DNA of 64,000 nt from an uncultured Gemmatimonadales bacterium. GTDB lineage: Bacteria; Gemmatimonadota; Gemmatimonadetes; Longimicrobiales; RSA9. A program made the position numbers and the translations under genes. The stretch is taken from contig CAVUKA010000003.1 in NCBI GenBank assembly GCA_963741945.1, positions 1-64,000 on the forward strand, written 5' to 3'. Below are positions 1 through 64,000 of this stretch, one piece after another. How positions within the stretch are numbered: the stretch's first letter is position 1; every line of letters begins with the position of its first letter. Under the pieces are notes generated by a model. It saw only the letters and a program-made list of their open reading frames with translations. It was not told the origin of the DNA and did no database searches.

Positions 1-38
1 ACCCGGGCCAGCAGCCGTCCATCCATTCCGGTTCCCAT
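1..38 (-). CDS. Probable 5' start of a gene running off the left edge (MGTGMDGRLLAR...)
   Basis: ATG at 38-36 on the minus strand, preceded by GGAGG about 7 nt upstream. Co-oriented with the ClpX-like gene. Confidence 0.35.
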   Translation of the reverse strand, partial: MGTGMDGRLLAR

Positions 39-122
39 GCTGTCGCCTCCATGAAAGTGGTCACGGACCGCGCTCGCGGTCGGAAGCAGCCTACCGGCCG
101 CGACTCGAACCGCCGGTTTCCG

Positions 123-1200
123 TCAGACCCGCCGCAGAGCGGCCGGAACAGGCACGTCATCCGCGCGCAGCCTGATGCGCGTTCCCGGCTTCGCTTCCAG
201 GTCGATGAGCCGGAGCAGCGCCGCGTCCACGGCCGAGGTCAGCCATCCGGCACCCGCACGCGGGGTGACGTCGGGCCCGGCGTCGCAGACGCCGCGGGCG
301 ACGTAGCGGAGGACCGCTTCAGGCACCTCGATGGAGAAGCCGAACTCGGCAGCGCCAGCCAATGCTCCTGTCGATCTCGCGGCGGAGGATCGGGACGAGC
401 TGGTCGGGGCCGGGCGTCGACAGCGTCAGGATGACCGGGAAACGCGACGCGAACTCGACGGAGAAGCCGTAGCGGACGAGGTCACCCGCCCCCGCGTCTT
501 CCGGCAGCCCGTGAAACGCGCCGAGGCCGAGGATCAGCATGTGGTCGGTCCGGACCGCGAGGGTGCGCCCGCGGTCCCCCTCCGCCGGAAAGCGGGTGGG
601 AACGCCTCCGCCCAGGATGCCGAGCAGTGACTTCTGCTGCCCCACCCGGTGCTCCCGGCTGGAGCCCTGCGCACCCCGGATGGCCAGCTTGTCGATTTCG
701 TCCGCGATGAGGACGGTGCGGGACAACCAGTCCAGATCTCCGTCATGTGCCGTGTACATCTCCGCGAGCACATCGGAGACGGAGATTCCCGACCAGCCGA
801 CCTCGGAGGAGACGCTCACGTCCCACACCACCGCCGGGCACTCGAGCGCCTCGGCCATCGCAATGCCGATCGTGGTCTTCCCTACCCCGGACGGCCCCAC
901 CAGCAGGGCGCGCTGGCGCCCACCGGAGTGGAGGTGCCTCGCCCCCATGAGAGCCAGGCGGGAGAGGAGTCCTCATGGCCGGAGACCCGCTCCGCCAGCC
1001 GCCGTTTCAGGACGCGGTACGCCTCCCCGAGGATCTCAGGTGCGCTCGCGGCCTGCTCCGTCGCCGAAACGCTAACGACACGGGCGCCGCAGGCGCACGC
1101 CGTTCCCGGCATGATTCGCAGGGAGATGACGGGGCCAACGGCCTCGCCGCAGAAGGGGCAGTCGATGGTGAACGCGGAAACTCTCGCTTCGCTCGTAATC
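123..1200 (-). pseudogene. ClpX/HslU-like AAA+ ATPase with N-terminal Zn-finger, split over three frames (frameshifts near 972 and 365)
   Basis: Joined frames give CPFCG...CACG, RVSGHE/LLSRLALMG, Walker A GPSGVGKT, pore loop SEVGWSG, Walker B VLIADEIDKL, QQKSLLGIL, LGAFHGL, DLVRYGFSVEFASRFPV and C-terminal FSIEVPEAVLRYVA. Start codon is unresolved. Confidence 0.75.
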
Positions 1201-1797
1201 GATCCTTCCCTGAGCCAGACCTTCGGGATGTCTCTGCCACCAGCGCCTCCAGGTTAGGGACGGCGGCAGCCTACCCGGCTCCAGCAACACGCCCGAAACC
1301 CGACGACCCTACCTTTCGGCTACGGAGGCGGAGTCAGGCTGGAGGATCCCGAGCGCTGCCGCGCGCGGCGGCGGGGCGATGAACGGGTATCGGATCGTCC
1401 TCCGCTGCCGCAGCAGCACGTGACCCCTGCCCGCCGAGCGACCCCGGTCCGAGGGCGAGCGCGCAGAGCGCGAGGTACGCAGCGATCCACCGGCGCACGC
1501 GGGCGGCGAGCCGACCGAAGCGGTCGCGGAGGGAACCGCTGATGCGGCTCCAGAGCGCGCGGAGCGGAGCTACGCCTTCGAGGAGCCGGATTATCGGAGT
1601 CCGATAATCCGGGACGGGAGGGAGGTGGCTCCGTAGGTCTTGAGTGGCGGAAGCGACCGCCGACGTCACGACCTGCGCGAGCAGGATTCGGAACACGGGC
1701 AGCAACTCTGCCAGGACAGCTGCGCTATCTGACGGCGTCGACGGGCTGCTGGTGCAGGCACGCGTCCTTGAGCTGACGAACACGCTGGCCCCGCAGA

Positions 1798-2439
1798 TCA
1801 GCAGCGGGCGCTCGCTCCCCGGAGCTCGCGGCCGGCCGTGCCCTCGCGCACGTTCTCGAGCCATGCCCTCCGCTCTTCGGGCGCGAGCTTCGCCACCTCC
1901 TGGAGGAGGACCGCCGGGTAGGGCACGAGATCGTCGGGGGTGAGACCAACCGCGGCGAGGGTTCCGGCGTCGAACGCGTCGGCGATCTCCAGGTACTGGT
2001 GGACGGTCGGCTGGCGGAGTCCGACCCACTCGCCCACCGCCGCCTGCGTCGCGTTGGCTCCGGCGGACGCGAGCGCCTCCCGCACCTGCGCGCACGCCAA
2101 CGCCTTCTCGATCGCCTTGAGCTTCTTGCCTCCCATGTCGGCGAGAAGGGCAATGGCGGCGGCCATGGCGTCGTCCGCGGCCACGATCACCGCGTCGATG
2201 TCGGTATCGCCGGTCTTCCTGGCAGCGACCAGCCGCCGCTCGCCGTCGAGGAGTTCGAACTGCGAGTCTCCCAGCCTCCGGACGGTGACCGCCTGGAGCC
2301 AACCGCGCGCCGACACGCACCGAACCAGCTCCTTCATGGCACCCGGAGCGAGCCGAGCCGATGTGCGCCACGATGTGCGCAGCTCGGTCACGCGGATCGC
2401 GTCCAGCGGGATTCGGGCGAGGGTTGTCGTGAGTGCCAT
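1798..2439 (-). CDS. ParB/Spo0J-family protein (ParB/Srx domain + HTH); possible frameshifted C-terminal extension to 1334
   Basis: GWLQAVTVR...FELLDGERRLVAA (GxRRxxA motif) and HTH TQAAVGEWVGLRQPTVHQYL. Confidence 0.85.
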   Translation of the reverse strand: MALTTTLARIPLDAIRVTELRTSWRTSARLAPGAMKELVRCVSARGWLQAVTVRRLGDSQFELLDGERRLVAARKTGDTDIDAVIVAADDAMAAAIALLADMGGKKLKAIEKALACAQVREALASAGANATQAAVGEWVGLRQPTVHQYLEIADAFDAGTLAAVGLTPDDLVPYPAVLLQEVAKLAPEERRAWLENVREGTAGRELRGASARC

Positions 2440-2843
2440 GGTCGCTGCCTTCGGTTCGCTTCTCCACCTGCACCGGCAGGAAGCCGGGGCGGTGACACCG
2501 GAGGCAAGCCTCGCCCAGTCGAGGCACCCCTACGAGATACGCTCGAGTGCCAAAACGTGTTTGACGGAGGGGTCAGTCGAGTTGGAGTTCGAGCGGGAAC
2601 GTCAGCGGTGTGCGGTGATAGCGTCTGGGCGGCGGAGGGAACCGGAAAATGACCGAACTCCACGGATCCCCACGCGCGGTCGAGGTCGAGCCGCACGGTC
2701 ATGGAGGGCAGCCAGCTGAATTTTGCCCGGGCGCGTCCGACCACGCGGGTACGGGTGCACACCAGCGCTATCGCCCAGGAATCCCAGATGGTCTGCTCGA
2801 GACGACAACCAGTAGGTGTAGCGACGGTTCTTAACGGGGCGAC

Positions 2844-3511
2844 TCAGGAGGCCGCCATTCGCGGAGAGCTTCCACGGAGCCCTCTGACACGTACGGGGCG
2901 ACGGAAGCCGAACTCCAGCGGGCTTCCCTCTCCTGCGACCACGGCGGCGACGGACGCTGCCTCCAGAAACAGACTCCAGAGCTGACGACCCTCTCGGCGG
3001 AGCAGGCGACTCTCCTTCGGCTCTCCGAAGTTGCCCTCCGCGAACTGCGGGTACTCCCACCCACGAATCCGTCGCCAAGCGTCGATTCCCGCAGCCGCCG
3101 GAAGTTCGCCGCGGCGCTGAACCACCTCCAATGCCCCGGAGAGCAGTTTCCCTTCGACACCGCCAGAAGAAGTGACCCTGGCGCGGGTTCGTAGCCATCG
3201 GGAGCCGGTCGCGGGGTGTATGCCCACACCCTTGGCCGCGACCCTCGCGGAGTCGTGAAGGCCGACTCGCGTGACATTCTCAGCCATGAGCGTCCAGAAA
3301 CTTCGCTTCCGCCTGGGTGGGCGGCCGTGTGACCCATTTGCGGGCCCGGCCGCCGCCGGGGCGGCGCTTCGCGCCCTGGGCGGCGCGTCGTCGTTTTGAG
3401 GCACGCCCCGCACTGCCAACGCGGAATGTCGCGACCGTCGCCGCGGCGATACGTCCCGTGTTTGCGCCAGAGGTGCCCGACCGACCCGAGCACGCTGCAC
3501 TCTCCGTCCAT
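2844..3511 (-). pseudogene. IS1/IS1595-like Zn-ribbon + HTH protein, frameshifted (transposase-like remnant)
   Basis: KHGTYRRGDGRDIPRWQCGACLKT in one frame, then ARVAAKGVGIHPATGSRWL in another. No recognisable DDE domain. Confidence 0.45.
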
Positions 3512-3630
3512 TTCGTTGACTCACAGAAGTCACCCACACGATCCCGCAATATAGTGCATATCCCAGAATCGTGCCGGGTAGGGTGGTTTCATGAGCACCG
3601 GAATCAGAGCTACCGACGCTGGGCGAGCGC

Positions 3631-4002
3631 ATGAGCTTCGAGACGATCATCGACAGCCTCGACGAGAGCACCGTCCTCACCAAGGGCCTCGTGCTGGACC
3701 TGTATCGGAAGTTCGGCGCACGGCCGGAGCCGGTTCTCGGACCGACCCCCGCCGCCTCGACGCCGGGGTCCTGGCGCGAGCGAATCTGGACCTGTCCTGA
3801 CGAGACGCAGCTGTCGGTCGCCGAGTTCGGGGAGGCCGCGAACCGGAAGCGGAGCTGGGCCTACGACCAGGTCCGGAACCGGTCCGCCGCGCCCGTTCAT
3901 CACGACGAGGCGGGTCGGCCCTACTTCATTGCCTTCGAGGTGCGTGAGTGGCTCCGGGCGCGGGGCGAGATCATGGTTCTGGAGAAGAACAATGCCGCGT
4001 AA
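3631..4002 (+). CDS. Excisionase/AlpA-like HTH DNA-binding protein
   Basis: C-terminal LSVAEFGEAANRKRSWAYDQVR...GRPYFIAFEVREWL resembles HTH_17/AlpA. Upstream of the integrase. Confidence 0.55.
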   Translation: MSFETIIDSLDESTVLTKGLVLDLYRKFGARPEPVLGPTPAASTPGSWRERIWTCPDETQLSVAEFGEAANRKRSWAYDQVRNRSAAPVHHDEAGRPYFIAFEVREWLRARGEIMVLEKNNAA

Positions 4003-4630
4003 TCCGGAAGTGGCTGTGCGCGCGTCGAATCGCCAGCTCGCTGCCCACCTCGGTGACGCTCGCGACCAGCGGTTCGAGATAGTCCTGGCCGACCCGCCGT
4101 GGCGCTACGCCTACTCGAGGTCGAAGAAGAAGACGGTCGAGCGGCACTACCCGACGCTGACCATCGAGCAGATTGCGCGCATGCCGGTCGAGTCACTCGT
4201 TGCCCGCAACGCCCTGCTCTTCCTATGGGCGACGCCTCCGCTGCTGGACCATGGCGTCCGCGTTGTCAACGCGTGGGGCTTCCAGTACGTCACGTGCGCC
4301 GTGTGGGACAAGGTACTGCTCGGCCCGGGCTATCACTTCCGCCAGCAGCACGAGTTGCTGCTCGTCGGCAAGCGAGGGAAGCCCGGCACTCCTGGGAACC
4401 GGAACATCCGGTCCGTCATCAGGTCCAGGCGCGGCAGGCATAGCGCCAAGCCGGCGCAGGTCCACCGGTACATCGAGCGGGCCTATCCTCACCGACGTAA
4501 GCTCGAGCTGTTCGCACGCCAGCGCCGCTCCGGTTGGGCTGTCTGGGGCAACGAGGTCCAGTGCGACGCAGAGCTGCCGAACCCGGCCGCCGGCACGGTC
4601 GTGCAGACCGTTCTCGACCTGGGCGCGTGA
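3992..4630 (+). CDS. MT-A70 family N6-adenine methyltransferase
   Basis: IVLADPPWRY catalytic motif, HYPTL, LFLWAT, WGFQY, ELLLVGKRG, HSAKP, KLELFAR, WAVWGNE. ATG 3992 overlaps the upstream gene. Confidence 0.92.
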   Translation: MPRNPEVAVRASNRQLAAHLGDARDQRFEIVLADPPWRYAYSRSKKKTVERHYPTLTIEQIARMPVESLVARNALLFLWATPPLLDHGVRVVNAWGFQYVTCAVWDKVLLGPGYHFRQQHELLLVGKRGKPGTPGNRNIRSVIRSRRGRHSAKPAQVHRYIERAYPHRRKLELFARQRRSGWAVWGNEVQCDAELPNPAAGTVVQTVLDLGA

Positions 4631-4736
4631 GCGGTTGGGACACCGCCGCTGGGTTGGCGTTCAGGGAATCGTGCGTATGTTTGAACCGGCGGCCGGAGCG
4701 TCGCCTCCCGCATCGACAGGACAACAGGACAGCAAC

Positions 4737-5981
4737 ATGCCCGGGGAAGTGCCGCCGAAGGCCAAGCAGAAGGAGCCGACGCTGGACTCCTGGAAGGGGG
4801 CTGGCACGCTCCAGCGCCGTGAGAACGGGGCCCTGCGGGTTCGTGTGAAGGTCTCCGGTCGTACCCGGTCCAGGACGTTCAAGGCCGGCACCAAGCTGGC
4901 GAAGATCAAGCAGGTGGCCTCGGACCTCGAGCGGGAGCTGCGGGAAGAGGTCGAGTCCGGCGGGCTCAAGCGCATACGGTTCTCGAAGCTGCTGGAGCAG
5001 TTCGAGACGCTGGGTATGGCAGGTGTCTCGGAGCAGACGGTCCGCGCGTACGGCGACAGCCTCAAGCCGCTCCGGCTCTACTTCGTCGAGGGGTATCGTA
5101 ATGGCCACCGCGCCTCCGTGGCGGAGAGGGATCCCTGGGTGCACGAGGTAGACGAGGCCTCCGTCCTCAGCTACATGGCGTGGCGGTCGACGCACGTCCT
5201 GTCAGGCACCGGAGCCCCTCGGAAGGGGGACACCGCCAACCGCACCGTGAACAAGGACCGCGCGGTGCTTCACAAGGCGCTCAAGCTGGCGGCGAAGCTG
5301 AAGACCCGGTCCGGAGACAATCCGGCGGCGAAGGCGGAGAAGTTCAAGGAGCCCGACTTCCTGCCGACGATCCTGTCGCCGGCGCAGGTCGATCGGCTGA
5401 TAGAGTCCTGCCGAAAGAGCCGCCAGCCCATGCTGTACCCCTTCGCCGTCGTACTCGCCGACAGCGCCGTCCGGAGCGAGAAGGAGGCCCTGCAGCTGAC
5501 GTGGCGCTCGGTCGACCTCGAGAACCGCGTTCTGGTGATCAAGGGGAAGGGGGACAGAGTGCGCGTCGTGCCCATGAGCCGACGCGTACACCGCGTCCTC
5601 GCGGAGCACGCGCAGAGGTACCGCAAGGCGACCTACAACGGCAAGCGGACGGAGTGGGTCTTCCACCACACCGCGAACCGCCGCCACCACAAGGCGGGTG
5701 AGCGCATCAAGACCATGCGCGCGTCCTTCAAGAACGCGGCGAAACGGGCCGGTATCGAGGAGGAGCTCCGGCAGCACGACATGCGGCACTCCGCTGCGAC
5801 CAACTGGCTCGCGGCCGGCGCCTCACAGAAGAAGGTGCAGGACATCCTCGGCCACACGAACCCGAAGATGACCGACCGCTACACCCACCTGATCGCGGAG
5901 CACCTGCGGGACGTGGTGGACTTGCATGGCGGCGACGGGGAGGAGAGTGCCGACGGCGCGGACGAGGCCAGCCAAGCGTGA
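4737..5981 (+). CDS. Tyrosine recombinase/phage integrase
   Basis: Catalytic R (AVRSEKEAL), K (KGKGDR), HxxR (HDMRH), LGH and Y (RYTH). Located near a tRNA 3' end. Confidence 0.93.
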   Translation: MPGEVPPKAKQKEPTLDSWKGAGTLQRRENGALRVRVKVSGRTRSRTFKAGTKLAKIKQVASDLERELREEVESGGLKRIRFSKLLEQFETLGMAGVSEQTVRAYGDSLKPLRLYFVEGYRNGHRASVAERDPWVHEVDEASVLSYMAWRSTHVLSGTGAPRKGDTANRTVNKDRAVLHKALKLAAKLKTRSGDNPAAKAEKFKEPDFLPTILSPAQVDRLIESCRKSRQPMLYPFAVVLADSAVRSEKEALQLTWRSVDLENRVLVIKGKGDRVRVVPMSRRVHRVLAEHAQRYRKATYNGKRTEWVFHHTANRRHHKAGERIKTMRASFKNAAKRAGIEEELRQHDMRHSAATNWLAAGASQKKVQDILGHTNPKMTDRYTHLIAEHLRDVVDLHGGDGEESADGADEASQA

Positions 5982-6053
5982 GCAGGTGGCCGGATTGTCC
6001 GGCGACGCTGCTGCAGCAACCGGCATCGCGATCGTCTTCAGTGACGCAAGCTG

Positions 6054-6305
6054 CTATTCACGCCGGCGGAACACCACCCAGCCCTCCTCGAGGTTCAACT
6101 GGTCAGTCGTCCAGCCTGCCTCCATCCATTGATGAGCCCATGTGTGGGAATCGGTCGGGGCCGAATCGCCCCACCACCGAGGGTGTTTGCGCGCGGATGG
6201 GGGAAGATCGGCCTGGATCAGCCTCTCAATGTCGCCGAACGTGAGCTTGACGGCGGGGCCGCCCTGATTCCGTAAGTAGGCGGCGAGCGGGGCGTACTTG
6301 CTCAT
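6054..6305 (-). CDS. Small conserved hypothetical protein (DUF7662-like)
   Basis: MSKYAPLAAYL...LTFGDIERLI..DLPPSARKHPRWW...AHQWMEAGW pattern, recognised from memory. Confidence 0.75.
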   Translation of the reverse strand: MSKYAPLAAYLRNQGGPAVKLTFGDIERLIQADLPPSARKHPRWWGDSAPTDSHTWAHQWMEAGWTTDQLNLEEGWVVFRRRE

Positions 6306-6323
6306 TCGGATAGAATCCCTTCC

Positions 6324-6587
6324 CTACGGCTGGGCCCAGTCCTCATGCTGCCACTCCGGATCGCGTTCTAACTCGGCCCGAAGCTCCTCGGGCGAGGCAT
6401 TGGGTCCCGCGACTTCCATCGTGATCTCTCCCTCACCACCGGACCTCCGGAAGGACGCCCGCCACTTCTCGGGGAGATCGTCGAGGCTGCCTCCCTCTCT
6501 GAGATTCCCCGAGCGGTAGGGGCCGCTCACGGTCACCTCCCAGTCTGCACCTCGCGAGTCCCTGATCGTCTCTCTTCGAATCGTCAT
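6324..6587 (-). CDS. Hypothetical protein
   Basis: ATG 6587 preceded by AGAGGGAAGG. Protein-like composition; co-oriented with 6054-6305. Confidence 0.55.
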   Translation of the reverse strand: MTIRRETIRDSRGADWEVTVSGPYRSGNLREGGSLDDLPEKWRASFRRSGGEGEITMEVAGPNASPEELRAELERDPEWQHEDWAQP

Positions 6588-6696
6588 AGCCTTCCCTCTG
6601 CTCTTGGCGTAACACGAGCCCCTGGGCAGCAGCCCCGGTTCAAGTGGTGGTGGGAAGCAGCCTTGAGCAAGGCCTCGATTGAGTACGACGCATGTT

Positions 6697-6719
6697 TCGG
6701 TGACCAAATCGGTGACCAA
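6697..6719. repeat. Tandem 11-bp direct repeat TCGGTGACCAA x2 (candidate integrase arm-binding sites)
   Basis: Copies at 6697-6707 and 6709-6719, about 70 bp from the tRNA 3' end. Confidence 0.55.
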
Positions 6720-6734
6720 GCTCCCAAAGATGCG

Positions 6735-6777
6735 AACGGCGCGGGCTCACGGCGAAACGCCAGAAACCCGCGCCGTT
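6735..6777. other. Inverted repeat/hairpin just downstream of the tRNA 3' end
   Basis: AACGGCGCGGG (6735-6745) / CCCGCGCCGTT (6767-6777) enclosing GGCG-AAA-CGCC. Confidence 0.6.
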
Positions 6778-6787
6778 GCCTGCAAAG

Positions 6788-6871
6788 CGGAGGGCCGGGG
6801 ATTCGAACCCCGATGGGCTTGCGCCCGGCGGTTTTCAAGACCGCTGCCTTACCAGTTAGGACTAGCCCTCC
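6788..6871 (-). tRNA. tRNA-Ser (anticodon TGA); CCA not encoded
   Basis: Acceptor stem GGAGGGC/GCCCTCC, anticodon arm GCGGT-CTTGAAA-ACCGC, long variable arm, T arm CGGGG-TTCGAAT-CCCCG, discriminator G. Confidence 0.96.
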
Positions 6872-7001
6872 AGATTCTGCGAACTCGCCCAATGTTCGCA
6901 CGCCCGGCGCGGAATGACAACGGAGACGGGGGTGATCGCGGAATACACCTTGCACCGGCGACGTGCATGAAAGCTTCACGCCCACATCCGAAGAGAGGCT
7001 C

Positions 7002-7391
7002 ATGATGTTCGTTGCCGAGCTGCTGTTCGCTTTCGTGATCGCCCTGATCCTGGTCTCCGTGATCAGCTTCGGGTTCGGCCGACCGGGACCATGGGGCGGG
7101 TTCCTGTGGTTCTTCCTGCTGGTGTTCCTGGGCGCCTGGGCCATCGGGGTATGGGTGCCGGCGGGACCGCTGTTCTGGGGCGTGGCCTGGGTGCCGATCT
7201 TCTTCGGCGCGATCCTGCTCGCGCTGCTGATCGCGGCCATACCGCCGTCCGAGCCAGCGCCGCCCCGCACCCTGGAGGCGGGCGAGCCGGTGGAGCCGGC
7301 CAGCTCGGCCGGCGCGGCGGTGGGAGTCTTCTTCTGGATCCTCCTGCTCCTGCTGGTGATCGCGGTGGCATGGGGCTACTGGTGGGTCTGA
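7002..7391 (+). CDS. Hypothetical integral membrane protein (about 4 TM)
   Basis: Hydrophobic segments; GAGAGG RBS before ATG 7002. Confidence 0.8.
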   Translation: MMFVAELLFAFVIALILVSVISFGFGRPGPWGGFLWFFLLVFLGAWAIGVWVPAGPLFWGVAWVPIFFGAILLALLIAAIPPSEPAPPRTLEAGEPVEPASSAGAAVGVFFWILLLLLVIAVAWGYWWV

Positions 7392-7499
7392 GGAGGGCGG
7401 CTCCCGCGCCGTCTCGAAGGGCCGCCGCGGTTGACACGGGCACCGCATTCCCTGAAGGATGAGGGATTCCGGATGTCACACCGAAGCCCAGGAATGCCA

Positions 7500-8360
7500 A
7501 TGATGCGTCGCCGAATGCCGTTCGTCCCCGCCCTCCTCGTCCTTTTCGCCGCGATCGCGCCGCGACCGGCGGACGCGCAGTCGGCGGCGCAGATCGTCCA
7601 GACGGCCATTGATCGCTACACCAGCCGGCTGGAGGGGATCAGGAGCTACACGGTGGTCCAGGACATCATGGGGATGGAGACCACCACGTACTATTCGCGC
7701 GTGGAAGGAAGCCACCCCCCTGTCTTCGACTCGAAAGTGATCGTGGCTGGCCAGGACCTCTCGAAGCTGACCCCCTCGCAGGAGGAGCAGGCGCGGAGCC
7801 CGAACCTGTACGAGTACTATCCGGAGCTGGCGAAGCGTGCGTCTCTGAAGGGGAGCGCGTCGGTGGACGGGCACGACACGTACGTGGTCGAGGTCACCGA
7901 CCTCTCGGGGATCCCGATCTGGCAGCAATCCGCGTCCGAGGGTCAGGGCTTCGAGCCGAAGTCCATGACGATCTACATGGACAAGGAGCAGTACCTGGCC
8001 CGGCGCGTCCGCATTGAGGGGAACGCCGAGATGAACGGCAAGAAGAGCGACGTCACCATGGTCATGGACATGGGCGACTATCGGGACGTCCAGGGGCTGC
8101 TCTACCCCTTCCACATGAGCATGAACATGCACGGGATGGAAAACTCCATGACGCCGGAGGAGCGGGCCGAGGCGCAGCAGTCGCTGGACCAGCTGCAGAA
8201 GCAGATGAAGGACATGCCCGAGGCGCAGCGCAAGATGATGGAGAAGATGATGGGCGGGCAGATGGAGAATCTGAAGAAGATGCTGGCCGGAGGCGGGATG
8301 CAGATGGAAGTGGTGGTGAAGGACGTGAAGGTGAACACGCCGCCGCCATTGGGGAGCTGA
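7500..8360 (+). CDS. Secreted hypothetical protein (beta-rich, Met/Gln-rich helical C-terminal part)
   Basis: Signal peptide MMRRRMPFVPALLVLFAAIAPRPADA and strong GC3 codon bias. Confidence 0.8.
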   Translation: MMRRRMPFVPALLVLFAAIAPRPADAQSAAQIVQTAIDRYTSRLEGIRSYTVVQDIMGMETTTYYSRVEGSHPPVFDSKVIVAGQDLSKLTPSQEEQARSPNLYEYYPELAKRASLKGSASVDGHDTYVVEVTDLSGIPIWQQSASEGQGFEPKSMTIYMDKEQYLARRVRIEGNAEMNGKKSDVTMVMDMGDYRDVQGLLYPFHMSMNMHGMENSMTPEERAEAQQSLDQLQKQMKDMPEAQRKMMEKMMGGQMENLKKMLAGGGMQMEVVVKDVKVNTPPPLGS

Positions 8361-8444
8361 CGCAGGACCGAACGGCGGCCGCGGCCCGGGCGGCTGGCCC
8401 CGGCCGCTCGGGTGCGACGGGGGCTCGAGCGGGCCACGGCGCGC

Positions 8445-9668
8445 TCAGTCGTCATCCGGCGCCGGGAACCGGCCGGCCGCCCAGGTCGCGCTGACGCCGT
8501 GGGCCGCGACGGACGCGGCGATGATCAGGCTGGTGACGTTCCAGAGTCCGGACGCGCCGAGCCGGCGGGTCGCCATGAACGTGTAGTAGATGGAAGCCAC
8601 GCCCATCGGTCCGAACCAGCCCACGAAGAGCATCTGGGGGAACGTGCGGAGACGGGGCATGGCGGAAGCGAGGGCGAACGTCGCCGGCAGCCGGCGAAGC
8701 ACGAGGACGGCCGCGGCGAACGCGGGGGCCTTCCAGCCCAAGCCGACCCAGGCGCCGAACGGCAGGGTGGCGCCCAGGACGATGAATACGGGCGTGGTGA
8801 AGAAACGCGTGACCGCTTCCTGGACGCGCTTCTTCGATTCGTCGGGCTGCGAGACCTGGCGGTCGAACACGAGGCCACCGGCGAAGACGGCCAGGATGTC
8901 GTCACTGCCGATGAGCTTGGCGGCGCCGAGAATGACGAGGGCGAGGGCGAGGCTGTACATCAGGATGGTGGGCGGGTCCATGGTCTCGCTGCTCTCCGCC
9001 CACTGCCAGGCGCGGCCGGCCAGGTAGCCGAGGAGCGCGCCCATGGCCACTGCGGCACCCACCTCCCAGACCACCACGCGCACGAGCCACTCGTAGGGCA
9101 CCGCGCCCACGCCATCCTGAATGATGACGATGGAGAGGAGCACGAACGGAAGCCCGAGCCCGTCGTTGAGCGCGGACTCCGCCGAGAGCGTGTGGCGCAC
9201 ATCCTCCGGGACCCGCTCCCTGGCCACGTGGCCCGTGACGATGGCGGAGGCGATGACGGGGTCGGTGGGGGCGAGGATCGCGCCCACCAGCGCCGCAGTC
9301 CAGAACGGCAGGCCGAGGATCCACCAGCCGAGCAGCGCGGTGACGCCCCAGGCGAGCGGCATCACGCCTCCCAGGAGAAGGATCAGCGGGCGCTTGAGCG
9401 CGCGCATGGCCCCCGCCGGGAGACGCATGGCGATCTCGACCAGGCCGAACGCCAGCGTGAACCGCGCCACCTCCTCCAGGAGCAGGTCGTGGTGCACCCA
9501 GGTGTCCGGCGTGACCGCGCCGGTGACAGGGCCGAGCAGGATGCCGGCCACCATGGCCGTGAGCGGGCCTGCGACGAACGTGCGGGAGAAGACGGAAGCG
9601 AACAGTCCGATGAGGAGGACCGCGAGTCCTGCGAACGCCAGGATCTGGTTCAACTCGGTCAACGCCAC
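8445..9668 (-). CDS. CPA1/NhaP-family cation:proton antiporter
   Basis: Multi-TM; LAPTDPV, ESALNDG and GWFGPMG motifs. Confidence 0.92.
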   Translation of the reverse strand: MALTELNQILAFAGLAVLLIGLFASVFSRTFVAGPLTAMVAGILLGPVTGAVTPDTWVHHDLLLEEVARFTLAFGLVEIAMRLPAGAMRALKRPLILLLGGVMPLAWGVTALLGWWILGLPFWTAALVGAILAPTDPVIASAIVTGHVARERVPEDVRHTLSAESALNDGLGLPFVLLSIVIIQDGVGAVPYEWLVRVVVWEVGAAVAMGALLGYLAGRAWQWAESSETMDPPTILMYSLALALVILGAAKLIGSDDILAVFAGGLVFDRQVSQPDESKKRVQEAVTRFFTTPVFIVLGATLPFGAWVGLGWKAPAFAAAVLVLRRLPATFALASAMPRLRTFPQMLFVGWFGPMGVASIYYTFMATRRLGASGLWNVTSLIIAASVAAHGVSATWAAGRFPAPDDD

Positions 9669-9755
9669 AGCTCCGTCGTGCGATCTCCGCCCACCCGCCC
9701 AGGGGCCGCGACGGTGTGCAAGGATTGGACGAGGGAGCCGGGACCGACGGACGAG

Positions 9756-10131
9756 CTACGTGGCGGCGAGAACCTCGTCGCGCTGGCGGGCCAGGCGGTC
9801 GACCATCCGGACGACATCCGCGAACACGGGCGGCTTGACGAACAAAGCCTCGTGCAGCCGCTCGGCGGTGGAGACCTCGACGGGCCCGCGCGGTCACCAC
9901 GACGAACGGGATCTCCGCCGTGGCGGGGTCATGGCGCAGCGCGTCGCAGAGGGTCGGGCCATGCGCCAGCCGCAGTGGATGCTCGCCCACGATGACGGAG
10001 GGGGAGGAGCGCCGGGCGAGCTCCAGAGCCGAGTCGGCGTCGGCTGCGGTCACGACTTCGTGGCCCGCGTCTCCCAGGAACAGGGAGAGGATCGTCCGCA
10101 TGTCGCGGTCGGGGTCGACGACGAGGATCAC
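9756..10131 (-). pseudogene. Single-domain atypical response regulator receiver, frameshifted near 9880
   Basis: VILVVDPDRDMR...HEVVTAADADSALELAR...LRHDPATAEIPFVVVTA, then LFVKPPVFADVV in a second frame. Confidence 0.7.
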
Positions 10132-10341
10132 CGTTGGTCTGCGCGGTGGGGGGAGCAAAAACCCCCGGAGGAGACCCTCCGGAGGCTGACATCGGCCGTG
10201 GACCCAAGATAGTCGCGCGGCCCGGGCCTCGCCAGATTCTTGTTTCCGGATGCGTCTGGCCCGCCGCTCGCGCGGAGCTCGCCCGTGGCGTATCGTTCGG
10301 TCCGGTCCCGCTCCGACACTACACACCCGGATCACGCGACG

Positions 10342-13300
10342 ATGCTCAATTCCGCGCCCAGAAGGCCCCTGTACCCGCGCTCCCGTTCCACGTCCCTGTC
10401 CCTCACCGCCGTGGCCATGGCCGCGCTGGCGGTGCTCCCGGCGGCCGCGCGTGCGCAGGCCCCGCTCGAGGCCGGTGCGATCCCCGCGGCGAGGGCGGAC
10501 TCGACGAAGGTCCTCACGGTGGACGCCTATGCCCGCTGGCGTACGATCGGGGACGAGAGCATCTCGCCCGATGGCCGGTGGGTCGCCTGGGTGTACCGCC
10601 ACACCAACGTGGCCGAGAAGGACGCGCGCCCGGAGCTCCACATCCTGGAGGTCGGAAGCGGCCGCGACACGGTGGTGGAGCGCGCGTCCGCCGGCGAGTT
10701 CTCGCCCGACGCGCACTGGATCGCGTACCGCGTGGACTCGCTGCAGGAGCGCACCGGCCGCGGACGCGGTGACGGCGCCGGCAACGCGGCGCAGGCGGGC
10801 GGCGAGGGTGCCGGTGCGGAGCGTGGCCGCGGCGGGCGCCCGGCGGTTCATCACAGGGTCGAGATCCGGGAGCTGGCCACGGGCCGCACGATGACCTGGC
10901 ACGACGTGCAGTCGGCCACGTTCTCGCGCGACGCCAGGTTCGCGCTCCTGCGCGACCGCCCTGCCCCCCGGCCGCGCCGGTTCGGCGGCGGAGGGGGATT
11001 CGGCGGCGGCGGGGGTGACGAGCCCCCGAAGCACGGCTCCGACGTCGTCCTGGTGGAGCTGGCGACGGGGCGGAGCCAGCTGCTCGGGAGCGTGGGCGAC
11101 GCCGCCTTCAACCGCGCCGGCACCATGCTCGCCTACACGGTGAACGCGGAGAAGGCGGACGCGAACGGGCTCTTCGTGGTGGAGCTGGAGAGCGGCGTCA
11201 CGCGCGCGCTGGACAACGCGCCCAGGATCTACTCCCGTCTGGCGTGGAGCGACGCGGGCACGGGCGTGGCCGTGCTGAAGGGCCAGGAGGTCCCGGAGAT
11301 GCTGCACCGGGACAACGTGCTCCTGGTGGTGCCGGACGTCCGCGCGGCCATGGCGAGCCCAGGGCTCGCGCACGCCACCCTCGACACCGCGGCCGCAGGG
11401 TTCCCGGAAGGGTGGGTGATCAGCGACGGTGCGACGCTGTCCTGGAGCGCGGACGGCGCCCGCGTCTTCTTCGGCGGCACGCCGCAGCTCCCGGCGTCCG
11501 ACACGGCCAAGGTGGAGAGCAGCGACTCCACCGCCGACGTGGACGTGTGGAGCACGGGCGACCGCTACATCCAGTCCGTCCAGATGGCGCGCGTGCGCCG
11601 CGACCGGGAGCCCTCGTACACGGAGGCGTTCGACGTCGGACGGCGCGCCTACATCGCGCTGAGCGACTCCACCCTGCGCGATCTCGAAGTCGCGGCGGAC
11701 GGGCGCTGGGCCATCGGGCAGGATCCGCGGCCGTACATCTCCGACTGGAAGCCCGCTACCGCCGATTTCTACCGCGTCGACACGCGCACGGGCAAGCGCA
11801 CGCTCATGTTCCGGGACCAGCTCACGCGCGGCGGCGCGTACGGGATCTCCCCGGACGGCCGCACGCTCCTGTACTGGAAGGATGGTGCGTTCCACGCCTA
11901 CCACCTGGACACCGGCGCGACCACGAAGCTCGGCGCCGGGGCGCCGAGCTTCATGGACACCACGTACGACCATCCGGGGCCGAGGCCGGCATGGGGCGTA
12001 TCGGGCTACGCGGCGGATGGACGGAGCGTCATCGTCGAAGACCGCTATGACCTTTGGGCGCTGCCTCTGGATGGCGGTCGGGCCACGAACCTCACCGGCG
12101 GCTTCGGCGCGAAGAACGGGGTGATCCTCCGGCTCGTGCGCCCGGCACCCATCGACTCCATGGCCAGCCGGGCCATGCGGACGGGCCAGCTGTGGGACCT
12201 GTCGCGGCCGCTCACGCTTTCCGCGTTCGGCGAGCGGACGAAGAAGGCCGGCTTCTACCGGCTGGCCGGCGGTCGGCTCCACGAAGTCGTCTACGACGAC
12301 GCGCAGTACGCCACGCCCACGCGGGCGGCCCGCGCCGACCGTTTCCTGTTCACGCGCGAGACCTTCACGGAAGCGCCGGACTTGCGGGTCTCCGGCCCGG
12401 ACTTCGCCAGCGCCGAGCGGATCACCGACTCGAACCCGCAGCAGGCGGAGTACCGGTGGGGCCACAGCCGGCTCTTCGACTTCGTCGACCGCTACGGGCA
12501 TCCGCTGCAGGGCATGCTCTGGCTCCCCGACGACTACCGGCAGGGCGAGAAGCGGCCGATGCTGGTGACGTTCTACGAGAAGAACTCGCAGAACCTGAAC
12601 CGCTACCCGATGCCCGAGCTGTTCGTGAGCATGGGGCGGCCGGCCATCGAGGCCGTGAGCCGCGGCTACATCGTCATGCTCCCCGACATCTACTACAACA
12701 CCGGCACGTCGCACGAAGACCAGCGCGACGGCGTGGAGGCGGCCACGCGCAAGGTCATCGAGATGGGCTACGCCGACCCGGCGCGGATCGGGCTCCACGG
12801 CCACAGCTACGGCGGCGAGGGCGCGGCCTACATCGGCACCCGCTCCAAGCTCTTCGCCGCGGTCGGCGAGGGGGCGGGCGTCACCGACCTGTACACCGAC
12901 TTCAGCCAGGGGTGGGGCTGGTCCTACCAGAACGCCGGCGGCTCCGGCGCCAACGGGAACCAGTACTACGTCTACGGCCAGGGCCGCTGGGGCGCCTCGC
13001 CGTGGGAGAAGCCCGATGTCTACCGCGAGCAGTCCGCGCTCTCCCACGTCCCGGAGACCGCGCAGCCGTTCCTCATCATGCACGGCACCGCCGACCCCAC
13101 CGTATCGTTCAACGAGAGCCTCAAGTTCTACAACGCCCTCCGCTTCAACGGGAAAACGGCGTTCCTGCTGGCGTATCCGGGCGAGGGGCACCACCTGGAC
13201 GAGCTCGGCAACCGGAAGGACTTCACCACCCGCTTCTTCCAGTTCTTCGACCACTACCTCGAGGGCGACCCGGCGCCCGCGTGGATGACGGAGGGCGTGC

Positions 13301-13350
13301 CCCAGGTGCGGAAGGCCACGCTCCTCGACCCGGGGCCGGACCGGCCGTAG
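10342..13350 (+). CDS. Secreted S9-family (prolyl oligopeptidase-like) peptidase
   Basis: Signal peptide, SPDG beta-propeller repeats, GHSYGG nucleophile, HGTADPTV, GEGHH. Confidence 0.92.
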   Translation: MLNSAPRRPLYPRSRSTSLSLTAVAMAALAVLPAAARAQAPLEAGAIPAARADSTKVLTVDAYARWRTIGDESISPDGRWVAWVYRHTNVAEKDARPELHILEVGSGRDTVVERASAGEFSPDAHWIAYRVDSLQERTGRGRGDGAGNAAQAGGEGAGAERGRGGRPAVHHRVEIRELATGRTMTWHDVQSATFSRDARFALLRDRPAPRPRRFGGGGGFGGGGGDEPPKHGSDVVLVELATGRSQLLGSVGDAAFNRAGTMLAYTVNAEKADANGLFVVELESGVTRALDNAPRIYSRLAWSDAGTGVAVLKGQEVPEMLHRDNVLLVVPDVRAAMASPGLAHATLDTAAAGFPEGWVISDGATLSWSADGARVFFGGTPQLPASDTAKVESSDSTADVDVWSTGDRYIQSVQMARVRRDREPSYTEAFDVGRRAYIALSDSTLRDLEVAADGRWAIGQDPRPYISDWKPATADFYRVDTRTGKRTLMFRDQLTRGGAYGISPDGRTLLYWKDGAFHAYHLDTGATTKLGAGAPSFMDTTYDHPGPRPAWGVSGYAADGRSVIVEDRYDLWALPLDGGRATNLTGGFGAKNGVILRLVRPAPIDSMASRAMRTGQLWDLSRPLTLSAFGERTKKAGFYRLAGGRLHEVVYDDAQYATPTRAARADRFLFTRETFTEAPDLRVSGPDFASAERITDSNPQQAEYRWGHSRLFDFVDRYGHPLQGMLWLPDDYRQGEKRPMLVTFYEKNSQNLNRYPMPELFVSMGRPAIEAVSRGYIVMLPDIYYNTGTSHEDQRDGVEAATRKVIEMGYADPARIGLHGHSYGGEGAAYIGTRSKLFAAVGEGAGVTDLYTDFSQGWGWSYQNAGGSGANGNQYYVYGQGRWGASPWEKPDVYREQSALSHVPETAQPFLIMHGTADPTVSFNESLKFYNALRFNGKTAFLLAYPGEGHHLDELGNRKDFTTRFFQFFDHYLEGDPAPAWMTEGVPQVRKATLLDPGPDRP

Positions 13351-13462
13351 GGGCGGGGGGCTACGGTCGTTTTGACGCCCGACCCCTCGGCTTGCTGCCG
13401 GCCGGCCGCCGCCCGACATTGGGCGGACGCCCCTCGATCACTCCGACTCCAGAGAGCCCACC

Positions 13463-15550
13463 ATGCCGATGAAGGCCGTCTTCCAGGCCGTCGCCTCACT
13501 CGCGAACGGCCGGCCCCGCGCTGCCCTGACCGCCAACGTTCTCGCCGCCCTCCGCGCGGCTGTGACCGCAGCCGTGGCCGCAGCCGCCCTCGTGGCCGGG
13601 CCCGCAGGAGCCGGCTCCGCGCCGGCCGGGGCACAGCAGGGCGGCCTGCCGAGCGAGACGCCGGCGCGCTTCACGCCCGTAACCTCCAGCTTCGACTACG
13701 AGCGCCGCGACGTGATGATCCCGATGCGGGACGGCGTGAAGCTGCACACGGTCATCCTGGTGCCGAAGGGGGCAACGCACGCGCCGATCCTGCTCACGCG
13801 CACGCCGTACGACGCCACGGGGCTCACGAGCCACGCGGCCAGCCCGCACCTGGGGCCGATCCTCCAGGGGTACGACAACGCCACGGACGTGATCGTGGAC
13901 GGCGGCTACATCCGCGTGGTGCAGGACGTCCGGGGGAAGTACGGCTCGGAAGGCGACTACGTGATGAACCGCCCGCTCGTCGGCCCGCTCAACCCGACGG
14001 CCGTGGACCACTCGACGGACACGTGGGACACCATCGAGTGGCTGATCCACAACGTGCCGGAGACGAACGGGCGCGTGGGGATCCTGGGCATCTCGTACGA
14101 CGGCTTCCTGCCGCTCATGGCGCTGGTTAACCCGCACCCGGCATTGAAAGTGGCCGTGCCAATGAACCCGATGGTGGACGGCTGGCGAGGCGATGACTGG
14201 TTCCACAACGGCGCCTTCCGTCAGCAGATGATGCCGTACGTGTACGAGCAGGAGGCGTCGCGCGCGAACGAGTTCGCCTGGTGGAGCGGCCACTACGACG
14301 ACTACGACCAGTACATGGAGGCGGGCTCCGCGGGCGAGCTGGCACGCCGGCACGGGCTGGAGCAGGTGGGCTTCTGGCGCAACCTCGTCGCACACCCGGC
14401 GTACGACGCCTGGTGGCAGCGGCAGGCCATGGACAGCATCGTGGCCGCGCAGCCGCTCCGGGTGCCGGTGCTGCTGGTGCACAGCCTCTGGGACCAGGAG
14501 GACATCTACGGCGCCCCGGCCGTGTACGACGACCTCGAGCAGAACGACTCGGCCAACGACATGGTCTTCCTCGTCATGGGGCCGTGGCACCACGGCGGGG
14601 AGATCGGCGACGGGAGCACCCTCGGCGCGCTCCGCTTCGGCAGCGACACGGGGCTCTTCTTCCGCCAGCACGTCCTCGCGCCGTTCCTCGCCCGCTACCT
14701 GAAAGACGATGCGGGGGGCGCGAGGTCCGCGGCGGCGGCAGCCGGCGGCGGCATCGGCGCCGATCCGGCGGCCCCACCGATCGCACCGGTGACGGCGTTC
14801 ATCACGGGCGAGAACCGGTGGGAGCGGCTGCCCGCGTGGCCGGCCGGGTGCGCCTCCGGGTGCGACGTCCGGCCCACGCCGCTCTACCTGGAGCCGGCCC
14901 TCGCGCTCGGCTTCGCCCCGCCCGCGAAGGGCGCGAGCCGGTACGACGAGTACGTCAGCGACCCGGCGAAGCCGGTCCCCTACCAGCCGCGCCCGAACCG
15001 TCCGGCCAGCGGCGACATCTGGCGGAACTGGCTGGTCACGGACCAGCGGCCGGCGTCCGGGCGGCCCGACGTGCTGACGTACGTGTCCGACGTCCTGACG
15101 GAGCCCGTGCGGATCGCCGGGCGGCCGGTGGCCGACCTGGTGGCGTCCACGAGCGGGACGGACTCGGACTGGGTGGTCAAGCTCATCGACGTGTACCCGG
15201 ACGAAGTGGCCGCGCAGCCGGAGATGGGCGGGTACCAGCTCATGGTGGCTGGCGACATCTTCCGCGGCCGCTACCGCGAGAGCCTCTCGGAGCCGAAGCC
15301 GATCGAGCCGGGGAAGCCGCTCACGTACCGCTTCGCGCTCCCCACCGCCAACCACGTGTTCCGGCCCGGGCACCGGATCATGGTGCAGGTGCAGTCCAGC
15401 TGGTTCCCGCTCTACGACCGGAACCCGCAGACGTTCGTCGAGAGCATCTTCTTCGCGGAGCCCGGCGACTACGTGAAGGCCACGCAGCGGGTGTGGCACG
15501 CCCCCGGCCACGCCAGCTTCGTCGAGCTGCCGCTGGTGGTCGCGCCGTAG
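13463..15550 (+). CDS. CocE/NonD-family hydrolase (alpha-amino-acid ester hydrolase / glutaryl-7-ACA acylase-like)
   Basis: IPMRDGVKL, RTPY, QDVRGKYGSEG, GISYDG, GPWHHG, SSWFPLYDRNPQ. Confidence 0.93.
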   Translation: MPMKAVFQAVASLANGRPRAALTANVLAALRAAVTAAVAAAALVAGPAGAGSAPAGAQQGGLPSETPARFTPVTSSFDYERRDVMIPMRDGVKLHTVILVPKGATHAPILLTRTPYDATGLTSHAASPHLGPILQGYDNATDVIVDGGYIRVVQDVRGKYGSEGDYVMNRPLVGPLNPTAVDHSTDTWDTIEWLIHNVPETNGRVGILGISYDGFLPLMALVNPHPALKVAVPMNPMVDGWRGDDWFHNGAFRQQMMPYVYEQEASRANEFAWWSGHYDDYDQYMEAGSAGELARRHGLEQVGFWRNLVAHPAYDAWWQRQAMDSIVAAQPLRVPVLLVHSLWDQEDIYGAPAVYDDLEQNDSANDMVFLVMGPWHHGGEIGDGSTLGALRFGSDTGLFFRQHVLAPFLARYLKDDAGGARSAAAAAGGGIGADPAAPPIAPVTAFITGENRWERLPAWPAGCASGCDVRPTPLYLEPALALGFAPPAKGASRYDEYVSDPAKPVPYQPRPNRPASGDIWRNWLVTDQRPASGRPDVLTYVSDVLTEPVRIAGRPVADLVASTSGTDSDWVVKLIDVYPDEVAAQPEMGGYQLMVAGDIFRGRYRESLSEPKPIEPGKPLTYRFALPTANHVFRPGHRIMVQVQSSWFPLYDRNPQTFVESIFFAEPGDYVKATQRVWHAPGHASFVELPLVVAP

Positions 15551-15673
15551 CGCCGCGCGGGGGCGGCGGGCCCGGGGGCGGGGGCCCGGCGCCCGGGCCG
15601 GGAGACGGGCGTTGCCGTCCGGGCGGGCCGCCGCCCACCCGGGTGGCCCGCCCACCGGGACCACCCACCCCGG

Positions 15674-18600
15674 TCAGTCCAGCGGCCGCGGATCCGGCTT
15701 GACGGTGAACGTCCGCTCGTAGCGCTTCCCGTTCACCGTCAGCCGCGCGGTGAACTCGGCGGGGAGCGTCACCACCGGCTCCTGAGGGCCGCCGCGGCCG
15801 TATCCGCCGAAGCCGCGGGACCGGCCGGTATTGGGCTTCCAGACGGCCCGGTGCATGCCGGCCTTCGCCGAGAACGGCGCGGGCGGGCGGCGCCATATGA
15901 TGGCGGTGTTCGGAATGCCGTTGTCGTCTCCCCCGCCCCGCCGGCCCTGCCCCGGCGTCTCCTCGCTGGAGAAGGTGTGCAGGACCTGCCCCGCGTCGTC
16001 GCGGATCTCCAGGGTCACCGGCCCGGCGGCGTCCTCCCGCAGCCAGTAGTCGATGTACGCGCCGTCGGGCGGGTTCTCGGCCTGCGGCTCGTCCTGCTGC
16101 ATGCGCATGCCGTTGTCGCCGCCCTGGTCGTAGTCGATGGCCATGGCGGGCTGGAAGAGGAACGCGTCGGCCTGCGCGATGGCGGCGTCGGCCTGGCGCA
16201 GCGGGCCGATGTCGTCGATGACCCAGAAGCCGCGGCCGTGGGTGCCCACGATCAGGTCGCCGTCGTAGACCTGGAAGTCGCGGACAGAGGTGGCGGGCAG
16301 GTCGAGCTGGAGCGGCTGCCAGTGGTCGCCCTCATCGAAGGAGACGAACGCGCCGCGCTCGGTGCCGGCGAAGAGCAGTCCCCGCCGCTCCGGGTCCTCC
16401 TTCACCACGTGGACGTAGACGCCGGCGGGCAGCCCGTCGGTGATGGGCTGCCAGCTCTTGCCCATGTCCCGCGTGCGGTAGATGTACGGCTCGAAGTCCT
16501 CGAGCTGGTGCCGGTCCACGCTGGCGAGCGCGGTGGCCTCGTCGAAGTGCGACGCCTCGATCATGGTGACGCGGCTCCACGGCGTCAGCGCCTCGGGGGT
16601 CACGTCGTGCCAGCTGTCGCCATCGTCGGGGGTGACCTGGATCACGCCGTCGTCGGTGCCGATCCAGAGCAGCGGCGCGCGCAGCGGCGAGGGGGCGATG
16701 GTGTAGACCACGCCTCGCCTGTCGTTCCCCACCTGGTCCGCGGCGGCCTTGTCCAGGTTCTCCGGGATCCCTGGGTTCGGCCGCGTCAGGTCGGGGCTGA
16801 TCTGCGTCCACGTCCGCGCGCCGTCGCTCGACTTGAACACGAACTGGCTGGCGTAGTAGAGCGCGCGGGGATCCGCGGGCGAGAGCACCAGCGGCTGCGT
16901 CCAGTCGCGCCGTGCCGGCTCCTTCGATTCCGGCGAGCTCGTGCCGGGGATGAACCGGTTCTGCGCCAGGTCGAAGCGGGTGCCCGCGCCGCCGTAGACG
17001 ACGCCGGGGTGGAGCGGGTCGCCGGCCGTGTAGCCGCTCTCGCCGCCCGCGCCCACCGGCTCCCAGTCGCGTTCGGAGATCTCGCCGAACTTGCCGCGGG
17101 AGCGCACGGCCACGGCGCCGCTGTCCTGCTGCGCGCCCGTGACCCAGTAGGGGAACCGGTAGTCCACGGAGAGGTGATAGATCTGCGCCGTGGGCTGGTT
17201 GTACCAGGAGCTCCAGTCCACCTTGGCCGGGTCATCCTTGGCGTTCCGCGTGATGGCGGTGCCCTGGTCGCTGGAAGTGATGAGCGTGTTCGGGTCGTCG
17301 GGCGAGATCCACGCCTGGTGGTAGTCGTCGCCGCCCGGCGAGCCCTTGAGCGGCAGCCAGCTGTGCCCGCCATCGTCGCTGCGATAGAGCGAGACGTTGC
17401 CCACGTAGACCACGTCGGCGTCCGTGGGGTCCACCACCACGTGCTCGAAGTACCAGCCGCGACCCCAGAGGGCCATGTCCGACGACAGCCGGGTCCACGT
17501 CTCGCCCGCGTCGTCGGAGCGGAAGAAGCCGCCCTGGAGCGGCACGGACGGGTTCGTCCCGTACGGGTTCGGCTCGGCGTCCGCCGGCGGCTTCGCGCCC
17601 GGCTCCGGCACCAGGCAGTCCACCAGCGCGTAGACGCGGCCCGGGTCGGTGGGCGCCACGGCGATGCCGGTGCGGCCGATCCCCTCCGCTGGCAGCCCGG
17701 CGGTCAGCGGCCGCCAGCTGTCGCCGCCGTCGATGGACTTCCAGATCCCGCCGCCCGGGCCGTTCGTGGGCGGGTAGACGAACCACGGCGGCCGGCGCGT
17801 GTTCCACAGCCCCGCGTAGACCACGTCCGGGTTCGTCGGGTCGATCACGACTTCCACGGCGCCCACGTCGGGACCGCGGTACAGCACCTTCTCCCAGCTC
17901 CGGCCGCCGTCCTTCGAGCGGAACACGCCGCGCTGCTCGTTCCCGCCGTAGTAGTGCCCGATGGCCGCCACGAACAGGGTGTCCGGGTCGGCGGGGTGCA
18001 CCGCCAGGCGGCCGATGTGCCGCGTGTCCTCCAGGCCCACGTGCGTCCAGCTGGCGCCGGCGTCCGTCGACCTGTACACGCCGTTCCCGTAGCCCGTGGA
18101 ATCCCGCAGCGTCGACTCGCCCGTCCCCACGTACAGCGTGTCCGGCGACGACGGCGCCACCGCCATGGCGCCGATGGACGCCACCGCCTGGTCATCGAAC
18201 ACCGGCCGCCAGACCCAGCCGCCATCGGTGGTCTTCCACACGCCGCCGTTCACGTGGCCGAAGTAGAACTCGTTCGGCCGCCCCGGCACGCCCGTGGCCG
18301 CGTCGCAGCGCCCGCCGCGGAACGGCCCTAGCATGCGCCAGCGCAGGCCGGAGAAGAGGCCTGCCGGCACCGGCCCGCTCGCCGCCGGCCAGAGCCCGCC
18401 CGCGCGGCCCGCCTCGCCGAGCCCCACCGCGTCCAGCACCGAGCCGGACAGCCCGCGCGGTCGCAGCAGGCCCACGAGACCGGGGGCCAGCAGCAGCGCG
18501 CCGCCCGCGTGACCGGCCCGCACGACGAAGTCGCGGCGAGTGACGGGGCGCGCGTCCCGCGCATCCCCGGGAATGGCCGAGCCGTCGCGGCCGGTGTGAA

Positions 18601-18679
18601 CGGCCGAGCCATCGGGGCCGGTGTGAATGGCCGAGCCGTCGCGGCCGGCGTTGCCGGCCTCGGTGTGCCTGCCTGACAC
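15674..18679 (-). CDS. Tat-exported VPS10/BNR (Asp-box) repeat glycosyl hydrolase-like protein
   Basis: GTG start after AGGAGG, TRRDFV twin-arginine motif, WRMLGPFRGGR, many S-x-D-x-G-x-(S/T)-W Asp-boxes. Confidence 0.88.
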   Translation of the reverse strand: MSGRHTEAGNAGRDGSAIHTGPDGSAVHTGRDGSAIPGDARDARPVTRRDFVVRAGHAGGALLLAPGLVGLLRPRGLSGSVLDAVGLGEAGRAGGLWPAASGPVPAGLFSGLRWRMLGPFRGGRCDAATGVPGRPNEFYFGHVNGGVWKTTDGGWVWRPVFDDQAVASIGAMAVAPSSPDTLYVGTGESTLRDSTGYGNGVYRSTDAGASWTHVGLEDTRHIGRLAVHPADPDTLFVAAIGHYYGGNEQRGVFRSKDGGRSWEKVLYRGPDVGAVEVVIDPTNPDVVYAGLWNTRRPPWFVYPPTNGPGGGIWKSIDGGDSWRPLTAGLPAEGIGRTGIAVAPTDPGRVYALVDCLVPEPGAKPPADAEPNPYGTNPSVPLQGGFFRSDDAGETWTRLSSDMALWGRGWYFEHVVVDPTDADVVYVGNVSLYRSDDGGHSWLPLKGSPGGDDYHQAWISPDDPNTLITSSDQGTAITRNAKDDPAKVDWSSWYNQPTAQIYHLSVDYRFPYWVTGAQQDSGAVAVRSRGKFGEISERDWEPVGAGGESGYTAGDPLHPGVVYGGAGTRFDLAQNRFIPGTSSPESKEPARRDWTQPLVLSPADPRALYYASQFVFKSSDGARTWTQISPDLTRPNPGIPENLDKAAADQVGNDRRGVVYTIAPSPLRAPLLWIGTDDGVIQVTPDDGDSWHDVTPEALTPWSRVTMIEASHFDEATALASVDRHQLEDFEPYIYRTRDMGKSWQPITDGLPAGVYVHVVKEDPERRGLLFAGTERGAFVSFDEGDHWQPLQLDLPATSVRDFQVYDGDLIVGTHGRGFWVIDDIGPLRQADAAIAQADAFLFQPAMAIDYDQGGDNGMRMQQDEPQAENPPDGAYIDYWLREDAAGPVTLEIRDDAGQVLHTFSSEETPGQGRRGGGDDNGIPNTAIIWRRPPAPFSAKAGMHRAVWKPNTGRSRGFGGYGRGGPQEPVVTLPAEFTARLTVNGKRYERTFTVKPDPRPLD
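18571..18651. repeat. Three 27-bp tandem repeats in the N-terminus of the VPS10 gene
   Basis: GAA(T/C)GGCCGAGCC(G/A)TCG(C/G)GGCCGG(T/C)GT at 18571, 18598 and 18625. Confidence 0.85.
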
Positions 18680-18905
18680 GAATCCCTCCTGCTGTGCTTG
18701 GACCGACGTGTTCCCGGGGGCCGAGAGGCGGGGTGCTCTTGGAGCGCCTCGCGGGTCGATCGGAAGATGGGGGCGGACCGGCGGTCGGGCCAGCGACGGC
18801 GCGTCGCCCGCCGGAGGGCGCTCCCCCTCCTCGCGCACAGCGACGCGCCCGCGTACTCTCCAGTGCGGCTCCGCCCGCACACACGAGACCCCGACCCGGA
18901 ACGCC

Positions 18906-20429
18906 ATGATCCGCGCCACGATCCGCGCCCACCGCCGCCGCCACCACCGCCCGGCCGCGCTCGACCCCACGACGCTGCCCGCCCGCGCCGTCGCGTGGGC
19001 CCTCGTCGCCTTGCTGACCACGACCGCGGCCGCGCCGCTGACCGCCCAGCACACAGAGCAGGAGGAGACGTGGGACTACTGGGCGCCACAGCGGGAGATG
19101 ATCCGGCGAGGACAGCAGGCGATCCTGACGTGCAACGGCCTCTTCACCTCCCACCGTACGCTGGAGCAGGTGTACCGGCGGGAGCTGGCGTTCTTCGTGG
19201 AGCCGGGGCCGATCGGGACGCCGGAGGGGGGCGACTACGAGATCGATCGGGACCGGCGCGCCGTGGCCATCGGGAACCCGCGCACCGGCCCCGTCATGCG
19301 CGCGGCCTTCCGGGACGGGATCGGCTGCGTCATCATGGCCCCGGACCAGACGTTCGCCGACATCCACTCGCTCCCGGAGCTCGACGCGCCGCCGCTCCCG
19401 GGCGACGCGGACACCATCCCCTGGCCCGACGGCGACCTGGTGGAGGACGCGCCGCTCCCCGCCGGGGTGGACGCCGCCGCGCTGGAAGCGGCGTCGAAGT
19501 GGGCGTTCGACCGGGAATCTCCGTACCAGTTCACCGTCTCGCTCCTCGTCGTCTACAAGGGGCGGATCATCCACGAGCGGTACGCCCCCGGCTTCGACAT
19601 GCACACGCGCACCCGGACCTGGTCCACGGCCAAGAGCATCGCGGCCACGCTGGTCGGGATCCTGGTCGACCAGGGCCGCATGGAGCTGGACGCGCCGCTG
19701 GCGCTCCAGTGGCTGCCCGAAGCGCGGTCCGCCGAAACCGACCCGCGGAACGCCATCACGCTCCGCCACGCGCTGAACATGTCCAGCGGCCTCGAGCCCA
19801 TCGACGACCGGGGGCTCGAGTACGCCACCGGCTCCGGGCTCGGCTACTGGGCCGGCGCCAGCTCCGTCCGCCTCGCCCTCGACCGCGGCCTCATCCGCCA
19901 GCCCGGCACCTTCTGGGACTACGAGAACTCCGACAATCTCATGGCCGTCCGCACGATGAAGGAGGTGCTCGGCGACGAGGCCACCTACCTCGCCTTTCCG
20001 CGCCGCGCGCTCCTCGACCGGATCGGCATGCGCAGCACCCTCCTGAGCACCGACCGCTTCGGCGACTTCGTCCTCAGCAGCCAGGTCTACACCAACGCCC
20101 GCGACCTCGCCCGCTTCGGACTCCTCTACGCCAATGGCGGCACCTGGAACGGCGAGCGCATCATCAGCCAGGACTGGATCGACTTCGTCCGCACCCCCGC
20201 CCCCGCCACCGTGGGGCTCGGCAGCTTCTACGGCGGCCAGTTCTGGCTCGTACCCGCCGACCGCCACGACGTCCCCGCCGGCGCCTACACCACCGCCGGC
20301 AACCGCGGCCAGTACGCCATCATCGACCCGTCCCACGACCTGGTCATCGTGCGGCGCGGGCTGGACTGGGGGCGGCAGGGGTTCGACGAATGGGACCTGC
20401 TGCGGGAGGTCCTGACAGCGATTCCGTAG
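18906..20429 (+). CDS. Secreted serine hydrolase, beta-lactamase (AmpC)-like family
   Basis: WSTAKS (SxxK), ITLRHALNMSSGL, WDYEN, ARDLARFGLLY, GNRGQY. Confidence 0.9.
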   Translation: MIRATIRAHRRRHHRPAALDPTTLPARAVAWALVALLTTTAAAPLTAQHTEQEETWDYWAPQREMIRRGQQAILTCNGLFTSHRTLEQVYRRELAFFVEPGPIGTPEGGDYEIDRDRRAVAIGNPRTGPVMRAAFRDGIGCVIMAPDQTFADIHSLPELDAPPLPGDADTIPWPDGDLVEDAPLPAGVDAAALEAASKWAFDRESPYQFTVSLLVVYKGRIIHERYAPGFDMHTRTRTWSTAKSIAATLVGILVDQGRMELDAPLALQWLPEARSAETDPRNAITLRHALNMSSGLEPIDDRGLEYATGSGLGYWAGASSVRLALDRGLIRQPGTFWDYENSDNLMAVRTMKEVLGDEATYLAFPRRALLDRIGMRSTLLSTDRFGDFVLSSQVYTNARDLARFGLLYANGGTWNGERIISQDWIDFVRTPAPATVGLGSFYGGQFWLVPADRHDVPAGAYTTAGNRGQYAIIDPSHDLVIVRRGLDWGRQGFDEWDLLREVLTAIP

Positions 20430-20447
20430 ACTCCGCGCGCGCCCGCG

Positions 20448-20810
20448 TCAGCCGGCGACCACCTCCACCGCCGCCGCGCACCCGGGCACGTGCGCCAGCC
20501 GGGCGTCCGTGGTCAGCAGCGGCGCGTCCAGCGCTTCGGCCAGCGCGAGGTACGCGGCGTCGTACGGGGTGACGTTCGAGCGCAGCGCCCAGATCCGGCC
20601 CAGGAAGAGCCGGTGCGGGTATCGCTCGATCTGGAGGTCCGACAGATCGCGTAGCGCGCCTTCGGCACGCTCGGCGGACAGCCCGCCACGCAGCACGTGC
20701 CGCCGCAGCACCTGCGCCACCTCCAGGTCCAGCAGGGGCGGCGCGCTCAGCAGCTCGCCGCCGAACAGCCGCCCCTCCAGCGCCCGCCCCCGCTCCGTCT
20801 GCAGCAGCAA
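20448..20810 (-). pseudogene. vapC: VapC PIN-domain toxin, N-terminally truncated, with no adjacent antitoxin
   Basis: APPLLDLEVAQVLRR, NVTPYDAAYLALAE and LLTTDARL are present. The first beta-strand with its catalytic Asp is missing. Confidence 0.7.
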
Positions 20811-21005
20811 TCTCCTGTCGGCTGTGTGGCGTCCGGGGCATATTTACGACCCGCGGGGGCACGCCATGGCGGGATCGGTCGGCAGGGGGGATCCACCGGC
20901 AGGCGGGTTCCGGCGCCGCTGTCACATTGCCCGTGCGGCGCCCGTTGTTCCCGGGAGCGGCCGTGGACCGCTCCCCGTCCTCGCACCCGAAACCGGACCA
21001 TCCTG

Positions 21006-22538
21006 ATGCGCCGACGCCGCTTCGTTCCACTCGCTTCCGCGCTGGTCGTCCTGCTGGTCGCGGCGGCGTGCGACGACGAGCCGACCACGCCGCGTGTGCC
21101 CCCCGAGCTCTCGGGGGCGGTGGCCACGATCACGGCCGCGGACGTGGCGGAGCGGGTGGGGGTGATCGCCGATGACAGCATGCTGGGGCGGGACACCCCG
21201 GGCCCGGGGCTCGAGGCGGCGGCGGCATACCTGGCCTCGGAGCTCGCCGGGATGGGGCTGGCGGCCGCCGGGACGGGGTACACGCAGCGTTACCCGTACG
21301 CGTACCTGTTGCGGGACGACGCCAGCCTTCTGCTGGCGCTCGCGGCGGCGGAGACGCCGTCGCTCGAGCCCGGACGCGACCTGGTGATGTTCGGGGCGGT
21401 GCCGGCGCGCGGCGACACGGCCGGCAGGATCGTGTGGGGCGGGGCGGCGTCCGACCCGGAAGCGTCCGCGCGGGCCGGGGTGTCGCTGACGGGGCGGGTG
21501 GCGCTGTTCGACCTGCCGGTGTCCCGCCTCGACATGGCCGCGGTCCTGGCGACGGCCGACGCGGAGCACGCGGCGTTCGTGGATCAGGCGGCGGCGATCG
21601 GCTTCGTGGTGGGAGCGGCGTTCGACGAGCAGGAGATGGCGGACGCCATGGCGCGCAGCGAGCGCCACCACCGGTCGATCCCGGAGTTCTGGATCCGGCC
21701 GTCGGCCGCGGAGGCGCTGCTGTCGGCGGCCGGGGCCGACCTGGCCGCGCTCCGCGCCGGGGGCCCGCGGCTCCTGGACGCCTCCCTGCGCGTGCGGGCG
21801 CTCCTCGAGCCGGTGACGGAAACGCCGCCGAACGTGCTGGCCGTGCTCCCCGGCTCGGATCCGTCGCTGCGGGACGAATACGTGATCGTTTCGGCCCATT
21901 ACGACCACATCGGCATCGGGTTCCCGGACGCCAGCGGCGACTCCATCTACAACGGCGCAGACGACAACGGCTCCGGTACCACCGCGGTGCTCGAGATCGC
22001 GGAAGCCATGGCGTCGCTGGAGAGGGCGCCCGCCCGGTCGGTGCTCTTCCTGCTGGTCAGCGGCGAGGAGCACGGGCTGATCGGCTCGTCGTACTTCATG
22101 GCGCACCCCGCGGTGCCGCTCTCCGGCATGGTGGCGGACATCAACCTGGACATGGTGGGGCGCAACGACCCGGGCGAAGTGATCGGGGTGGGGCTGGACT
22201 ACACCACCCTCGGCCCGCTGGCGGAGGCGCTGGCACGGGACCGGGAGGCGCTCGGGCTCACGGTGATCCCCGACCTGGTGCCCGAGGAGCACCTCTTCTT
22301 CCGCAGCGACCAGCTCGTCTTCGCCTGCCGCGACGTGCCCTCCCTCTTCCTCACCACGGGCGGCCACGCCGACTACCACACCCTGAGCGACGAGGTGGAC
22401 AGGCTGGACACGGACAAGATCGCCCGCGTGGCCCGCCTCGCCTTCTATCTCGCCTTCCACGTGGCGGACGCGAAGGACCGCCCCGCATGGAGCTCCGCCG
22501 GACGGGCGGCGCTGAGCCAGAGCGGGCGCTGCCGCTGA
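21006..22538 (+). CDS. M28-family metallopeptidase lipoprotein
   Basis: Lipobox VAAAC, SAHYDH, NGADDNGSG, GEEHGLIGS, NLDMVG, RSDQ, DYHT. Confidence 0.92.
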   Translation: MRRRRFVPLASALVVLLVAAACDDEPTTPRVPPELSGAVATITAADVAERVGVIADDSMLGRDTPGPGLEAAAAYLASELAGMGLAAAGTGYTQRYPYAYLLRDDASLLLALAAAETPSLEPGRDLVMFGAVPARGDTAGRIVWGGAASDPEASARAGVSLTGRVALFDLPVSRLDMAAVLATADAEHAAFVDQAAAIGFVVGAAFDEQEMADAMARSERHHRSIPEFWIRPSAAEALLSAAGADLAALRAGGPRLLDASLRVRALLEPVTETPPNVLAVLPGSDPSLRDEYVIVSAHYDHIGIGFPDASGDSIYNGADDNGSGTTAVLEIAEAMASLERAPARSVLFLLVSGEEHGLIGSSYFMAHPAVPLSGMVADINLDMVGRNDPGEVIGVGLDYTTLGPLAEALARDREALGLTVIPDLVPEEHLFFRSDQLVFACRDVPSLFLTTGGHADYHTLSDEVDRLDTDKIARVARLAFYLAFHVADAKDRPAWSSAGRAALSQSGRCR

Positions 22539-22729
22539 GCGTCCGGATCGGGGGCCCGGCGTCGCTCGCTCGTCGGGTTCCCGTTTCAAGGCCGAGCCGC
22601 GATACTACAGGTTCGCCATCACAATTCGACCGTGAAGACGACACCGCCCGCCCCCTCGGGGAGCGGCGTTACGGATATCCACGCGGCATCCACGGTGCCG
22701 CAGGAACGAACGAGAGCAGTACGAAGGCC

Positions 22730-22939
22730 ATGACGAAGCACGAGTTCGAGCAGGTGCAGAAGGCGATCGAGCGGGGCGACGCCCCCATGATCCGGATCCG
22801 CGCGCGCTTCCGCGTCCGCCGCCACGTCCAGCGCGTGGTCGGCTTCGACACGACCTGGGCGCTTCAGCCCCTCCTGATCGTGGAGGATGGCGAGCGGGTG
22901 GCCCTGGAGAACTGCGGCCTGGAACGCCCGGCCGCCTGA
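22730..22939 (+). CDS. Small hypothetical protein (69 aa)
   Basis: MTKHEFEQVQKAIERG...; high GC3 coding pattern. Confidence 0.55.
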   Translation: MTKHEFEQVQKAIERGDAPMIRIRARFRVRRHVQRVVGFDTTWALQPLLIVEDGERVALENCGLERPAA

Positions 22940-23001
22940 CGGCGGGTTCGCGCCCGGACTGCCCGGCCGCCTGACGAGGCCGCCTCCGCGCCCTGGCCCG
23001 A

Positions 23002-23415
23002 TCAGGAATGGCCGGGGAGCAGCGCGGGCTCGCCTTCCAGCGCCACGACGCCGAAGTGCCGCAGGTCCAGCGTGACAATGGCCTCCGCACGCACCCGCTC
23101 CGCCAACGCCATCACCGCGGCATCCACCAGGCCGAGCCGGAGATCCGCGTAGCGGGTGAGGAGCCCGTGGGCGCGGGCCAGGTCCGCGTCGTCGCCCCAT
23201 TCCACCATCCACGCGCCCTCCGCCAGGTCGCCGTGGAACGCGCCCGCCGCCTCCGCACCCGCGTGGCGCGCCAGCAGATAGTCCACCTCCGGCAGGATCG
23301 CCCACGGCAGCAGCCAGCGCTCCCCCGTTTCCTCGTACAGCTCCAGCACCGCCGCGTGGTGCCGGTCGTCCTGATCCAGCAGCGCGATCAACGCCCCCGT
23401 ATCCGCGACGATCAC
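23002..23415 (-). CDS. vapC: VapC PIN-domain toxin
   Basis: VIVADTGALIAL...ILPEVDYLL...LGLVDAAV...TLDLRHF; GTGA overlap with the antitoxin. Confidence 0.9.
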   Translation of the reverse strand: MIVADTGALIALLDQDDRHHAAVLELYEETGERWLLPWAILPEVDYLLARHAGAEAAGAFHGDLAEGAWMVEWGDDADLARAHGLLTRYADLRLGLVDAAVMALAERVRAEAIVTLDLRHFGVVALEGEPALLPGHS

Positions 23416-23648
23416 TCGGCGCCGAACCCCTCGAGGTAGGCTTCCGCCCGCTCCCCCAGGTCCCCCAGCCCCGACCGCACCGCCCCGATGCTGCGCGGGC
23501 GACGCCGCCCGCCGTGCCGCTCGGCGTACTCCGCCACCGCCTCGCGCACCAGCTCCGCCGCCGGGCGGCCCTGCTCGCGCGCCATCTGCTGGAGCCGCCG
23601 GTACGCGTCGGCGTCCAGGTAGACCGTGGTCTTCCGTGTCTCGCTCAT
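23412..23648 (-). CDS. vapB: Ribbon-helix-helix (CopG) antitoxin
   Basis: RKTTVYLD...AELVREAV RHH pattern; translationally coupled to the PIN gene. Confidence 0.88.
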   Translation of the reverse strand: MSETRKTTVYLDADAYRRLQQMAREQGRPAAELVREAVAEYAERHGGRRRPRSIGAVRSGLGDLGERAEAYLEGFGAE

Positions 23649-23714
23649 GTGGCAACCATATATGGCACATGGCAGTCTGTCAAGTGGGTCGTGGAGGCCG
23701 ACACGCGGCCCACG

Positions 23715-24386
23715 CTACACCAAATCCGGGGGCGGAAGAATGGCCCGGCGGGACGAACGGGGTAGCGTCCAGCGCTCCGGCCACCTCCAGCCGGGCGGTG
23801 CCGAACGCGGTGAGATTGTCAGAAAGTACACCTGCTCCGAGATGAGCAGGGTGACGCTGGCGAATCTGTGAAACCGCAACCGTGGCGAACGGAGTCGCAC
23901 GATTGAGACCAGCGTGATCATGGCCCAGAAGCTCTAGGTCCAGGGCCCGTTCACATGCACGACGTACTGCCACCCGCCCTTCAGGTAGGAATCGACCACA
24001 TCAAGGACTATGACCGCCAGGAGCCCCGAATAGAACCAGGCGCGTCGCTCGAGGAAGTATCGATCGAGACTCTCGACGCCGCCCCAACTCCGGGGAACGA
24101 GGATGACGGCCGGGAGGAAGAGCGCTACCGCGTAGGTCACCAGAAACAAATAGAGCTCGATGGTCCACTGCGGGTGCAACTCCGAAAACCGAAACTCCCG
24201 CCACCATAACTGAACCAGCCAGACGAACGTGAAGACAAGCCAGGCGCCGTGCGCAACGCTCAGCTTGAGTTCCGGTCCCTTGCCCGAACGGCGATCAATG
24301 ATCCCGCCGACACCGTCGAGCAGGTGCGCCATCGCCAAGCCGACGATAATGGAGATGAGCACCATCACGTATTCGAAGCGATTCAT
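23715..24386 (-). pseudogene. Membrane protein interrupted by an in-frame TAG at 23934-23936
   Basis: The hydrophobic ORF continues in the same frame after the TAG (GPWT*SFWAMITLV...). Visibly lower GC than the flanks. Confidence 0.6.
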
Positions 24387-24431
24387 CTCGGTCGCTCCCT
24401 GAGCTGCCGAGCGCGAATCGCGCTACGAGTG

Positions 24432-27236
24432 CTAGCCGTCCATCAATCCCCCGAACACCACCCCGAACGTCCCCCACGTCTGCCCCCGGTGCTGGGGGCG
24501 GAATCCGATGAGCACCACGCGTCCCTTGCCGTGCTCGACGCTCACCATGGCGGCTTTCTCGGAGAGGACGTCCTCGCCGATGAGCCAGCCGCTCTGGAGG
24601 ATGTTCTCCTGGTCGGTGCCCTCGCCCGCTTCGGGGAAGGTGATGACGCGGTGGACGCGCTCGCTGTGGGCGCCGGGGACGGTCTCGTACGCGCGGCTGT
24701 CGCCGGTGAAGAGGACGAGGGCGCGGGCGGGCATGCCGTACACGAGTGGGTCGGTTGTGTCCACGTTCACGCGCAGCGTGGAGCCGGGGCACCAGAACTC
24801 CTTCGATGACAGGCCGTCGTTCACGACTCGGACGGGGAGGTTGAAGCCGTCAATGGCGAGGTCGCCGGCCTGGCCGAAGGTCATGAGGGTGCCGCCGTCG
24901 CGGACGAACTGCTCGAGGGCCTTCACCCCCTCGTCGCCGAAGCCGCTGCGGTACTCGGGCGGCGTGTTCTCCAGGTAGCGGGCGTAGCGGCCGGCGAGCT
25001 GGCCCGGCGCCGAGCCCGGGCCCTTCATCATCACCGGGTTGTCCGACGGCAGGATGATGACGTCGAAATCCTTGATCAGGCTGCCCTTCCTGATCCGCGC
25101 GTCGTCCAGCCCCTGGTACGGGAAGGCGAACCGCTCCAGCACCAGCCGCGTCCACCCCTCGTCCATGTTCCCGCCGTAATACCGGTGGTACAGCCCGATC
25201 CGCTGCCGCTCCACGGGCGAGGTGGAAGCGGGCTCGACGTCCAGCGCCTCGAACGAGACGTGCGTTTCCGCCGCGACCGCACGCAGCGCCGCGCCGTCGG
25301 CGTTGCCCGGAATCAGGAAGTCCCCGGTGTTGAAAAGTGTTCCTTCGTGTGCTTCGTTCCCTTCGTGTGAACCGCTGTTGGAAGGTGAGGCGCCCGCTGA
25401 GCTAGCCCCCGCCCGCCGAACCTGAACGCCCCGGTCAAGGAGCGTGTTCACCGCCAGGTACGCCGCGTTCTCCCGCCCGTCGAGCCGATAGCCGTAAGAG
25501 CCCGCGGTGACCGATCCGGCTGGCTCGATGCCAGTGGTGACGTAAGGAAGCCGCTCCACGACGCGGACCTCGAAGTCGGGCTGGATCACGCTGGTGCCCA
25601 CGGTGACCGGGGTCCCGACGGGGACCGCTTCCACCCCCATGAACTCCGCCATGTCGTGCGTCGCCAGGTCGTACGGCCGGATGGGGCTGCCGTCCCGGTC
25701 CCGGGTGAACGCGTTGTCCGGGTAGAACGTGCGCCCCAGGAGCCAGCGGACCAGCCCGCGCTTGGGCTGCGCCATGGAGACCACCCACGAGCCGCCGCCG
25801 TAGACGCGGCCCTCGTGGACGAAGTCGGACGTCGCCCGGCGGACCTCGATCCCCTGCTGGAGCAGCTTGTTGACGATCTCGACGGCGGTGAGGCGGTCGT
25901 GCTGGTCGGCGGGGATGATGAAGGCGGCGAGCGGGCCCGTGGGGCCGTTGTGGACGGGGGCGGCGTCGTCGCCCCGCTCGACCTGGCGGCGGGCCTTGAG
26001 GTAGTGGTTCTCGAGGACGGTGCGGCGGTTCTTCGCCGCCATGTCGAGGAGGGCGAGCGACGCGATCTTCTGCATGTCCACGATGTCGCGCACGGTCCAC
26101 CAGCCGCCCGGCCAAGGGTCAGGGAACGTGTTCTGGGCGCGGTACTCGGGGATGCCGTGCTCGGGGTCGGCCTCGAGCTGGTCCGGCTGGACGAAGATCG
26201 GCCACGCCAGGTTGGCGCTGGCGGACTCGGTGAGCATGCCGGCGATGTTGTGGAAGGGCGTGATCCAGTGGAAGCCGAAGTGGCCCCAGCCGCCGTAGAT
26301 GGCGGCGTTGGCGACGCCGCTCTTGCCGGCCGACTCCTCGTCGGCGGCGATGCGGGCGCCCCACCAGCTCATCTCGCGCCAGACCAGCGGGTCACCGTCG
26401 GGGCGGATCGGCTCGGCGTACGGCGGCACGTACATGCGCGGGCCGTACGCGCCCATCTGGTGGTGGTCCACGAACGCTTCGGGCACCCAGTCGCGGAACA
26501 GGATCTCGCCCGTCCACACGCTCTCGGCCGTGTTCTGCTGGAACGCGTCCCGGTTGTTGTCGTGGCCGATGTAGGGATGGTAGAGCCACGGCAGGCTGGC
26601 GCCCTGCCACTCCGTCCCCGCCGTCTTCCGCACCCAGTCCGCCACCATGGTGGTGCCGTCCGGGTTGAGCGACGGGAACAGGATGGCCACGTCCTGGTCC
26701 AGGATCCGGCGCATGGCGTCGTCGTCGCGGGTGGCCATGTCATGGACCAGCTCCGCGGCGGTCTGCGTGGCCGCCACCTCGGTGGCGTGCAGCCCGTAGC
26801 TCTGGGCGACGATGGCCCGGCCGTTCTCGATGGCGTTCGCGATCTCGACGTCCGAGTGCCCCCGGGGGTCGGCGAGGACCAGGTTGAGCTGCCGCAGCTC
26901 CTCCAGCCGCGCCAGGTTCTCCGGCGACGAGACGAAGAGCACCAGGAACGGCTTCCCCAGCGTGCTCGGGCCCATCTCCCTCAGCGCCACGCGCGGGCTG
27001 CGCTCGGCCACCAGCTCGTAGTACGCCGTCAGCTGGCTCCAGTCGGCAAGCTTGCCGTCGGCGCCCATGCGGAAGCCGAAGTACTCTTCGGGCGACGGAA
27101 CGGCGGGCGCGGCGCTCGCGGGCTGCGCGGATCCGGGGGGCGCGGCCTGCTGTGCGGCCGCCGTGGTGGCGAGGGAGCTGGCCAGCGCCAGCAGGACGAA
27201 GACGAAAAGCCCGGGCACGCGGCGAGGACGTCGCAT
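24432..27236 (-). CDS. Secreted M14-family zinc carboxypeptidase-like protein with C-terminal GATase-like domain
   Basis: Signal peptide, GLHATE (HxxE), NPDG, HDNNRD, DHHQMG, MDEGWTR, IGFRPQHRGQ. Confidence 0.9.
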   Translation of the reverse strand: MRRPRRVPGLFVFVLLALASSLATTAAAQQAAPPGSAQPASAAPAVPSPEEYFGFRMGADGKLADWSQLTAYYELVAERSPRVALREMGPSTLGKPFLVLFVSSPENLARLEELRQLNLVLADPRGHSDVEIANAIENGRAIVAQSYGLHATEVAATQTAAELVHDMATRDDDAMRRILDQDVAILFPSLNPDGTTMVADWVRKTAGTEWQGASLPWLYHPYIGHDNNRDAFQQNTAESVWTGEILFRDWVPEAFVDHHQMGAYGPRMYVPPYAEPIRPDGDPLVWREMSWWGARIAADEESAGKSGVANAAIYGGWGHFGFHWITPFHNIAGMLTESASANLAWPIFVQPDQLEADPEHGIPEYRAQNTFPDPWPGGWWTVRDIVDMQKIASLALLDMAAKNRRTVLENHYLKARRQVERGDDAAPVHNGPTGPLAAFIIPADQHDRLTAVEIVNKLLQQGIEVRRATSDFVHEGRVYGGGSWVVSMAQPKRGLVRWLLGRTFYPDNAFTRDRDGSPIRPYDLATHDMAEFMGVEAVPVGTPVTVGTSVIQPDFEVRVVERLPYVTTGIEPAGSVTAGSYGYRLDGRENAAYLAVNTLLDRGVQVRRAGASSAGASPSNSGSHEGNEAHEGTLFNTGDFLIPGNADGAALRAVAAETHVSFEALDVEPASTSPVERQRIGLYHRYYGGNMDEGWTRLVLERFAFPYQGLDDARIRKGSLIKDFDVIILPSDNPVMMKGPGSAPGQLAGRYARYLENTPPEYRSGFGDEGVKALEQFVRDGGTLMTFGQAGDLAIDGFNLPVRVVNDGLSSKEFWCPGSTLRVNVDTTDPLVYGMPARALVLFTGDSRAYETVPGAHSERVHRVITFPEAGEGTDQENILQSGWLIGEDVLSEKAAMVSVEHGKGRVVLIGFRPQHRGQTWGTFGVVFGGLMDG

Positions 27237-27420
27237 GATCGCTCCATCAACGGTGAAGGACGTTGTGGACTATCTGGGGAATTCGGGCAGGGGCCGGCCT
27301 GCGACAGAGTACGGGTGCGTTCGGCGCGCGTCAATCCGGCTGGACGGGGGGAGAACGGAGGCGCGACCGCACGCGGTGTCCCCCCTGTGGGGGTCGCAGG
27401 AGCGCGTGACCGTCCGCAGC

Positions 27421-27683
27421 GCACTGTTCGCAGAGGATCACCCAGCGGTGGTGCCCTCCCAAACCGCTGGGCGATCGTCTGCACTATGCGCCGGGAATCA
27501 CCCAGCGGTGGTGCATTCTCCAACGAATGGGCGATCGTCTGCACTATGCGCGGGGAATCACCCAGCGGTGGTGCCCTCCCAAACCGCTGGGCGATCGTCT
27601 GCACTATGCGCCGGGAATCACCCAGCGGTGGTGCATTCTCCAACGAATGGGCGATCGTCTGCACTATGCGCGGGGAATCGCCC
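27421..27683. repeat. Intergenic 60-bp tandem array with alternating A/B units (ABAB, 120-bp exact period)
   Basis: Conserved TGGGCGATCGTCTGCACTATGCGC(C/G)GGGAATCACCCAGCGGTGGTGC with variable 13-mers CCTCCCAAACCGC / ATTCTCCAACGAA. Confidence 0.95.
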
Positions 27684-27824
27684 GCACGTCCATCCGGGCG
27701 CGACGCGTTGTAAGATATCGGGGACCGGGACGCGGAAGGGGCGGCCCGGCGGGCGCGGGCAAGCCCCCTCGGCTCGGCCGCCGCCGGGCCGCGGGCGCCG
27801 GGGCTGCCACGGAATGGAGAGGAC

Positions 27825-28145
27825 ATGACCGATCTACCCAGGCTGTACGTGGAGTTCAAGGACGAGCACCCGGAGATCGCGGAAGCGTTCGACCGCCTCG
27901 GCTCGGCCGCCCACGAGGATGGCCCGCTGGACGAGCGGACGAGGGCGCTGGTGAAGCTCTCGCTGTCGGTGGGCGCGGGGCTGGAGGGGGCGGTGCACGC
28001 CCACGTGCGGAAGGCGCTGGAGCGGGGGGTGACGCGGGAGGAGATCGATCACGCCATCGTGCTGGCGCTGCCCACGCTGGGGTGGCCGCGGATGCACCGG
28101 GCGTGGACGTGGGCGCGGGACATCTTCGAGGAAAGCGAGCGGTAG
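27825..28145 (+). CDS. Carboxymuconolactone decarboxylase (CMD/AhpD-like) family protein
   Basis: GPLDERTRALVKL...AVHAHVRKALERGVTREEI; GGAGAGG RBS. Confidence 0.88.
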   Translation: MTDLPRLYVEFKDEHPEIAEAFDRLGSAAHEDGPLDERTRALVKLSLSVGAGLEGAVHAHVRKALERGVTREEIDHAIVLALPTLGWPRMHRAWTWARDIFEESER

Positions 28146-28261
28146 GCCCTCAGAGAAGCGGCCGGGGGGCGGCGGGTGGAAACGTCTGTCCGGGACGCTG
28201 GCCTCGTTCCTGTATGCGCCCATCGCGGGGATGGGCGGCAACAGAGCACGGAGACGAGACG

Positions 28262-29794
28262 ATGTCAGCGGACGATGGTGAGCTGAAGGGACCGGACCTG
28301 GAAGCGGGCGTGGCGGTGGAGGAGCTGCGGGACGGGGAGCCGCTGCTGGGGCACGCGGGGGGCGAGGCGGTGATGATGGTCCGGCGGGGCGACGAGGTGC
28401 TGGCCATCGGCGCCACGTGCACCCACTATGGCGGTCCGCTGGCGGAGGGGCTGGTCACGGGCGAGCGGGTGTATTGCCCGTGGCACCACGCGTGTTTCTC
28501 GCTGCGCAGCGGTGAGCCGCTGGAAGCGCCGGCGCTGAACCCCGTGGCCCGCTGGTCCGTGGAGGTGGCGGACGGCGTCGCCCGTGTCACCGGCCGGGAG
28601 GAGCGGGACCCGCTGGACAGCCGCGGCCGGAAGGCGGAGGGCCCGGAATCGGTGGTGATCGTGGGCGCGGGCGCGGCCGGTAGCGCCGCGGCGGAGATGC
28701 TGCGCCGGGAGGGATACGAGGGCCCGGTGACGCTGGTGGACCCCGAGGAGTGGGCGCCGTACGACCGGCCCAACCTGTCGAAGGACTACCTGGCCGGCGA
28801 GGCGCCGGAGGAGTGGATCCCGCTCCGGCCGGACGGCTTCTACGAAGAGCGCGGGATCGAGCGCGTGCGCGCGACCGCGGAGTCGCTGGACACGGGGCGG
28901 AAGGAGCTGCGCCTGTCCGACGGGCGCACGCTGCGCTACGGCGCGCTCCTGCTGGCCACGGGCGCGCGGCCGCGTCGCCTGGACGTGCCGGGCGCGGAGC
29001 TGCCCCACGTGCACACGCTCCGCTCGCTGGACGACTGCCGGCGGATCATCGAGGACGCGGAGAACGCGGAGCGGGCGGTGGTGATCGGCGCCAGCTTCAT
29101 CGGGATGGAGACCGCGGCGTCGCTCCGCCACCGGGGGCTCGACGTGGCGGTCGTGGCCATGGACCCGGTCCCGTTCGCGGGCGCGCTGGGGAAGGCCGTG
29201 GGCGAGTACCTGCGGGGCGTGCACGAGGACCACGGCGTGCGCTTCCACCTGGGGCGCACGGTGGACGCCATCGAGGAGGGGACGGTCCGGCTGGACGACG
29301 GCACGGAGCTGCCCGCGGACCTGGTGCTGGTGGGGATCGGCGTGGCGCCGGACACGGCACTGGCGGAAGCCGCCGGGCTGGACGTGGACAACGGCGTCGT
29401 CGTGGACGAGATGATGCGCGCCAGCGCGGACGGCGTGTTCGCCGCGGGCGACATCGCCCGCTTCCCCGACCCGCGCACGGGGCAGCGCATCCGCGTGGAG
29501 CACTGGGTGCACGCGCAGCGGACGGGGCAGGCGGCGGCGAGGAGCATGCTGGGCGTGGGCGAGGGCTACCACGCGCCGCCGTTCTTCTGGACCCGGCAGT
29601 TCGACGCCGGGCTGACGTACGTGGGCCACGCCCGCGACTGGGACGACGAGCGGATCGAGGGGGACCTGGCGAGCGGCGATGCCGTGGTGCGGCTGCTCCG
29701 CGACGGCCGGGAGCTGGCGGTGATCGCGGTGGGCCGGGACGCGGAGAGCCTTGCGGCGGAGGTGGGGATGCAGACGGAGGCCCGGGGCCGGTAG
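28262..29794 (+). CDS. Rieske [2Fe-2S] + FAD/NAD(P)H oxidoreductase fusion (AIF/ferredoxin reductase-like)
   Basis: CTHYG...CPWHH, GAGAAG, YDRPNLSK, LLATG, GASFIGME, FAAGDIA, RVEHW, PFFWT. Confidence 0.93.
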   Translation: MSADDGELKGPDLEAGVAVEELRDGEPLLGHAGGEAVMMVRRGDEVLAIGATCTHYGGPLAEGLVTGERVYCPWHHACFSLRSGEPLEAPALNPVARWSVEVADGVARVTGREERDPLDSRGRKAEGPESVVIVGAGAAGSAAAEMLRREGYEGPVTLVDPEEWAPYDRPNLSKDYLAGEAPEEWIPLRPDGFYEERGIERVRATAESLDTGRKELRLSDGRTLRYGALLLATGARPRRLDVPGAELPHVHTLRSLDDCRRIIEDAENAERAVVIGASFIGMETAASLRHRGLDVAVVAMDPVPFAGALGKAVGEYLRGVHEDHGVRFHLGRTVDAIEEGTVRLDDGTELPADLVLVGIGVAPDTALAEAAGLDVDNGVVVDEMMRASADGVFAAGDIARFPDPRTGQRIRVEHWVHAQRTGQAAARSMLGVGEGYHAPPFFWTRQFDAGLTYVGHARDWDDERIEGDLASGDAVVRLLRDGRELAVIAVGRDAESLAAEVGMQTEARGR

Positions 29795-29883
29795 CCGACC
29801 GGCTGAAGCGGCGACCCGGGTCCGCTCGGGCCCTCAGCGCCCGACGCGGGCTCGGCCCGGGCCGCACCCGTCCGCCCTGCGGG

Positions 29884-30372
29884 CTATCCCCGCCGCACCG
29901 CCTCCGGCAGCGCAGGCAGCCAGCCGACTTCCACCACCGCCCAGATCCCCAGCAGGATCGCTTCGGCGGCGTCGTGCCGGAGGGAGGTGGGGCGCGGAGC
30001 GCGGGACCAGTCGATGACGCGGCGGGCGAGGGTGTCGGCGTGCGCCTTGGCGGCGGCGCCGGTGCGGCGGTCACGGGGAAGGAGGAGCGGCTCGCGCCAG
30101 TCGGCGGCGTGGACCTGGATCACCTCCACACCCCGGCGCCCGGCCTCGCGGAGCCACGGATCGGCTGCGGTCCCCCCTCCCTCGACGGCCAGGAACCGGA
30201 CGGGCGCCATGTCGTTCAGGACCCGCCAGGCCGCGCGGCGGAGGCGGGCGACGGAGCCGTAGTTCCTGGAGCGGTACCAGCGGAGGCGGCCGTCGTCGCC
30301 GTAGAACGCCAGACCCGCCCGGACGCCCGCATCGATGGCGAGCAGGCCTCCGGGGGGATCGCGTTCAGCCAC
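29884..30372 (-). CDS. Hypothetical protein with RuvC/RNase H-like fold motifs
   Basis: LLAIDAGVRAGLA, LAVEG and HDAAEAILLG match the spacing of RuvC acidic motifs. Confidence 0.65.
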   Translation of the reverse strand: MAERDPPGGLLAIDAGVRAGLAFYGDDGRLRWYRSRNYGSVARLRRAAWRVLNDMAPVRFLAVEGGGTAADPWLREAGRRGVEVIQVHAADWREPLLLPRDRRTGAAAKAHADTLARRVIDWSRAPRPTSLRHDAAEAILLGIWAVVEVGWLPALPEAVRRG

Positions 30373-30392
30373 CTGCTACCGGCTGCCGTTGA

Positions 30393-31355
30393 TCAGTGGC
30401 TCCCGAGCCACTCCAGCACGGTCCGGTCGAACGCTTCCGGCCGCTCGATCATGCTGAGGTGCCCGGCGTCGTCGATCTCCTCGAGCGTGGCGTTCGGGAT
30501 CCGCTCGGCCCCCTCCTCGAACACGCGCTCCGGGAAGCCGGGGTGGAGGTACGGATTCGGGATCAGGCCGTCGTCCTCGCCGTACACGATGAGCGTGGGC
30601 TGCTCGATCCGATCGAGGTACGGCGTCGTGGGCTCGTCCAGCATGGCGCCGACGCTCTTCACCACCGCGTCGGCGAACAGGTCGAACTCATCGGTCTTCG
30701 CGAGCCTCACCCGCTCCTCGACCATCCACTCGAGGCGGTCGTGCCAGTCGTTGAAGTTGAGCGCCAGGTTGCGACGGATGGCATCCTCGGGTGTCTTCCG
30801 GATCGCCTCGATGCTGTAGACGCCGCGCAGCCACTTCCCTTCTCCCGGCAGGAAGGACTCGATCCCCGCCGGGTCCACCAGCACGAGCCGGTCCACCGCT
30901 TCAGGATACTGGAGGGCGGTGATCATGGCGATCTGCCCGCCCATGGACTGGCCGACCAGCGTGACGTGCTCGAGGCCGAGCTCGTCGATCAGGTCGCGGA
31001 TGGTGGCCGCCTGGAAGCTGAGGGAGTAGTCGTACTCGGCGCTCTTCTCCGAGCGGCCGTAGCCCGGGAGGTCGATGGCGATGACACGGTAATGCTCCGC
31101 GAGCGCCGGGATGTTGTAGCGCCAGAACCCCAGGTTGGAGGCGAGGCCGTGGATCAGGATGAGCGTCTGCGGCCCGGTGCCCACGTCCACGTACGCGACC
31201 GTCGGATCGTCGAGGGCGTAGCGGACGGGGAAGCCGTAGTCGAGCTCCGAGAAGGGGAGCGGGGCGGCGTCGCGGTACTCGAACCCGCCGATGCACCCGG
31301 TGAGCGCGGCGAGGGCGGCCAGCGCGAAGAACGCGCGTGTCTTGGGCGTGCTCAT
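30393..31355 (-). CDS. Lipoprotein alpha/beta hydrolase (esterase/lipase-like)
   Basis: Lipobox LTGC, LIHGL, DLPGYG, GQSMGG, GEDDGLI, AGH; TGATG overlap with the upstream gene. Confidence 0.92.
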   Translation of the reverse strand: MSTPKTRAFFALAALAALTGCIGGFEYRDAAPLPFSELDYGFPVRYALDDPTVAYVDVGTGPQTLILIHGLASNLGFWRYNIPALAEHYRVIAIDLPGYGRSEKSAEYDYSLSFQAATIRDLIDELGLEHVTLVGQSMGGQIAMITALQYPEAVDRLVLVDPAGIESFLPGEGKWLRGVYSIEAIRKTPEDAIRRNLALNFNDWHDRLEWMVEERVRLAKTDEFDLFADAVVKSVGAMLDEPTTPYLDRIEQPTLIVYGEDDGLIPNPYLHPGFPERVFEEGAERIPNATLEEIDDAGHLSMIERPEAFDRTVLEWLGSH

Positions 31356-32923
31356 CAGAACATCAGCCAGCTGAGGGTGAAGAAGGAGACCCACGGGTTC
31401 CGGGGCCGTGCGCCGGGCACCGTCACACCCGGTGCGTCGTAGAAGTCGCCCAGCATCAGGTACGCGGTGGAGAAGCCGGCGGTGAGGAAAACACCGATGT
31501 TGTACTTCGCTTCGAAGTTCACCTCGGTCCCCATGTAGTTGCCGCCCCCCGTGGGCTGCGTGTTGGAGATCGCCGAAGCCACGCCGACTTTCGTGTTGAG
31601 CCGGTTCGGGATCCAGTCCCGGGCCACGTTCACCGCCCCGCCCGTCACGCCGAAGCCCATGTTGGAGATGTCGTGCACGGCGGAGTAGTAGCGGTTCACC
31701 ACCTGCGGGTCCGGGAAGAGGAGGAACGCACGGTGGGAGCTGTAGATCCCCACGGGAGAGCCCCAGACGTTGCCCGTGATGACGCTGCTCACCCTGCCAT
31801 CGCTGACGCCGTTGCCATCGCCGGTGGTGGCAATGAGCTCGGCCCACGCCTTGTCGTTCACCGTCGCGCCGTAGCGGTAGGCCAGCGACGCGTTGGCGGC
31901 CACGCCCAGGATGTCGGCGCCGTGGACGAAGTCGCCGGCGGCGAGCGTGTCCACCACGCCCACGTTGGCGATGGCGAAGGCGTCCGCCCACCAGCGACCG
32001 GTGGCGAACTCGCGGTTCCACGCCGCGCGGCCGCCGATCCAGCCGATGTCGGCGTGGTAGCGGCCGTCGATGTTCAGGGTGGTGGCGCCGTTGTAGCCGG
32101 GGAGGAGGCTGGTGAGCCCCTGCCCCAGCACGGAAATCCCGCCGGCGCCCTCCGCCCTGTCCCGGAGGTACCAGGCGTCGAGGCCGAGCTCGAGGTGCGG
32201 CGAGACGCGGGAGTCCACGTCGCCCATGAGGAGGATGACGTCGTCATCGCGGGCGATGAGGTTCTCCCACAACTGGTAAGCGCCCACGCGTCCGCGTACA
32301 CCCGGCCGCAGCGACCCGAAGACGTTCACGCCCACGGCGTTGGTGCCCCAGAACGCGAGCTTGTAGCCGCTGGTCTGGGCGGTGGTGAGCGTGATGTTGT
32401 GCGGGTCGTACGTGTTGTCGTACAGCCGCTGCATCCCGATCACCGCGTTCCACGGCGCGTTCTTCGGGTGCAGGTCCACGTTGGCCATCAGCGTCTGGAG
32501 ATTGACCTGCGCGACGTTGATGGAGCCGCCCCGGTTCCCGCCCACGCCGTACGCCTGGTCGCCCCAGGTGTAGTCGATCTTGAACATGAGCCGGAACGTG
32601 GCGAGCCCGTCCAGGATGGCCGGGCGATAGATCAGGTAGGGGACGAAGCGCTGCTCCACGTACTGCGCCGTCCGGGCCACTGTCTCGGTGGAGTTGGGCC
32701 CGAACAATCGCCCGATCACCTGCCCCTGCAGGAGGTCGTTGGTGGGCGTCACGTTGGAAGCCGTGGCGCGGGTGAATGAGTAGCCGATGAACGTCCACTC
32801 CTTCGGAACCGAATCCCTCGCCGCCGCGACCGTGTCCATGGCCGCGTGCAGCCCCGTGATCTGCGCGCCCGCTCCCGTTGCGCAGCCCAGCGCGAGCGCT
32901 GCGGCCGTCATCACCCGTCTCAT
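31355..32923 (-). CDS. Putative outer-membrane beta-barrel protein of unknown function
   Basis: Signal peptide, amphipathic aromatic-rich strands, C-terminal ...FFTLSWLMF. Confidence 0.75.
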   Translation of the reverse strand: MRRVMTAAALALGCATGAGAQITGLHAAMDTVAAARDSVPKEWTFIGYSFTRATASNVTPTNDLLQGQVIGRLFGPNSTETVARTAQYVEQRFVPYLIYRPAILDGLATFRLMFKIDYTWGDQAYGVGGNRGGSINVAQVNLQTLMANVDLHPKNAPWNAVIGMQRLYDNTYDPHNITLTTAQTSGYKLAFWGTNAVGVNVFGSLRPGVRGRVGAYQLWENLIARDDDVILLMGDVDSRVSPHLELGLDAWYLRDRAEGAGGISVLGQGLTSLLPGYNGATTLNIDGRYHADIGWIGGRAAWNREFATGRWWADAFAIANVGVVDTLAAGDFVHGADILGVAANASLAYRYGATVNDKAWAELIATTGDGNGVSDGRVSSVITGNVWGSPVGIYSSHRAFLLFPDPQVVNRYYSAVHDISNMGFGVTGGAVNVARDWIPNRLNTKVGVASAISNTQPTGGGNYMGTEVNFEAKYNIGVFLTAGFSTAYLMLGDFYDAPGVTVPGARPRNPWVSFFTLSWLMF

Positions 32924-32957
32924 GTGCCGGCTCCTTCGTCAGGCCCGGGGAGAACGA

Positions 32958-32980
32958 GGAGCCGGCCCCGCGCCGGCTCC
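32958..32980 (-). other. Intra-operon GC stem-loop
   Basis: GGAGCCGGC (32958-32966) / GCCGGCTCC (32972-32980). Confidence 0.6.
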
Positions 32981-32993
32981 CCTTCGCCTCGAA

Positions 32994-33506
32994 TCAGTTC
33001 CTGCGATCGTAGTTCTGGGTCCAGTACGGGCCGGTGGGATTCCCGCCGACCGTGGTGCTGCCGAAACCGCCGGAGACGGTGGGCGGATTCACGCCCGCGA
33101 GCGCCGGCTCCACCTGGATGACCTCATACTTCATCGTGTTGCCGCTCACCTGGAAGATCCCCTCGGACGTCACGGCCGTGGGGGTGGCCTGATTCGCCGT
33201 GATCGACCGGACCTGCCCCTCCGGCTGCGTGCCGGCCACGTAGGTGCCCGTGAGGGTGATCGGCTGAGCCGTGCCGCCATAATACTGGACCACCGTGTAC
33301 GTTCCGTTCTCGTTGAACGTGGCGATGATGCTGTCCGTGAAGAACGGGCTCGCGGCCAGACCCGGCGCCACGTCGGCGCCCTTGGAGACCCACGTGCCCA
33401 CCAGTTCGTCCACCTGGTTCTCGTTGCCCGTGGAGTCCTCGCTCCCGCACGCCGCCACACCGAGGCCGGCCACCACCAGCAACGCCAGAATTGCCTTCTT
33501 CCTCAT
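32994..33506 (-). CDS. Lipoprotein, beta-rich (lipocalin-like)
   Basis: Lipobox VAAC, LVGTW motif, TFNENGTY; GGAGG RBS. Confidence 0.85.
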   Translation of the reverse strand: MRKKAILALLVVAGLGVAACGSEDSTGNENQVDELVGTWVSKGADVAPGLAASPFFTDSIIATFNENGTYTVVQYYGGTAQPITLTGTYVAGTQPEGQVRSITANQATPTAVTSEGIFQVSGNTMKYEVIQVEPALAGVNPPTVSGGFGSTTVGGNPTGPYWTQNYDRRN

Positions 33507-33561
33507 TTGGCTCCTCCCATGGTTTGATATCCGGCGACGGCGTGCGCCGACGCCCCTCGAC

Positions 33562-33990
33562 TCACGTCTTTCGTGGCATGACCACCGACTCCCCCTCCGC
33601 CACCACCTTCCCGTCCTGGTTCACGCAGCGCGTAGCCAGCGTGACCCGGTTCTTCTCCCGGTCCAGCGCCGTGACCTCCGCGCGCGCGGTCACCGTGTCG
33701 CCGAACATCACCGGCGCCGTGAACCGGAGGCTCTGCGAGACGTAGATGACGCCGGGCCCCGGCAGCTTCATCCCGATCACCGTGGAGATGAACGCAGCCG
33801 TGAGGATCCCGTGGGCGATGCGCTGGCCGAAGCGCGACTGCGCCGCGGCCACCGCGTCCACGTGGACGGGGTTGAAGTCGCCCGTGATCCCGGCGAACCC
33901 GTACACGTCGCTCTCCGAGACCGTCTTCGTGAACTCCGCCGCCTGCCCCACCTCCAGCTCGCCGATGGTGAGGCCGTTCATCCGATCCAT
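33562..33990 (-). CDS. MaoC/PhaJ-family (R)-specific enoyl-CoA hydratase
   Basis: FAGITGDFNPVHVD hydratase motif, RIAHG, LPGPG, QSLRFTAPV. Confidence 0.92.
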   Translation of the reverse strand: MDRMNGLTIGELEVGQAAEFTKTVSESDVYGFAGITGDFNPVHVDAVAAAQSRFGQRIAHGILTAAFISTVIGMKLPGPGVIYVSQSLRFTAPVMFGDTVTARAEVTALDREKNRVTLATRCVNQDGKVVAEGESVVMPRKT

Positions 33991-33992
33991 GC

Positions 33993-35528
33993 TCACCCCC
34001 TTCCTGCGTCCGCGCGCGCCCGCTCGCGCAACGCCTTCTTCAGCACCTTGCCGCTGTCCCCGCGGGGCAGCTCGTCCAGGAACTCCACCTGCTTCGGCAT
34101 CTTGTACTTCGCCAGCTGACCCGCGCAGTACTCGACCACCTCTTCGGCGGTGAGCGACGACCCGGGCTCCACCACCACGTACGCCCGCCCGACCTCGCCC
34201 CACTTCGCGTCCGGCACCCCGATCACCGCCACTTCGCGGATGGCGGGGTGCGTGCGGAGGAATTGCTCCACCTCGGCCGGGTAGACGTTCTCCCCGCCGC
34301 TCTTGTACATGTCCTTCTTCCGGTCCACGACGTAGAAGAAGCCCTCGGCGTCGCGGCGGACCAGGTCGCCGGTGTGGAACCAGCCGTCGCGGATGGCGTC
34401 GGCGGTGGCTTCCGGGTTCCGCCAGTAGCCGGGCGTGCAGACGGGGCCGCGGAGCACCAGCTCGCCCACCCGGTCGTCGCCCAGCGGACGGTCGTCGTCA
34501 TCCACGACGCGGGCGTCGACGTAGAAGTTGGGGAAGCCGATGGAGCCGATCTTCCGCTCGGCGTGCTCCTCGTTCAGGCTGAACACGTTGGGCCCGAACT
34601 CCGTGAGACCGTAGCCCTGGCGGATCGGGACGCCCCGGCCGTGCCAGAGCCGGATCAGCTCCAGCGGCATCGGCTCGCCCCCCACGATGGCGTAGCGCAC
34701 GCGGGCGAAGTCCGTGGCGTCGAACTTGGGCGAGCGGCGCAGCATCTCCATGATCGTGGGGAGCCCGAAGAGGATGGTGACGCCCTCGTCGTCCACCAGC
34801 TCCAGGACCCGGTCCGCGTCGAACTTCGGCAGCAGGATCAGCTTCCCGCCCCGGTGCAGGAACGGCGTGGTGAGGACGTTCCAGCCGCCCGTGTGGAAGA
34901 ACGGCGTGTACGTCAGCGTGACGTCGCTCTGCACCAGGTTCAGCCGGAGCGTGGTGTTCACGCTGTTCCAGAAGAGCATGCCGTTCGTGATGAGCGCGCC
35001 CTTCGGCTTGCCCGTGGTGCCGGACGTGTAGAGCAGCATGCACGGCGTGTCGAAGTCGCCGGGCACCGGCACGGGCTCCGCCGGCAGCGTCTCGTCGGCC
35101 ACGCTCGCGGCCCAGCCGCCGTCGCCTTCGAACGGGAGCCGGCGGGACGGGAGCGCGGCGTCGGCGATGGCGGCCACCACGCCGTCGTACTGGCGCTGGT
35201 GGATCAGCGCGGCGGGCTCCGCGTCGGCGAGGATCCACTCCAGCTCCCGGGGCGCGAGCCGATAGTTCAGCGGCAGGAGGATGGCGCCGAGCTTCTGACA
35301 GGCGAAGAGGAGCAGCACGTACTCCGGCTCGTTCATGGACAGCACGGCCAGCCGGTCCCCCTCGCCCACGCCGAGCTCGTCCGCCAGGAAGCGCGCGCCG
35401 CGGTCGATCATCCGGCGGCACTGGGCGTACGTGAAGCGCCGGCCCGTGGCGTCATCCTGGAGCGCGACGGCGTCGGGGCTGTACTCCGCCCACTTCTCGA
35501 ACCAGTCCACTCGCGAATCGATCTCCAT
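33993..35528 (-). CDS. Acyl-CoA synthetase (AMP-forming, fatty-acid-CoA ligase family)
   Basis: YTSGTTGKPKG, GYGLTE, GWFHTGD, DRKKDMYKSGGENVYPAEVE, GKVLK. Confidence 0.95.
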   Translation of the reverse strand: MEIDSRVDWFEKWAEYSPDAVALQDDATGRRFTYAQCRRMIDRGARFLADELGVGEGDRLAVLSMNEPEYVLLLFACQKLGAILLPLNYRLAPRELEWILADAEPAALIHQRQYDGVVAAIADAALPSRRLPFEGDGGWAASVADETLPAEPVPVPGDFDTPCMLLYTSGTTGKPKGALITNGMLFWNSVNTTLRLNLVQSDVTLTYTPFFHTGGWNVLTTPFLHRGGKLILLPKFDADRVLELVDDEGVTILFGLPTIMEMLRRSPKFDATDFARVRYAIVGGEPMPLELIRLWHGRGVPIRQGYGLTEFGPNVFSLNEEHAERKIGSIGFPNFYVDARVVDDDDRPLGDDRVGELVLRGPVCTPGYWRNPEATADAIRDGWFHTGDLVRRDAEGFFYVVDRKKDMYKSGGENVYPAEVEQFLRTHPAIREVAVIGVPDAKWGEVGRAYVVVEPGSSLTAEEVVEYCAGQLAKYKMPKQVEFLDELPRGDSGKVLKKALRERARADAGRG

Positions 35529-35540
35529 GCTCCCCTCTCC

Positions 35541-37088
35541 CTACGACGACGCGCCGGGCGACGACGGGCCGGCCGACCCGGTCGCCCCGGCCGCGACCAC
35601 GGCGGGCGCGCCCTCACCCGAGCCGACGCCCGCCCCGCCCGGCCCCACCACCAGCCCGATCCCCCCCACCACCAGCGACGCCGCAATGGCGCACGTGGCG
35701 GGCACGGCCGGGTTGTTGTGGTACATGGTCACCTGGCCGTAGTACATGCCGAAGTGCACCACGATGGCCGTGGCCGAAGCCGCCCAGATCCACCCTTTCG
35801 CCATGCTCTTCGTGAAGATGCCGAGGAGGATCGGGACGAACGTGGCCGCGAACAGGCCGTAGACGCCGTTCTGCGCGAAGATCGCCACGCTGAGCGACGG
35901 CGCCACGATCTGCTTCCACGACAGCGCCACGGTCACGGGCGCCAGCGCGATGAGGAACCAGCGGGCGTAGACCAGCGAGCGCGCTTTCCACGCCGGGTCG
36001 TCGCGCCGGCCGCCGCCGGTGAGGTGGCGGAGGAAGTCGTTGGCGAAGATGGAGCTGAGCGCCACCAGGATCGCTTCCATGGTGGAGAAGCCCGCCGCCA
36101 GGAGCCCGAGCACCACCACGGCGCGGGTGAACGAGCTGAACTCCGTCACCATGTACGTGGCCATGACGGTGTCGGGGGGGATCGTTTCGCCCGCGAACGT
36201 GAGGCGCGCGAACAGTCCCGTGACGAGCACCGCGAAGAAGAGCCCGGCCACCACCATGGCCGTGGCCAGGTAGCGGTTCACGTCCTTCTCGCTCCGCAGG
36301 TAGAGCGACTTGGAGATGATGTGCGGCTGCAGGATGATGGCGAGCCCCACCACGAAATTGGCCACGAACACTTCGAACCAGTCGCGGAAGAGCAGGCTGG
36401 TGGGGTTCACCGGGTCCGCGTAGTGCGGGCCGACGGCGGCGAGGCGCTGGAAGAAGCCGCTGATGCCGTGGTCGAAGAATTTCGCCCCGGACCCGAGGAA
36501 GAGCAGCGCCACCACGATCATGATGCCGGCCTGCATGGTGTTCGTGAGCACGTGCGTGCCCGCGCCGCCGAGCAGGATGTACGTGAACGTGAACGCCACC
36601 ACCGAGAGGAGCGCCACCCAGGTGGGGAGCGCCAGCGCCTGCGCCAGGACGAGCGTGAGGCCCACCACGATCAACACCAGGAAGCTGACCTGGAGCAGGC
36701 TGAGCACGGCGAACCAGACGCTCAGCCGCTTCTCGCCGAAGCGGTCCCCGATCCACTGCGGCACCGTGAGCACGCGCGTCCGGTCCCCGATGCGGCGGAA
36801 GCTCTTCGAGAAGACCACGAGGCCGAGGAACATCCCGAGCGGGGCGGCCACCGCGTAGCCGAGCACGCCAGACCAGCCGTACAGGTAGATGAGGCCCGGG
36901 TTGATGACGAACGTGGCCGCACTGGTCAGGCTCGCCGCCAGGCTCAGGCCCACGGCCACCGGGCTCACCTGACGCGACCCCACCGAATAGCTCTCCATGG
37001 TGGACGCGCGCCGCGCGCGCCACGCGATGCCGGCCACGAAGACCCCGTAGACCGCAACCAGCACCCACGACCAGAACGATTCGCTCAT
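35541..37088 (-). CDS. Sodium:solute symporter (SSF) family protein
   Basis: Multi-TM; SLTSAATFVINPG, TVPQWIGDRF, LLAAGFST; ATGA overlap with the FabH-like gene. Confidence 0.9.
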   Translation of the reverse strand: MSESFWSWVLVAVYGVFVAGIAWRARRASTMESYSVGSRQVSPVAVGLSLAASLTSAATFVINPGLIYLYGWSGVLGYAVAAPLGMFLGLVVFSKSFRRIGDRTRVLTVPQWIGDRFGEKRLSVWFAVLSLLQVSFLVLIVVGLTLVLAQALALPTWVALLSVVAFTFTYILLGGAGTHVLTNTMQAGIMIVVALLFLGSGAKFFDHGISGFFQRLAAVGPHYADPVNPTSLLFRDWFEVFVANFVVGLAIILQPHIISKSLYLRSEKDVNRYLATAMVVAGLFFAVLVTGLFARLTFAGETIPPDTVMATYMVTEFSSFTRAVVVLGLLAAGFSTMEAILVALSSIFANDFLRHLTGGGRRDDPAWKARSLVYARWFLIALAPVTVALSWKQIVAPSLSVAIFAQNGVYGLFAATFVPILLGIFTKSMAKGWIWAASATAIVVHFGMYYGQVTMYHNNPAVPATCAIAASLVVGGIGLVVGPGGAGVGSGEGAPAVVAAGATGSAGPSSPGASS

Positions 37089-38125
37089 GTGTCGTAGCCC
37101 CATTCCAGGGCCAGGGCGGCCATGGCCATTCCGCCGCCCGAGCCCATGAGCACCACCAGGTCGCCCGCCTTCAGCAGGTGGCGGTCGGCGGCATCCGCCA
37201 TGGCCATGGGGATGCACGCGCTCCCCGTGTACGCGAACCGGTCCATCACGTTGTGCGAACGGTCCCGCGGCACGCCCAGGATGTCCAGCGTCTCGTTGAT
37301 GCTGTTGATGTTGATCTGCGTGAAGAAGTAGCGGGCGACGTCGCCCGGCTCTTTCCCGATCTTCCCCAGCACGCTCCGGATCAGACGCGGCCAGTGCGTC
37401 GGGTTCGTCTCCGCCGGGAACTTCTTCGCGAAGCGCAGCAGGTGGTCCTTCCGCTCCAGCGCTTCCGGCGTCACGGGCATGAACGTGCCGCCGGCGTAGA
37501 TGCCCATGTAGTCGTGGAACGAGCCCTCGGCGTACAGCTCACTGGCCAGGATACCCGCGCCGGGGCGCGCGCCCCGCTCCCGGTCGGAGGCGGAGCCCAC
37601 GGCGCTCACCACGGCCGCGCCGGCGCCATCGGCGAACAGCGTGGCGAGCTTGTAGTCGTCGAAATCGAGGTACTTGCTCATGCCATACGCCCCGGCAATG
37701 AGCACGTGCCGGTACGATGCGTCCGCCACGATGTACTTCCACGCCAGGTCCGCGATGGTGACGAAACCCGCGCACGCCGTGTTCACATCGAACGTGCCCG
37801 CGTTGACGGCGCCCAGCTTGTGCTGCACCACCGAGGCCGTGGACGGCGAGATGTAGTCCGGCGTGTCCGTGGCCACCACCAGCAGATCCAGCTCCGCCGG
37901 CCCGATCCCCGCTTCCTCCAGCGCGTCCCGCGCCGCCGGCACCACCAGGTCCGACGTGGCCTGGTCCGCCGCCATGAAATGCCGCGTCTCGATGTTCCGG
38001 TTCGCCCGCAGGAACGCGTCCACGTCCATCCCGTAGCGCGCGTTGAACTCCACGTTCGGGATCGCCCGACCCGGGGCGCACAGGCCCGTCCCCGTCAACA
38101 CCGCGCGTCTCGTGCTCTCGCTCAT
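37085..38125 (-). CDS. FabH/KAS III-fold enzyme with atypical active site (Cys kept; His->Thr, Asn->Tyr)
   Basis: ATDTPDY, NTACAGF, LFADGAGA, FFTQIN (for VPHQAN), FAYTGSAC (for HGNTSAAS), GSGGG. Confidence 0.9.
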   Translation of the reverse strand: MSESTRRAVLTGTGLCAPGRAIPNVEFNARYGMDVDAFLRANRNIETRHFMAADQATSDLVVPAARDALEEAGIGPAELDLLVVATDTPDYISPSTASVVQHKLGAVNAGTFDVNTACAGFVTIADLAWKYIVADASYRHVLIAGAYGMSKYLDFDDYKLATLFADGAGAAVVSAVGSASDRERGARPGAGILASELYAEGSFHDYMGIYAGGTFMPVTPEALERKDHLLRFAKKFPAETNPTHWPRLIRSVLGKIGKEPGDVARYFFTQININSINETLDILGVPRDRSHNVMDRFAYTGSACIPMAMADAADRHLLKAGDLVVLMGSGGGMAMAALALEWGYDT

Positions 38126-38132
38126 GCCCCGC

Positions 38133-38741
38133 TCACTCCGCATCCGGACGGAGCCGCAGCCCGTCATGGATGAACTTCCTCAGGCTCTCCAGCGCTTCCT
38201 CCGGCGGCTCACGGTCGTCCCACACCACCCACCGCATCCCCATGAAGTGCGCCGCCCCCATCAGCGCGTACGCCACCGTCGCCGGATCCAGGCGACGGAT
38301 CTCACCCGCCTCCATCGCCGCGCCCAGCCCCTTCGCGTACCCCTCCGCCAGCCGCTCGTAGTACCAGCGGAAAAGATCCGGGTCGATGAACTGGCTCTCG
38401 AACACGATCCGGTACAGGTCCCGGTGCTCCGACGCGAAGCGCAGGAAGCTCCGCAGACCCGCCTCCTCCACCGCCAACCGCCCCACCACGCCCGCCACGT
38501 CACGGGCAATGGCGAGACGGAGGCGATGGCTCAGAGAGCGCACCAGCTCGCTGAATACCTCGTCCTTGCCGTGGAAGTAGAGGTAGAACGTGCCCTGCCC
38601 CACCCCGGCCTGCGTCGTGATCCCCGCCACCGACGTGGCGTGGTAGCCGGCGCTCCCGAACAGCGCCTCCGCGGCGTCCAGCAGCTTCTGCCGCGTCGCT
38701 TCGCCGCGCGCCGTCCGGGGTTTCCGTGAGGCCCTGATCAT
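38133..38741 (-). CDS. TetR/AcrR-family transcriptional regulator
   Basis: TRQKLLDAAEALF...TSVAGITTQAGVGQGTFYLYFHGK. Confidence 0.95.
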   Translation of the reverse strand: MIRASRKPRTARGEATRQKLLDAAEALFGSAGYHATSVAGITTQAGVGQGTFYLYFHGKDEVFSELVRSLSHRLRLAIARDVAGVVGRLAVEEAGLRSFLRFASEHRDLYRIVFESQFIDPDLFRWYYERLAEGYAKGLGAAMEAGEIRRLDPATVAYALMGAAHFMGMRWVVWDDREPPEEALESLRKFIHDGLRLRPDAE

Positions 38742-38781
38742 GGGCTCTGGCCCTCCATTCGTGGCAGACCGGGCACCGCGT

Positions 38782-38808
38782 ACCTGACACCTGAATCGGG
38801 TGTCAGGT
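38782..38808. promoter_or_regulatory. Palindromic operator, probably bound by the adjacent TetR
   Basis: ACCTGACACC-N7-GGTGTCAGGT with perfect 10-bp arms, 40 bp upstream of tetR. Confidence 0.75.
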
Positions 38809-38810
38809 TA

Positions 38811-38839
38811 ATGGTGCGCGGTACCCCGGACGATGTCAA
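38811..38839 (-). promoter_or_regulatory. sigma70-type promoter of the tetR operon
   Basis: Minus-strand TTGACA (38839-38834), 17-bp spacer, CACCAT (38816-38811). The predicted start falls inside the palindrome. Confidence 0.6.
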
Positions 38840-39006
38840 TGCCCGCGCCGGCGGAAGCGGTGCCGTGATGCGCTGCCGGGGCGGGAGGAAGGCGAGCCGC
38901 CCGAGGGCACTTTTGACCCGGTGGGGGCGGGCGGGTACTCTCCGGAATGCGACACATCCGACTCGCCGCCGAGGATCACCACCGCAAGGAACTGGACGCG
39001 ACGACG

Positions 39007-40095
39007 ATGCCGAGACGCCCATCCGGGGGAAGCCGATCCCCTGCCCTTTCGGTGCTGGCGGGCCCCGACGCCCTCCGGATCCTGCGCGATCGCGGTCTGC
39101 GCGCGGAAGACGTGGACGTGGTGCCGGGTGCGGGCGGCGGCCCGAAGTGGCTGGTGCTGGAGGCGCTGGACCGCTTTCTCTTCGGCGAGTTCCTGCAGCA
39201 ACCGCGCGAGCGCCCGCTGCACCTGATCGGCTCCTCGATCGGCGCGTGGCGGCTGGCGTGCCTGGCGCAGCGGGACCCGGTGGCCGCCATCGGCCGGCTG
39301 AAGGATGCGTACCTGGGGCAGGGTTACAACGAGAAGCCGACGCCTGCCGAAGTGAGCGAGGAGAGCACCCGCATCCTGGACCGGCTCCTCGGGGAGCATG
39401 GGGCGGAGGAGATCCTGTCGCACCCATGGGCGCGGCTTCACGTCATCACGGCGGAGTGCCGGGGCGCCGCGGCGAGCGAGTGGCTGCCGATGCTGGGGCT
39501 GGCCATGGCCACGGCCGCCGCGGCGAACATGGTCAGCCGCCGGGGGCTCGCGCTCCAGATCCGACGCGTGATCTTCCACACTGCGGGGGACGCCAGCCCT
39601 TTCCGCGCGCTGCGGGACTTCCCCACTCGCCACGTCCGCCTCACCCGGGGCAATCTGCGCCCGGCGCTTCTCGCGTCGGGCTCCATTCCCCTCGTGCTGG
39701 AGGGCGTGCGGATCCCGGGCGCGGAGCGGACGGTGTACCGCGACGGCGGGATCGTGGATTACCACCCCGACTTCGAATTCGGGCCGGGCGAAGGGCTGGT
39801 CCTCTATCCCCATTTCTTCCGCCACATCGTGCCGGGCTGGTTCGACAAGGCGCTGCCCTGGCGACGCGGCCACCCGCGCAACTTCCGGCGCGCCGTGATC
39901 CTCGCCCCCAGCGCGGATTTCGTGGCGGGTCTGCCGGGCGGGGCGATCCCGGACCGCAAGGACTTCTACCGCATGAGCGAGCCCGAGCGCCTCGCCGCCT
40001 GGAACGCGGCCGTGGACGCCGGCGAAGCGCTGGCCGAGGAGCTCAGGACGCTGATCGAGATGGGCGACATCGCGGGCGCGGCCCGGCCACTCTGA
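39007..40095 (+). CDS. Patatin-like phospholipase/esterase domain protein
   Basis: GAGGGPKW glycine loop, GSSIG nucleophile, LASGSIP, DGG. Confidence 0.85.
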   Translation: MPRRPSGGSRSPALSVLAGPDALRILRDRGLRAEDVDVVPGAGGGPKWLVLEALDRFLFGEFLQQPRERPLHLIGSSIGAWRLACLAQRDPVAAIGRLKDAYLGQGYNEKPTPAEVSEESTRILDRLLGEHGAEEILSHPWARLHVITAECRGAAASEWLPMLGLAMATAAAANMVSRRGLALQIRRVIFHTAGDASPFRALRDFPTRHVRLTRGNLRPALLASGSIPLVLEGVRIPGAERTVYRDGGIVDYHPDFEFGPGEGLVLYPHFFRHIVPGWFDKALPWRRGHPRNFRRAVILAPSADFVAGLPGGAIPDRKDFYRMSEPERLAAWNAAVDAGEALAEELRTLIEMGDIAGAARPL

Positions 40096-40220
40096 AGGTT
40101 TTCCCGCGGGGCGCGCGGGCCATGCCGTCGAGGTTCGTTCGTTCCCGCCGCGGGCGCCGCACACGGCTCGCCGCGGCGGCACTCCGCGAACGGTCCGATT
40201 CTTGACCCGGTCGGCGCACC

Positions 40221-41237
40221 ATGAAAGTGGCAGCGATCCTGAGCCTCATTGCCGGCGTGGGGGCCGTTGCGGGACTGTTCCTGCTCGCCGACCCGGGCCA
40301 CATCTGGTCGCTGATCCAGGACGTCGCCATCTGGCTCGTCCCGCTGGCGATTGCGCATTTCATCTTCATCCTGCTCACCACGCTGGCGTGGCGCAGCCTG
40401 CTGGTCGCCCAGGAGATGGACCGGCCGTTCCACGAGCTGTTCCGCATGCGCTGGATCGGCGACGCGCTTTCCGCGATGACGCCGTTCGGCGTGGCGGACG
40501 GGGAGGCGGTGAGGGCGTACCTGCAGGCGAAGGAGACGGAGCTGGATGGTCCGCGAGTCGCCGCGGTGGTGATCGTCGAGCTGACGGCACGTCTGCTCTC
40601 GCTGGTGCTCTTCATCCTGGTGGGGATGATCCTGCTGGCGCTGCACGGCGGCAAGCACGTCTGGCTCACCACTGGCGGCGCGACGGCACTGCTCATCGTG
40701 GTGCTGGGTGCCTACGTGTACGGGCAGCGTCACGACTGGCTGCACAGGCTTGCGCGGCTGATCGCGCGGAGGAGCAAGAGCGAGCGGTGGCAGGAGCTGG
40801 CCGGCGACACCGATGCCGTGAACGAGCATCTCGAGCCCATCTACCGGGAGCACGGCGCGTTCATCCGCTGCACCGCCTGGCACACGTCGGCCTGGGTGTT
40901 CTCCGCCACGGAGATGCTCTTCCTCTTCTGGATCCTGGGCGAGCCAGTGGGCCCGGTGGAAGCGCTCATCTTCGAGGCCATCGGGCAGGCGGCGAAGAAT
41001 GCAGGCTTCTTTCTCCCCGCCGGGCTGGGCGCGCAGGAGGGCGGCTACTACCTGGCTGCCGAAGCCATCGGGAAGAGCGCGTCCATCGGGCTGGCCGTGG
41101 CCATCATCAAGCGCATCCGCGACTTCATCTTCGGTGTCCCGGCGCTGCTGCTCTGGCAGCAGCACGCGAGGAAGGAGAAGAAGGAGAAGGAGAAGGAGGA
41201 GAAGGAAAGCGCATCGGACCGGGGCGCCACGGCCTGA
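40221..41237 (+). CDS. Lysylphosphatidylglycerol-synthase TM / flippase-like (HpnL-like) membrane protein
   Basis: Multi-[30 protein letters not shown]. Confidence 0.8.
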
Positions 41238-41249
41238 GCTTGCCGGCGC

Positions 41250-42600
41250 TCAGCCGATTCCGTACTTCTTCAGCTTCTCGTAGAGCGTGCGCTCGCCGAT
41301 CCCCAGCCGCTCGGCCGCGCGCCTGCGGTTCCCGCCCACCTCCGCCAGCGCCCGCACGATGGCGTCCCGCTCGATCTCCTCCATGGTCCGGGCGACGCCG
41401 CGCCGCGCCGCCGCCCGCGGGCGCAGTGGATGCCGGTGGGCGGTGGGTGCTGATGCGCAGGTCGTCGCCCCGCAGGACGTCGCCCTCGGCCAGGATCGCG
41501 GCGCGCTCCAGCGCGTTGCCGAGCTCGCGGACGTTGCCGGGCCAGCTCGCCTGCTGGATCTTCTCGCGCGCCAGCGGATCGAGGCGGAGCAGCGGACGAC
41601 CCACGTCGGCGGCGATGCGTGCGAGGAGCGTCTCGGCGAGGGGGAGGAGGTCGCGGCGTCGGTCGCGGAGCGGCGGGAGGTGGATGGGGAAGACGGCGAG
41701 GCGGTGGTAGAGGTCCTCGCGGAAGTCGCCGCTGGCCACGCGCGCTTCCAGGTCACGGTTGGTGGCCGCGATCCAGCGCACATCGACCTCGATGGTGCGC
41801 GTGCCGCCGAGCCGCTCGAAACGCTGCTCCTGGAGCACGCGCAGCAGCTTTGCCTGGAACTCCGGCTTGAGCTCGGCGATCTCGTCGAGGAAGAGGGAGC
41901 CGCCGTCCGCAAGCTCGAGGCGGCCCCGGCGGGTCTGGCTCGCACCGGTGAATGCGCCCTTCTCGTGGCCGAAGATCTCGCTCTCCATGAGCGTTTCGGA
42001 GATGGCCGCGCAGTTGATGGGGATGAAGGGCGCGTCGGCGCGGGGGCTGCGCTCGTGGATGATGCGGGCGGCCAGCTCCTTCCCCGTCCCGCTCTCGCCG
42101 AGGAGGAGCACCGTGGAGCTGGTGGCCGCCACTTTCTCCAGCGCGCGGACCACCGGCTGCATGACGGGGTCACCGTAGGTGAGTGGCGGGGTGGTCTGGG
42201 TGGTGCGCCGCGCTTCGTCGCGGGTGAGGAGGCGGCGCCGCTCGAGCGCGCGCGAGACCAGCAGCCGCAGCTCACCCGGTGACCCGACCGGCTTCTGCAG
42301 GTAGTCGAACGCGCCCAGCTTCATGGCTTCCACGGCCGTGTCCACGGTGCCGTGGGCCGTGAGCACGATGACTTCCATCTCCGGCACGTCCGACTTGGCT
42401 TTGCGCAGCAGGTCCACGCCGTCCAGCGCGCCGGGCATGCGCAGGTCCGTGATCATGAGGTCGAACGCCCGATCGTTCAGCAGCCGCATCGCTTCCATGC
42501 CATCCGCGGCCATCCGCGTCTCGTGGCCATCGGAGGCGAGCGCGTCGGACAGGAACTCGCGAATCCCATCCTCGTCGTCCACGATCAGGATCGCGCCCAT
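41250..42600 (-). CDS. Sigma54-dependent response regulator (NtrC/ZraR/AtoC-like); frameshift near 41420 separates the Fis-HTH
   Basis: ILIVDDE receiver, [52 protein letters not shown] in another frame. Confidence 0.9.
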
Positions 42601-42601
42601 G

Positions 42602-43942
42602 CTAGCCGCCCCCGGGGATCTCGATGCGGAAGCGCGCACCGCCACCCGCCCGGTTCGAGGCGGCGATCGTGCCGCCGTGCATCTCCACGATCCGACGCGC
42701 CACGGGCAGCCCCAGCCCCGTGCCGGTGGTGCGCGTGGTGAAGAACGGGTCGAACACGCGCGATTCCTCCTCCGGCGTGAGTCCCGCGCCCCGGTCTTCC
42801 ACGCTGATGCAGAGGCGGCCCCTGGCCTCGGCCACCGTGACTTCCGGCGCCGCACCGACGGGGGAAGCCTGGACGGCGTTGCGCAGCAGGTTCACGAGCA
42901 CCTGTCGCAGGCGAGGCTCATCGAGCGGCCACGCGGCGGGCGCGCCCTCGTCGTGCACCACCACGCCATTCCCGGGCGCGGCTTCCTCCGCGGAGGCCCG
43001 GGCGAGGGCCACGGGGTCGGTGGGCCGCAGATCGAGGGGCCCCGAGCGTGCGAAGTCCAGGAGGTCCGACGTGAGCGCTTCCAGGCGAGTGGCTTCGGTC
43101 ACCACGCGGTCCGCTTTCCGCCGGGCCGGACTGTCCTCCGGCAGCTGCTCCAGCAGCAGCTGCCCGTGCCCTTTCAGCGACGCCAGCGGGTTGCGGATCT
43201 CGTGGGCCAGCACGGCCGACATCTCGCCGAGCTCGCTCAGCCGCCGCTGCTCTTCCATTCGTCGCTCCGCCGCCTCGAACCGCTGCGACAGTCGCCAGAA
43301 CACGAGCGCCGCCAGCATCAGGACGGCCGCGCCCACCACCGACACCGCCAGCGTGCGCGACGCCCGGACCACCATCTCCTCCGCCACCACGGGCTCGAAC
43401 TCCAGCACGAGCACGGGCCGCTGGGCCACGGGGGCGGGCGGCGGCGGGACGAAGTAGCTGCGGACGCGGTCATCCACGCGCTGGATCACGGGCCCCTCCT
43501 GCGGCGCCGGCAGCGCGAACGCGGTGTCCGCCGGAACGCCGCTCTTCGCGATCATCTCGCCCGAGGGGCTCAGGACCCCGGCGAAGCGGAGGCCGCTCTC
43601 CCGCCGCTCGGCCAGCGTGCTGTCGAGCACCGCCTGGATCACGGCCACACTCTCGCGGCCGGGCGTCTGCTCGCCACCACGCCCCTCCTGCCCTCCGCGG
43701 CTGCCGTGGCGACGGCCGTCGTGCTGACGCTCCCAGGCGCGGAAGGCGCCGCTCCGCACGGCCGACTCCAGGATCTGCGCCTGCCCCCGGATCAGGGAGT
43801 CCGAAGCGTTGCGGACGCTGCGGTTGTTGGCCCACGCGCTCCCGATCAGCGCCACGCCCAGGGCGAGCGTGGTGATGAGCCAGCCCCAGCGGGCGCGGCG
43901 GCCATGCCGAGCAACACCGGGGTCCGCCTTCAGGGGCTGCAT
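42602..43942 (-). CDS. Membrane sensor histidine kinase
   Basis: Two TMs, [36 protein letters not shown]. Confidence 0.93.
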
Positions 43943-43982
43943 CGTTGCTTGCTCCGTTCCATGGTCCCGCGCCGGTGCCCCG

Positions 43983-45401
43983 TCAGGACGGGAGTCCGGC
44001 CGCCGGATCCAGGTTGCCGACGTAGTAGTCCAGCAGCTTCTGCTGGAACAGGAGCGAGTAGCGCGCGTTCACGCTCGCGCTGCTCGCCGACACCAGCTCC
44101 GCGCGCGACTGCGTCACCTCGAAGATGGTCGCGAGCCCGGCGTTGTAGCGCTCCTGCACGGCGGCGAGCGCCTGGCCCGCCGCCTTCACGCGCGCCTCCG
44201 CAGCATTCATCTGCTCTACCGCCGCCTTCCGGTCAAGGACGGCGCGCCGGACCTCGAGGGCGATCTGCTGCCGGAGGTCGGTGAGGGCGAGGCTGGCGTT
44301 GTCGGCCTGGATCCTGGCCCGCTCGGTGGCCCGCTGGGTGCCGAGGCGGTCGAAGAGGGGGAAGGAGAGCGACAGCCCCAGGGACCCGCTCTTCTTGTCC
44401 CGCAGCTGGTCGGCGAGGCCCAGGTTCGTGGCGTTCGTGTAGGAGCTGCCGTACCCCGCCGACAGGCTCACCGACGGCCACCACGTCGCCCTGGCGGCGC
44501 TCACTCCGGCCTCGGCGGAGCCGACCGCCCTCTGCGCCGCGTCCAGGTCCGGCCGGGAGGCGTACGCAGCCCGGAGCAGCGCGTTGACGTCCAGCTCCGT
44601 GCCCACGTCGACACTGTCCGGCATGGCCGGCGCGGCGAACGTGTAGCTGCCCACGGGGTCGAGCTGGAGCACCTGGATGAGCGCCACCTTCCGCAGCTCG
44701 GTGTTGCGGCGCGCGTCGACCAGCGCCGATTTCGCGGCGGCCACCTGGGCCTGTTGCTGGTAGAGGTCCACGATCGGGCGCGTGCCCGCGTCGGCCAGCG
44801 TGCGGACCTGCTTCAGCAGCTGCTCCTGCGCCAGGAGGTTCTCGTCCGCCACGCGCACCTGCTCCTTGGCGGCGATGAGGTCCAGGTAGCCGGAGATCAC
44901 CGAGAAGACCACGGTCTGCTCGGCGCGCTGCGTGTCCAGCTCCGCCGCGGCCTCGTCCAGGTTGGCGGCCTTCAGGATGTTGATGTTCCGGAATCCGTCG
45001 AACAGCGTGATGCTGCTCGAGACCCGGGCGGAGCCGCTCCCCGTGTTGCCGCTCAGGAGCTGTCCCTCGTTCGTGTTGAACGTGCGGCCGAAGTCCTGGT
45101 TCCAGCCGCCGGAAAGCCGGAGGTCCGGGGCGAACTGCATGCGGGCGTCCTGCACCGAGAGCTGCGCCAGGTCCTCCGCGTTGCGCGCGCGGTGGATGGT
45201 GGTGCTCTGGCGCAGCGCCATGTCCACCGCCCGATCGAACGTGATCACCGTCGAGTCAGGGCCCGGCTCCGCGGCCGGAGCGGTCTGCGCAGCCCCGGGG
45301 CCGGCCGTGGCCAGTGCGGCCGCCAGGCCCAGCGTCGCAAGGAAAGCCGGGCGGAGTGCCCCGCGGGCGCAGATCCAATCATGCATCGTGTACTGCATCA
45401 T
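43983..45401 (-). CDS. TolC-family outer-membrane efflux protein
   Basis: Signal peptide, two OEP repeats, RPDL, ERYNAG. Confidence 0.92.
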   Translation of the reverse strand: MMQYTMHDWICARGALRPAFLATLGLAAALATAGPGAAQTAPAAEPGPDSTVITFDRAVDMALRQSTTIHRARNAEDLAQLSVQDARMQFAPDLRLSGGWNQDFGRTFNTNEGQLLSGNTGSGSARVSSSITLFDGFRNINILKAANLDEAAAELDTQRAEQTVVFSVISGYLDLIAAKEQVRVADENLLAQEQLLKQVRTLADAGTRPIVDLYQQQAQVAAAKSALVDARRNTELRKVALIQVLQLDPVGSYTFAAPAMPDSVDVGTELDVNALLRAAYASRPDLDAAQRAVGSAEAGVSAARATWWPSVSLSAGYGSSYTNATNLGLADQLRDKKSGSLGLSLSFPLFDRLGTQRATERARIQADNASLALTDLRQQIALEVRRAVLDRKAAVEQMNAAEARVKAAGQALAAVQERYNAGLATIFEVTQSRAELVSASSASVNARYSLLFQQKLLDYYVGNLDPAAGLPS

Positions 45402-45438
45402 ATCCCTCCATTGGAGGCCTCGCGGCCCCGTCCAGAAA

Positions 45439-46652
<1,214 letters not shown>

Positions 46653-46656
<4 letters not shown>

Positions 46657-47414
46657 GCCGCACCTGCCATTTCCGCCTCGCGCAGCGCCGCCAGGTCCCG
46701 CGCGGCGACGAGGGGCTCACGCACGACGTCGTGGCGCACCACCCGGCCATCCTTCAGCTCCACCACGCGGTGGGCATAGCGGGCGATGTCGGGCTCGTGG
46801 GTCACCAGCACGATGGTCACGCCGTCGGCGTTCAGCTCCTGGAAGAGCGCCATCACTTCCACGGAAGTCACGGAGTCCAGGTTGCCCGTGGGCTCGTCCG
46901 CCAGCACGAGCGACGGCCGGGTCACCAGTGCCCGGGCGATGGCCACCCGCTGCTGCTGCCCACCCGACAGCTCCGCCGGGTCGTGCTCCAGGCGATCCCC
47001 GAGCCCCACGCGCTCCAGCGCCGTCCTGGCCAGCAGCCGCGTGTCCAGCTTCCGACCCGTCCGGTCGTACAGGAGCGGGAGCTCCACGTTCTCCAGCGCG
47101 CTCGTGCGCGGGAGCAGGTTGAATCCCTGAAAGACGAAGCCCAGCTTCCGGTTCCGCACGTCCGCCAGCGCGTTCTTCTCCAGCCCGTCCACGCGCTCGC
47201 CATCCAGCGCGTACGTGCCATCCGTGGGACGATCCAGGCACCCGAGGATGTTCATGAGCGTGGACTTCCCCGAGCCGGACGCGCCCATGATCGCCACCAT
47301 CTCGCCGCGCTGGAGCGTCAGGTCCACCCCCCGGAGCGCGTGCACCTCGTTCTGTCCGGCGCGGTACGTCTTCACCAGCCCCCGCGCTTCGATGACCGGC
47401 GTCTGCGCGCTCAT
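46653..47414 (-). CDS. ABC transporter ATP-binding protein (MacB/LolD-type)
   Basis: GASGSGKST, LSGGQQQRV, LADEPTGNLD, VTH. Confidence 0.95.
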
Positions 47415-48804
47415 CAGAACGCCCCCGGGGGCCGGCGGCCCCGGCTCGCGCTCGACTGGAACGGGTTGGCCGCCGACTCCGGCGACGCCGACCCGCTCAC
47501 GACGGCCGCGATCACCTGCAGCCCTGCCTTCACCGCCTCCGGCGCACGCACGATCACCGTGTTCTGGCCGTCCGTGAGACCGGTCCGCACAGGGCCACGG
47601 CCAGCTTGCCGTTCCCGTCCACGTACCAGAGCATGGCCCGGTCGGACGCCCCGGCGCTGCCACCGCCCGCGTACCCGGCGCCCCCCCGACGTTCCGCCCC
47701 GGCGCTGAAGCCGGCCGCACCGGCGCCCGCGGACCCGGCGCCCCGGGACGCGCTCCGGGGTGAAGCGCCGTCCGGAGACGCGTCGCCCGGAGAGGCGCTG
47801 TCGCGGCCGGCACCGGCCGCCGCACCGGCACCCGCACCCGCGGCCGCACCGGACTTCGCGGCGAGCCGCGCGCGAACCTGTTCCCGCATCTGCTCGGTGG
47901 GCTGGAAACGGAGCGCGGTGTTCGGGACGGTGAGCGCGTCCTGGGCGCTGTCGACGATGAACTCCACCGTGGCGGTCATGCCGGGAAGCAGCGCGCCCTC
48001 GGGGTTCTCCACGCGCACCACAGCGCTGTAGTTCACCACGTTCTCCTGCGTGGTGGAGGCGAGGCGCACCTGGCGGACGGTGCCGCTGAAGCTCCGCGAC
48101 GGATACGCCTGCACCGTGAAGCGCACCTCCTGACCCTGATGGATCCTGCCAATGTCGCTCTCATCCACGCTCGCCAGGATCTCCATCTGCCCCAGGTCGC
48201 GGGCGAGCACGAACAGCGTCGGCGCCGAGAAGCTCGCCGCCACCGTCTGCCCCACGTCCACGTTCCGCGACACCACCACGCCGTCGATCGGCGCCCGGAT
48301 CTCGGTGTACTGCAGGTTCCGCTTCGCCCGGTCCAGGTTGATCCTCGCCTGCTCATACGACGCCTTCGCCGCGTCGTACGTGTACTGCGCCTGGTCCTGC
48401 TCCGCGTCGGTCACCACCTGCTGCGCGTGCAGCGACGTCGAGCGCTCCAGCGCCCGCTTCGCCTGGTCCAGGTCCGCACGGTTCTTCGCCACGCTCGCTT
48501 CCGCCGACCGTACCTCCTGCTCCAGGATGGTCGGGTCGATCCGCGCCAGCAGCTGACCCCGCTTCACGTGGTCGTTGTAGTCCGCATCGATCTCCGCCAG
48601 CTGACCCGAGACCTGCGTCCCCACGTCCACTGTCTCCGTGGCCTGCAGCGTCCCCGTGGCCGTCACCGTGGATTCCACGTCCCCGCGGCCCACGCTCACG
48701 AACCTGTACTGCGGCGTCGCGCCATCGGTGCGCCGAACCAGTCCCCACGACAGCAGCGCCACTGCCGCCACCAGCGTCGGGATCAGGATCTTCTTCCGTT
48801 TCAT
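47414..48804 (-). CDS. MacA-type periplasmic adaptor (membrane fusion protein); frameshift near 47595
   Basis: VGTQVSG, IRAPIDGVV, GQTVAASF, LLPGMTA; C-terminus VRTGLTDGQNT...GAF* in a second frame, ending in a TGATG overlap. Confidence 0.9.
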
Positions 48805-48968
48805 GTTCCCCGTTCTCCCCTGTGACCGGGACCCCGGCCGCCTCCGCTCCCGCTTCCGGGGCACGGACGGGCCATCGCCTTCTTCCGACCCCCGTACAGT
48901 GGCACGGACGGGACCACGCGGATGTCCAGTGACCGCAACGATTCCCGGGCCCCGCCACGTGCCCGGCC

Positions 48969-49004
48969 CTGCGGCATCCGCAGGAAAGTCTGCGGAATCC
49001 GCAG
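48969..49004. promoter_or_regulatory. Twin palindromes CTGCGG-N3-CCGCAG (candidate enhancer/UAS for the sigma54 activator)
   Basis: Copies at 48969-48983 and 48990-49004, 21-bp period, about 170-200 bp upstream of macA. Confidence 0.55.
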
Positions 49005-49177
49005 ATCGGGGCGTGGGTGGGACTGAGACGCGCCGCGACACCGTCGACGTGGCCCGGGGGAGCTACTGGCTCAATCCTTGACGGGCCACCGGGGCCCCCG
49101 GACCGGCGCGCGGGGTTGACGACTCGGGGCGCGCCGGTACGTTTGGCGACGCGCGTGAACCGAGACGGGGCGAGAGC

Positions 49178-50164
49178 TTGATCGTATCACTCGAAAAGGA
49201 AGCGGACGCCGCGGCCGTGGAGCGAGAGCTCACCGGCCGCGGTCTCTGGGTGCGCCGGCTGCACGCCGACGGTCGGGTCCAGTTCTACGTGGAGCCCGGG
49301 TCGGCGTGGGTGGAAGCGGGAGCCCTGAGCGGGATCGCGGGGGTGGCCTCCGTGGCGGCGGAAGCGTCGTCGCACCCGCTGGTGGACGAGCACGGCCCCG
49401 CGGCGAGTGTGGGCGGCGTGCGCGTGGCGGCGGACGCCGCGCCCGTCCTCATGGCGGGCCCGTGCAGCGTGGAGTCGGAGGAGCAGATCCACGCCATTGC
49501 CCGGCGGCTTGCGGGGCATGCGGAGTTCCTGCGGGGCGGCGCGTTCAAGACCCGCACGTCGCCGTACGCGTTCCAGGGCCATGGAGAGCCGGCGCTGCGG
49601 TGGTTGCGGGAGGCGGCGGACGCGGCCGGGCTCAAGGTGGTGACGGAGATCCTGAGTCCCGAGCAGGCACCGCTCCTGGCGCGGCACGCGGAGCTGATCC
49701 AGATCGGGTCGCGCAACATGCAGAACTCGGCGCTCCTGAGCGCGGCGGCCGCGGAAGGCCGGCCGATCCTGCTGAAGCGCGGCATGGCCGCCACCATCGA
49801 CGAGTGGCTGCTGGCGGGCGAGTACTGCCTCGTGCACGGCGCGCCCGCCGTCGTCTTCTGCGAGCGCGGCATCCGCAGCTTCGACTCGCGCACGCGCAAC
49901 CTGCTCGACCTGGGCGCCGTGGCGCTCCTCTCCGGCGTGCACCGCGTGCCCGTGGTGGTCGACCCGTCGCACGCCACCGGCCGCCGCGACCTTCTCCGCC
50001 CGCTGAGCCTCGCGGCGATCGCCGCGGGGGCGGCGGGGATCATGGTCGAAACGCACCCGGAGCCCGGCCGTTCGCTGAGCGACGCGTCACAGGCGCTGCC
50101 GCTGGACGAGTTCCCGTCGCTGGCATCCGAAGTCCGCGCGGCGAGGGTGGCGGATGCGGGGTGA
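49178..50164 (+). CDS. aroF: DAHP synthase (type I-beta)
   Basis: [50 protein letters not shown]. Confidence 0.93.
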
Positions 50165-50879
50165 CGCGGGAGAGCCGCGGCCGGGGTCGGGCGAGATGTT
50201 CGACCGGATCGCCCACCGCTACGACCTGCTCAACCGGATCCTCTCGCTGGGCGTGGACCAGCGCTGGCGTGGTCGCACCGTGGACAGCCTGGCGCTGGCC
50301 GGCCGCACCGATGCCGAAGTCCTCGACCTGGCCACCGGCACGGGCGACCTGGCCATCCAGATCGCCCGGCGCCATCCCGGCGTGCGTGTGGTGGGCGTGG
50401 ATCCGGCGGAGCGGATGCTTGCGCACGCGCGCCCCAAGATCGAACGGGCCGGTCTGTACGACCGCGTCCGCGTGGTCCCGGGCGATGCCGAGGACATCCC
50501 CTTCCCCGACGCATCGTTCGACGGCGTGACCATCGCCTTCGGCATCCGGAACGTGCCGGACCGGGCGCGAGGGCTGCGGGAGATGCGACGAGTGACTCGC
50601 CCCGGCGGGCGCGTGGCGATCCTGGAGCTGTCGGAGCCGCAGGGCGGACTGCTGGGGCGCGCGGCCCGCTTCCACGTGCACACGCTGGTGCCGCGCATCG
50701 GCGCGCTCCTCTCCGGCGAGCGCGAGTACCGCTACCTGCAGGCGTCCATCGCCGCGTTCCCGCCCGCCGGGGAGTTCGCCACGCTGATGGAGGAGGCCGG
50801 GCTGCGCGTGCTCCGCGTGGACCGCCTGACGTTCGGCGTGGCCCATCTCTACGTGGCCGAGCGCCCCGCCGACGCATGA
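50154..50879 (+). CDS. menG: Demethylmenaquinone methyltransferase (UbiE/MenG)
   Basis: [35 protein letters not shown]. Confidence 0.92.
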
Positions 50880-52237
50880 CTGCCGCCGGCCTCCTGCGTG
50901 ACGCGCTCCTGCCGTCGTTCGGGCCGGAGGAGATCCGGTGGATCACGCTGCCCATCGTCGCCGGGTCGGCGGAAGCGTTGCTCCGCCTGGATCCGGTGGA
51001 GCCGGCGGTGTTCTGGGATGCGGGCGACGGCGACGGTGCCCACGCCCCGCTCGCCGGCTGGGGCGCGGCCCACGTGGTCACCGCCGAGGGACCCGGCCGG
51101 TTCGAGGATGTCCGGACTGCCGCCGAGCGCCTGTGGCCCCGGATTTCCGTGATGCCGATGGGCGGCGAGGGGCCCGTTCCGCCCCGGCTCTTCGGCGGCT
51201 TCTCCTTCCTCCCATCGCCGCCACCGCCGCCCTGGTCGGCGTTCGGCGCGGCCGCGTTCGTCCTCCCCCGTGTGCTGGTCGCCGGCGGCCCTTCCCCCCG
51301 GCTGGCCGTGGCGGCCTCGGCGGCGGACGCGGCCGGAGAAGGGCCGGAGCGGCTTTCGGCCCTCGTCGCCCGGATCGTGACCCTCCTCGCCGGCGACCGC
51401 TCGAACGGGGCGCGTCCGACGCCGGCGCTGGAGACGGCGGACGCCCCGTCGTCGGACGGATGGGCGGAAGCGCTGGCATCGATCCGGCTGCGGATCGCGG
51501 CGGGCGAGGCGGAAAAGATCGTTGCCGCGAGACGGCGGGAGATCCGCTTCGGCGGCGCGATCGATCCCGTGGCGGTGTTGCGCGCGCTGGCGGGCGGGAC
51601 GGCGGCGGAAGCGCGCTTCGCCTTCCGCCACGGCGGCGCGACGTTCCTGGGCGCCACGCCGGAGCGGCTGGTGTCGCGGCGCGGCCTTGCCGTGGGCACG
51701 GAGGCGCTGGCCGGCTCCATCGACGCCGGACGCGCCGAGCGGGACACCGAGCTGCTGCGCAGCCTGAAGGATGCGGAGGAGCACGGCTACGTCGTGCGTG
51801 CCATCGCCAGCGTGCTGGAGCCGCTGTGCGACGAGCTGGACTATCCGGCGACGCCGGGGATCCGGCACCTCCGGCACGTCCTCCACCTCCGCACGCCCTT
51901 CACCGGGCGGCTGTCGGGCCCGGTGCACGTGCTCGAGCTGGTGGACCGGCTCCACCCCACGCCCGCAGTGGGCGGAACGCCCGCGCGGGAGGCCGTGGCG
52001 TGGATCGCCGATCACGAGCCGTGGTCGCGGGGGTGGTACGCGTCGCCCGTGGGCTGGTTCGACGCCGCCGGCGATGGCGACTTCGTCGTGGCCCTCCGCT
52101 CGGCGCTCGTGGACGCTGATCGGGCGTACCTGTACGCGGGCGCGGGGATCGTACGCGACTCGGAGACGGACGCCGAGCTGGCGGAGACCGAAGTGAAGCT
52201 GCGCACCATGGCCGATGCGCTGGGGACCGCCGCGTGA
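50876..52237 (+). CDS. menF: Isochorismate synthase
   Basis: KIVAAR, FLGATPERL, ALAGS, KDAEEH, LHPTPAVGG, RGWYA, ALRS, YAGAGIV. Confidence 0.92.
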   Translation: MTAAGLLRDALLPSFGPEEIRWITLPIVAGSAEALLRLDPVEPAVFWDAGDGDGAHAPLAGWGAAHVVTAEGPGRFEDVRTAAERLWPRISVMPMGGEGPVPPRLFGGFSFLPSPPPPPWSAFGAAAFVLPRVLVAGGPSPRLAVAASAADAAGEGPERLSALVARIVTLLAGDRSNGARPTPALETADAPSSDGWAEALASIRLRIAAGEAEKIVAARRREIRFGGAIDPVAVLRALAGGTAAEARFAFRHGGATFLGATPERLVSRRGLAVGTEALAGSIDAGRAERDTELLRSLKDAEEHGYVVRAIASVLEPLCDELDYPATPGIRHLRHVLHLRTPFTGRLSGPVHVLELVDRLHPTPAVGGTPAREAVAWIADHEPWSRGWYASPVGWFDAAGDGDFVVALRSALVDADRAYLYAGAGIVRDSETDAELAETEVKLRTMADALGTAA

Positions 52238-54090
52238 GCGACTTCGCGCGCACCCCGGCCAACCTGCTCACCGAATGGGCGAGGCTGCTGCTGGGGAGCC
52301 TCCGCCGGGCCGGCGTGCGGGACGTGGTGCTCAGTCCGGGCGCGCGGAACACGCCGTTCACGTGGGCCGCGCTCCGCGACGAGGGGCTCCGCTGCCGCAC
52401 CATCATCGACGAGCGCTCGGCCGCCTTCTTCGCCGTCGGTCACGCCAAGATGACCGGCCGGCCGGTGGTCCTGCTGTGCACGTCCGGGAGCGCCGCCGCC
52501 AACTACTTCCCGGCCGTGGTGGAAGCGTCCGAGTCGGGCACTCCGCTCCTCCTGCTCACGGCCGACCGCCCGCTCGAGCTGCAGCACGCGGCAGCGCCCC
52601 AGACCATCGACCAGGCGCGCCTCTACGGCACGTTCGCCCGCGGCCATTTCGAGCTGGGCACGCCCGACCCCCGGGCCGCCATGCTCCGGGCCGTCGCCAG
52701 GATCGCCACCCAGGCCGTGGCCACGACGCGCTCGCCCGTGCCGGGCCCCGTCCAGGTCAACGCCCGCGCGCGCAAGCCGCTGGAGCCGGACACCGGCGAG
52801 GATGACGAGGCGCGGCGTCTCAGCCAGGAAGTGGACCGCCTGCTGGACTCCGTGCCCGCGATCTACGACGATGAGGCCGCTCCCGCGCCGGCCGGGATCG
52901 AAGCGCTCGCCGCCGCGTGCCGCCGCGCCCGCCGCGGGCTGATCGTATGCGGCCCGGAAAGTCCGTGGCGCGCAGCACCGGCCGACGATGTCGCCGCCCT
53001 CGCCCGCGCCACCGGCTTCCCGGTGGTGGCCGAGCCCGCGAGCCAGCAGCGGTTCGGGGCGCTCGGCGACCGCCCCGGCGTCGCCATCATCGACGCGTTC
53101 ACCGCTCTCCTCGGCGCCCAGCGCTTCCGCGACGGCTACGGCCCCGACCTCGTGGTCCAGCTGGGCCGGCCCCCGACGGCGGCGGAGTGGAACCGCTACC
53201 TCAAGCGCTGGGTCAGCGCCGAACGCTGGGTCATCGCCCCCGACGGCTGGTCGGATCCTCGAGGCTCGGCCGCCGGGTGGCTCCGGAGCCCGGCAGGGCC
53301 GGCGGTGCGGGCGCTGGCGCGCGCGCTCGGGACGGGCGCCGGTGGGCAGGACCCTGCGGGCGCGACGCCGGAGGCCGGGACCGCGGCGACGCCGGAGGCC
53401 GGGACGGCGGCGGCGCGCGCGGCCTGGGTGGAGCGGCTCGTCGGCGCCAATCGCGCCGCGCGCACCGCGATCGACGAGTCGCTCGAGGGCGAGTTCACGG
53501 AGGCCGCGGCGATCCGCGCCATCGTGGACGCCGTCCCCGCGGGCGGGATCCTGGCGCTGGGGAACAGCCTTCCGGTCCGTGAAGTGGAGATTTTCGCACC
53601 GGCGGCCGACCGGAGCCTGGCCGTGTGGTCGCAGCGCGGGGCGAACGGGATCGACGGCGTGGTTTCGGGCGCCGCCGGCGCCGCGGCCGCCACGGGTCGC
53701 CCGACCACGCTCATCATCGGCGACGTGAGCTTCACCCACGACGTGGGCGGGCTCGCCGCCGCGCGGACTGTCGACGCGCCGCTCACGGTGGTCGTGCTGA
53801 ACAACGGCGGCGGTCGGATCTTCGAGCGCCTGCCCATCGCCACCACGCTCGAGGGCGACGACGACTTCCTTGCCTGGCTGACGCCCCCGGCCATCGACAT
53901 CGCCGCAGCCGCCCGCACGTTCGGCGCGAGCTACGCCCGCGCCGGGGACGCGCGAGCGCTGGCGCGGGCGCTCGCCGCGGCGCGGGAGTCGCGGGGCGTC
54001 ACGGTGGTCGAGGTGGTGGTCCCGGGCGAGATGACGGCGCCGCACCACGCCGCCATGATCGCGCGCCTGGACGCGCGCATTCCCACGTGA
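52234..54090 (+). CDS. menD: SEPHCHC synthase
   Basis: LSPGARNTP, DERSAAF, CTSGSAAANY, TADRP, RGANGIDG, GDVSF, NNGGGRIF. Confidence 0.95.
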   Translation: MSDFARTPANLLTEWARLLLGSLRRAGVRDVVLSPGARNTPFTWAALRDEGLRCRTIIDERSAAFFAVGHAKMTGRPVVLLCTSGSAAANYFPAVVEASESGTPLLLLTADRPLELQHAAAPQTIDQARLYGTFARGHFELGTPDPRAAMLRAVARIATQAVATTRSPVPGPVQVNARARKPLEPDTGEDDEARRLSQEVDRLLDSVPAIYDDEAAPAPAGIEALAAACRRARRGLIVCGPESPWRAAPADDVAALARATGFPVVAEPASQQRFGALGDRPGVAIIDAFTALLGAQRFRDGYGPDLVVQLGRPPTAAEWNRYLKRWVSAERWVIAPDGWSDPRGSAAGWLRSPAGPAVRALARALGTGAGGQDPAGATPEAGTAATPEAGTAAARAAWVERLVGANRAARTAIDESLEGEFTEAAAIRAIVDAVPAGGILALGNSLPVREVEIFAPAADRSLAVWSQRGANGIDGVVSGAAGAAAATGRPTTLIIGDVSFTHDVGGLAAARTVDAPLTVVVLNNGGGRIFERLPIATTLEGDDDFLAWLTPPAIDIAAAARTFGASYARAGDARALARALAAARESRGVTVVEVVVPGEMTAPHHAAMIARLDARIPT

Positions 54091-54833
54091 TCCGACCGCT
54101 CGTCCTCCTGCACGGCTTCACCGGCGCGCCCGCGTCCTGGGACCCGGTGCTCGAACGGCTCGACGCTCCGGACGCTTTCGCTCCGTCGCTCCTCGGCCAC
54201 GACGGCACGCCGGGCCCCGCCGACGTGCAGGGCTGGGATGACGAGCTCGACCGCGTGGCGCGGCTGGTCCGGCACCGTTTCGACCGGCCGGCCACGCTCG
54301 CCGGGTATTCCCTCGGCGGACGCGTTGCGCTGGGCCTGCTGGTGAGGCACCCGGAGCTGTTCGCCGGCGCCATGCTCATCGGCGCGAGCCCCCGGCTCGC
54401 CGATCCGGCCGAGCGAGAGGCGCGGCGGTCAGAGGATGCGGCCCGGGCGCGGCTGCTGGAACGGGAGGGGCTCCCCGCGTTCGTGGCCGCATGGGAGGCG
54501 CTGCCCCTGTTCCGCACCCAGAGCGTACTGGACCGGGATGTGCTGGAGCGCCAGCGCGCGGTCCGCCTCGCCCACGACCCCGCCGGGCTCGCCCGGTCGC
54601 TGCGCGTGCTCTCCCTCGCCGCCATGCCCGACTACCGGGCTGCGCTGCACCGGGTGGCCGTACCGGCCCACGTCGTGGCGGGAGAGGCGGACGCGAAGTT
54701 CCGGGCCCTGGCCACGGAGATGGCAGCGGAGCTGCCGCGGGCGCGGATCACCATCGTCGCCGGCGCCGGCCACAACGTGGTCCTGGAGCGCCCGGCCGAA
54801 ATCGCTCGACTGCTACAGGAGCTGGATGGATGA
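54087..54833 (+). CDS. menH: SHCHC synthase (alpha/beta hydrolase)
   Basis: LLHGFTG, GYSLGGR, RRSED, AGHNV; coupled between menD and menB. Confidence 0.9.
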
Positions 54834-55690
54834 GCATCACCACCGTCGAGGTCGACCGCAGCGGTCCCCCGGAATGGAAGGTCCAGGAATCGTTCGGGTT
54901 CGAAGAGATCATTTACGAGAAGGCGGATGAGGGGATCGCGAAGATCACGATCAACCGCCCCGAGAAGCGGAACGCGTTCACGCCGCTGACCGTGCAGGAG
55001 ATGCGGCGGGCGTTCGACGACGCGCGCGACGACGGCTCCATCGGCGTGATCATCCTCACCGGCAAGGGCGAGAAGGCGTTCTGCTCCGGCGGCGACCAGA
55101 GCGTCCGTGGCAAGGGCGGGTACGTCGGGACGGACCAGGTGCCGCGCCTCAACGTGCTGGACCTCCAGCGGGAGATCCGTGCGCTCCCCAAGCCGGTGAT
55201 CGCCATGGTGGCCGGCTACGCGGTGGGCGGCGGGCACGTGCTGCACATGATCTGCGACCTGACCATTGCGGCCGACAACGCCATCTTCGGCCAGACCGGT
55301 CCGAAGGTGGGGAGCTTCGATGGCGGCTACGGCTCGTCGCACATGGCGAGGATCGTGGGTCAGAAGAAGGCGCGGGAGATCTGGTTCCTCTGTCGCCAGT
55401 ACACGGCGCGGGAAGCACTGGAGATGGGGCTGGTGAACGCCGTGGTCCCGTACGCGAAGATGGAGGAGGAGACGGTGCAGTGGTGCCGCGAGATCCTCCA
55501 GAACAGCCCCATGGCCATCCGCTTCATCAAGGCCGGGATGAACGCCGACGAGGACGGCCAGGCCGGGCTCCAGCAGCTGGCCGGCGACGCCACGCTCCTC
55601 TTCTATCTCACCGAAGAGGGGCAGGAGGGGAAGAACGCGTTCCTGGAGAAGCGGAAGCCCGAGTTCGGCAAGTTCCCCCGGTATCCCTGA
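54830..55690 (+). CDS. menB: 1,4-dihydroxy-2-naphthoyl-CoA synthase
   Basis: [37 protein letters not shown]. Confidence 0.97.
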
Positions 55691-55697
55691 GTCGAAG

Positions 55698-56600
55698 GTG
55701 ACGATCACACAGGCGTCGCCGGGCATCGTCGCCCGGTGGGTTCTGGCGGCGCGGCCGAAGACGCTCACGGCCGCCGCCGCGCCGGTGCTGGTGGGCACCG
55801 CGTGCGCGTACGCCGTGGACGCCTTCCGGCCGGGGCCCGGGCTCGCGGCGCTGGCGGGCGCGCTGCTGCTCCAGGTGGGCGCGAACTTCGCCAACGACGT
55901 TTTCGACTTCGAGAAAGGCGCGGACACGCACGAGCGGATCGGCCCCACGCGCGTGGTGCAGTCGGGGCTGCTGAGCGCCGCCGCCGTGCGCCGGGCGATG
56001 CTGGTGGTCTTCGGGCTGGCGCTGCTGGCCGGCGTGTACCTGACGTGGGTGGCCGGGCCGGTGATCGTCGTCATCGGCGTCGCATCGATCCTCGCCGCGC
56101 TGGCGTACACGGGCGGGCCGTACCCGCTTGGCTACAACGGGCTCGGCGACGTCGCCGTCCTCCTCTTCTTCGGCTTCGTGGCCGTGTGCGGCACCACCTT
56201 CGTCCAGGCCGGCTTCGTCCCGCCGTTGGCGTGGTGGGCGGCCATCCCGGTGGGCGCGCTCATCACCAACATCCTGGTGGTCAACAACATCCGGGACGTC
56301 CGGACCGATGCCGCCGCCGGCAAGCACACGCTGGCCGTCCGCCTGGGACGCGACGGCGCGCTGGGCGAGTACGCCCTCCTCTTCATCGCCGCCTACGCCG
56401 TCCCTGTCGGCCTGGTCGCCACCGGTCGACTCGGAATCGCCGCGCTCCTCCCGCTCCTCAGCGCCCCCATGGCCGTGCGCCTGTTCCGCTTCGTGCGGCG
56501 CACCACGGGCCGCGCGCTCAATCCGGCCCTCGGCGGGACCGCGAAGCTGGTCTTCATCTTCGGCGCGCTGTTCGCCGCCGGGATCGTGCTCGGGGCGTAG
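55698..56600 (+). CDS. menA: DHNA polyprenyltransferase
   Basis: [40 protein letters not shown]. Confidence 0.95.
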
Positions 56601-56646
56601 CGGTGGACCGGCGAACGTTCCGCGCCGCGCGCGGGGCCGCGCGTCC

Positions 56647-58125
56647 GTGAGCCTCTCCATCTTCGCGGCCGCCCGCGAGGCGCCGGACCGCATCGCGCTC
56701 GCGGCCGGTGGCCGGAGCTGGACGTTCGCGGAGCTGGCCGACGGCGCGCGTGCGGCGGTCCGGTGGCTGCGAGCGCGCGGGCTCGCGCCGGCCGGTGGCG
56801 CGCGCGCGCCCCTCGTCGCCATGCGCGCGGCATCGGACGTGCCCACGCTCGAGATGCTGCACGCCCTCGTCGCCCTGGGCACCCCGGCGCTGCTGCTGCA
56901 CCCCCGGCTGACGACGGATGAGGAGCGGCGGATCGTGGCGGAGGCGGAGCCCGCGGCCGTGGTGGCAGGCGACTGGCGCGACGCGACGAGTGCGGCTGCC
57001 GCCTCGTTCGCCGGCACGCCAGCGGCCGCCGGCGGTCCATTCCCGTCCGCCGCGCAGCGCCCGTTCCCCGACCCGGCGCTCCCCGTGGCCGACGACCACC
57101 GCCCGCTGGCCGTGCTCTACACGTCCGGCACGACCGGCCGACCCAAGGGTGTCGTCCTCTCGCGCGCGGCATTCGTGGCGTCGGCACGGGCGAGCGAGGC
57201 GAACCTTGGATGGGAGCCGGACGACCGCTGGCTCCTCCGCCTCCCCGTGGCCCACGTGGGCGGCCTGTCCGTGGTCACCCGCTGCCTCCTGGCCCGGCGG
57301 ACCGTGGTCCTCTCCACCGACTCCGATCCGGGCGCGCTCCTGGACACCATCCAGCGCGAGCGGGTCACCATCCTCTCGCTCGTCCCGACGCTGCTCGGGC
57401 GGCTCCTCGACCTCGAGCCGGCCCGCACCGCGCCGGCGCATGTCCGCGCAGTCCTGCTGGGTGGCGCCGCGGCCTCCCCCGCCCTGCTCGAGCGCGCCGC
57501 CGACCGCGGCTGGCCCGTGCTCACCACGTACGGCCTCACGGAGACCTGCTCACAGGCCACCACGCAGCCGTACGGGACCGTGAACCGCGGCGGGATGGGC
57601 GCCGGCCCGCCGCTCCCCGGCACCGAGATCCGGACCGGCGATGACGGGGAGATCCTCGTCCGCGGCCCTTCGCTCCTGACCGGCTACTTCCCGCCCGACG
57701 CGCACCCCGCGCCGTTCCTCGAGGGCGGCTGGCTGCCCACGGGCGACTTCGGGCACCTGGATGCCTCCGGCAATCTCCACGTGTCCGGCCGCCGCGCCGA
57801 CCGCATCGTCACCGGCGGAGAGAACGTGGACCCGCTGGAAGTGGAGCAGGCGCTCGAGGCCGAGCCGGGCATCGCGGGTGCGTGCGTCTTCGGTGCGCGC
57901 GACGAGGAGTGGGGCGAGGTGGTGTGCGCGGCGCTCGTCGCCGACTCCGTCGAAGCCATCCACGCGGCCATCCGGGCGGTCGGCGGCCGCCTCGCGCCCT
58001 TCAAGCTCCCGCGGCGCTTCGCCCTGCTGCACGCGCTGCCGCTCCTGAAGGGGGGCAAGCTCGACCGGGAAGCCACGAAGGAGGCGGCGAAAGACCGGCT
58101 CACGGTCATCTCCTTCAACCGGTGA
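56647..58125 (+). CDS. menE: O-succinylbenzoate-CoA ligase
   Basis: YTSGTTGRPKGV, HVGGL, TYGLTETCSQ, TGD, GGENVDP; position in the men cluster. Confidence 0.9.
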   Translation: MSLSIFAAAREAPDRIALAAGGRSWTFAELADGARAAVRWLRARGLAPAGGARAPLVAMRAASDVPTLEMLHALVALGTPALLLHPRLTTDEERRIVAEAEPAAVVAGDWRDATSAAAASFAGTPAAAGGPFPSAAQRPFPDPALPVADDHRPLAVLYTSGTTGRPKGVVLSRAAFVASARASEANLGWEPDDRWLLRLPVAHVGGLSVVTRCLLARRTVVLSTDSDPGALLDTIQRERVTILSLVPTLLGRLLDLEPARTAPAHVRAVLLGGAAASPALLERAADRGWPVLTTYGLTETCSQATTQPYGTVNRGGMGAGPPLPGTEIRTGDDGEILVRGPSLLTGYFPPDAHPAPFLEGGWLPTGDFGHLDASGNLHVSGRRADRIVTGGENVDPLEVEQALEAEPGIAGACVFGARDEEWGEVVCAALVADSVEAIHAAIRAVGGRLAPFKLPRRFALLHALPLLKGGKLDREATKEAAKDRLTVISFNR

Positions 58126-58492
58126 GCGCGTCGCGAAGCTCCGCGGGGACCGGCACCCGCCCCCCTTCCGAAGGATCGACGGCCACGTGCACCACTCTTC
58201 CCACGCACACCACTTCCCCGTCGCGCTCCACCCGGTACCCGACGGTGTACTCCGTCTCCGCCACGTCGATGCCGGCGATCACCACGTCGATGCGGTCACC
58301 GAAGTGGAGGGGGCGCAGGTAATCGGCTTCCGCGTGCCGCAGCGGCGCGGCCCAGGTGCCGTCGCGCAACGCCTCATCCAGCCGGGCGCCACGCCCGTGC
58401 AGAAAGCTCACGTACGCGTCGTGGAAGTAGTCGAAGACACGGGCGTAGAAGACGATGCCGGCCGCATCGACATCCTGGAAACGCACCGTCAT
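58115..58492 (-). CDS. Hotdog-fold acyl-CoA thioesterase (4HBT family; candidate DHNA-CoA thioesterase)
   Basis: VRFQDVDAAGIVFY motif; converges on menE. Confidence 0.85.
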   Translation of the reverse strand: MTVRFQDVDAAGIVFYARVFDYFHDAYVSFLHGRGARLDEALRDGTWAAPLRHAEADYLRPLHFGDRIDVVIAGIDVAETEYTVGYRVERDGEVVCVGRVVHVAVDPSEGGRVPVPAELRDALTG

Positions 58493-58577
58493 GGCCTCCG
58501 CATGAAGCGTCGCGTCCGATTTCCTCGGGTCCTGACCCTGGATGTCGATGTCCGCCTCCGCCCGGCCAGCGCCGGTA

Positions 58578-59144
58578 TCAGGTTTCCGGCCGCGCGTGCC
58601 GCCCCTCGGCGATCTCCTCGGCCACCTTGCGATTGAACGCCGGTATGTCGTCCGGCTTGCGGCTGGTCACCAGCCCGTGGTCCACCACCACTTCCTCGTC
58701 CACCCAGTCGGCGCCCGCGTTGCGCAGGTCCGTCTGCAGCGACGGCCACGAGGTCACGCGCCGACCGCGCACCACGTCCGCCTCCACCAGCGTCCACGGG
58801 CCGTGGCAGATGGCCCCGATCGGCTTGCCCGCGTCGAAGAACGAGCGCGCGAACGCCACCGCCCGGTCCTCCAGCCGCAGGTTGTCCGGGTTCATCTGGC
58901 CGCCCGGCAGCACGAGCGCATCGTAGTCGTCCGCGCGGGCCTCCGACAGCGGCACGTCCACGTCCAGCTCGTCGCCCCAGTGGTCGTGCTTCCACCCCTT
59001 CACCTTCCCGTCCGCCGGCGAGACGATGAACGTCTTCGCGCCCGCGTCGTCCAGCGCCTTCCGCGGCCCGGTCAGCTCCACCTGCTCGAAGCCGTCCGCC
59101 ACCAGGAACGCCACCTTCTTCCCGCTCAGGTCGTGCTCTGCCAT
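58578..59144 (-). CDS. PfpI/DJ-1 family protein
   Basis: GFEQVEL, LVLPGG, AICHGPW, VTSRKPDD; AAGGAG RBS. Confidence 0.93.
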   Translation of the reverse strand: MAEHDLSGKKVAFLVADGFEQVELTGPRKALDDAGAKTFIVSPADGKVKGWKHDHWGDELDVDVPLSEARADDYDALVLPGGQMNPDNLRLEDRAVAFARSFFDAGKPIGAICHGPWTLVEADVVRGRRVTSWPSLQTDLRNAGADWVDEEVVVDHGLVTSRKPDDIPAFNRKVAEEIAEGRHARPET

Positions 59145-59288
59145 ATCGTTTCTCTCCTTGGTGTTACATGGGATCGTGGGAGAGAAGGGGTGCAAGGAGC
59201 GTGCGGGCGCGGGGGGAAGGCGGGTGGAAAGGCATGACCGGGGGCGCACCCCGTGCACGTCGGCCACCACTCCCCTAAACTCAAGGCC

Positions 59289-60272
59289 ATGCAATACACG
59301 AATCTCGGCCGCACCGGCCTCACGGTTTCGAAGATCGCCCTCGGCTGCATGTCGTACGGGACGTCGGAATGGCGCCCGTGGGTCCTGGACGAGGACGCCG
59401 CCCGCCCCTTCTACCGCCGCGCCATCGAGGCGGGCATCAACTTCTTCGACACGGCGGACATGTACTCCCGCGGCGTGAGCGAGGAAGTGACCGGGCGCGC
59501 GCTGAAGGAGTACGGCGTGCGCGAGGAGCTGGTCATCGCCACCAAGGTCTTCTTCCCGTACAACGACCGCCCGAACCGCGGCGGCCTGTCCCGAAAGCAC
59601 ATCGTGGAGGGGTGCGAGGCCAGCCTCCGCCGACTCGGCATCGAGGCCATCGACCTGTACCAGATCCACCGCTTCGACCCGGCCACGCCGCTGGAGGAGA
59701 CGCTGGCGGCCCTCGACCACCTGGTCCAGGCCGGGAAGGTGCGCTACCTCGGGGCCAGCTCCGGGTGGGCGTGGCAGCTGGCGAAAGCCCTCGGGCTCTC
59801 CGACCGGAACGGCTGGGCCCGCTTCGTCTCCATGCAGAACCACTACAACCTGATCTACCGCGAGGAGGAGCGGGAGATGATCCCGCTCTGCCGCGACCAG
59901 GGCCTCGGCATCATCCCCTGGTCCCCCCTCGCCCGCGGCTACCTGGCCGGCACCCGGACGTCGTTCCAGGACCGGTCGTCCACGAAGCGCGCGGAGACCG
60001 ACGAGTACGGCCACCGGATGTACGACAGCCCGGGCGACGACGCCATCCTCGAAGCCGTCCGGGGCGTGGCCGACGCCCGGGGCGTCAGCATGGCCGAAGT
60101 CGCCCTGGCCTGGCTCGGCTCACGCCCGGGCGTCACCGCCCCCATCGTGGGCGCCACCAAGCTCGAGCACCTGGACGCCGCCATCCGGTCCGTGGAGCTG
60201 ACGCTGAGCGACGACGAAGTCCGCCGCCTCGAGGCCCCGTACCAGCCGCACCGGGTTATGGGTCACACCTAG
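59289..60272 (+). CDS. Aldo/keto reductase
   Basis: LGCMSYG, FDTADMY, IATK, IDLYQIH, GKVRYLG, QNHYNL, WSPLARG. Confidence 0.95.
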   Translation: MQYTNLGRTGLTVSKIALGCMSYGTSEWRPWVLDEDAARPFYRRAIEAGINFFDTADMYSRGVSEEVTGRALKEYGVREELVIATKVFFPYNDRPNRGGLSRKHIVEGCEASLRRLGIEAIDLYQIHRFDPATPLEETLAALDHLVQAGKVRYLGASSGWAWQLAKALGLSDRNGWARFVSMQNHYNLIYREEEREMIPLCRDQGLGIIPWSPLARGYLAGTRTSFQDRSSTKRAETDEYGHRMYDSPGDDAILEAVRGVADARGVSMAEVALAWLGSRPGVTAPIVGATKLEHLDAAIRSVELTLSDDEVRRLEAPYQPHRVMGHT

Positions 60273-60319
60273 AAGCGGCCCAGGCGCCGACCGGCCCCAA
60301 GCGCCGAGGAGCGCCCGGG

Positions 60320-60595
60320 TCCGTGCTCCGTCTGGCGTGCCCGTGCTCCGTCCGGCGTGTCCGTGCTCCGTCCGGCGTGTCCGTGCTCCGTCCGGCGTGC
60401 CCGTGCTCCGTCTGGCGTGTCCGTGCCCGGCCGTTGTCCGTGCTCCGTCCGGCGTGTCCGTGCTCCGTCCGGCGTGTCCGTGCTCCGTCTGGCGTGCCCG
60501 TGCCCGGCCGTTGTCCGTGTCCGTGGACCCCGAACACGCCCCCGGAAAACACGAACCGCCGGACACGCCAGACGGAGCACGGGCGCGGGCACGGA
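60320..60595. repeat. 20-bp tandem repeat tract with a downstream inverted copy, between convergent genes
   Basis: CCGTGCTCCGTC(C/T)GGCGTG(T/C) x5, 17-bp CCGTGCCCGGCCGTTGT, x3, the 17-mer again; inverted GGACACGCCAGACGGAGCACGG at 60561. Confidence 0.93.
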
Positions 60596-60617
60596 TGCGG
60601 GCGGGCGTCCTCGGTGG

Positions 60618-62105
60618 TTAGCCCACCGGCGCCACCTGGAACTGGTCGATGGTCCCGTCCGGGAGCTCGTACGTCCACACTCTCAGCATCCGGTCGGCGA
60701 ACACGGCCCTGTACACGCGCAGGATCATCCCGCCGCGGTCGGACGTGCCCGTCTGCACGAACTCACGCGGCGGGCCGAGCGGGGCGAGGCTGGACTCGAA
60801 GTCGTCCAGCGCCTGCTGGCTGAAATAGGCGTTCGCCGACGCGTTGAAGAGCGACCGGTCGATGTCGCCCTTCTGCAGCCCCGTGAAGATGGCCAGCGCG
60901 CGGGCGGTGCGCGCGGCTTCCAGCGTGTCGGTGGTGGCGAAGAGCAGCCCCGTCACGCCGCGGGCGATGGCGCCGGCCGCGGGCGCGGCGTCCTGGTTCG
61001 TCAGCACCACCACGGCCGCGCCGTCCTCCAGGAAGACGTAGTTGTACGCCGTGAAGCCCGACATCTCGCCGCTGTGCGACACCAGGAAGTGGCCGTTCTG
61101 CATCCCCACGTCCACGCCCAGGCCGTAGCCGCTCCCGGCCCCGTTCGCCAGCCGCATCTCCTTCTCCATCTCGTCATACGACGCCGGGCTCAGCAGGCTC
61201 TCACGGATCAGCGAGATGTCCCATCGGGCCAGGTCGCTGGCCGTCATGGCCAGCATCCCCATGCCGAAGCCCCAGCCGCTCCCCGCGTCGGGCGCCGGGC
61301 GTAGCGGGCCGAGGGCGTAGCGGAGGTAGCCGGAGGCGTCCGTCGCCTGCGACGCCTCGGTGTCGAAGTCGCTCGCGCTCTCCAGCTCCAGCGGCTCCAG
61401 GATCCGCTCCCGCACGAACTGGAAGAACGGCACCCCCGCCGCTTTCTGGATGATCAGCGCCGCCACGTCGAAGCCCGTGTTGCTGTACTGCCAGCGCGTC
61501 CCCGGCTCGAAGTTCAGCGGCCGCCCCGCCCACCGCCGCGCGATGTCCTCCGGCGAGATGTCGTGCAGCATCATCAACGGCACGTAGTCCTCCGGCCAGA
61601 AGTCCTGGTACCCCGACGTGTGCGACAGCAGCTGCCGCACCGTGATCCGGTCCGCGTCGGTCAGGTTCAGCTCCGGCAGCCACTTCGACACCGGGTCGTC
61701 CAGCGACAGCTTCCCGTCCTCCACCAGCAGCAGCGCCGCCGCCGCCGTGAACTGCTTGCTGATCGACCCGATGGCATAGCGCATGTCCGCCGACGCCGGC
61801 GTCCGCGGCTCCAGCCGCGCCTGGCCGTACGCCCGCGCGTACGCCAGCGCCCCGTCCTTCACCACCGCCACCGACGCGCTCGGCACGCCCGTGGCCTCCA
61901 GCACCGCCGCCGCCACCGAGTCCACCTGCGACGCCAGCCCGGGCGACGCCACCGCCGTCCCGATCTGCCCGGCCAGCGGCGAGGCCGCCGCGGCGACCCC
62001 GGCGGCCACCGTGGCCGCCGCGCCGACCACCACCCCCGCCCCCGCCCCTGTCCCCGCGGCCAGCGCCGCGGCCGTGAACAGGCTCCGCATCCTGCCAATG
62101 CTCAT
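60618..62105 (-). CDS. Secreted serine hydrolase, beta-lactamase-like
   Basis: IGSISKQF (SxxK), LLSHTSG, WQYSN (YxN), HSG. Confidence 0.92.
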   Translation of the reverse strand: MSIGRMRSLFTAAALAAGTGAGAGVVVGAAATVAAGVAAAASPLAGQIGTAVASPGLASQVDSVAAAVLEATGVPSASVAVVKDGALAYARAYGQARLEPRTPASADMRYAIGSISKQFTAAAALLLVEDGKLSLDDPVSKWLPELNLTDADRITVRQLLSHTSGYQDFWPEDYVPLMMLHDISPEDIARRWAGRPLNFEPGTRWQYSNTGFDVAALIIQKAAGVPFFQFVRERILEPLELESASDFDTEASQATDASGYLRYALGPLRPAPDAGSGWGFGMGMLAMTASDLARWDISLIRESLLSPASYDEMEKEMRLANGAGSGYGLGVDVGMQNGHFLVSHSGEMSGFTAYNYVFLEDGAAVVVLTNQDAAPAAGAIARGVTGLLFATTDTLEAARTARALAIFTGLQKGDIDRSLFNASANAYFSQQALDDFESSLAPLGPPREFVQTGTSDRGGMILRVYRAVFADRMLRVWTYELPDGTIDQFQVAPVG

Positions 62106-62189
62106 CGTTCCACTCCGTTCGTTCGCGCGTTCGTGCATCGACCGGGGAAAGAGAGCACCGTGCGGCGGAAAGGGCAAAGGCGCGACGGA

Positions 62190-62335
62190 GGGCCCGCGGT
62201 CAACTCGACAACTGGAGGGCCGCCGGTCGAATGAATGTCGAGTTTGCCGCGGAAACCGCGGTGAACTCGACATGCGCCGTCCCGGGCGCGGCAGGGGGTG
62301 TCGACTTCACCGCGGTTCCCGCGGTCGATCCGACA
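62190..62335. repeat. Cluster of related 37-bp palindromes spaced 62-63 bp apart
   Basis: TGTCGAGTTTGCCGCGGAAACCGCGGTGAACTCGACA (62236-62272), TGTCGACTTCACCGCGGTTCCCGCGGTCGATCCGACA (62299-62335), and a half copy ending at 62210. Confidence 0.7.
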
Positions 62336-62609
62336 TTCGCCCCCGGCTTCCTCGTCGACCGGGCGAGTTCGCCGCGGTCGGCCGCCCGCGACTCGTCACC
62401 GCACCCCGGCGGCCCCGGCCGGCACGCCGTGCAGACGCCTGTAACGATCCGTCACTACGGCCGCTGCGCCGCGGGCGCGACGGCCCTCCCGAAAGCCGCG
62501 TCCTGACGCCACTCTGACGCCTCCACTCTGCCCGGCGCGGCCCGGGGCACGCCGCTTGCCCCCGTAGGGGCAGCCCCACCCCCGGACACACGCGCTCGCG
62601 AATCCGCGG

Positions 62610-63551
62610 ATGAAAGACAATAGCCACGCAGGAGACATCCACGCGCTGCTGGGTCCCGAGGCGGGCCGCCGCTGGCGGCTCGCCCTGGAGCTCGGCCCCA
62701 CGCTGGCCCGCGTCACGACCCGCCCCACCGTCCTTGCCCGAGTGGGCCGCTCCGTCGGGGAGATGTTCGCCGGCCGCGGCGTGGTGGTGCTGCGTCGCGA
62801 CGCCACTTCAGGGTGGACGGCGGCGTGGCCGGAGCGGCCGGTGCTCCCGGCGCGGGAGCTACCCCACCTGCCTCGTCTGGACGAGGCGGGGGTTTGGGAC
62901 ACGCGGGCGGAGCCGGCGGCGGTCCCGGGCGCGTGGGCGGCGGCGGCCGCCGCGCTGGACGCGCCGATCCTGGTCCACGTGCCGCTGAGCGCCACGGGGC
63001 TCGTGGTGCTGGGGATGGGTGCGGGCGAGGGCGTGGGCGCGGACGAGTGGCCGCTGCTGCTCACCGTCGCCCGGACGGCGGGCCGGGCGCTGGGCGCCGT
63101 CGAGGACGGGGCGGGCCGGCTGCGCAGCGCGCTCACGGACCCGGCCACGGGGCTCCCCAACCGGCTGTACCTGGATCTGGTGCTGGAGCGCTACATGGCC
63201 GCGGCGCGGCGGGGCGAGCCGCTGTCTGCGCTCCTGATCCAGCGGGCGACGCCGGGCGACGCGCCGGCCTCCTCGCCGCCGGCCCGCTGGGCCGACGCCA
63301 TCCACGAGGCCGTGCGCGAGTCGGACGTGGTGGGCGCGCTCGAGGACGGCCGCTTCCTGGTGCTGCTCACCCGCTGCGGCAACGGCGGCGGGCGCCACGT
63401 GGTCTACCGGCTGCGCCAGCGGCTCGGGCCGGAGCGCCAGTTCCACGCGGGCATCGCCGAGTTCGGGCCGGGCGCGACGTCCGCGGACGCACTGGTCGCC
63501 GCTGCCGGGGAGGCGCTCAGGGCCAGCCAGCGGAGGATGGTGCCGGGCTGA
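62610..63551 (+). CDS. GAF-like + degenerate GGDEF domain protein
   Basis: LTDPATGLPNR and VRESDVVG are present; GGDEF is replaced by EDGRF. Confidence 0.75.
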   Translation: MKDNSHAGDIHALLGPEAGRRWRLALELGPTLARVTTRPTVLARVGRSVGEMFAGRGVVVLRRDATSGWTAAWPERPVLPARELPHLPRLDEAGVWDTRAEPAAVPGAWAAAAAALDAPILVHVPLSATGLVVLGMGAGEGVGADEWPLLLTVARTAGRALGAVEDGAGRLRSALTDPATGLPNRLYLDLVLERYMAAARRGEPLSALLIQRATPGDAPASSPPARWADAIHEAVRESDVVGALEDGRFLVLLTRCGNGGGRHVVYRLRQRLGPERQFHAGIAEFGPGATSADALVAAAGEALRASQRRMVPG

Positions 63552-63637
63552 GGGATTCGGCGCGGAAGGGGTGCTGGCCGGAAAAGGGCGCGAAGATCGC
63601 TGTCCGCGCTGCCGCCGGAGGGAGCCGGCGAAAGATG

Positions 63638-64000
63638 TCAGCTGGACGGGTGGAGCGGCGGGTCGGACCAGACGGTGTCCACCTGGACGGCCGTCGCCTG
63701 CGAGCTCTGGATGTAGGTCTTGAAGCGGCCGATGTCGGACTGGCCGACCTTCAGGGTGTCACCCGCTTCGGAGTGGTAGTAGGTGTCGCCCGTGGTGGGG
63801 ATCCGGAAGTAGACCTCGTACGCGTTCACCGGCACGGCCCCGGTGTTCTCCACCCGGTACTCCGCCTCCACGAACGTGGAGTCCCCCTCTTCCGAGTGCG
63901 CGTTCCAGAAGCTGGTGACCGTCACGTCCAGCGCCGCGGTGGTCTCGGTGGAGTCCTCCGCCTGGAGGTAGATCGACGCTTCCGCGCTTTGCTCCGCCCG
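63638..64000 (-). CDS. 3' part of a hypothetical beta-sandwich protein running in from the right edge
   Basis: Open frame to the window end; YRVENTG...YEVYF strand pattern and coding GC3 bias. Confidence 0.6.
   Translation of the reverse strand, partial: RAEQSAEASIYLQAEDSTETTAALDVTVTSFWNAHSEEGDSTFVEAEYRVENTGAVPVNAYEVYFRIPTTGDTYYHSEAGDTLKVGQSDIGRFKTYIQSSQATAVQVDTVWSDPPLHPSS

Follow-up and report, generated by a model that had tools for sequence, protein, structure and literature searches.

What does a bacterium gain from an operon that places an atypical FabH-like protein between a regulator, a symporter, CoA enzymes and three envelope proteins, and is that gain fatty-acid synthesis at all? 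The question is raised by a minus-strand run of eight co-oriented genes (30393-38741) in a 64,000-nucleotide stretch of DNA from an uncultured Gemmatimonadales bacterium, the whole of which is called the window below. A sequence-only reading had proposed that the genes form a system for uptake and CoA-dependent ester catabolism. We followed up this proposal by computational analysis of the genes, their homologues and their predicted structures.

An eight-gene operon and its regulatory region

Read from the operator, the genes encode a TetR regulator, a KAS III-like protein, a sodium:solute symporter (SSF), an acyl-CoA ligase, a PhaJ-type MaoC, a lipoprotein, an outer-membrane barrel and a lipoprotein alpha/beta-hydrolase (Table 1), with junctions that overlap or nearly abut. 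GC3 periodicity and Pfam matches back the reality of all eight, so that the co-oriented set first claimed is present in full on the minus strand. The tight coupling claimed for it was confirmed in the sequence at both junctions named: the SSF and KAS III-like genes share an ATGA overlap (37085-37088), and the barrel and hydrolase genes meet in TGATG (31353-31357, a 1-nt overlap), which sets the hydrolase start at 31355. Gaps of 12 nt separate symporter from ligase and 2 nt ligase from MaoC, while the lipoprotein gene is flanked by gaps of 55 nt and 70 nt. The start of the KAS III-like gene is uncertain, with ATGs at 38167, 38143 and 38125, the last being the likely one. Pfam searches detected no ACP, FabD, FabG or PKS domain among the eight genes, in agreement with the original description.

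Table 1. Genes and candidate control elements of the operon in the window
Feature	Coordinates	Strand	Evidence or remark
Lipoprotein alpha/beta-hydrolase, 320 aa	30393..31355	-	Pfam Abhydrolase_1 138.7 bits; GQSMGG serine motif
Outer-membrane beta-barrel, unnamed family, AlgE/OprD-like predicted fold, 522 aa	31355..32923	-	C-terminus ...WLMF
Lipoprotein, predicted lipocalin-like eight-strand barrel, 170 aa	32994..33506	-	Lipobox Cys20
PhaJ-type (R)-specific enoyl-CoA hydratase (MaoC), 142 aa	33562..33990	-	Pfam MaoC_dehydratas 92.2 bits
Acyl-CoA ligase, AMP-forming, 511 aa	33993..35528	-	Pfam AMP-binding 288.5 bits, AMP-binding_C
Sodium:solute symporter family inner-membrane transporter, 515 aa	35541..37088	-	Pfam SSF 129.1 bits
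KAS III/FabH-like thiolase-fold protein	37085..38167	-	Pfam ACP_syn_III, ACP_syn_III_C
TetR-family regulator, 202 aa	38133..38741	-	Pfam TetR_N 56.2 bits
Candidate TetR operator, perfect 10-bp inverted repeat ACCTGACACC-N-GGTGTCAGGT	38783..38807	-	Upstream of tetR
TTGACA box, -35-like	38834..38839	-	Upstream of candidate operator

The inverted repeat upstream of tetR occurs once in the window and was matched in 0/100 shuffles. Its core, AACCTGA-N8-TCAGGTT, lies upstream of tetR in all four Gemmatimonadota loci read (window, L096, L004 and L006), each of which also has TTGAC at the equal relative position; a generic sigma-70 consensus scan of 29800-39100 returned no full promoter. In L004, L096 and L097 the cluster likewise begins with a TetR copy, 85-92% identical to that of the window.

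Conservation and distribution of the cluster

Loss of co-conservation in other genomes had been set beforehand as a refutation test. Two sets of well-flanked loci were assembled, one from genomes with the barrel as seed (n=59; at least 6.5 kb of upstream and at least 2.2 kb of downstream sequence) and one from metagenomes with the KAS III-like protein as seed (n=31). The genes were strongly co-conserved in both. All 59 genome loci, which come from Gemmatimonadota, Ignavibacteria, Balneolales and relatives, contain the KAS III-like protein, ligase, lipoprotein, barrel and a hydrolase in one shared order, and 57 have an SSF or MFS transporter, the MFS standing in place of SSF in seven; the metagenome loci retain the barrel in 24/31, the ligase in 29/31 and a hydrolase in 28/31. 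The eight-gene set is a genuine operon, kept in several bacterial phyla. Literature searches found no description of it, in line with the earlier remark that it was not recognised as a characterised pathway. The divergent patatin gene (38947-40095) is likewise real by Pfam (Patatin) and had been counted with the system, but it is not co-conserved, giving no tblastn match in the same-genus locus L096 and being absent from all 59 well-flanked loci; judged by these comparisons, it is outside the operon unit.

Within its own phylum the cluster is rare, found in 3/41 relatives and in 1/301 sampled genomes, that one being the present genome; it may be a recent acquisition, and its use here is uncertain. 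Five carrier genomes were searched for related functions. The beta-oxidation domain 3HCDH_N is encoded in all five and PhaC_N in none, so the five carriers do not appear to make class I/II polyhydroxyalkanoate (PHA) of their own.

Enzymes and envelope proteins

Alignment to solved FabH structures revealed that the KAS III-like protein has Cys-Thr-Tyr where FabH has Cys-His-Asn: Cys132 is retained, with Thr283 standing at the His position and Tyr313 at that of Asn. These motifs are kept in 65/65 genome and 80/80 metagenome homologues, and no solved relative in the alignments lacks both His and Asn. Also retained are the NTAC(A/S)GF motif around the cysteine and GSGGG, the oxyanion loop rich in glycine. 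At N56 and N288, which align with the ACP-docking residues Arg36 and Arg249 of FabH, the family has Asn. Because the FabH His and Asn are absent, the protein scores 163.8 bits against a fabH cut-off of 292.1, and the same genome has two true FabH genes at other places, these sequence comparisons support the view that the protein cannot make fatty acids and that the cluster, as the sequence-only reading had proposed, does not serve fatty-acid synthesis. The roles of the FabH Cys, His and Asn are set out in the excerpted text of PMC10054515, according to which the first half-reaction, from acyl-CoA to Cys, requires the Cys and the oxyanion hole alone.

The ligase, a typical acyl-CoA synthetase, has as its best solved relatives 8weu/8wev, annotated 'feruloyl-CoA synthetase' (412 bits; about 45% identity, estimated by eye), and FadD13 (334 bits); with the KAS III-like gene it forms the invariant enzyme pair across loci. 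The assignment of MaoC to the PhaJ type was borne out by its best solved relatives, the (R)-specific enoyl-CoA hydratases 5cpg (5.6e-38) and 1iq6 (9.6e-31). FabG-like short-chain dehydrogenases (SDRs) and PhaJ-type MaoCs both act on (R)-3-hydroxyacyl thioesters. Since every well-flanked locus has one or the other (59/59 genome loci, with 54 SDR, 8 MaoC and 3 both; 31/31 metagenome loci, 3 with both), gene content points to an (R)-3-hydroxyacyl-CoA intermediate, the stereospecificity of the SDR being assumed. The SDR of related loci scores barely above FabG cut-offs (305.7 versus 296), and by Pfam it is absent from the window's version of the operon. A thiolase, of the acetoacetyl-CoA type in relatives, adjoins the cluster in 13/59 well-flanked loci.

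The barrel and the symporter had been expected to serve uptake. The symporter falls below the PanF cut-off (89.4 versus 328), and beside the same enzyme core other loci have a TonB-dependent receptor (L170), a Liv-type ABC transporter (L154) or an MFS protein (L062); these swapped importers count for uptake. Neither the 170-aa lipoprotein, whose lipobox recurs in its homologues, nor the barrel has a Pfam or NCBIfam match, and every one of 651 close barrel homologues is unnamed or 'hypothetical'; the barrel family is unusually conserved (about 60% identity between phyla). Structure prediction, suggested earlier as a check together with Foldseek, gave a lipocalin-like lipoprotein (pLDDT 88.7; top fold match Bacteroides lipocalin 4gzv, Z 9.6, rmsd 4.2, 106 aligned residues) and a predicted 18-strand AlgE/OprD-like channel (pLDDT 87.7), matched in Foldseek by AlgE 3rbh (E 1.3e-21, TM by target 0.67) and by Occ/OprD porins (E 1e-11 to 1e-14), among them those for vanillate and benzoate. 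Both models fit uptake; weak Alginate_exp matches were seen in 8/45 barrel relatives (best E 6.1e-05). The hydrolase, with lipobox LTGC and best solved relative 4f0j, lies below every NCBIfam cut-off and far below those for PHA depolymerases (NF050089, 90.7 versus 300; TIGR02240, 66.8 versus 250.6). Many loci add hydrolases that have no signal peptide (ABH2 in 35/59, ABHc in 8/59), so the ester may survive into the cytoplasm.

Proposed role and comparison with known systems

What the analysis shows is gene content, co-conservation, the absence of FabH's His and Asn, the predicted folds and the operator motif. We propose, with a probability of roughly one half, that the cluster is an operon under TetR control that spans the envelope and serves scavenging and catabolism, taking an extracellularly esterified carboxylic acid, by way of an (R)-3-hydroxyacyl-CoA, to beta-oxidation. 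Transport direction, class of substrate and each reaction are what we infer. The lipocalin-like lipoprotein would bind an amphiphilic substrate at the outer membrane, which would cross by the dedicated 18-strand channel; its ester bonds would be trimmed in the envelope by the lipoprotein hydrolase, and the acid would be carried over the inner membrane by the SSF symporter and made into a CoA thioester by the ligase. MaoC would convert (R)-3-hydroxyacyl-CoA to enoyl-CoA, where in most other lineages the FabG-like SDR would yield 3-oxoacyl-CoA instead, and either product would enter ordinary beta-oxidation. As for the KAS III-like enzyme, our guess is that an acyl-S-enzyme is most likely formed on it from the CoA-activated substrate, after which the acyl group would go to some acceptor that is not malonyl-ACP. 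As substrates, (R)-3-hydroxyalkanoates seem most likely, together with small oligo-esters of these; PHA fragments and other esters of 3-hydroxy acids from dead cells are examples. For the PHA/3-hydroxybutyrate route first suggested, gene content favours the (R)-3-hydroxyacyl-CoA intermediate. Against such substrates stand the scores of the hydrolase, so far under the PHA-depolymerase cut-offs, and the ligase's nearest solved relative, which points to aromatic acids. The top fold match of the barrel, AlgE, is an exporter and counts against uptake, and the rarity of the cluster in its own phylum also weighs against the proposal.

That ligase match is also the starting point for an aromatic reading, in which the esterase would free ferulate or coumarate from plant esters, porin and symporter would import it, an Fcs-like ligase would activate it, and MaoC, SDR and thiolase-fold enzymes would shorten the side chain by beta-oxidation. 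The vanillate and benzoate porins among the barrel's fold matches, the MarR regulator at the head of 55/59 well-flanked loci, the weak aromatic-acid symporter matches of the L062 MFS that replaces SSF, and an arrangement with porin, transporter, ligase and regulator that resembles the Acinetobacter baylyi hca locus all fit it. Cinnamoyl-CoA, however, requires both hydration and oxidation, yet MaoC and SDR occur together in only 3/59 and 3/31 loci; Pfam finds a crotonase-type hydratase/lyase domain in none of the eight genes, and 0/5 carrier genomes had a ring-cleavage dioxygenase of the intradiol (PF00775) or LigB (PF02900) type. We regard this reading as unlikely.

Salvage, in which an imported (hydroxy) fatty acid becomes a CoA ester and the KAS III-like protein acts as a transacylase from acyl-CoA to ACP or another acceptor, feeding lipid or lipid A synthesis, would explain the invariant pairing with the ligase and the retention of C132 and GSGGG, all that the first half-reaction needs. 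Asn at the presumed ACP-docking positions, an ACP gene in none of the annotated loci, and SDR, MaoC and thiolase partners that suit breakdown better make it quite improbable. Least probable is biosynthesis and export of an Ole/beta-lactone-like product or surface lipid, made by the KAS III-like protein, AMP-ligase, SDR and hydrolase and leaving through the AlgE-like barrel: most loci do hold all four OleABCD enzyme families (thiolase fold, alpha/beta-hydrolase, AMP-ligase, SDR), and AlgE exports alginate, but the KAS III-like protein is without His and Asn, the hydrolase kept across loci is an exported lipoprotein, the ligase is an ordinary acyl-CoA synthetase, the window's version has no SDR, and the transporters, variants included, are all uptake devices.

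The scavenging operon that we favour can be set beside several known systems. With OleABCD it shares four superfamilies, adjacent in most loci; it differs in its triad, its exported hydrolase, the importer genes inside the operon and the FabG-like nature of the relatives' SDR. The KAS III-like protein resembles FabH in its thiolase fold, its two KAS III Pfam domains, its cysteine motif and its oxyanion loop, but has Thr for His244, Tyr for Asn274, Asn at the Arg36/Arg249 positions, a score below the fabH cut-off and no ACP or FabD partner. The barrel's predicted size and topology are those of AlgE and Occ/OprD 18-strand channels, whereas its sequence is 9-13% identical to theirs, matches no Pfam family, holds its high identity between phyla and is always paired with the lipocalin-like lipoprotein.

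In the A. baylyi hca locus, a specific channel in the outer membrane is grouped with a symporter of the inner membrane, a CoA ligase, an esterase and a small repressor for the uptake of an acid and its CoA-dependent breakdown, and the window would group the same functions for the same end. The window lacks a crotonase hydratase/lyase and has the KAS III-like enzyme, a lipocalin-like lipoprotein and a barrel of an unrelated family, and the two ring-cleavage families were not found in the five carriers. In the excerpted text of bioRxiv 10.1101/2021.09.07.459243, hcaE codes for a porin and hcaK for an MFS transporter. With classical PHB/PHA utilisation (extracellular PhaZ, 3HB-oligomer hydrolase, PhaJ, PhaB, PhaA) the operon shares an alpha/beta-hydrolase-fold esterase and a PhaJ-type hydratase, and its relatives a FabG/PhaB-like SDR and an acetoacetyl-CoA-type thiolase. 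Unlike that route, its hydrolases score far under PHA-depolymerase cut-offs and display no substrate-binding domain, activation is by an AMP-ligase and a putative KAS III-like step, and the operon brings its own dedicated outer-membrane machinery.

Genes and control region of the operon

Because the window is about 70% G+C, open frames alone are weak evidence for genes, and gene calls were made by combining third-position G+C (GC3) periodicity with Pfam and NCBIfam matches. All eight co-oriented genes proposed in a sequence-only reading of the window were found by this combination, on the minus strand. Their tight coupling was borne out by two overlaps read directly from the sequence, ATGA at 37085-37088 and TGATG at 31353-31357, and by spacers of 12 and 2 nt on the two sides of the ligase gene; the two widest spacers of the operon, 55 and 70 nt, enclose the lipoprotein gene. 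The domains detected by Pfam in the eight proteins include no ACP, FabD, FabG or PKS, as the same reading had stated.

Features of the operon and its surroundings (window positions)
Feature	Position	Strand	Basis
TetR regulator	38133-38741	minus	GC3 periodicity, Pfam, NCBIfam
KAS III/FabH-like enzyme	37085-38125 or 38167 (start uncertain)	minus	GC3 periodicity, Pfam, NCBIfam
SSF symporter	35541-37088	minus	GC3 periodicity, Pfam, NCBIfam
AMP-forming acyl-CoA ligase	33993-35528	minus	GC3 periodicity, Pfam, NCBIfam
MaoC hydratase	33562-33990	minus	GC3 periodicity, Pfam, NCBIfam
Lipoprotein, 170 aa, without family match	32994-33506	minus	GC3 periodicity
Outer-membrane barrel, 522 aa, C-terminus WLMF, without family match	31355-32923	minus	GC3 periodicity
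Lipoprotein alpha/beta-hydrolase	30393-31355	minus	GC3 periodicity, Pfam, NCBIfam
Perfect 10-bp inverted repeat	38783-38807		0/100 shuffles match
Lipoprotein-barrel spacer, GC-rich hairpin, stem 9 to 11 bp	32924-32993		folding energy z = -1.2
Patatin-like phospholipase	38947-40095	divergent from operon	
HpnL-like gene	40221-41237		TIGR03476
162-aa frame	29884-30372	minus	high GC3
Tandem array, 60-nt unit (4.1 copies, 86% matches) or 120-nt unit (2.1 copies, 99% matches)	27437-27683		

The perfect inverted repeat lies in the intergenic region shared by tetR and the divergently oriented patatin gene, and it occurs once in the window. The exact palindrome was absent from the other loci searched; on reading the upstream regions a shorter core emerged, AACCTGA-N8-TCAGGTT, which together with a TTGAC box upstream of it is common to all four tetR upstream regions compared (the window and three related loci). 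Core and box are, judged from this comparison of sequences, a phylogenetic footprint of the putative promoter and operator. A scan for the sigma-70 consensus returned no promoters over 29800-39100. The hairpin in the spacer between the lipoprotein and barrel genes has a folding energy no better than that of shuffled sequences.

Several further features lie nearby. The gene that follows patatin scores 201.3 bits against the HpnL model, above the cut-off of 195.65; the HpnL model stands for a flippase-like membrane protein associated with hopanoids. The 162-aa frame begins 20 nt past the hydrolase stop, matches neither Pfam nor NCBIfam families and was not found beside the operon in other loci. 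The tandem array lies between a minus-strand gene that ends reading at 27236 and a plus-strand frame from 27714.

Conservation and distribution of the gene set

Of 225 pattern matches in a profile-guided scan of species genomes, 170 were confirmed and the best 80 of these 170 retained; with seven loci added from genomes, this gave 87 barrel loci, 59 of which have at least 6.5 kb of upstream and at least 2.2 kb of downstream sequence. Genes for the KAS III-like enzyme, ligase, lipoprotein, barrel and a hydrolase occur in identical order in all 59. An SSF or MFS transporter is encoded in 57, a MarR regulator in 55, TetR in three, a thiolase in 13 and a second hydrolase without a signal peptide (ABH2) in 35, and the same operon is found even around barrels only about 40% identical. 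In metagenomes, a scan seeded with the KAS III-like alignment confirmed at least 528 of 596 pattern matches; among the 31 well-flanked loci from the best 80 of these, 24 carry the barrel. The neighbourhood search suggested along with the sequence-only reading, seeded here with the barrel and the KAS III-like protein, thus revealed co-conservation of the set. Either a short-chain dehydrogenase/reductase (SDR) or MaoC is encoded in every well-flanked locus (59/59 genome, 31/31 metagenome), and the two occur together in only three loci of each set. Outside Gemmatimonadota the operon usually opens with MarR-SDR, and the SDR of these relatives scores slightly above FabG cut-offs.

The seven remaining well-flanked metagenome loci retain the KAS III-like gene together with genes for an SDR, a ligase and/or a hydrolase. 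Among these seven, L111 and L116 carry a hydrolase-hydrolase-SDR block in divergent orientation and lack a linked transporter, a layout shared by the shorter L113, which is outside the 31; L170 has an SSF-hydrolase-TonB-dependent receptor set, and L154, also outside the 31, is a variant with a Liv-type ABC transporter. A constant enzyme set combined with a swapped importer is as expected of a catabolic module.

In a genome of the same genus the eight genes are found at 79-92% identity, with the exception of the lipoprotein (67%). Those flanking genes of the window that served as queries had no counterpart in this 19.9-kb locus, which argues that the eight genes form a unit and that patatin is a chance neighbour. 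The patatin gene, counted in the sequence-only reading as part of the system, is real, but neither it nor the HpnL-like gene accompanies the operon in any of the 59 loci or in the same-genus locus, and its membership is ruled out.

The nearest loci are labelled Gemmatimonadales and Gemmatimonadota in their records. The barrel was found in three of 41 close relatives. Among 301 genomes sampled from the window's phylum, the window's own was the one carrier; sampling of the class containing the Ignavibacteriota MAG of locus L049 gave 26 carriers among 201 genomes. Occurrence of the cluster is therefore patchy in the window's lineage and more frequent in the Ignavibacteria-Balneolales-Chlorobi group, a distribution that putative lateral transfer would explain. 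No description of the operon was found in the literature, supplementary files aside, and a search for the gene set in Ignavibacteria returned nothing relevant.

The KAS III-like enzyme and the barrel-lipoprotein pair

The KAS III-like protein matches PF08545 (66.9 bits) and PF08541 (73.7 bits), each above its cut-off, and scores 163.8-164.1 bits on the curated fabH model TIGR00747, below the cut-off of 292.1; two other genes of the same genome reach 397.6 and 352.8 bits on that model. In a review (PMC10054515), Cys112 of FabH is described as the acceptor of the acyl group, His244 and Asn274 as stabilising the enolate after decarboxylation of malonyl-ACP, and the oxyanion hole as formed by backbone amides. 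HMMER alignments to solved FabH structures place Cys132 of the KAS III-like protein, within NTACAGF, at the catalytic Cys (E. coli Cys112), while the His position is occupied by Thr283 (HQAN to TQIN) and the Asn position by Tyr313 (GNTSAAS to AYTGSAC). Asn is found at the positions aligned with Arg36 and Arg249 of E. coli FabH. All three motifs are present in each of 65 cluster-linked homologues, and among the best 80 of at least 528 metagenome homologues all 80 have Thr and Tyr and 79 the Cys motif, the search pattern having missed L154. No position of the family alignment holds an invariant His.

These substitutions suggest that the enzyme can probably be acylated and that decarboxylative condensation is unlikely. 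Without His and Asn, with a score below the fabH cut-off and with two true FabH genes in the genome, identity as the housekeeping FabH is ruled out, and the label "3-oxoacyl-ACP synthase III" that such genes carry in genome annotations is misleading. The Protein Atlas look-up gave only generic "synthase III" clusters, and a literature search for KAS III-like acyltransferases without the triad found nothing relevant. In two divergent operons, L092 (11668-12690) and L093 (7816-8838), a second thiolase-fold protein occupies the MaoC position; it scores about 450 bits against the NCBIfam model PRK06840 ("3-oxoacyl-ACP synthase", cut-off 315 bits) and apparently has His at both triad positions.

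The barrel has 651 close homologues, with about 60% identity even in Ignavibacteria and Chlorobi-like MAGs, which are unnamed or "hypothetical" in all records among the matches listed; 261 matches at E <= 0.001 were obtained among 1.84 billion cluster representatives. The window barrel matched no Pfam family, and 8 of 45 relatives matched Alginate_exp (PF13372) weakly, with a best E of 6.1e-05. The structure prediction and Foldseek comparison that the sequence-only reading had called for gave a model (pLDDT 87.7) matching AlgE at E 1.3e-21 (TM by query 0.56, by target 0.67). Occ/OprD porins for carboxylates, among them channels of the vanillate and benzoate type, match it at E 1e-11 to 1e-14, and sequence identity is 9-13%. 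The barrel is thus predicted to adopt the 18-strand AlgE-type fold; it resembles AlgE and Occ/OprD in predicted fold but does not reach their Pfam membership by sequence. Its signal peptide contains a lipobox-like LALGC; in most homologues the signal peptide is of the ordinary kind and terminates in AQ.

For the lipoprotein, the same comparison yielded a model (pLDDT 88.7) with no Foldseek match in the PDB at E <= 0.001. In a full structural comparison by VIA-align, Bacteroides and insect lipocalins rank first, at Z 9.6 (lipocalin 4gzv) to 8.6, with many lipocalins at Z 7-9 and a usual background of 7-8. Since these values only modestly exceed background, a lipocalin-like fold is likely, not firm. 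A lipobox is present in all homologues; in many Ignavibacteria (L008, L049 etc., at about 8.9-9.9 kb of the locus) two domains are joined in tandem to give a protein of about 310 aa, and elsewhere the protein has one domain and about 170 aa. Complex prediction with barrel residues 22-522 and lipoprotein residues 21-170 scored 0.00, which weighs neither way.

Pathway, substrate and comparison with known systems

The operon most likely serves import and catabolism rather than synthesis (probability roughly 0.8), and this part of the sequence-only reading is supported; a 3-hydroxy-acid ester, the kind of substrate given there as an example, is plausible, and we propose it tentatively, at a little under even odds. 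(R)-3-hydroxyacyl thioesters are substrates of FabG/PhaB-type reductases as well as of PhaJ/MaoC hydratases. The window MaoC (PF01575, 92.2 bits, cut-off 27), whose nearest solved structures are the (R)-specific enoyl-CoA hydratases 5cpg (5.6e-38) and 1iq6 (9.6e-31), is by family a predicted PhaJ-type (R)-specific enoyl-CoA hydratase. SDR or MaoC, either alone, would link (R)-3-hydroxyacyl-CoA to ordinary beta-oxidation; that each well-flanked locus has one or the other is the main argument for a 3-hydroxy acid, either imported as such or formed from the imported acid. Genes for 3-hydroxyacyl-CoA dehydrogenase were found in all five carrier genomes and PhaC_N in none of the five, which fits scavenging of foreign material. 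The symporter (PF00474, 129.1 bits, cut-off 22.8) reaches no equivalog (panF, 89.4 against 328). Reading of the N-termini gave a lipoprotein signal (lipobox) for the conserved hydrolase and no signal peptide for the relatives' extra hydrolases, ABH2 and ABHc. Unlike PHA depolymerases and 3HB-oligomer hydrolases, the window hydrolase does not reach the curated family cut-offs (NF050089, 90.7 against 300, with the match confined to the N-terminal half; TIGR02240, 66.8 against 250.6), and a literature search for 3HB-oligomer uptake found nothing relevant.

An aromatic acid, degraded by a route like that for hydroxycinnamates in hca systems, would account for the nearest solved relative of the ligase, a "feruloyl-CoA synthetase" (412 bits, against 334 for FadD13), on whose structure paper the literature search found nothing relevant, and for an operon layout that resembles the hca locus of A. 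baylyi. Cinnamoyl-CoA would, however, require a hydratase as well as a dehydrogenase, and hca-type catabolism combines a crotonase-type (ECH) hydratase/lyase with ring cleavage encoded in the genome. No crotonase-type domain was found in the eight genes, and neither intradiol (PF00775) nor LigB-type (PF02900) dioxygenases were found in any of the five carriers, a search confined to these two types of aerobic ring cleavage; we regard the aromatic substrate as improbable. The Ole pathway would also bring together a thiolase-fold enzyme and a hydrolase: OleA has a Cys-His-Asn active site and a cytoplasmic OleB hydrolase as its partner. The KAS III-like protein has neither His nor Asn and the signal of the conserved hydrolase is that of a lipoprotein, and the Ole pathway is ruled out.

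Within the import and catabolism of a 3-hydroxy-acid ester, a more specific proposal is that the Cys-Thr-Tyr protein represents a new class of the thiolase fold that would use thiolysis to split the oxo-ester bond in hydroxy-acid dimers or oligomers activated with CoA, passing the acyl group to Cys132 and then to CoA. One ATP would then yield two (R)-3-hydroxyacyl-CoA, so that the energy of the ester bond would be retained. Combined with the claim that this enzyme, the lipocalin-like lipoprotein and the 18-strand channel, the last two a pair without an earlier name, constitute a bacterial system dedicated to the use of other cells' polyester fragments as food, the proposal is a long shot. Should hydroxyalkanoate esters prove to be the substrate, the operon would flag sediment, sludge and soil bacteria that eat the storage polyesters or lipid debris of others, and would be a source of new enzymes for bioplastic fragments.

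Uptake-and-breakdown operons are familiar as a kind. This one differs in containing three parts without a described function: a widespread FabH-like family without the condensation residues, confirmed in at least 528 metagenome stretches; a barrel family about 60% identical between phyla and unnamed or "hypothetical" among the matches listed; and, as the obligatory partner of that barrel, a lipoprotein with a probable lipocalin-like fold.

Follow-up and report, generated by a model that had tools for sequence, protein, structure and literature searches.

The window analysed here is a 64,000-nucleotide stretch of DNA from an uncultured Gemmatimonadales bacterium. Its minus strand carries eight tightly packed genes, which encode a TetR-family regulator, a protein of the KAS III fold, a Na+/solute symporter, an acyl-CoA ligase, a MaoC (R)-hydratase, a lipoprotein, an outer-membrane barrel and an exported α/β-hydrolase. 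The stop codon of the first gene, the regulator (38133..38741, 202 aa; Pfam TetR_N, 2.9e-15), lies 7 nt before the start of the second, the KAS III-like gene (37085..38125, 346 aa). The stop codon of the latter is overlapped (ATGA) by the start of the SSS-family symporter (35541..37088, 515 aa; Pfam SSF, 2.7e-37; TIGR00813, 3.6e-34, under its cut-off). For the segment that separates the KAS-like gene from the ligase, an alternative reading (35614-37068) was rejected as an Arg/Gly/Pro-rich artefact in the wrong frame. The AMP-forming acyl-CoA ligase (33993..35528, 511 aa) matches Pfam AMP-binding (8.9e-86) and AMP-binding_C, and its best solved relatives are the feruloyl-/fatty-acyl-CoA synthetase 8wev/8weu (E 1e-122) and FadD13 (2e-98). 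Directly after its stop codon starts a MaoC-like (R)-specific enoyl-CoA hydratase (33562..33990, 142 aa), which matches an NCBIfam enoyl-CoA hydratase domain at 1.4e-40, under the cut-off, and is 62% identical (tblastn) to the MaoC ORF of a related locus, L009, itself a Pfam MaoC_dehydratas match (4.7e-25).

The small lipoprotein (32994..33506, 170 aa), assigned from a signal peptide with Cys, belongs to a cluster whose other members match Lipocalin_4 (5e-4, under the cut-off) or DUF5004 (1.5e-5). The candidate outer-membrane β-barrel (31355..32923, 522 aa) has a signal peptide and a C-terminal Phe and gave no Pfam match; among its language-model neighbours is a cluster labelled 'alginate export domain', 17% of whose members carry PF13372, which we take as a lead only. 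The α/β-hydrolase (30393..31355, 320 aa; N-terminus ...LTGC) appears to be an exported lipoprotein, and its start codon (ATG) shares 1 nt with the stop codon of the barrel gene. Compared without its first 3 residues (30393-31346), it matches the PDB entries 4f0j (6e-34), HsaD/BphD (1e-28) and, over its N-terminal part only, the PHB depolymerase 8ynv (2e-23), while its NCBIfam matches, all under cut-off, are HsaD, PcaD and the scl-PHA depolymerase NF050089 (8e-26). The symporter and KAS-like genes and neighbouring genes of the operon are translationally coupled. A promoter and terminator scan across the operon gave nothing above shuffled sequences, and a palindrome at 38768-38822 was rejected as a TetR operator since its core is absent from every related locus. 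A patatin-like lipase gene and an LPG-synthase-TM gene adjoin the operon.

The original prediction described the protein as a KAS III-fold enzyme with Cys-Thr-Tyr in place of the Cys-His-Asn triad, and this description is confirmed. The translation of 37085-38125 is an uninterrupted ORF that matches Pfam ACP_syn_III (1.4e-18) and ACP_syn_III_C (1.3e-20) and contains the motifs NTACAG (with Cys118), FFTQIN and FAYTGSAC. The FabH references (EC 2.3.1.180) were E. coli FabH (1hn9/1ebl), B. subtilis FabHA (8vd9) and A. aeolicus 2ebd; identity to FabH is 23-30%. HMMER alignments to solved FabHs place tq-in below hq-an and aytgsac below gntsaas. Against FabH of the annotated E. coli K-12 genome, the alignment equates C112 with C118 (codon 37772-37774), H244 with T269 (37319-37321) and N274 with Y299 (37229-37231), and, outside the triad, R249 with N274, F304 with S329 (37139-37141) and T81 with D87 (37865-37867), all codons being on the minus strand. 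Shared with FabH are the fold, the Pfam domains, the nucleophilic Cys in the same motif, Gln270 and Asn272 (Q245 and N247 in E. coli) and the glycine-rich oxyanion loop; both oxyanion-hole positions are retained, namely the Cys118 backbone and G330, which is aligned to E. coli G305, adjoining G306. In contrast, Thr stands for His244, Tyr for Asn274, Ser for Phe304, Asp for Thr81 and Asn for Arg249, and the protein is longer than E. coli FabH between residues 176 and 235. In the AF2 model (pLDDT 80.3, pTM 0.84) a family-specific insert, residues 201-234, is poorly modelled, and the best folds found with Foldseek are those of FabH (TM 0.75-0.85, E 4e-29). Scores fall below the curated FabH cut-offs (NF006829, 195 vs 249 bits; TIGR00747, 164.3 vs 292.1 bits). 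The thiolases PhaA and FadA (EC 2.3.1.9 / 2.3.1.16) share the superfamily with this protein, which has no Pfam match to Thiolase_N or Thiolase_C at E <= 0.01 and lacks the Cys-His-Cys set; neither does it match Pfam HMG_CoA_synt, and it scores 38.9 against a cut-off of 244 with the NCBIfam HMG-CoA synthase model.

The replaced residues are conserved in a large family. Thr269 and Tyr299, together with Tyr147, Trp245 and Ser329, are invariant across all 161 ORFs collected from 160 related loci; Asp87 is found in 159 of them and Cys118 in 160, the lone exception being one truncated ORF. The window protein carries all seven signature residues (D87, C118, Y147, W245, T269, Y299, S329). When 80 genome loci were chosen by patterns that do not contain the motifs of the Asp-Cys-Thr-Tyr-Ser site, the five residues were still present in 80 of 81 ORFs, the 81st being a truncated piece. 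Among homologues of 63-92% identity, C118, T269, Q270, N272 and Y299-T300-G301-S302-A303 are invariant (34/34), so that TQxN and the YTGSA part of YTGSAC, the segments proposed for comparison, are fully conserved here. Neither close nor distant homologues ever retain the His or Asn, the finding that would have spoken against the original prediction. The additional Cys to which the original prediction had drawn attention, C304, does not belong to the conserved site, since this position is Cys in only 109 of the 161 ORFs (Ala in 25, Ser in 27). The dN/dS of the gene against five orthologues is 0.13-0.32, indicating purifying selection, and together with the intact ORF this supports the earlier view that decay is unlikely. 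As judged by sequence comparison, the Thr/Tyr replacement is a family signature and reflects neither chance nor decay.

Phylogenetic analysis placed all 16 Asp-Cys-Thr-Tyr-Ser representatives in one clade of 21 leaves (support 0.805; 0.983 with two more leaves). After clustering at 50% identity, the clade makes up 17 of the 115 full-length FabH-like representatives nearest to the protein, and from these sequences we regard the protein as a member of a large uncharacterised clade, one among the relatives of FabH. No characterised or solved member of it was found in the literature or among structures. Homologues, named 'ketoacyl-ACP synthase III' in databases, occur in MAGs of Gemmatimonadota, Bacteroidota, Ignavibacteria, Bdellovibrionota and Myxococcota and in complete Bdellovibrio genomes, and carriers are scattered, the gene being present in 6 of 151 sampled genomes of its own phylum and in 7 of 101 of Bdellovibrionota.

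The operon context is also conserved. In 129 of 160 loci the KAS-like gene has an acyl-CoA ligase gene beside it, many of the misses lying at contig ends, and one KAS-ligase chimera and one hydrolase-KAS fusion were found among the relatives; P0146 and P0276, two long fused forms, appear to be chimeric or truncated calls and were counted as adjacency evidence only. Adjacency, translational coupling and fusions point to coupling of the KAS-like enzyme to the ligase. A PhaB/FabG-like SDR is encoded in 127 of 160 loci, with NADH-dependent FabGs (4nbw/4nbu/4nbv) and the (3R)-hydroxyacyl-CoA dehydrogenase of MFE-2 (2et6) as its best solved relatives (E ~1e-80) and acetoacetyl-CoA reductases at E ~1e-50. 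MaoC takes its place in 12 loci; only one locus (L113) has both, and 11 of the 12 MaoC loci, like the window, have no SDR. Since SDR and MaoC occur together in this single locus only, the two appear to be alternative partners, both specific for (R)-3-hydroxyacyl-CoA, which suggests that (R)-3-hydroxyacyl-CoA is the product of the KAS-like step. A true acetyl-CoA C-acetyltransferase (TIGR01930, 443 bits vs cut-off 240) is encoded in ten of the 160 loci, in the order MarR-thiolase-SDR-KAS-SSS-ligase; because these operons hold a genuine thiolase beside SDR and KAS genes, the KAS-like enzyme is not simply the thiolase of the operon.

Proteins for uptake recur as well. The SSS symporter occupies the same position in 63 of 160 loci and is substituted by MFS transporters in others; the lipoprotein occurs in 45 loci, in each of them accompanied by the barrel protein or a transporter, and the barrel protein in 42. 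By a crude signal test, every type of locus has an exported hydrolase: those of transporter loci (ABH1, 45/57) and of Bdellovibrio-type loci (ABH2, 50/52) look exported, compared with 2-6% for the KAS, ligase and SDR controls, and PDB comparison of two Bdellovibrio hydrolases gave nothing specific. At the position of the TetR gene, relatives carry TetR in 4 of 80 loci or MarR in 57 of 160. Among gene clusters present in at least 6 of the 160 loci, none encodes an ACP or makes an acceptor.

Elsewhere in the genome, two separate FabH paralogues have the canonical Cys-His-Asn triad and retain Arg at the position of Arg249, a basic ACP-docking residue of E. coli FabH. One lies ~900 nt upstream of a FabG-like SDR gene; although the product is the best match in this genome to the SDR of the family, at 42% identity and adjoining a canonical FabH it was rejected as an orthologue, and no dedicated operon SDR was found in this genome. 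The N-domain of class I/II PHA synthases (PhaC_N) was not found in this 96.7%-complete genome, which agrees with a consumer of external polyester, nor in three of four other carrier genomes.

The His and Asn that are replaced here, His244 and Asn274, stabilise the malonyl-derived enolate in E. coli FabH, while the first half-reaction, transfer of the acyl group from acyl-CoA to Cys, requires only the Cys and the backbone oxyanion hole (PMC10054515). A non-decarboxylating acyl-transfer or thiolytic role, as originally proposed, thus fits the sequence data, because the gene is intact, His/Asn is never retained, canonical FabHs are encoded separately and the context is CoA-dependent and catabolic rather than that of fatty-acid synthesis; the emphasis on the extra Cys did not hold. 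Our preferred reading, a tentative one, is that this is an Asp87-Cys118-Thr269-Tyr299-Ser329 enzyme, incapable of decarboxylative condensation, that would catalyse the CoA-dependent cleavage of oligo-(R)-3-hydroxyalkanoyl-CoA within an uptake and catabolic operon.

The fold, the residue pattern with its conservation, the operon and the neighbour counts are observed; the following scheme of substrate, ester thiolysis and roles for the residues is our proposal. The exported hydrolase would act first, trimming a polyester or ester outside the cell (polyhydroxyalkanoate fragments being the most plausible), and the barrel, lipoprotein and symporter would import hydroxy-acid dimers or oligomers. The ligase would activate the free carboxyl in a single ATP-driven step, and the KAS-like enzyme would act on the CoA thioester made by this partner. 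In the oligo-(R)-3-hydroxyalkanoyl-CoA, Cys118 could attack the oxoester bond, and the departing alkoxide would take a proton from Tyr299 or Asp87. CoA would then resolve the acyl-Cys intermediate, so that every unit would be released as (R)-3-hydroxyacyl-CoA without further ATP, and the product would pass to the MaoC hydratase here and to the PhaB-like SDR (with thiolase) in most relatives. Release of 3-hydroxyacyl-CoA from an ester by CoA is the reverse of the PhaC reaction; PhaC and PhaZ1 have the α/β-hydrolase fold and not the thiolase fold. PhaZ1 is reported to carry out a reaction of this kind, using CoA to thiolyse the ester bonds of PHB to 3HB-CoA (PMC3430594, citing Uchino 2007).

Several observations count against the preferred reading. 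The Thr/Tyr pair has no precedent for ester chemistry, and the known KAS III homologues that handle esters, CerJ and ChlB3, retain His as base (PMC9573744). An acid/base residue at Asp87 hints at carbon-acid (C-C) chemistry over acyl transfer. The hydrolase is at least as similar to C-C hydrolases and lactonases (HsaD, PcaD) as to PHA depolymerases, and the cytoplasmic hydrolase that Bdellovibrio-type loci and the P0275 fusion additionally carry could split the oligomers hydrolytically. A broader form of the proposal, likewise tentative, sets no direction: an enzyme of the thiolase fold would convert oxoester into thioester bonds, or the latter into the former, in oligomers of (R)-3-hydroxyalkanoates, either as a CoA-dependent 'thiolytic depolymerase' or, reversed, as a PhaC-independent oligo-/polyester synthase.

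We prefer ester thiolysis of oligomer-CoA to a thiolase-like C-C cleavage, which we consider unlikely but worth weighing. A retro-Claisen enzyme would take as substrate the 3-oxoacyl-CoA produced by the neighbouring SDR, Cys118 attacking its 3-oxo group, and CoA would free the shortened acyl-CoA; the hydroxyls of Thr269 and Tyr299 would replace His/Asn as the pair that hydrogen-bonds the departing acetyl-CoA enolate, and Asp87 would protonate the carbanion. Such C-C chemistry is the norm in the thiolase superfamily, and the (3R)-hydroxyacyl-CoA dehydrogenase-like SDR adjoins far more often (127 of 160 loci) than a canonical thiolase (10 of 160). HMG-CoA synthase has the catalytic set Glu-Cys-His, in which Glu is the base acting on the carbon adjacent to the thioester. 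Asp87 aligns with this Glu (of GTES) and Cys118 with its Cys in an hhalign comparison with a Bacteroidota enzyme, a weak though usable match that is N-terminal only (probability 39%, E 3e-4). Both proteins also have Gly-Ser-Gly where FabH has Gly-Phe-Gly and a YTGS string, yet the C-terminal profile alignment is not significant (E 0.26), and the common string is therefore not evidence. The His of HMG-CoA synthase is missing from the KAS-like protein, and to our knowledge all known members that form or cleave C-C bonds (thiolases, FabH, OleA, HMG-CoA synthase) retain a His, which counts against a retro-Claisen reaction. So do the ten operons that already hold a true acetyl-CoA C-acetyltransferase, and the window and the 11 MaoC loci without SDR, where a 'thiolase' would lack a dehydrogenase to feed it. 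A gene for HMG-CoA synthase was not found in this genome or in five carrier genomes, and 1 of 26 Bacteroidota genomes has one.

Transfer of a ligase-scavenged acyl group via Cys118 to a non-CoA acceptor (ACP, a lipid or a small-molecule hydroxyl or amine), for salvage into cell constituents, would make the protein an acyl-CoA:ACP transacylase or a relative in function of CerJ, ChlB3 and DpsC; we regard this as improbable. KAS III homologues with altered triads are indeed known as acyltransferases, and the O-acyltransferases of the CerJ/ChlB3/ChlB6 type share the fold and transfer acyl groups by way of a Cys-bound acyl intermediate, with no decarboxylative condensation, chemistry of the type that we propose for this protein; their triad is nonetheless Cys-His-Asp with an essential His (PMC9573744), whereas the KAS-like protein has no His at that position. 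As stated for FabH in PMC10054515, the half-reaction onto Cys would need no more than the Cys and the backbone oxyanion hole. CerJ-type enzymes are encoded in antibiotic gene clusters, unlike this gene. The profile of the family gave 79 PDB matches, of which the best 60 are FabH, BioZ, PqsD, CorB, OleA and PqsC, with CerJ, DpsC, ChlB3 and ChlB6 not among these 60; the analogy to CerJ and ChlB6 that had been drawn is a loose one. The two genes adjoining the operon are lipid-related, but they are conserved in 0 of 80 related loci. Moreover, the recurrent clusters include no gene for an ACP or for making an acceptor, Asn occupies the ACP-docking position of Arg249, and the recurrent partners (SDR, MaoC, thiolase, importers and ligand-type repressors) are catabolic.

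A biosynthetic role is still less probable, whether as a PhaC-independent oligo- or poly-(R)-3-hydroxyalkanoate synthase, running the favoured reaction in reverse, or as an OleA-like non-decarboxylative head-to-head condensing enzyme in an Ole-like set. PhaA-PhaB and PhaJ are the classical suppliers of PHA monomers, and the thiolase-SDR-KAS order resembles phaA-phaB-phaC, with MaoC equal to PhaJ; PhaC_N was not found in the genomes given above. By family name, the four recurrent families (KAS, ligase, SDR, α/β-hydrolase) equal OleABCD, and OleA of X. campestris (3row/3s21), a KAS III-type fold that uses acyl-CoA without decarboxylation among neighbours of the same four families, is detectable as a relative at E ~1e-21, only residues 35-133 aligning well with the family profile. 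OleA, however, retains Cys-His-Asn and has in addition a Glu from the partner subunit, whereas the KAS-like protein has neither His nor Asn; OleD is a 3-beta-HSD-type reductase and not FabG-like as the SDR partner is. The ligase is close to true CoA ligases and not obviously a β-lactone synthetase, the gene is patchy, and the combination of SSS importer, porin-like barrel, exported hydrolase and TetR/MarR repressor is a layout for uptake and catabolism. Finally, an ordinary FabH or a decaying or inactive paralogue of it, as the database name, fold and best structural matches might suggest, is very improbable given the invariant His/Asn replacement in a monophyletic clade, the dN/dS values, the sub-cut-off FabH scores, Asn at the ACP-docking position, the two canonical FabHs elsewhere and a conserved uptake operon with no fab cluster.

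Thousands of these proteins are auto-annotated as 'ketoacyl-ACP synthase III'. If the family performs non-decarboxylative CoA chemistry, a block of 'fatty-acid synthesis' annotation would be wrong, the thiolase/KAS III fold would gain a His-free catalytic solution, and a conserved uptake operon would gain a function, probably in the use of polyester or hydroxy-acid fragments; a role in polyester fragments would bear on PHA carbon turnover in soils and waters and on bioplastic degradation. Interconversion of oxoesters and thioesters, if true, would be a new reaction type on the KAS III scaffold, with an Asp/Thr/Tyr/Ser pocket replacing His/Asn, and would provide a widespread, horizontally mobile route for bacterial polyester scavenging.

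With regard to the substrate, the nearest solved relative of the ligase is feruloyl-CoA synthetase, which counts against the preferred reading in that another substrate class is possible, and we keep this resemblance as the remaining alternative for the substrate class. A hydroxycinnamate route had been considered, prompted by the ~45% identity (by eye) of the ligase to feruloyl-CoA synthetase and by an aromatic amino-acid lyase gene conserved in divergent orientation in 8 loci. This lead was dropped, as the conserved lyase is a histidine ammonia-lyase, scoring above the cut-off.

The KAS-like gene is an intact open reading frame of 346 codons on the minus strand (37085-38125) of a window with 71% G+C, and its start at 38125 is consistent with the N-termini of its nearest homologues. 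Both KAS III Pfam domains are found in the product, which falls under the cut-off of every curated NCBIfam FabH model, with a best score of 195 vs 249 bits. We have derived residue equivalences from HMMER alignments to solved FabHs and from an alignment to FabH of the annotated E. coli K-12 genome (EcFabH). According to PMC10054515, the acyl group in EcFabH is borne by Cys112, the enolate from malonyl-ACP decarboxylation is stabilised by His244 and Asn274, and the oxyanion hole consists of the amides of Cys112 and Gly306. Our alignments place Cys118 of the KAS-like protein at the nucleophile Cys112, Thr269 at His244 and Tyr299 at Asn274, so that every motif named in the original prediction of Cys-Thr-Tyr for Cys-His-Asn was right. 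Gln245 and Asn247 of EcFabH are the same residues in the KAS-like protein, while Arg249, Phe304 and Thr81 correspond to Asn274, Ser329 and Asp87, respectively. That the gene is intact, as also claimed, is borne out by the unbroken frame and by dN/dS values of 0.13-0.32 against five orthologues, a sixth pair being saturated.

The altered triad is a family trait. From 8000 word-sharing candidates, 7450 homologues were retained at E <= 1e-10, the best 120 of which are 61-92% identical, and the query was aligned with 33 of these 120. Cys118, Thr269-Gln270, Asn272 and Tyr299-Ala303 are invariant in this alignment, and so are Asp87, Tyr147 and Trp245-Pro246-Arg247. Conservation of the two segments singled out originally, TQxN and YTGSAC, therefore holds except for the final Cys of the latter. 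Residue 304 is Cys in 109, Ala in 25 and Ser in 27 of 161 ORFs from 160 related loci, so this 'extra Cys', pointed out originally, is not essential. His204 is variable too (His in 123 of the 161). In the same ORFs, Thr269, Tyr299, Ser329, Tyr147 and Trp245 are each found in 161/161, Cys118 in 160/161 and Asp87 in 159/161. As the 80 metagenome loci were chosen by a pattern containing YTGSA, an unbiased sample is given by the 80 genome loci alone, in which the combination of Asp87, Cys118, Thr269, Tyr299 and Ser329 (D-C-T-Y-S) is present in 80 of 81 ORFs, the 81st being truncated.

To place the family among its distant relatives, 1.84 billion representatives were searched with no filter, giving 12156 matches at E <= 0.001. 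The best 150 of these yielded 114 proteins of 300-420 residues, 36 being dropped for length, and with the query made up 115 rows. The triad is C-H-N in 89 rows, C-T-Y in 17 and S-H-N in two, with seven singletons. C-T-Y goes together with Asp87, Tyr147, Trp245 and Ser329, whereas the C-H-N proteins have Ser, Thr, Val or Ile at position 87, Glu or Asp at 147 and Phe at 329. In a FastTree phylogeny of the 115 rows, all 16 D-C-T-Y-S leaves fall inside one clade of 21 leaves with a support of 0.805, which rises to 0.983 when the clade is enlarged by two leaves; the remaining five of the 21 are variant or possibly chimeric sequences. The source genome also has two canonical C-H-N FabH paralogues (contig C8, 98756-99721, and contig C1, 1067710-1068693), both of which keep the equivalents of Arg249 and Phe304. 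The genome-search match to each contains one internal stop codon, and the translated frames are intact, with 339 and 359 codons.

An AlphaFold2 model of the KAS-like protein from a 34-row alignment has a pLDDT of 80.3 and a pTM of 0.84, with low confidence at residues 201-216 and 229-234, within a family-specific stretch. Its best Foldseek matches are FabHs, BioZ and PqsD (TM 0.74-0.86, 23-30% identity). A search of the PDB returned no solved member of the clade, the best match being 5e-40 by sequence and 7e-60 by family profile, and we infer the site geometry from sequence. No characterised member of the D-C-T-Y-S clade was found in the portions of articles covered by a full-text literature search. 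CerJ and ChlB3, two KAS III homologues with altered triads, differ from the KAS-like protein in having Cys-His-Asp, according to PMC9573744, and are not close relatives of the clade, as judged from the best 60 of 79 PDB matches to the family profile.

In the window, the KAS-like gene is the second of eight minus-strand genes, from 38741 to 30393, spaced by -4 to +70 nt. It follows a TetR regulator and is followed by an SSS symporter, the ATG of which overlaps with the stop codon of the KAS-like gene, an AMP-forming acyl-CoA ligase, a MaoC (R)-hydratase, a 170-aa lipoprotein, a 522-aa beta-barrel candidate and an alpha/beta-hydrolase lipoprotein. A 27-nt imperfect inverted repeat at 38768-38822, with arms 78% complementary and 1 nt apart, is a candidate operator; it is separated by 27 nt from the downstream TetR start and is within the 205-nt divergent region towards a patatin-like gene, and its core was found in none of the related loci.

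We have clustered the ORFs of the 160 loci (80 from species genomes, 80 from metagenomes) and named the families by Pfam and NCBIfam; many absences in the neighbour counts fall at contig ends. The acyl-CoA ligase is found in 129 loci, the FabG/PhaB-like SDR in 127 and the type 1 alpha/beta-hydrolase (ABH1) in 108, followed by the SSS symporter (63, with MFS transporters in 12 other loci), MarR (57), the type 2 hydrolase (ABH2, 51), the lipoprotein (45) and the barrel (42). MaoC was clustered in 11 loci, with L002 added by tblastn, and a true acetyl-CoA C-acetyltransferase is found in 10. SDR and MaoC are near-exclusive, both being present only in L113. One typical order is MarR-thiolase-SDR-KAS-SSS-ligase-lipoprotein-barrel-hydrolase, and another, that of the window, is TetR/MarR-KAS-SSS-ligase-MaoC-lipoprotein-barrel-hydrolase; in Bdellovibrionota, hydrolase-hydrolase-SDR is divergent from KAS-ligase. 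By a crude signal-peptide test, which scored 2-6% for the KAS, ligase and SDR controls, each locus type has a hydrolase with an apparent export signal: ABH1 is apparently exported in 45/57 cases in transporter loci vs 0/61 elsewhere, and ABH2 in 50/52. Two long homologues were also seen. In P0275 (624 aa), a cytoplasmic alpha/beta-hydrolase is naturally fused to a full D-C-T-Y clade domain that has Thr at the Ser329 position, and P0276 (684 aa), with 14 member sequences in its cluster, is a KAS-ligase chimera without the Tyr299 region.

The KAS-like gene is accessory: of 151 genomes sampled from its own phylum, 6 carry it, counting the source genome, and of 101 sampled from Bdellovibrionota, 7 do. 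Its homologues are up to 60-80% identical across phyla, suggesting that the operon moves horizontally.

Among solved structures, the SDR is nearest to FabGs that use NADH and to the MFE-2 (3R)-hydroxyacyl-CoA dehydrogenase (E about 1e-80), with acetoacetyl-CoA reductases ranking next. The MaoC fold is that of (R)-specific hydratases, PhaJ and MFE-2 among them. The operon thiolase scores over the TIGR01930 cut-off, and the ligase, whose nearest relatives are the feruloyl-/fatty-acyl-CoA synthetases 8wev/8weu (E 1e-122) and FadD13, is by sequence a regular CoA ligase. These affinities would make (R)-3-hydroxyacyl-CoA the recurring chemistry of the operons. Matches of the exported hydrolase are to hydrolases of the HsaD/BphD and PcaD types and, less strongly, to short-chain PHA depolymerases, none of them reaching the cut-off. 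The importer, porin-like barrel, exported hydrolase and ligand-type repressor around the core are a catabolic uptake layout.

It is safe to say that Cys118 is predicted to be still open to acylation by acyl-CoA, that the enzyme, judging from the alignments, has neither the residues needed to decarboxylate malonyl groups nor the basic one for ACP docking, and that it is predicted to act directly after the ligase. We consider it very probable that the KAS-like protein belongs to a catabolic operon and acts on acyl-CoA without decarboxylation. The bond it handles we infer tentatively: the enzyme may be one of ester thiolysis, which would cut the oxoester bond of oligo-(R)-3-hydroxyalkanoyl-CoA in a CoA-dependent manner. 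We favour ester thiolysis because the KAS-like gene is constantly paired with the ligase, because the partner that changes is one of two (R)-3-hydroxyacyl-CoA-consuming enzymes (SDR or MaoC), and because ten operons already hold a real thiolase. The last observation also argues against the main rival, a thiolase-like retro-Claisen reaction, which we regard as unlikely although it would follow the habit of the superfamily and suit the near-ubiquitous SDR. Retro-Claisen chemistry is further favoured by Asp87, which aligns, at a probability of only 39%, with the catalytic Glu in the GTES motif of an HMG-CoA synthase. Ester thiolysis has a precedent in PhaZ1, which is described in PMC3430594 (citing Uchino 2007) as carrying out CoA-dependent thiolysis of PHB ester bonds. 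PhaC_N was sought in the source genome and was absent, which fits a consumer of foreign polyester.

Divergent from the operon, on the plus strand, are genes for a patatin-like phospholipase (38947-40095) and a lysyl-phosphatidylglycerol-synthase TM-region protein (40221-41237), neither of which stands beside the KAS-like gene in the 80 genome loci. The minus strand of 41125-49062 holds a sigma-54-dependent response regulator with a histidine kinase, and an efflux set of OEP outer-membrane factor, MacB-like permease and HlyD-type adaptor; DAHP synthase follows on the plus strand (49082-50164). A 945-aa protein (24432-27269, minus) has an N-terminal M14 zinc-carboxypeptidase domain as its sole Pfam match, about 700 residues having none. 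A long open frame at 27410-29794 (plus), its start and first ~300 residues provisional, combines Rieske [2Fe-2S], pyridine-nucleotide-disulphide oxidoreductase and Reductase_C domains.

Among the related loci, a TonB-dependent receptor is nearby in 8 of the 160, including L164 (14784-16940), L168 (3944-6427) and L154 (5-2221); the 520-aa barrel is absent from these three, whose gene order was viewed. A histidine ammonia-lyase, over the hutH cut-off, is kept divergent and upstream of the MarR-KAS operon in eight loci: L004, L008 and L017 from Bacteroidota MAGs, L005 and L006 from Ignavibacteria MAGs, and the metagenome loci L091 (5804-7504, minus), L094 and L099.
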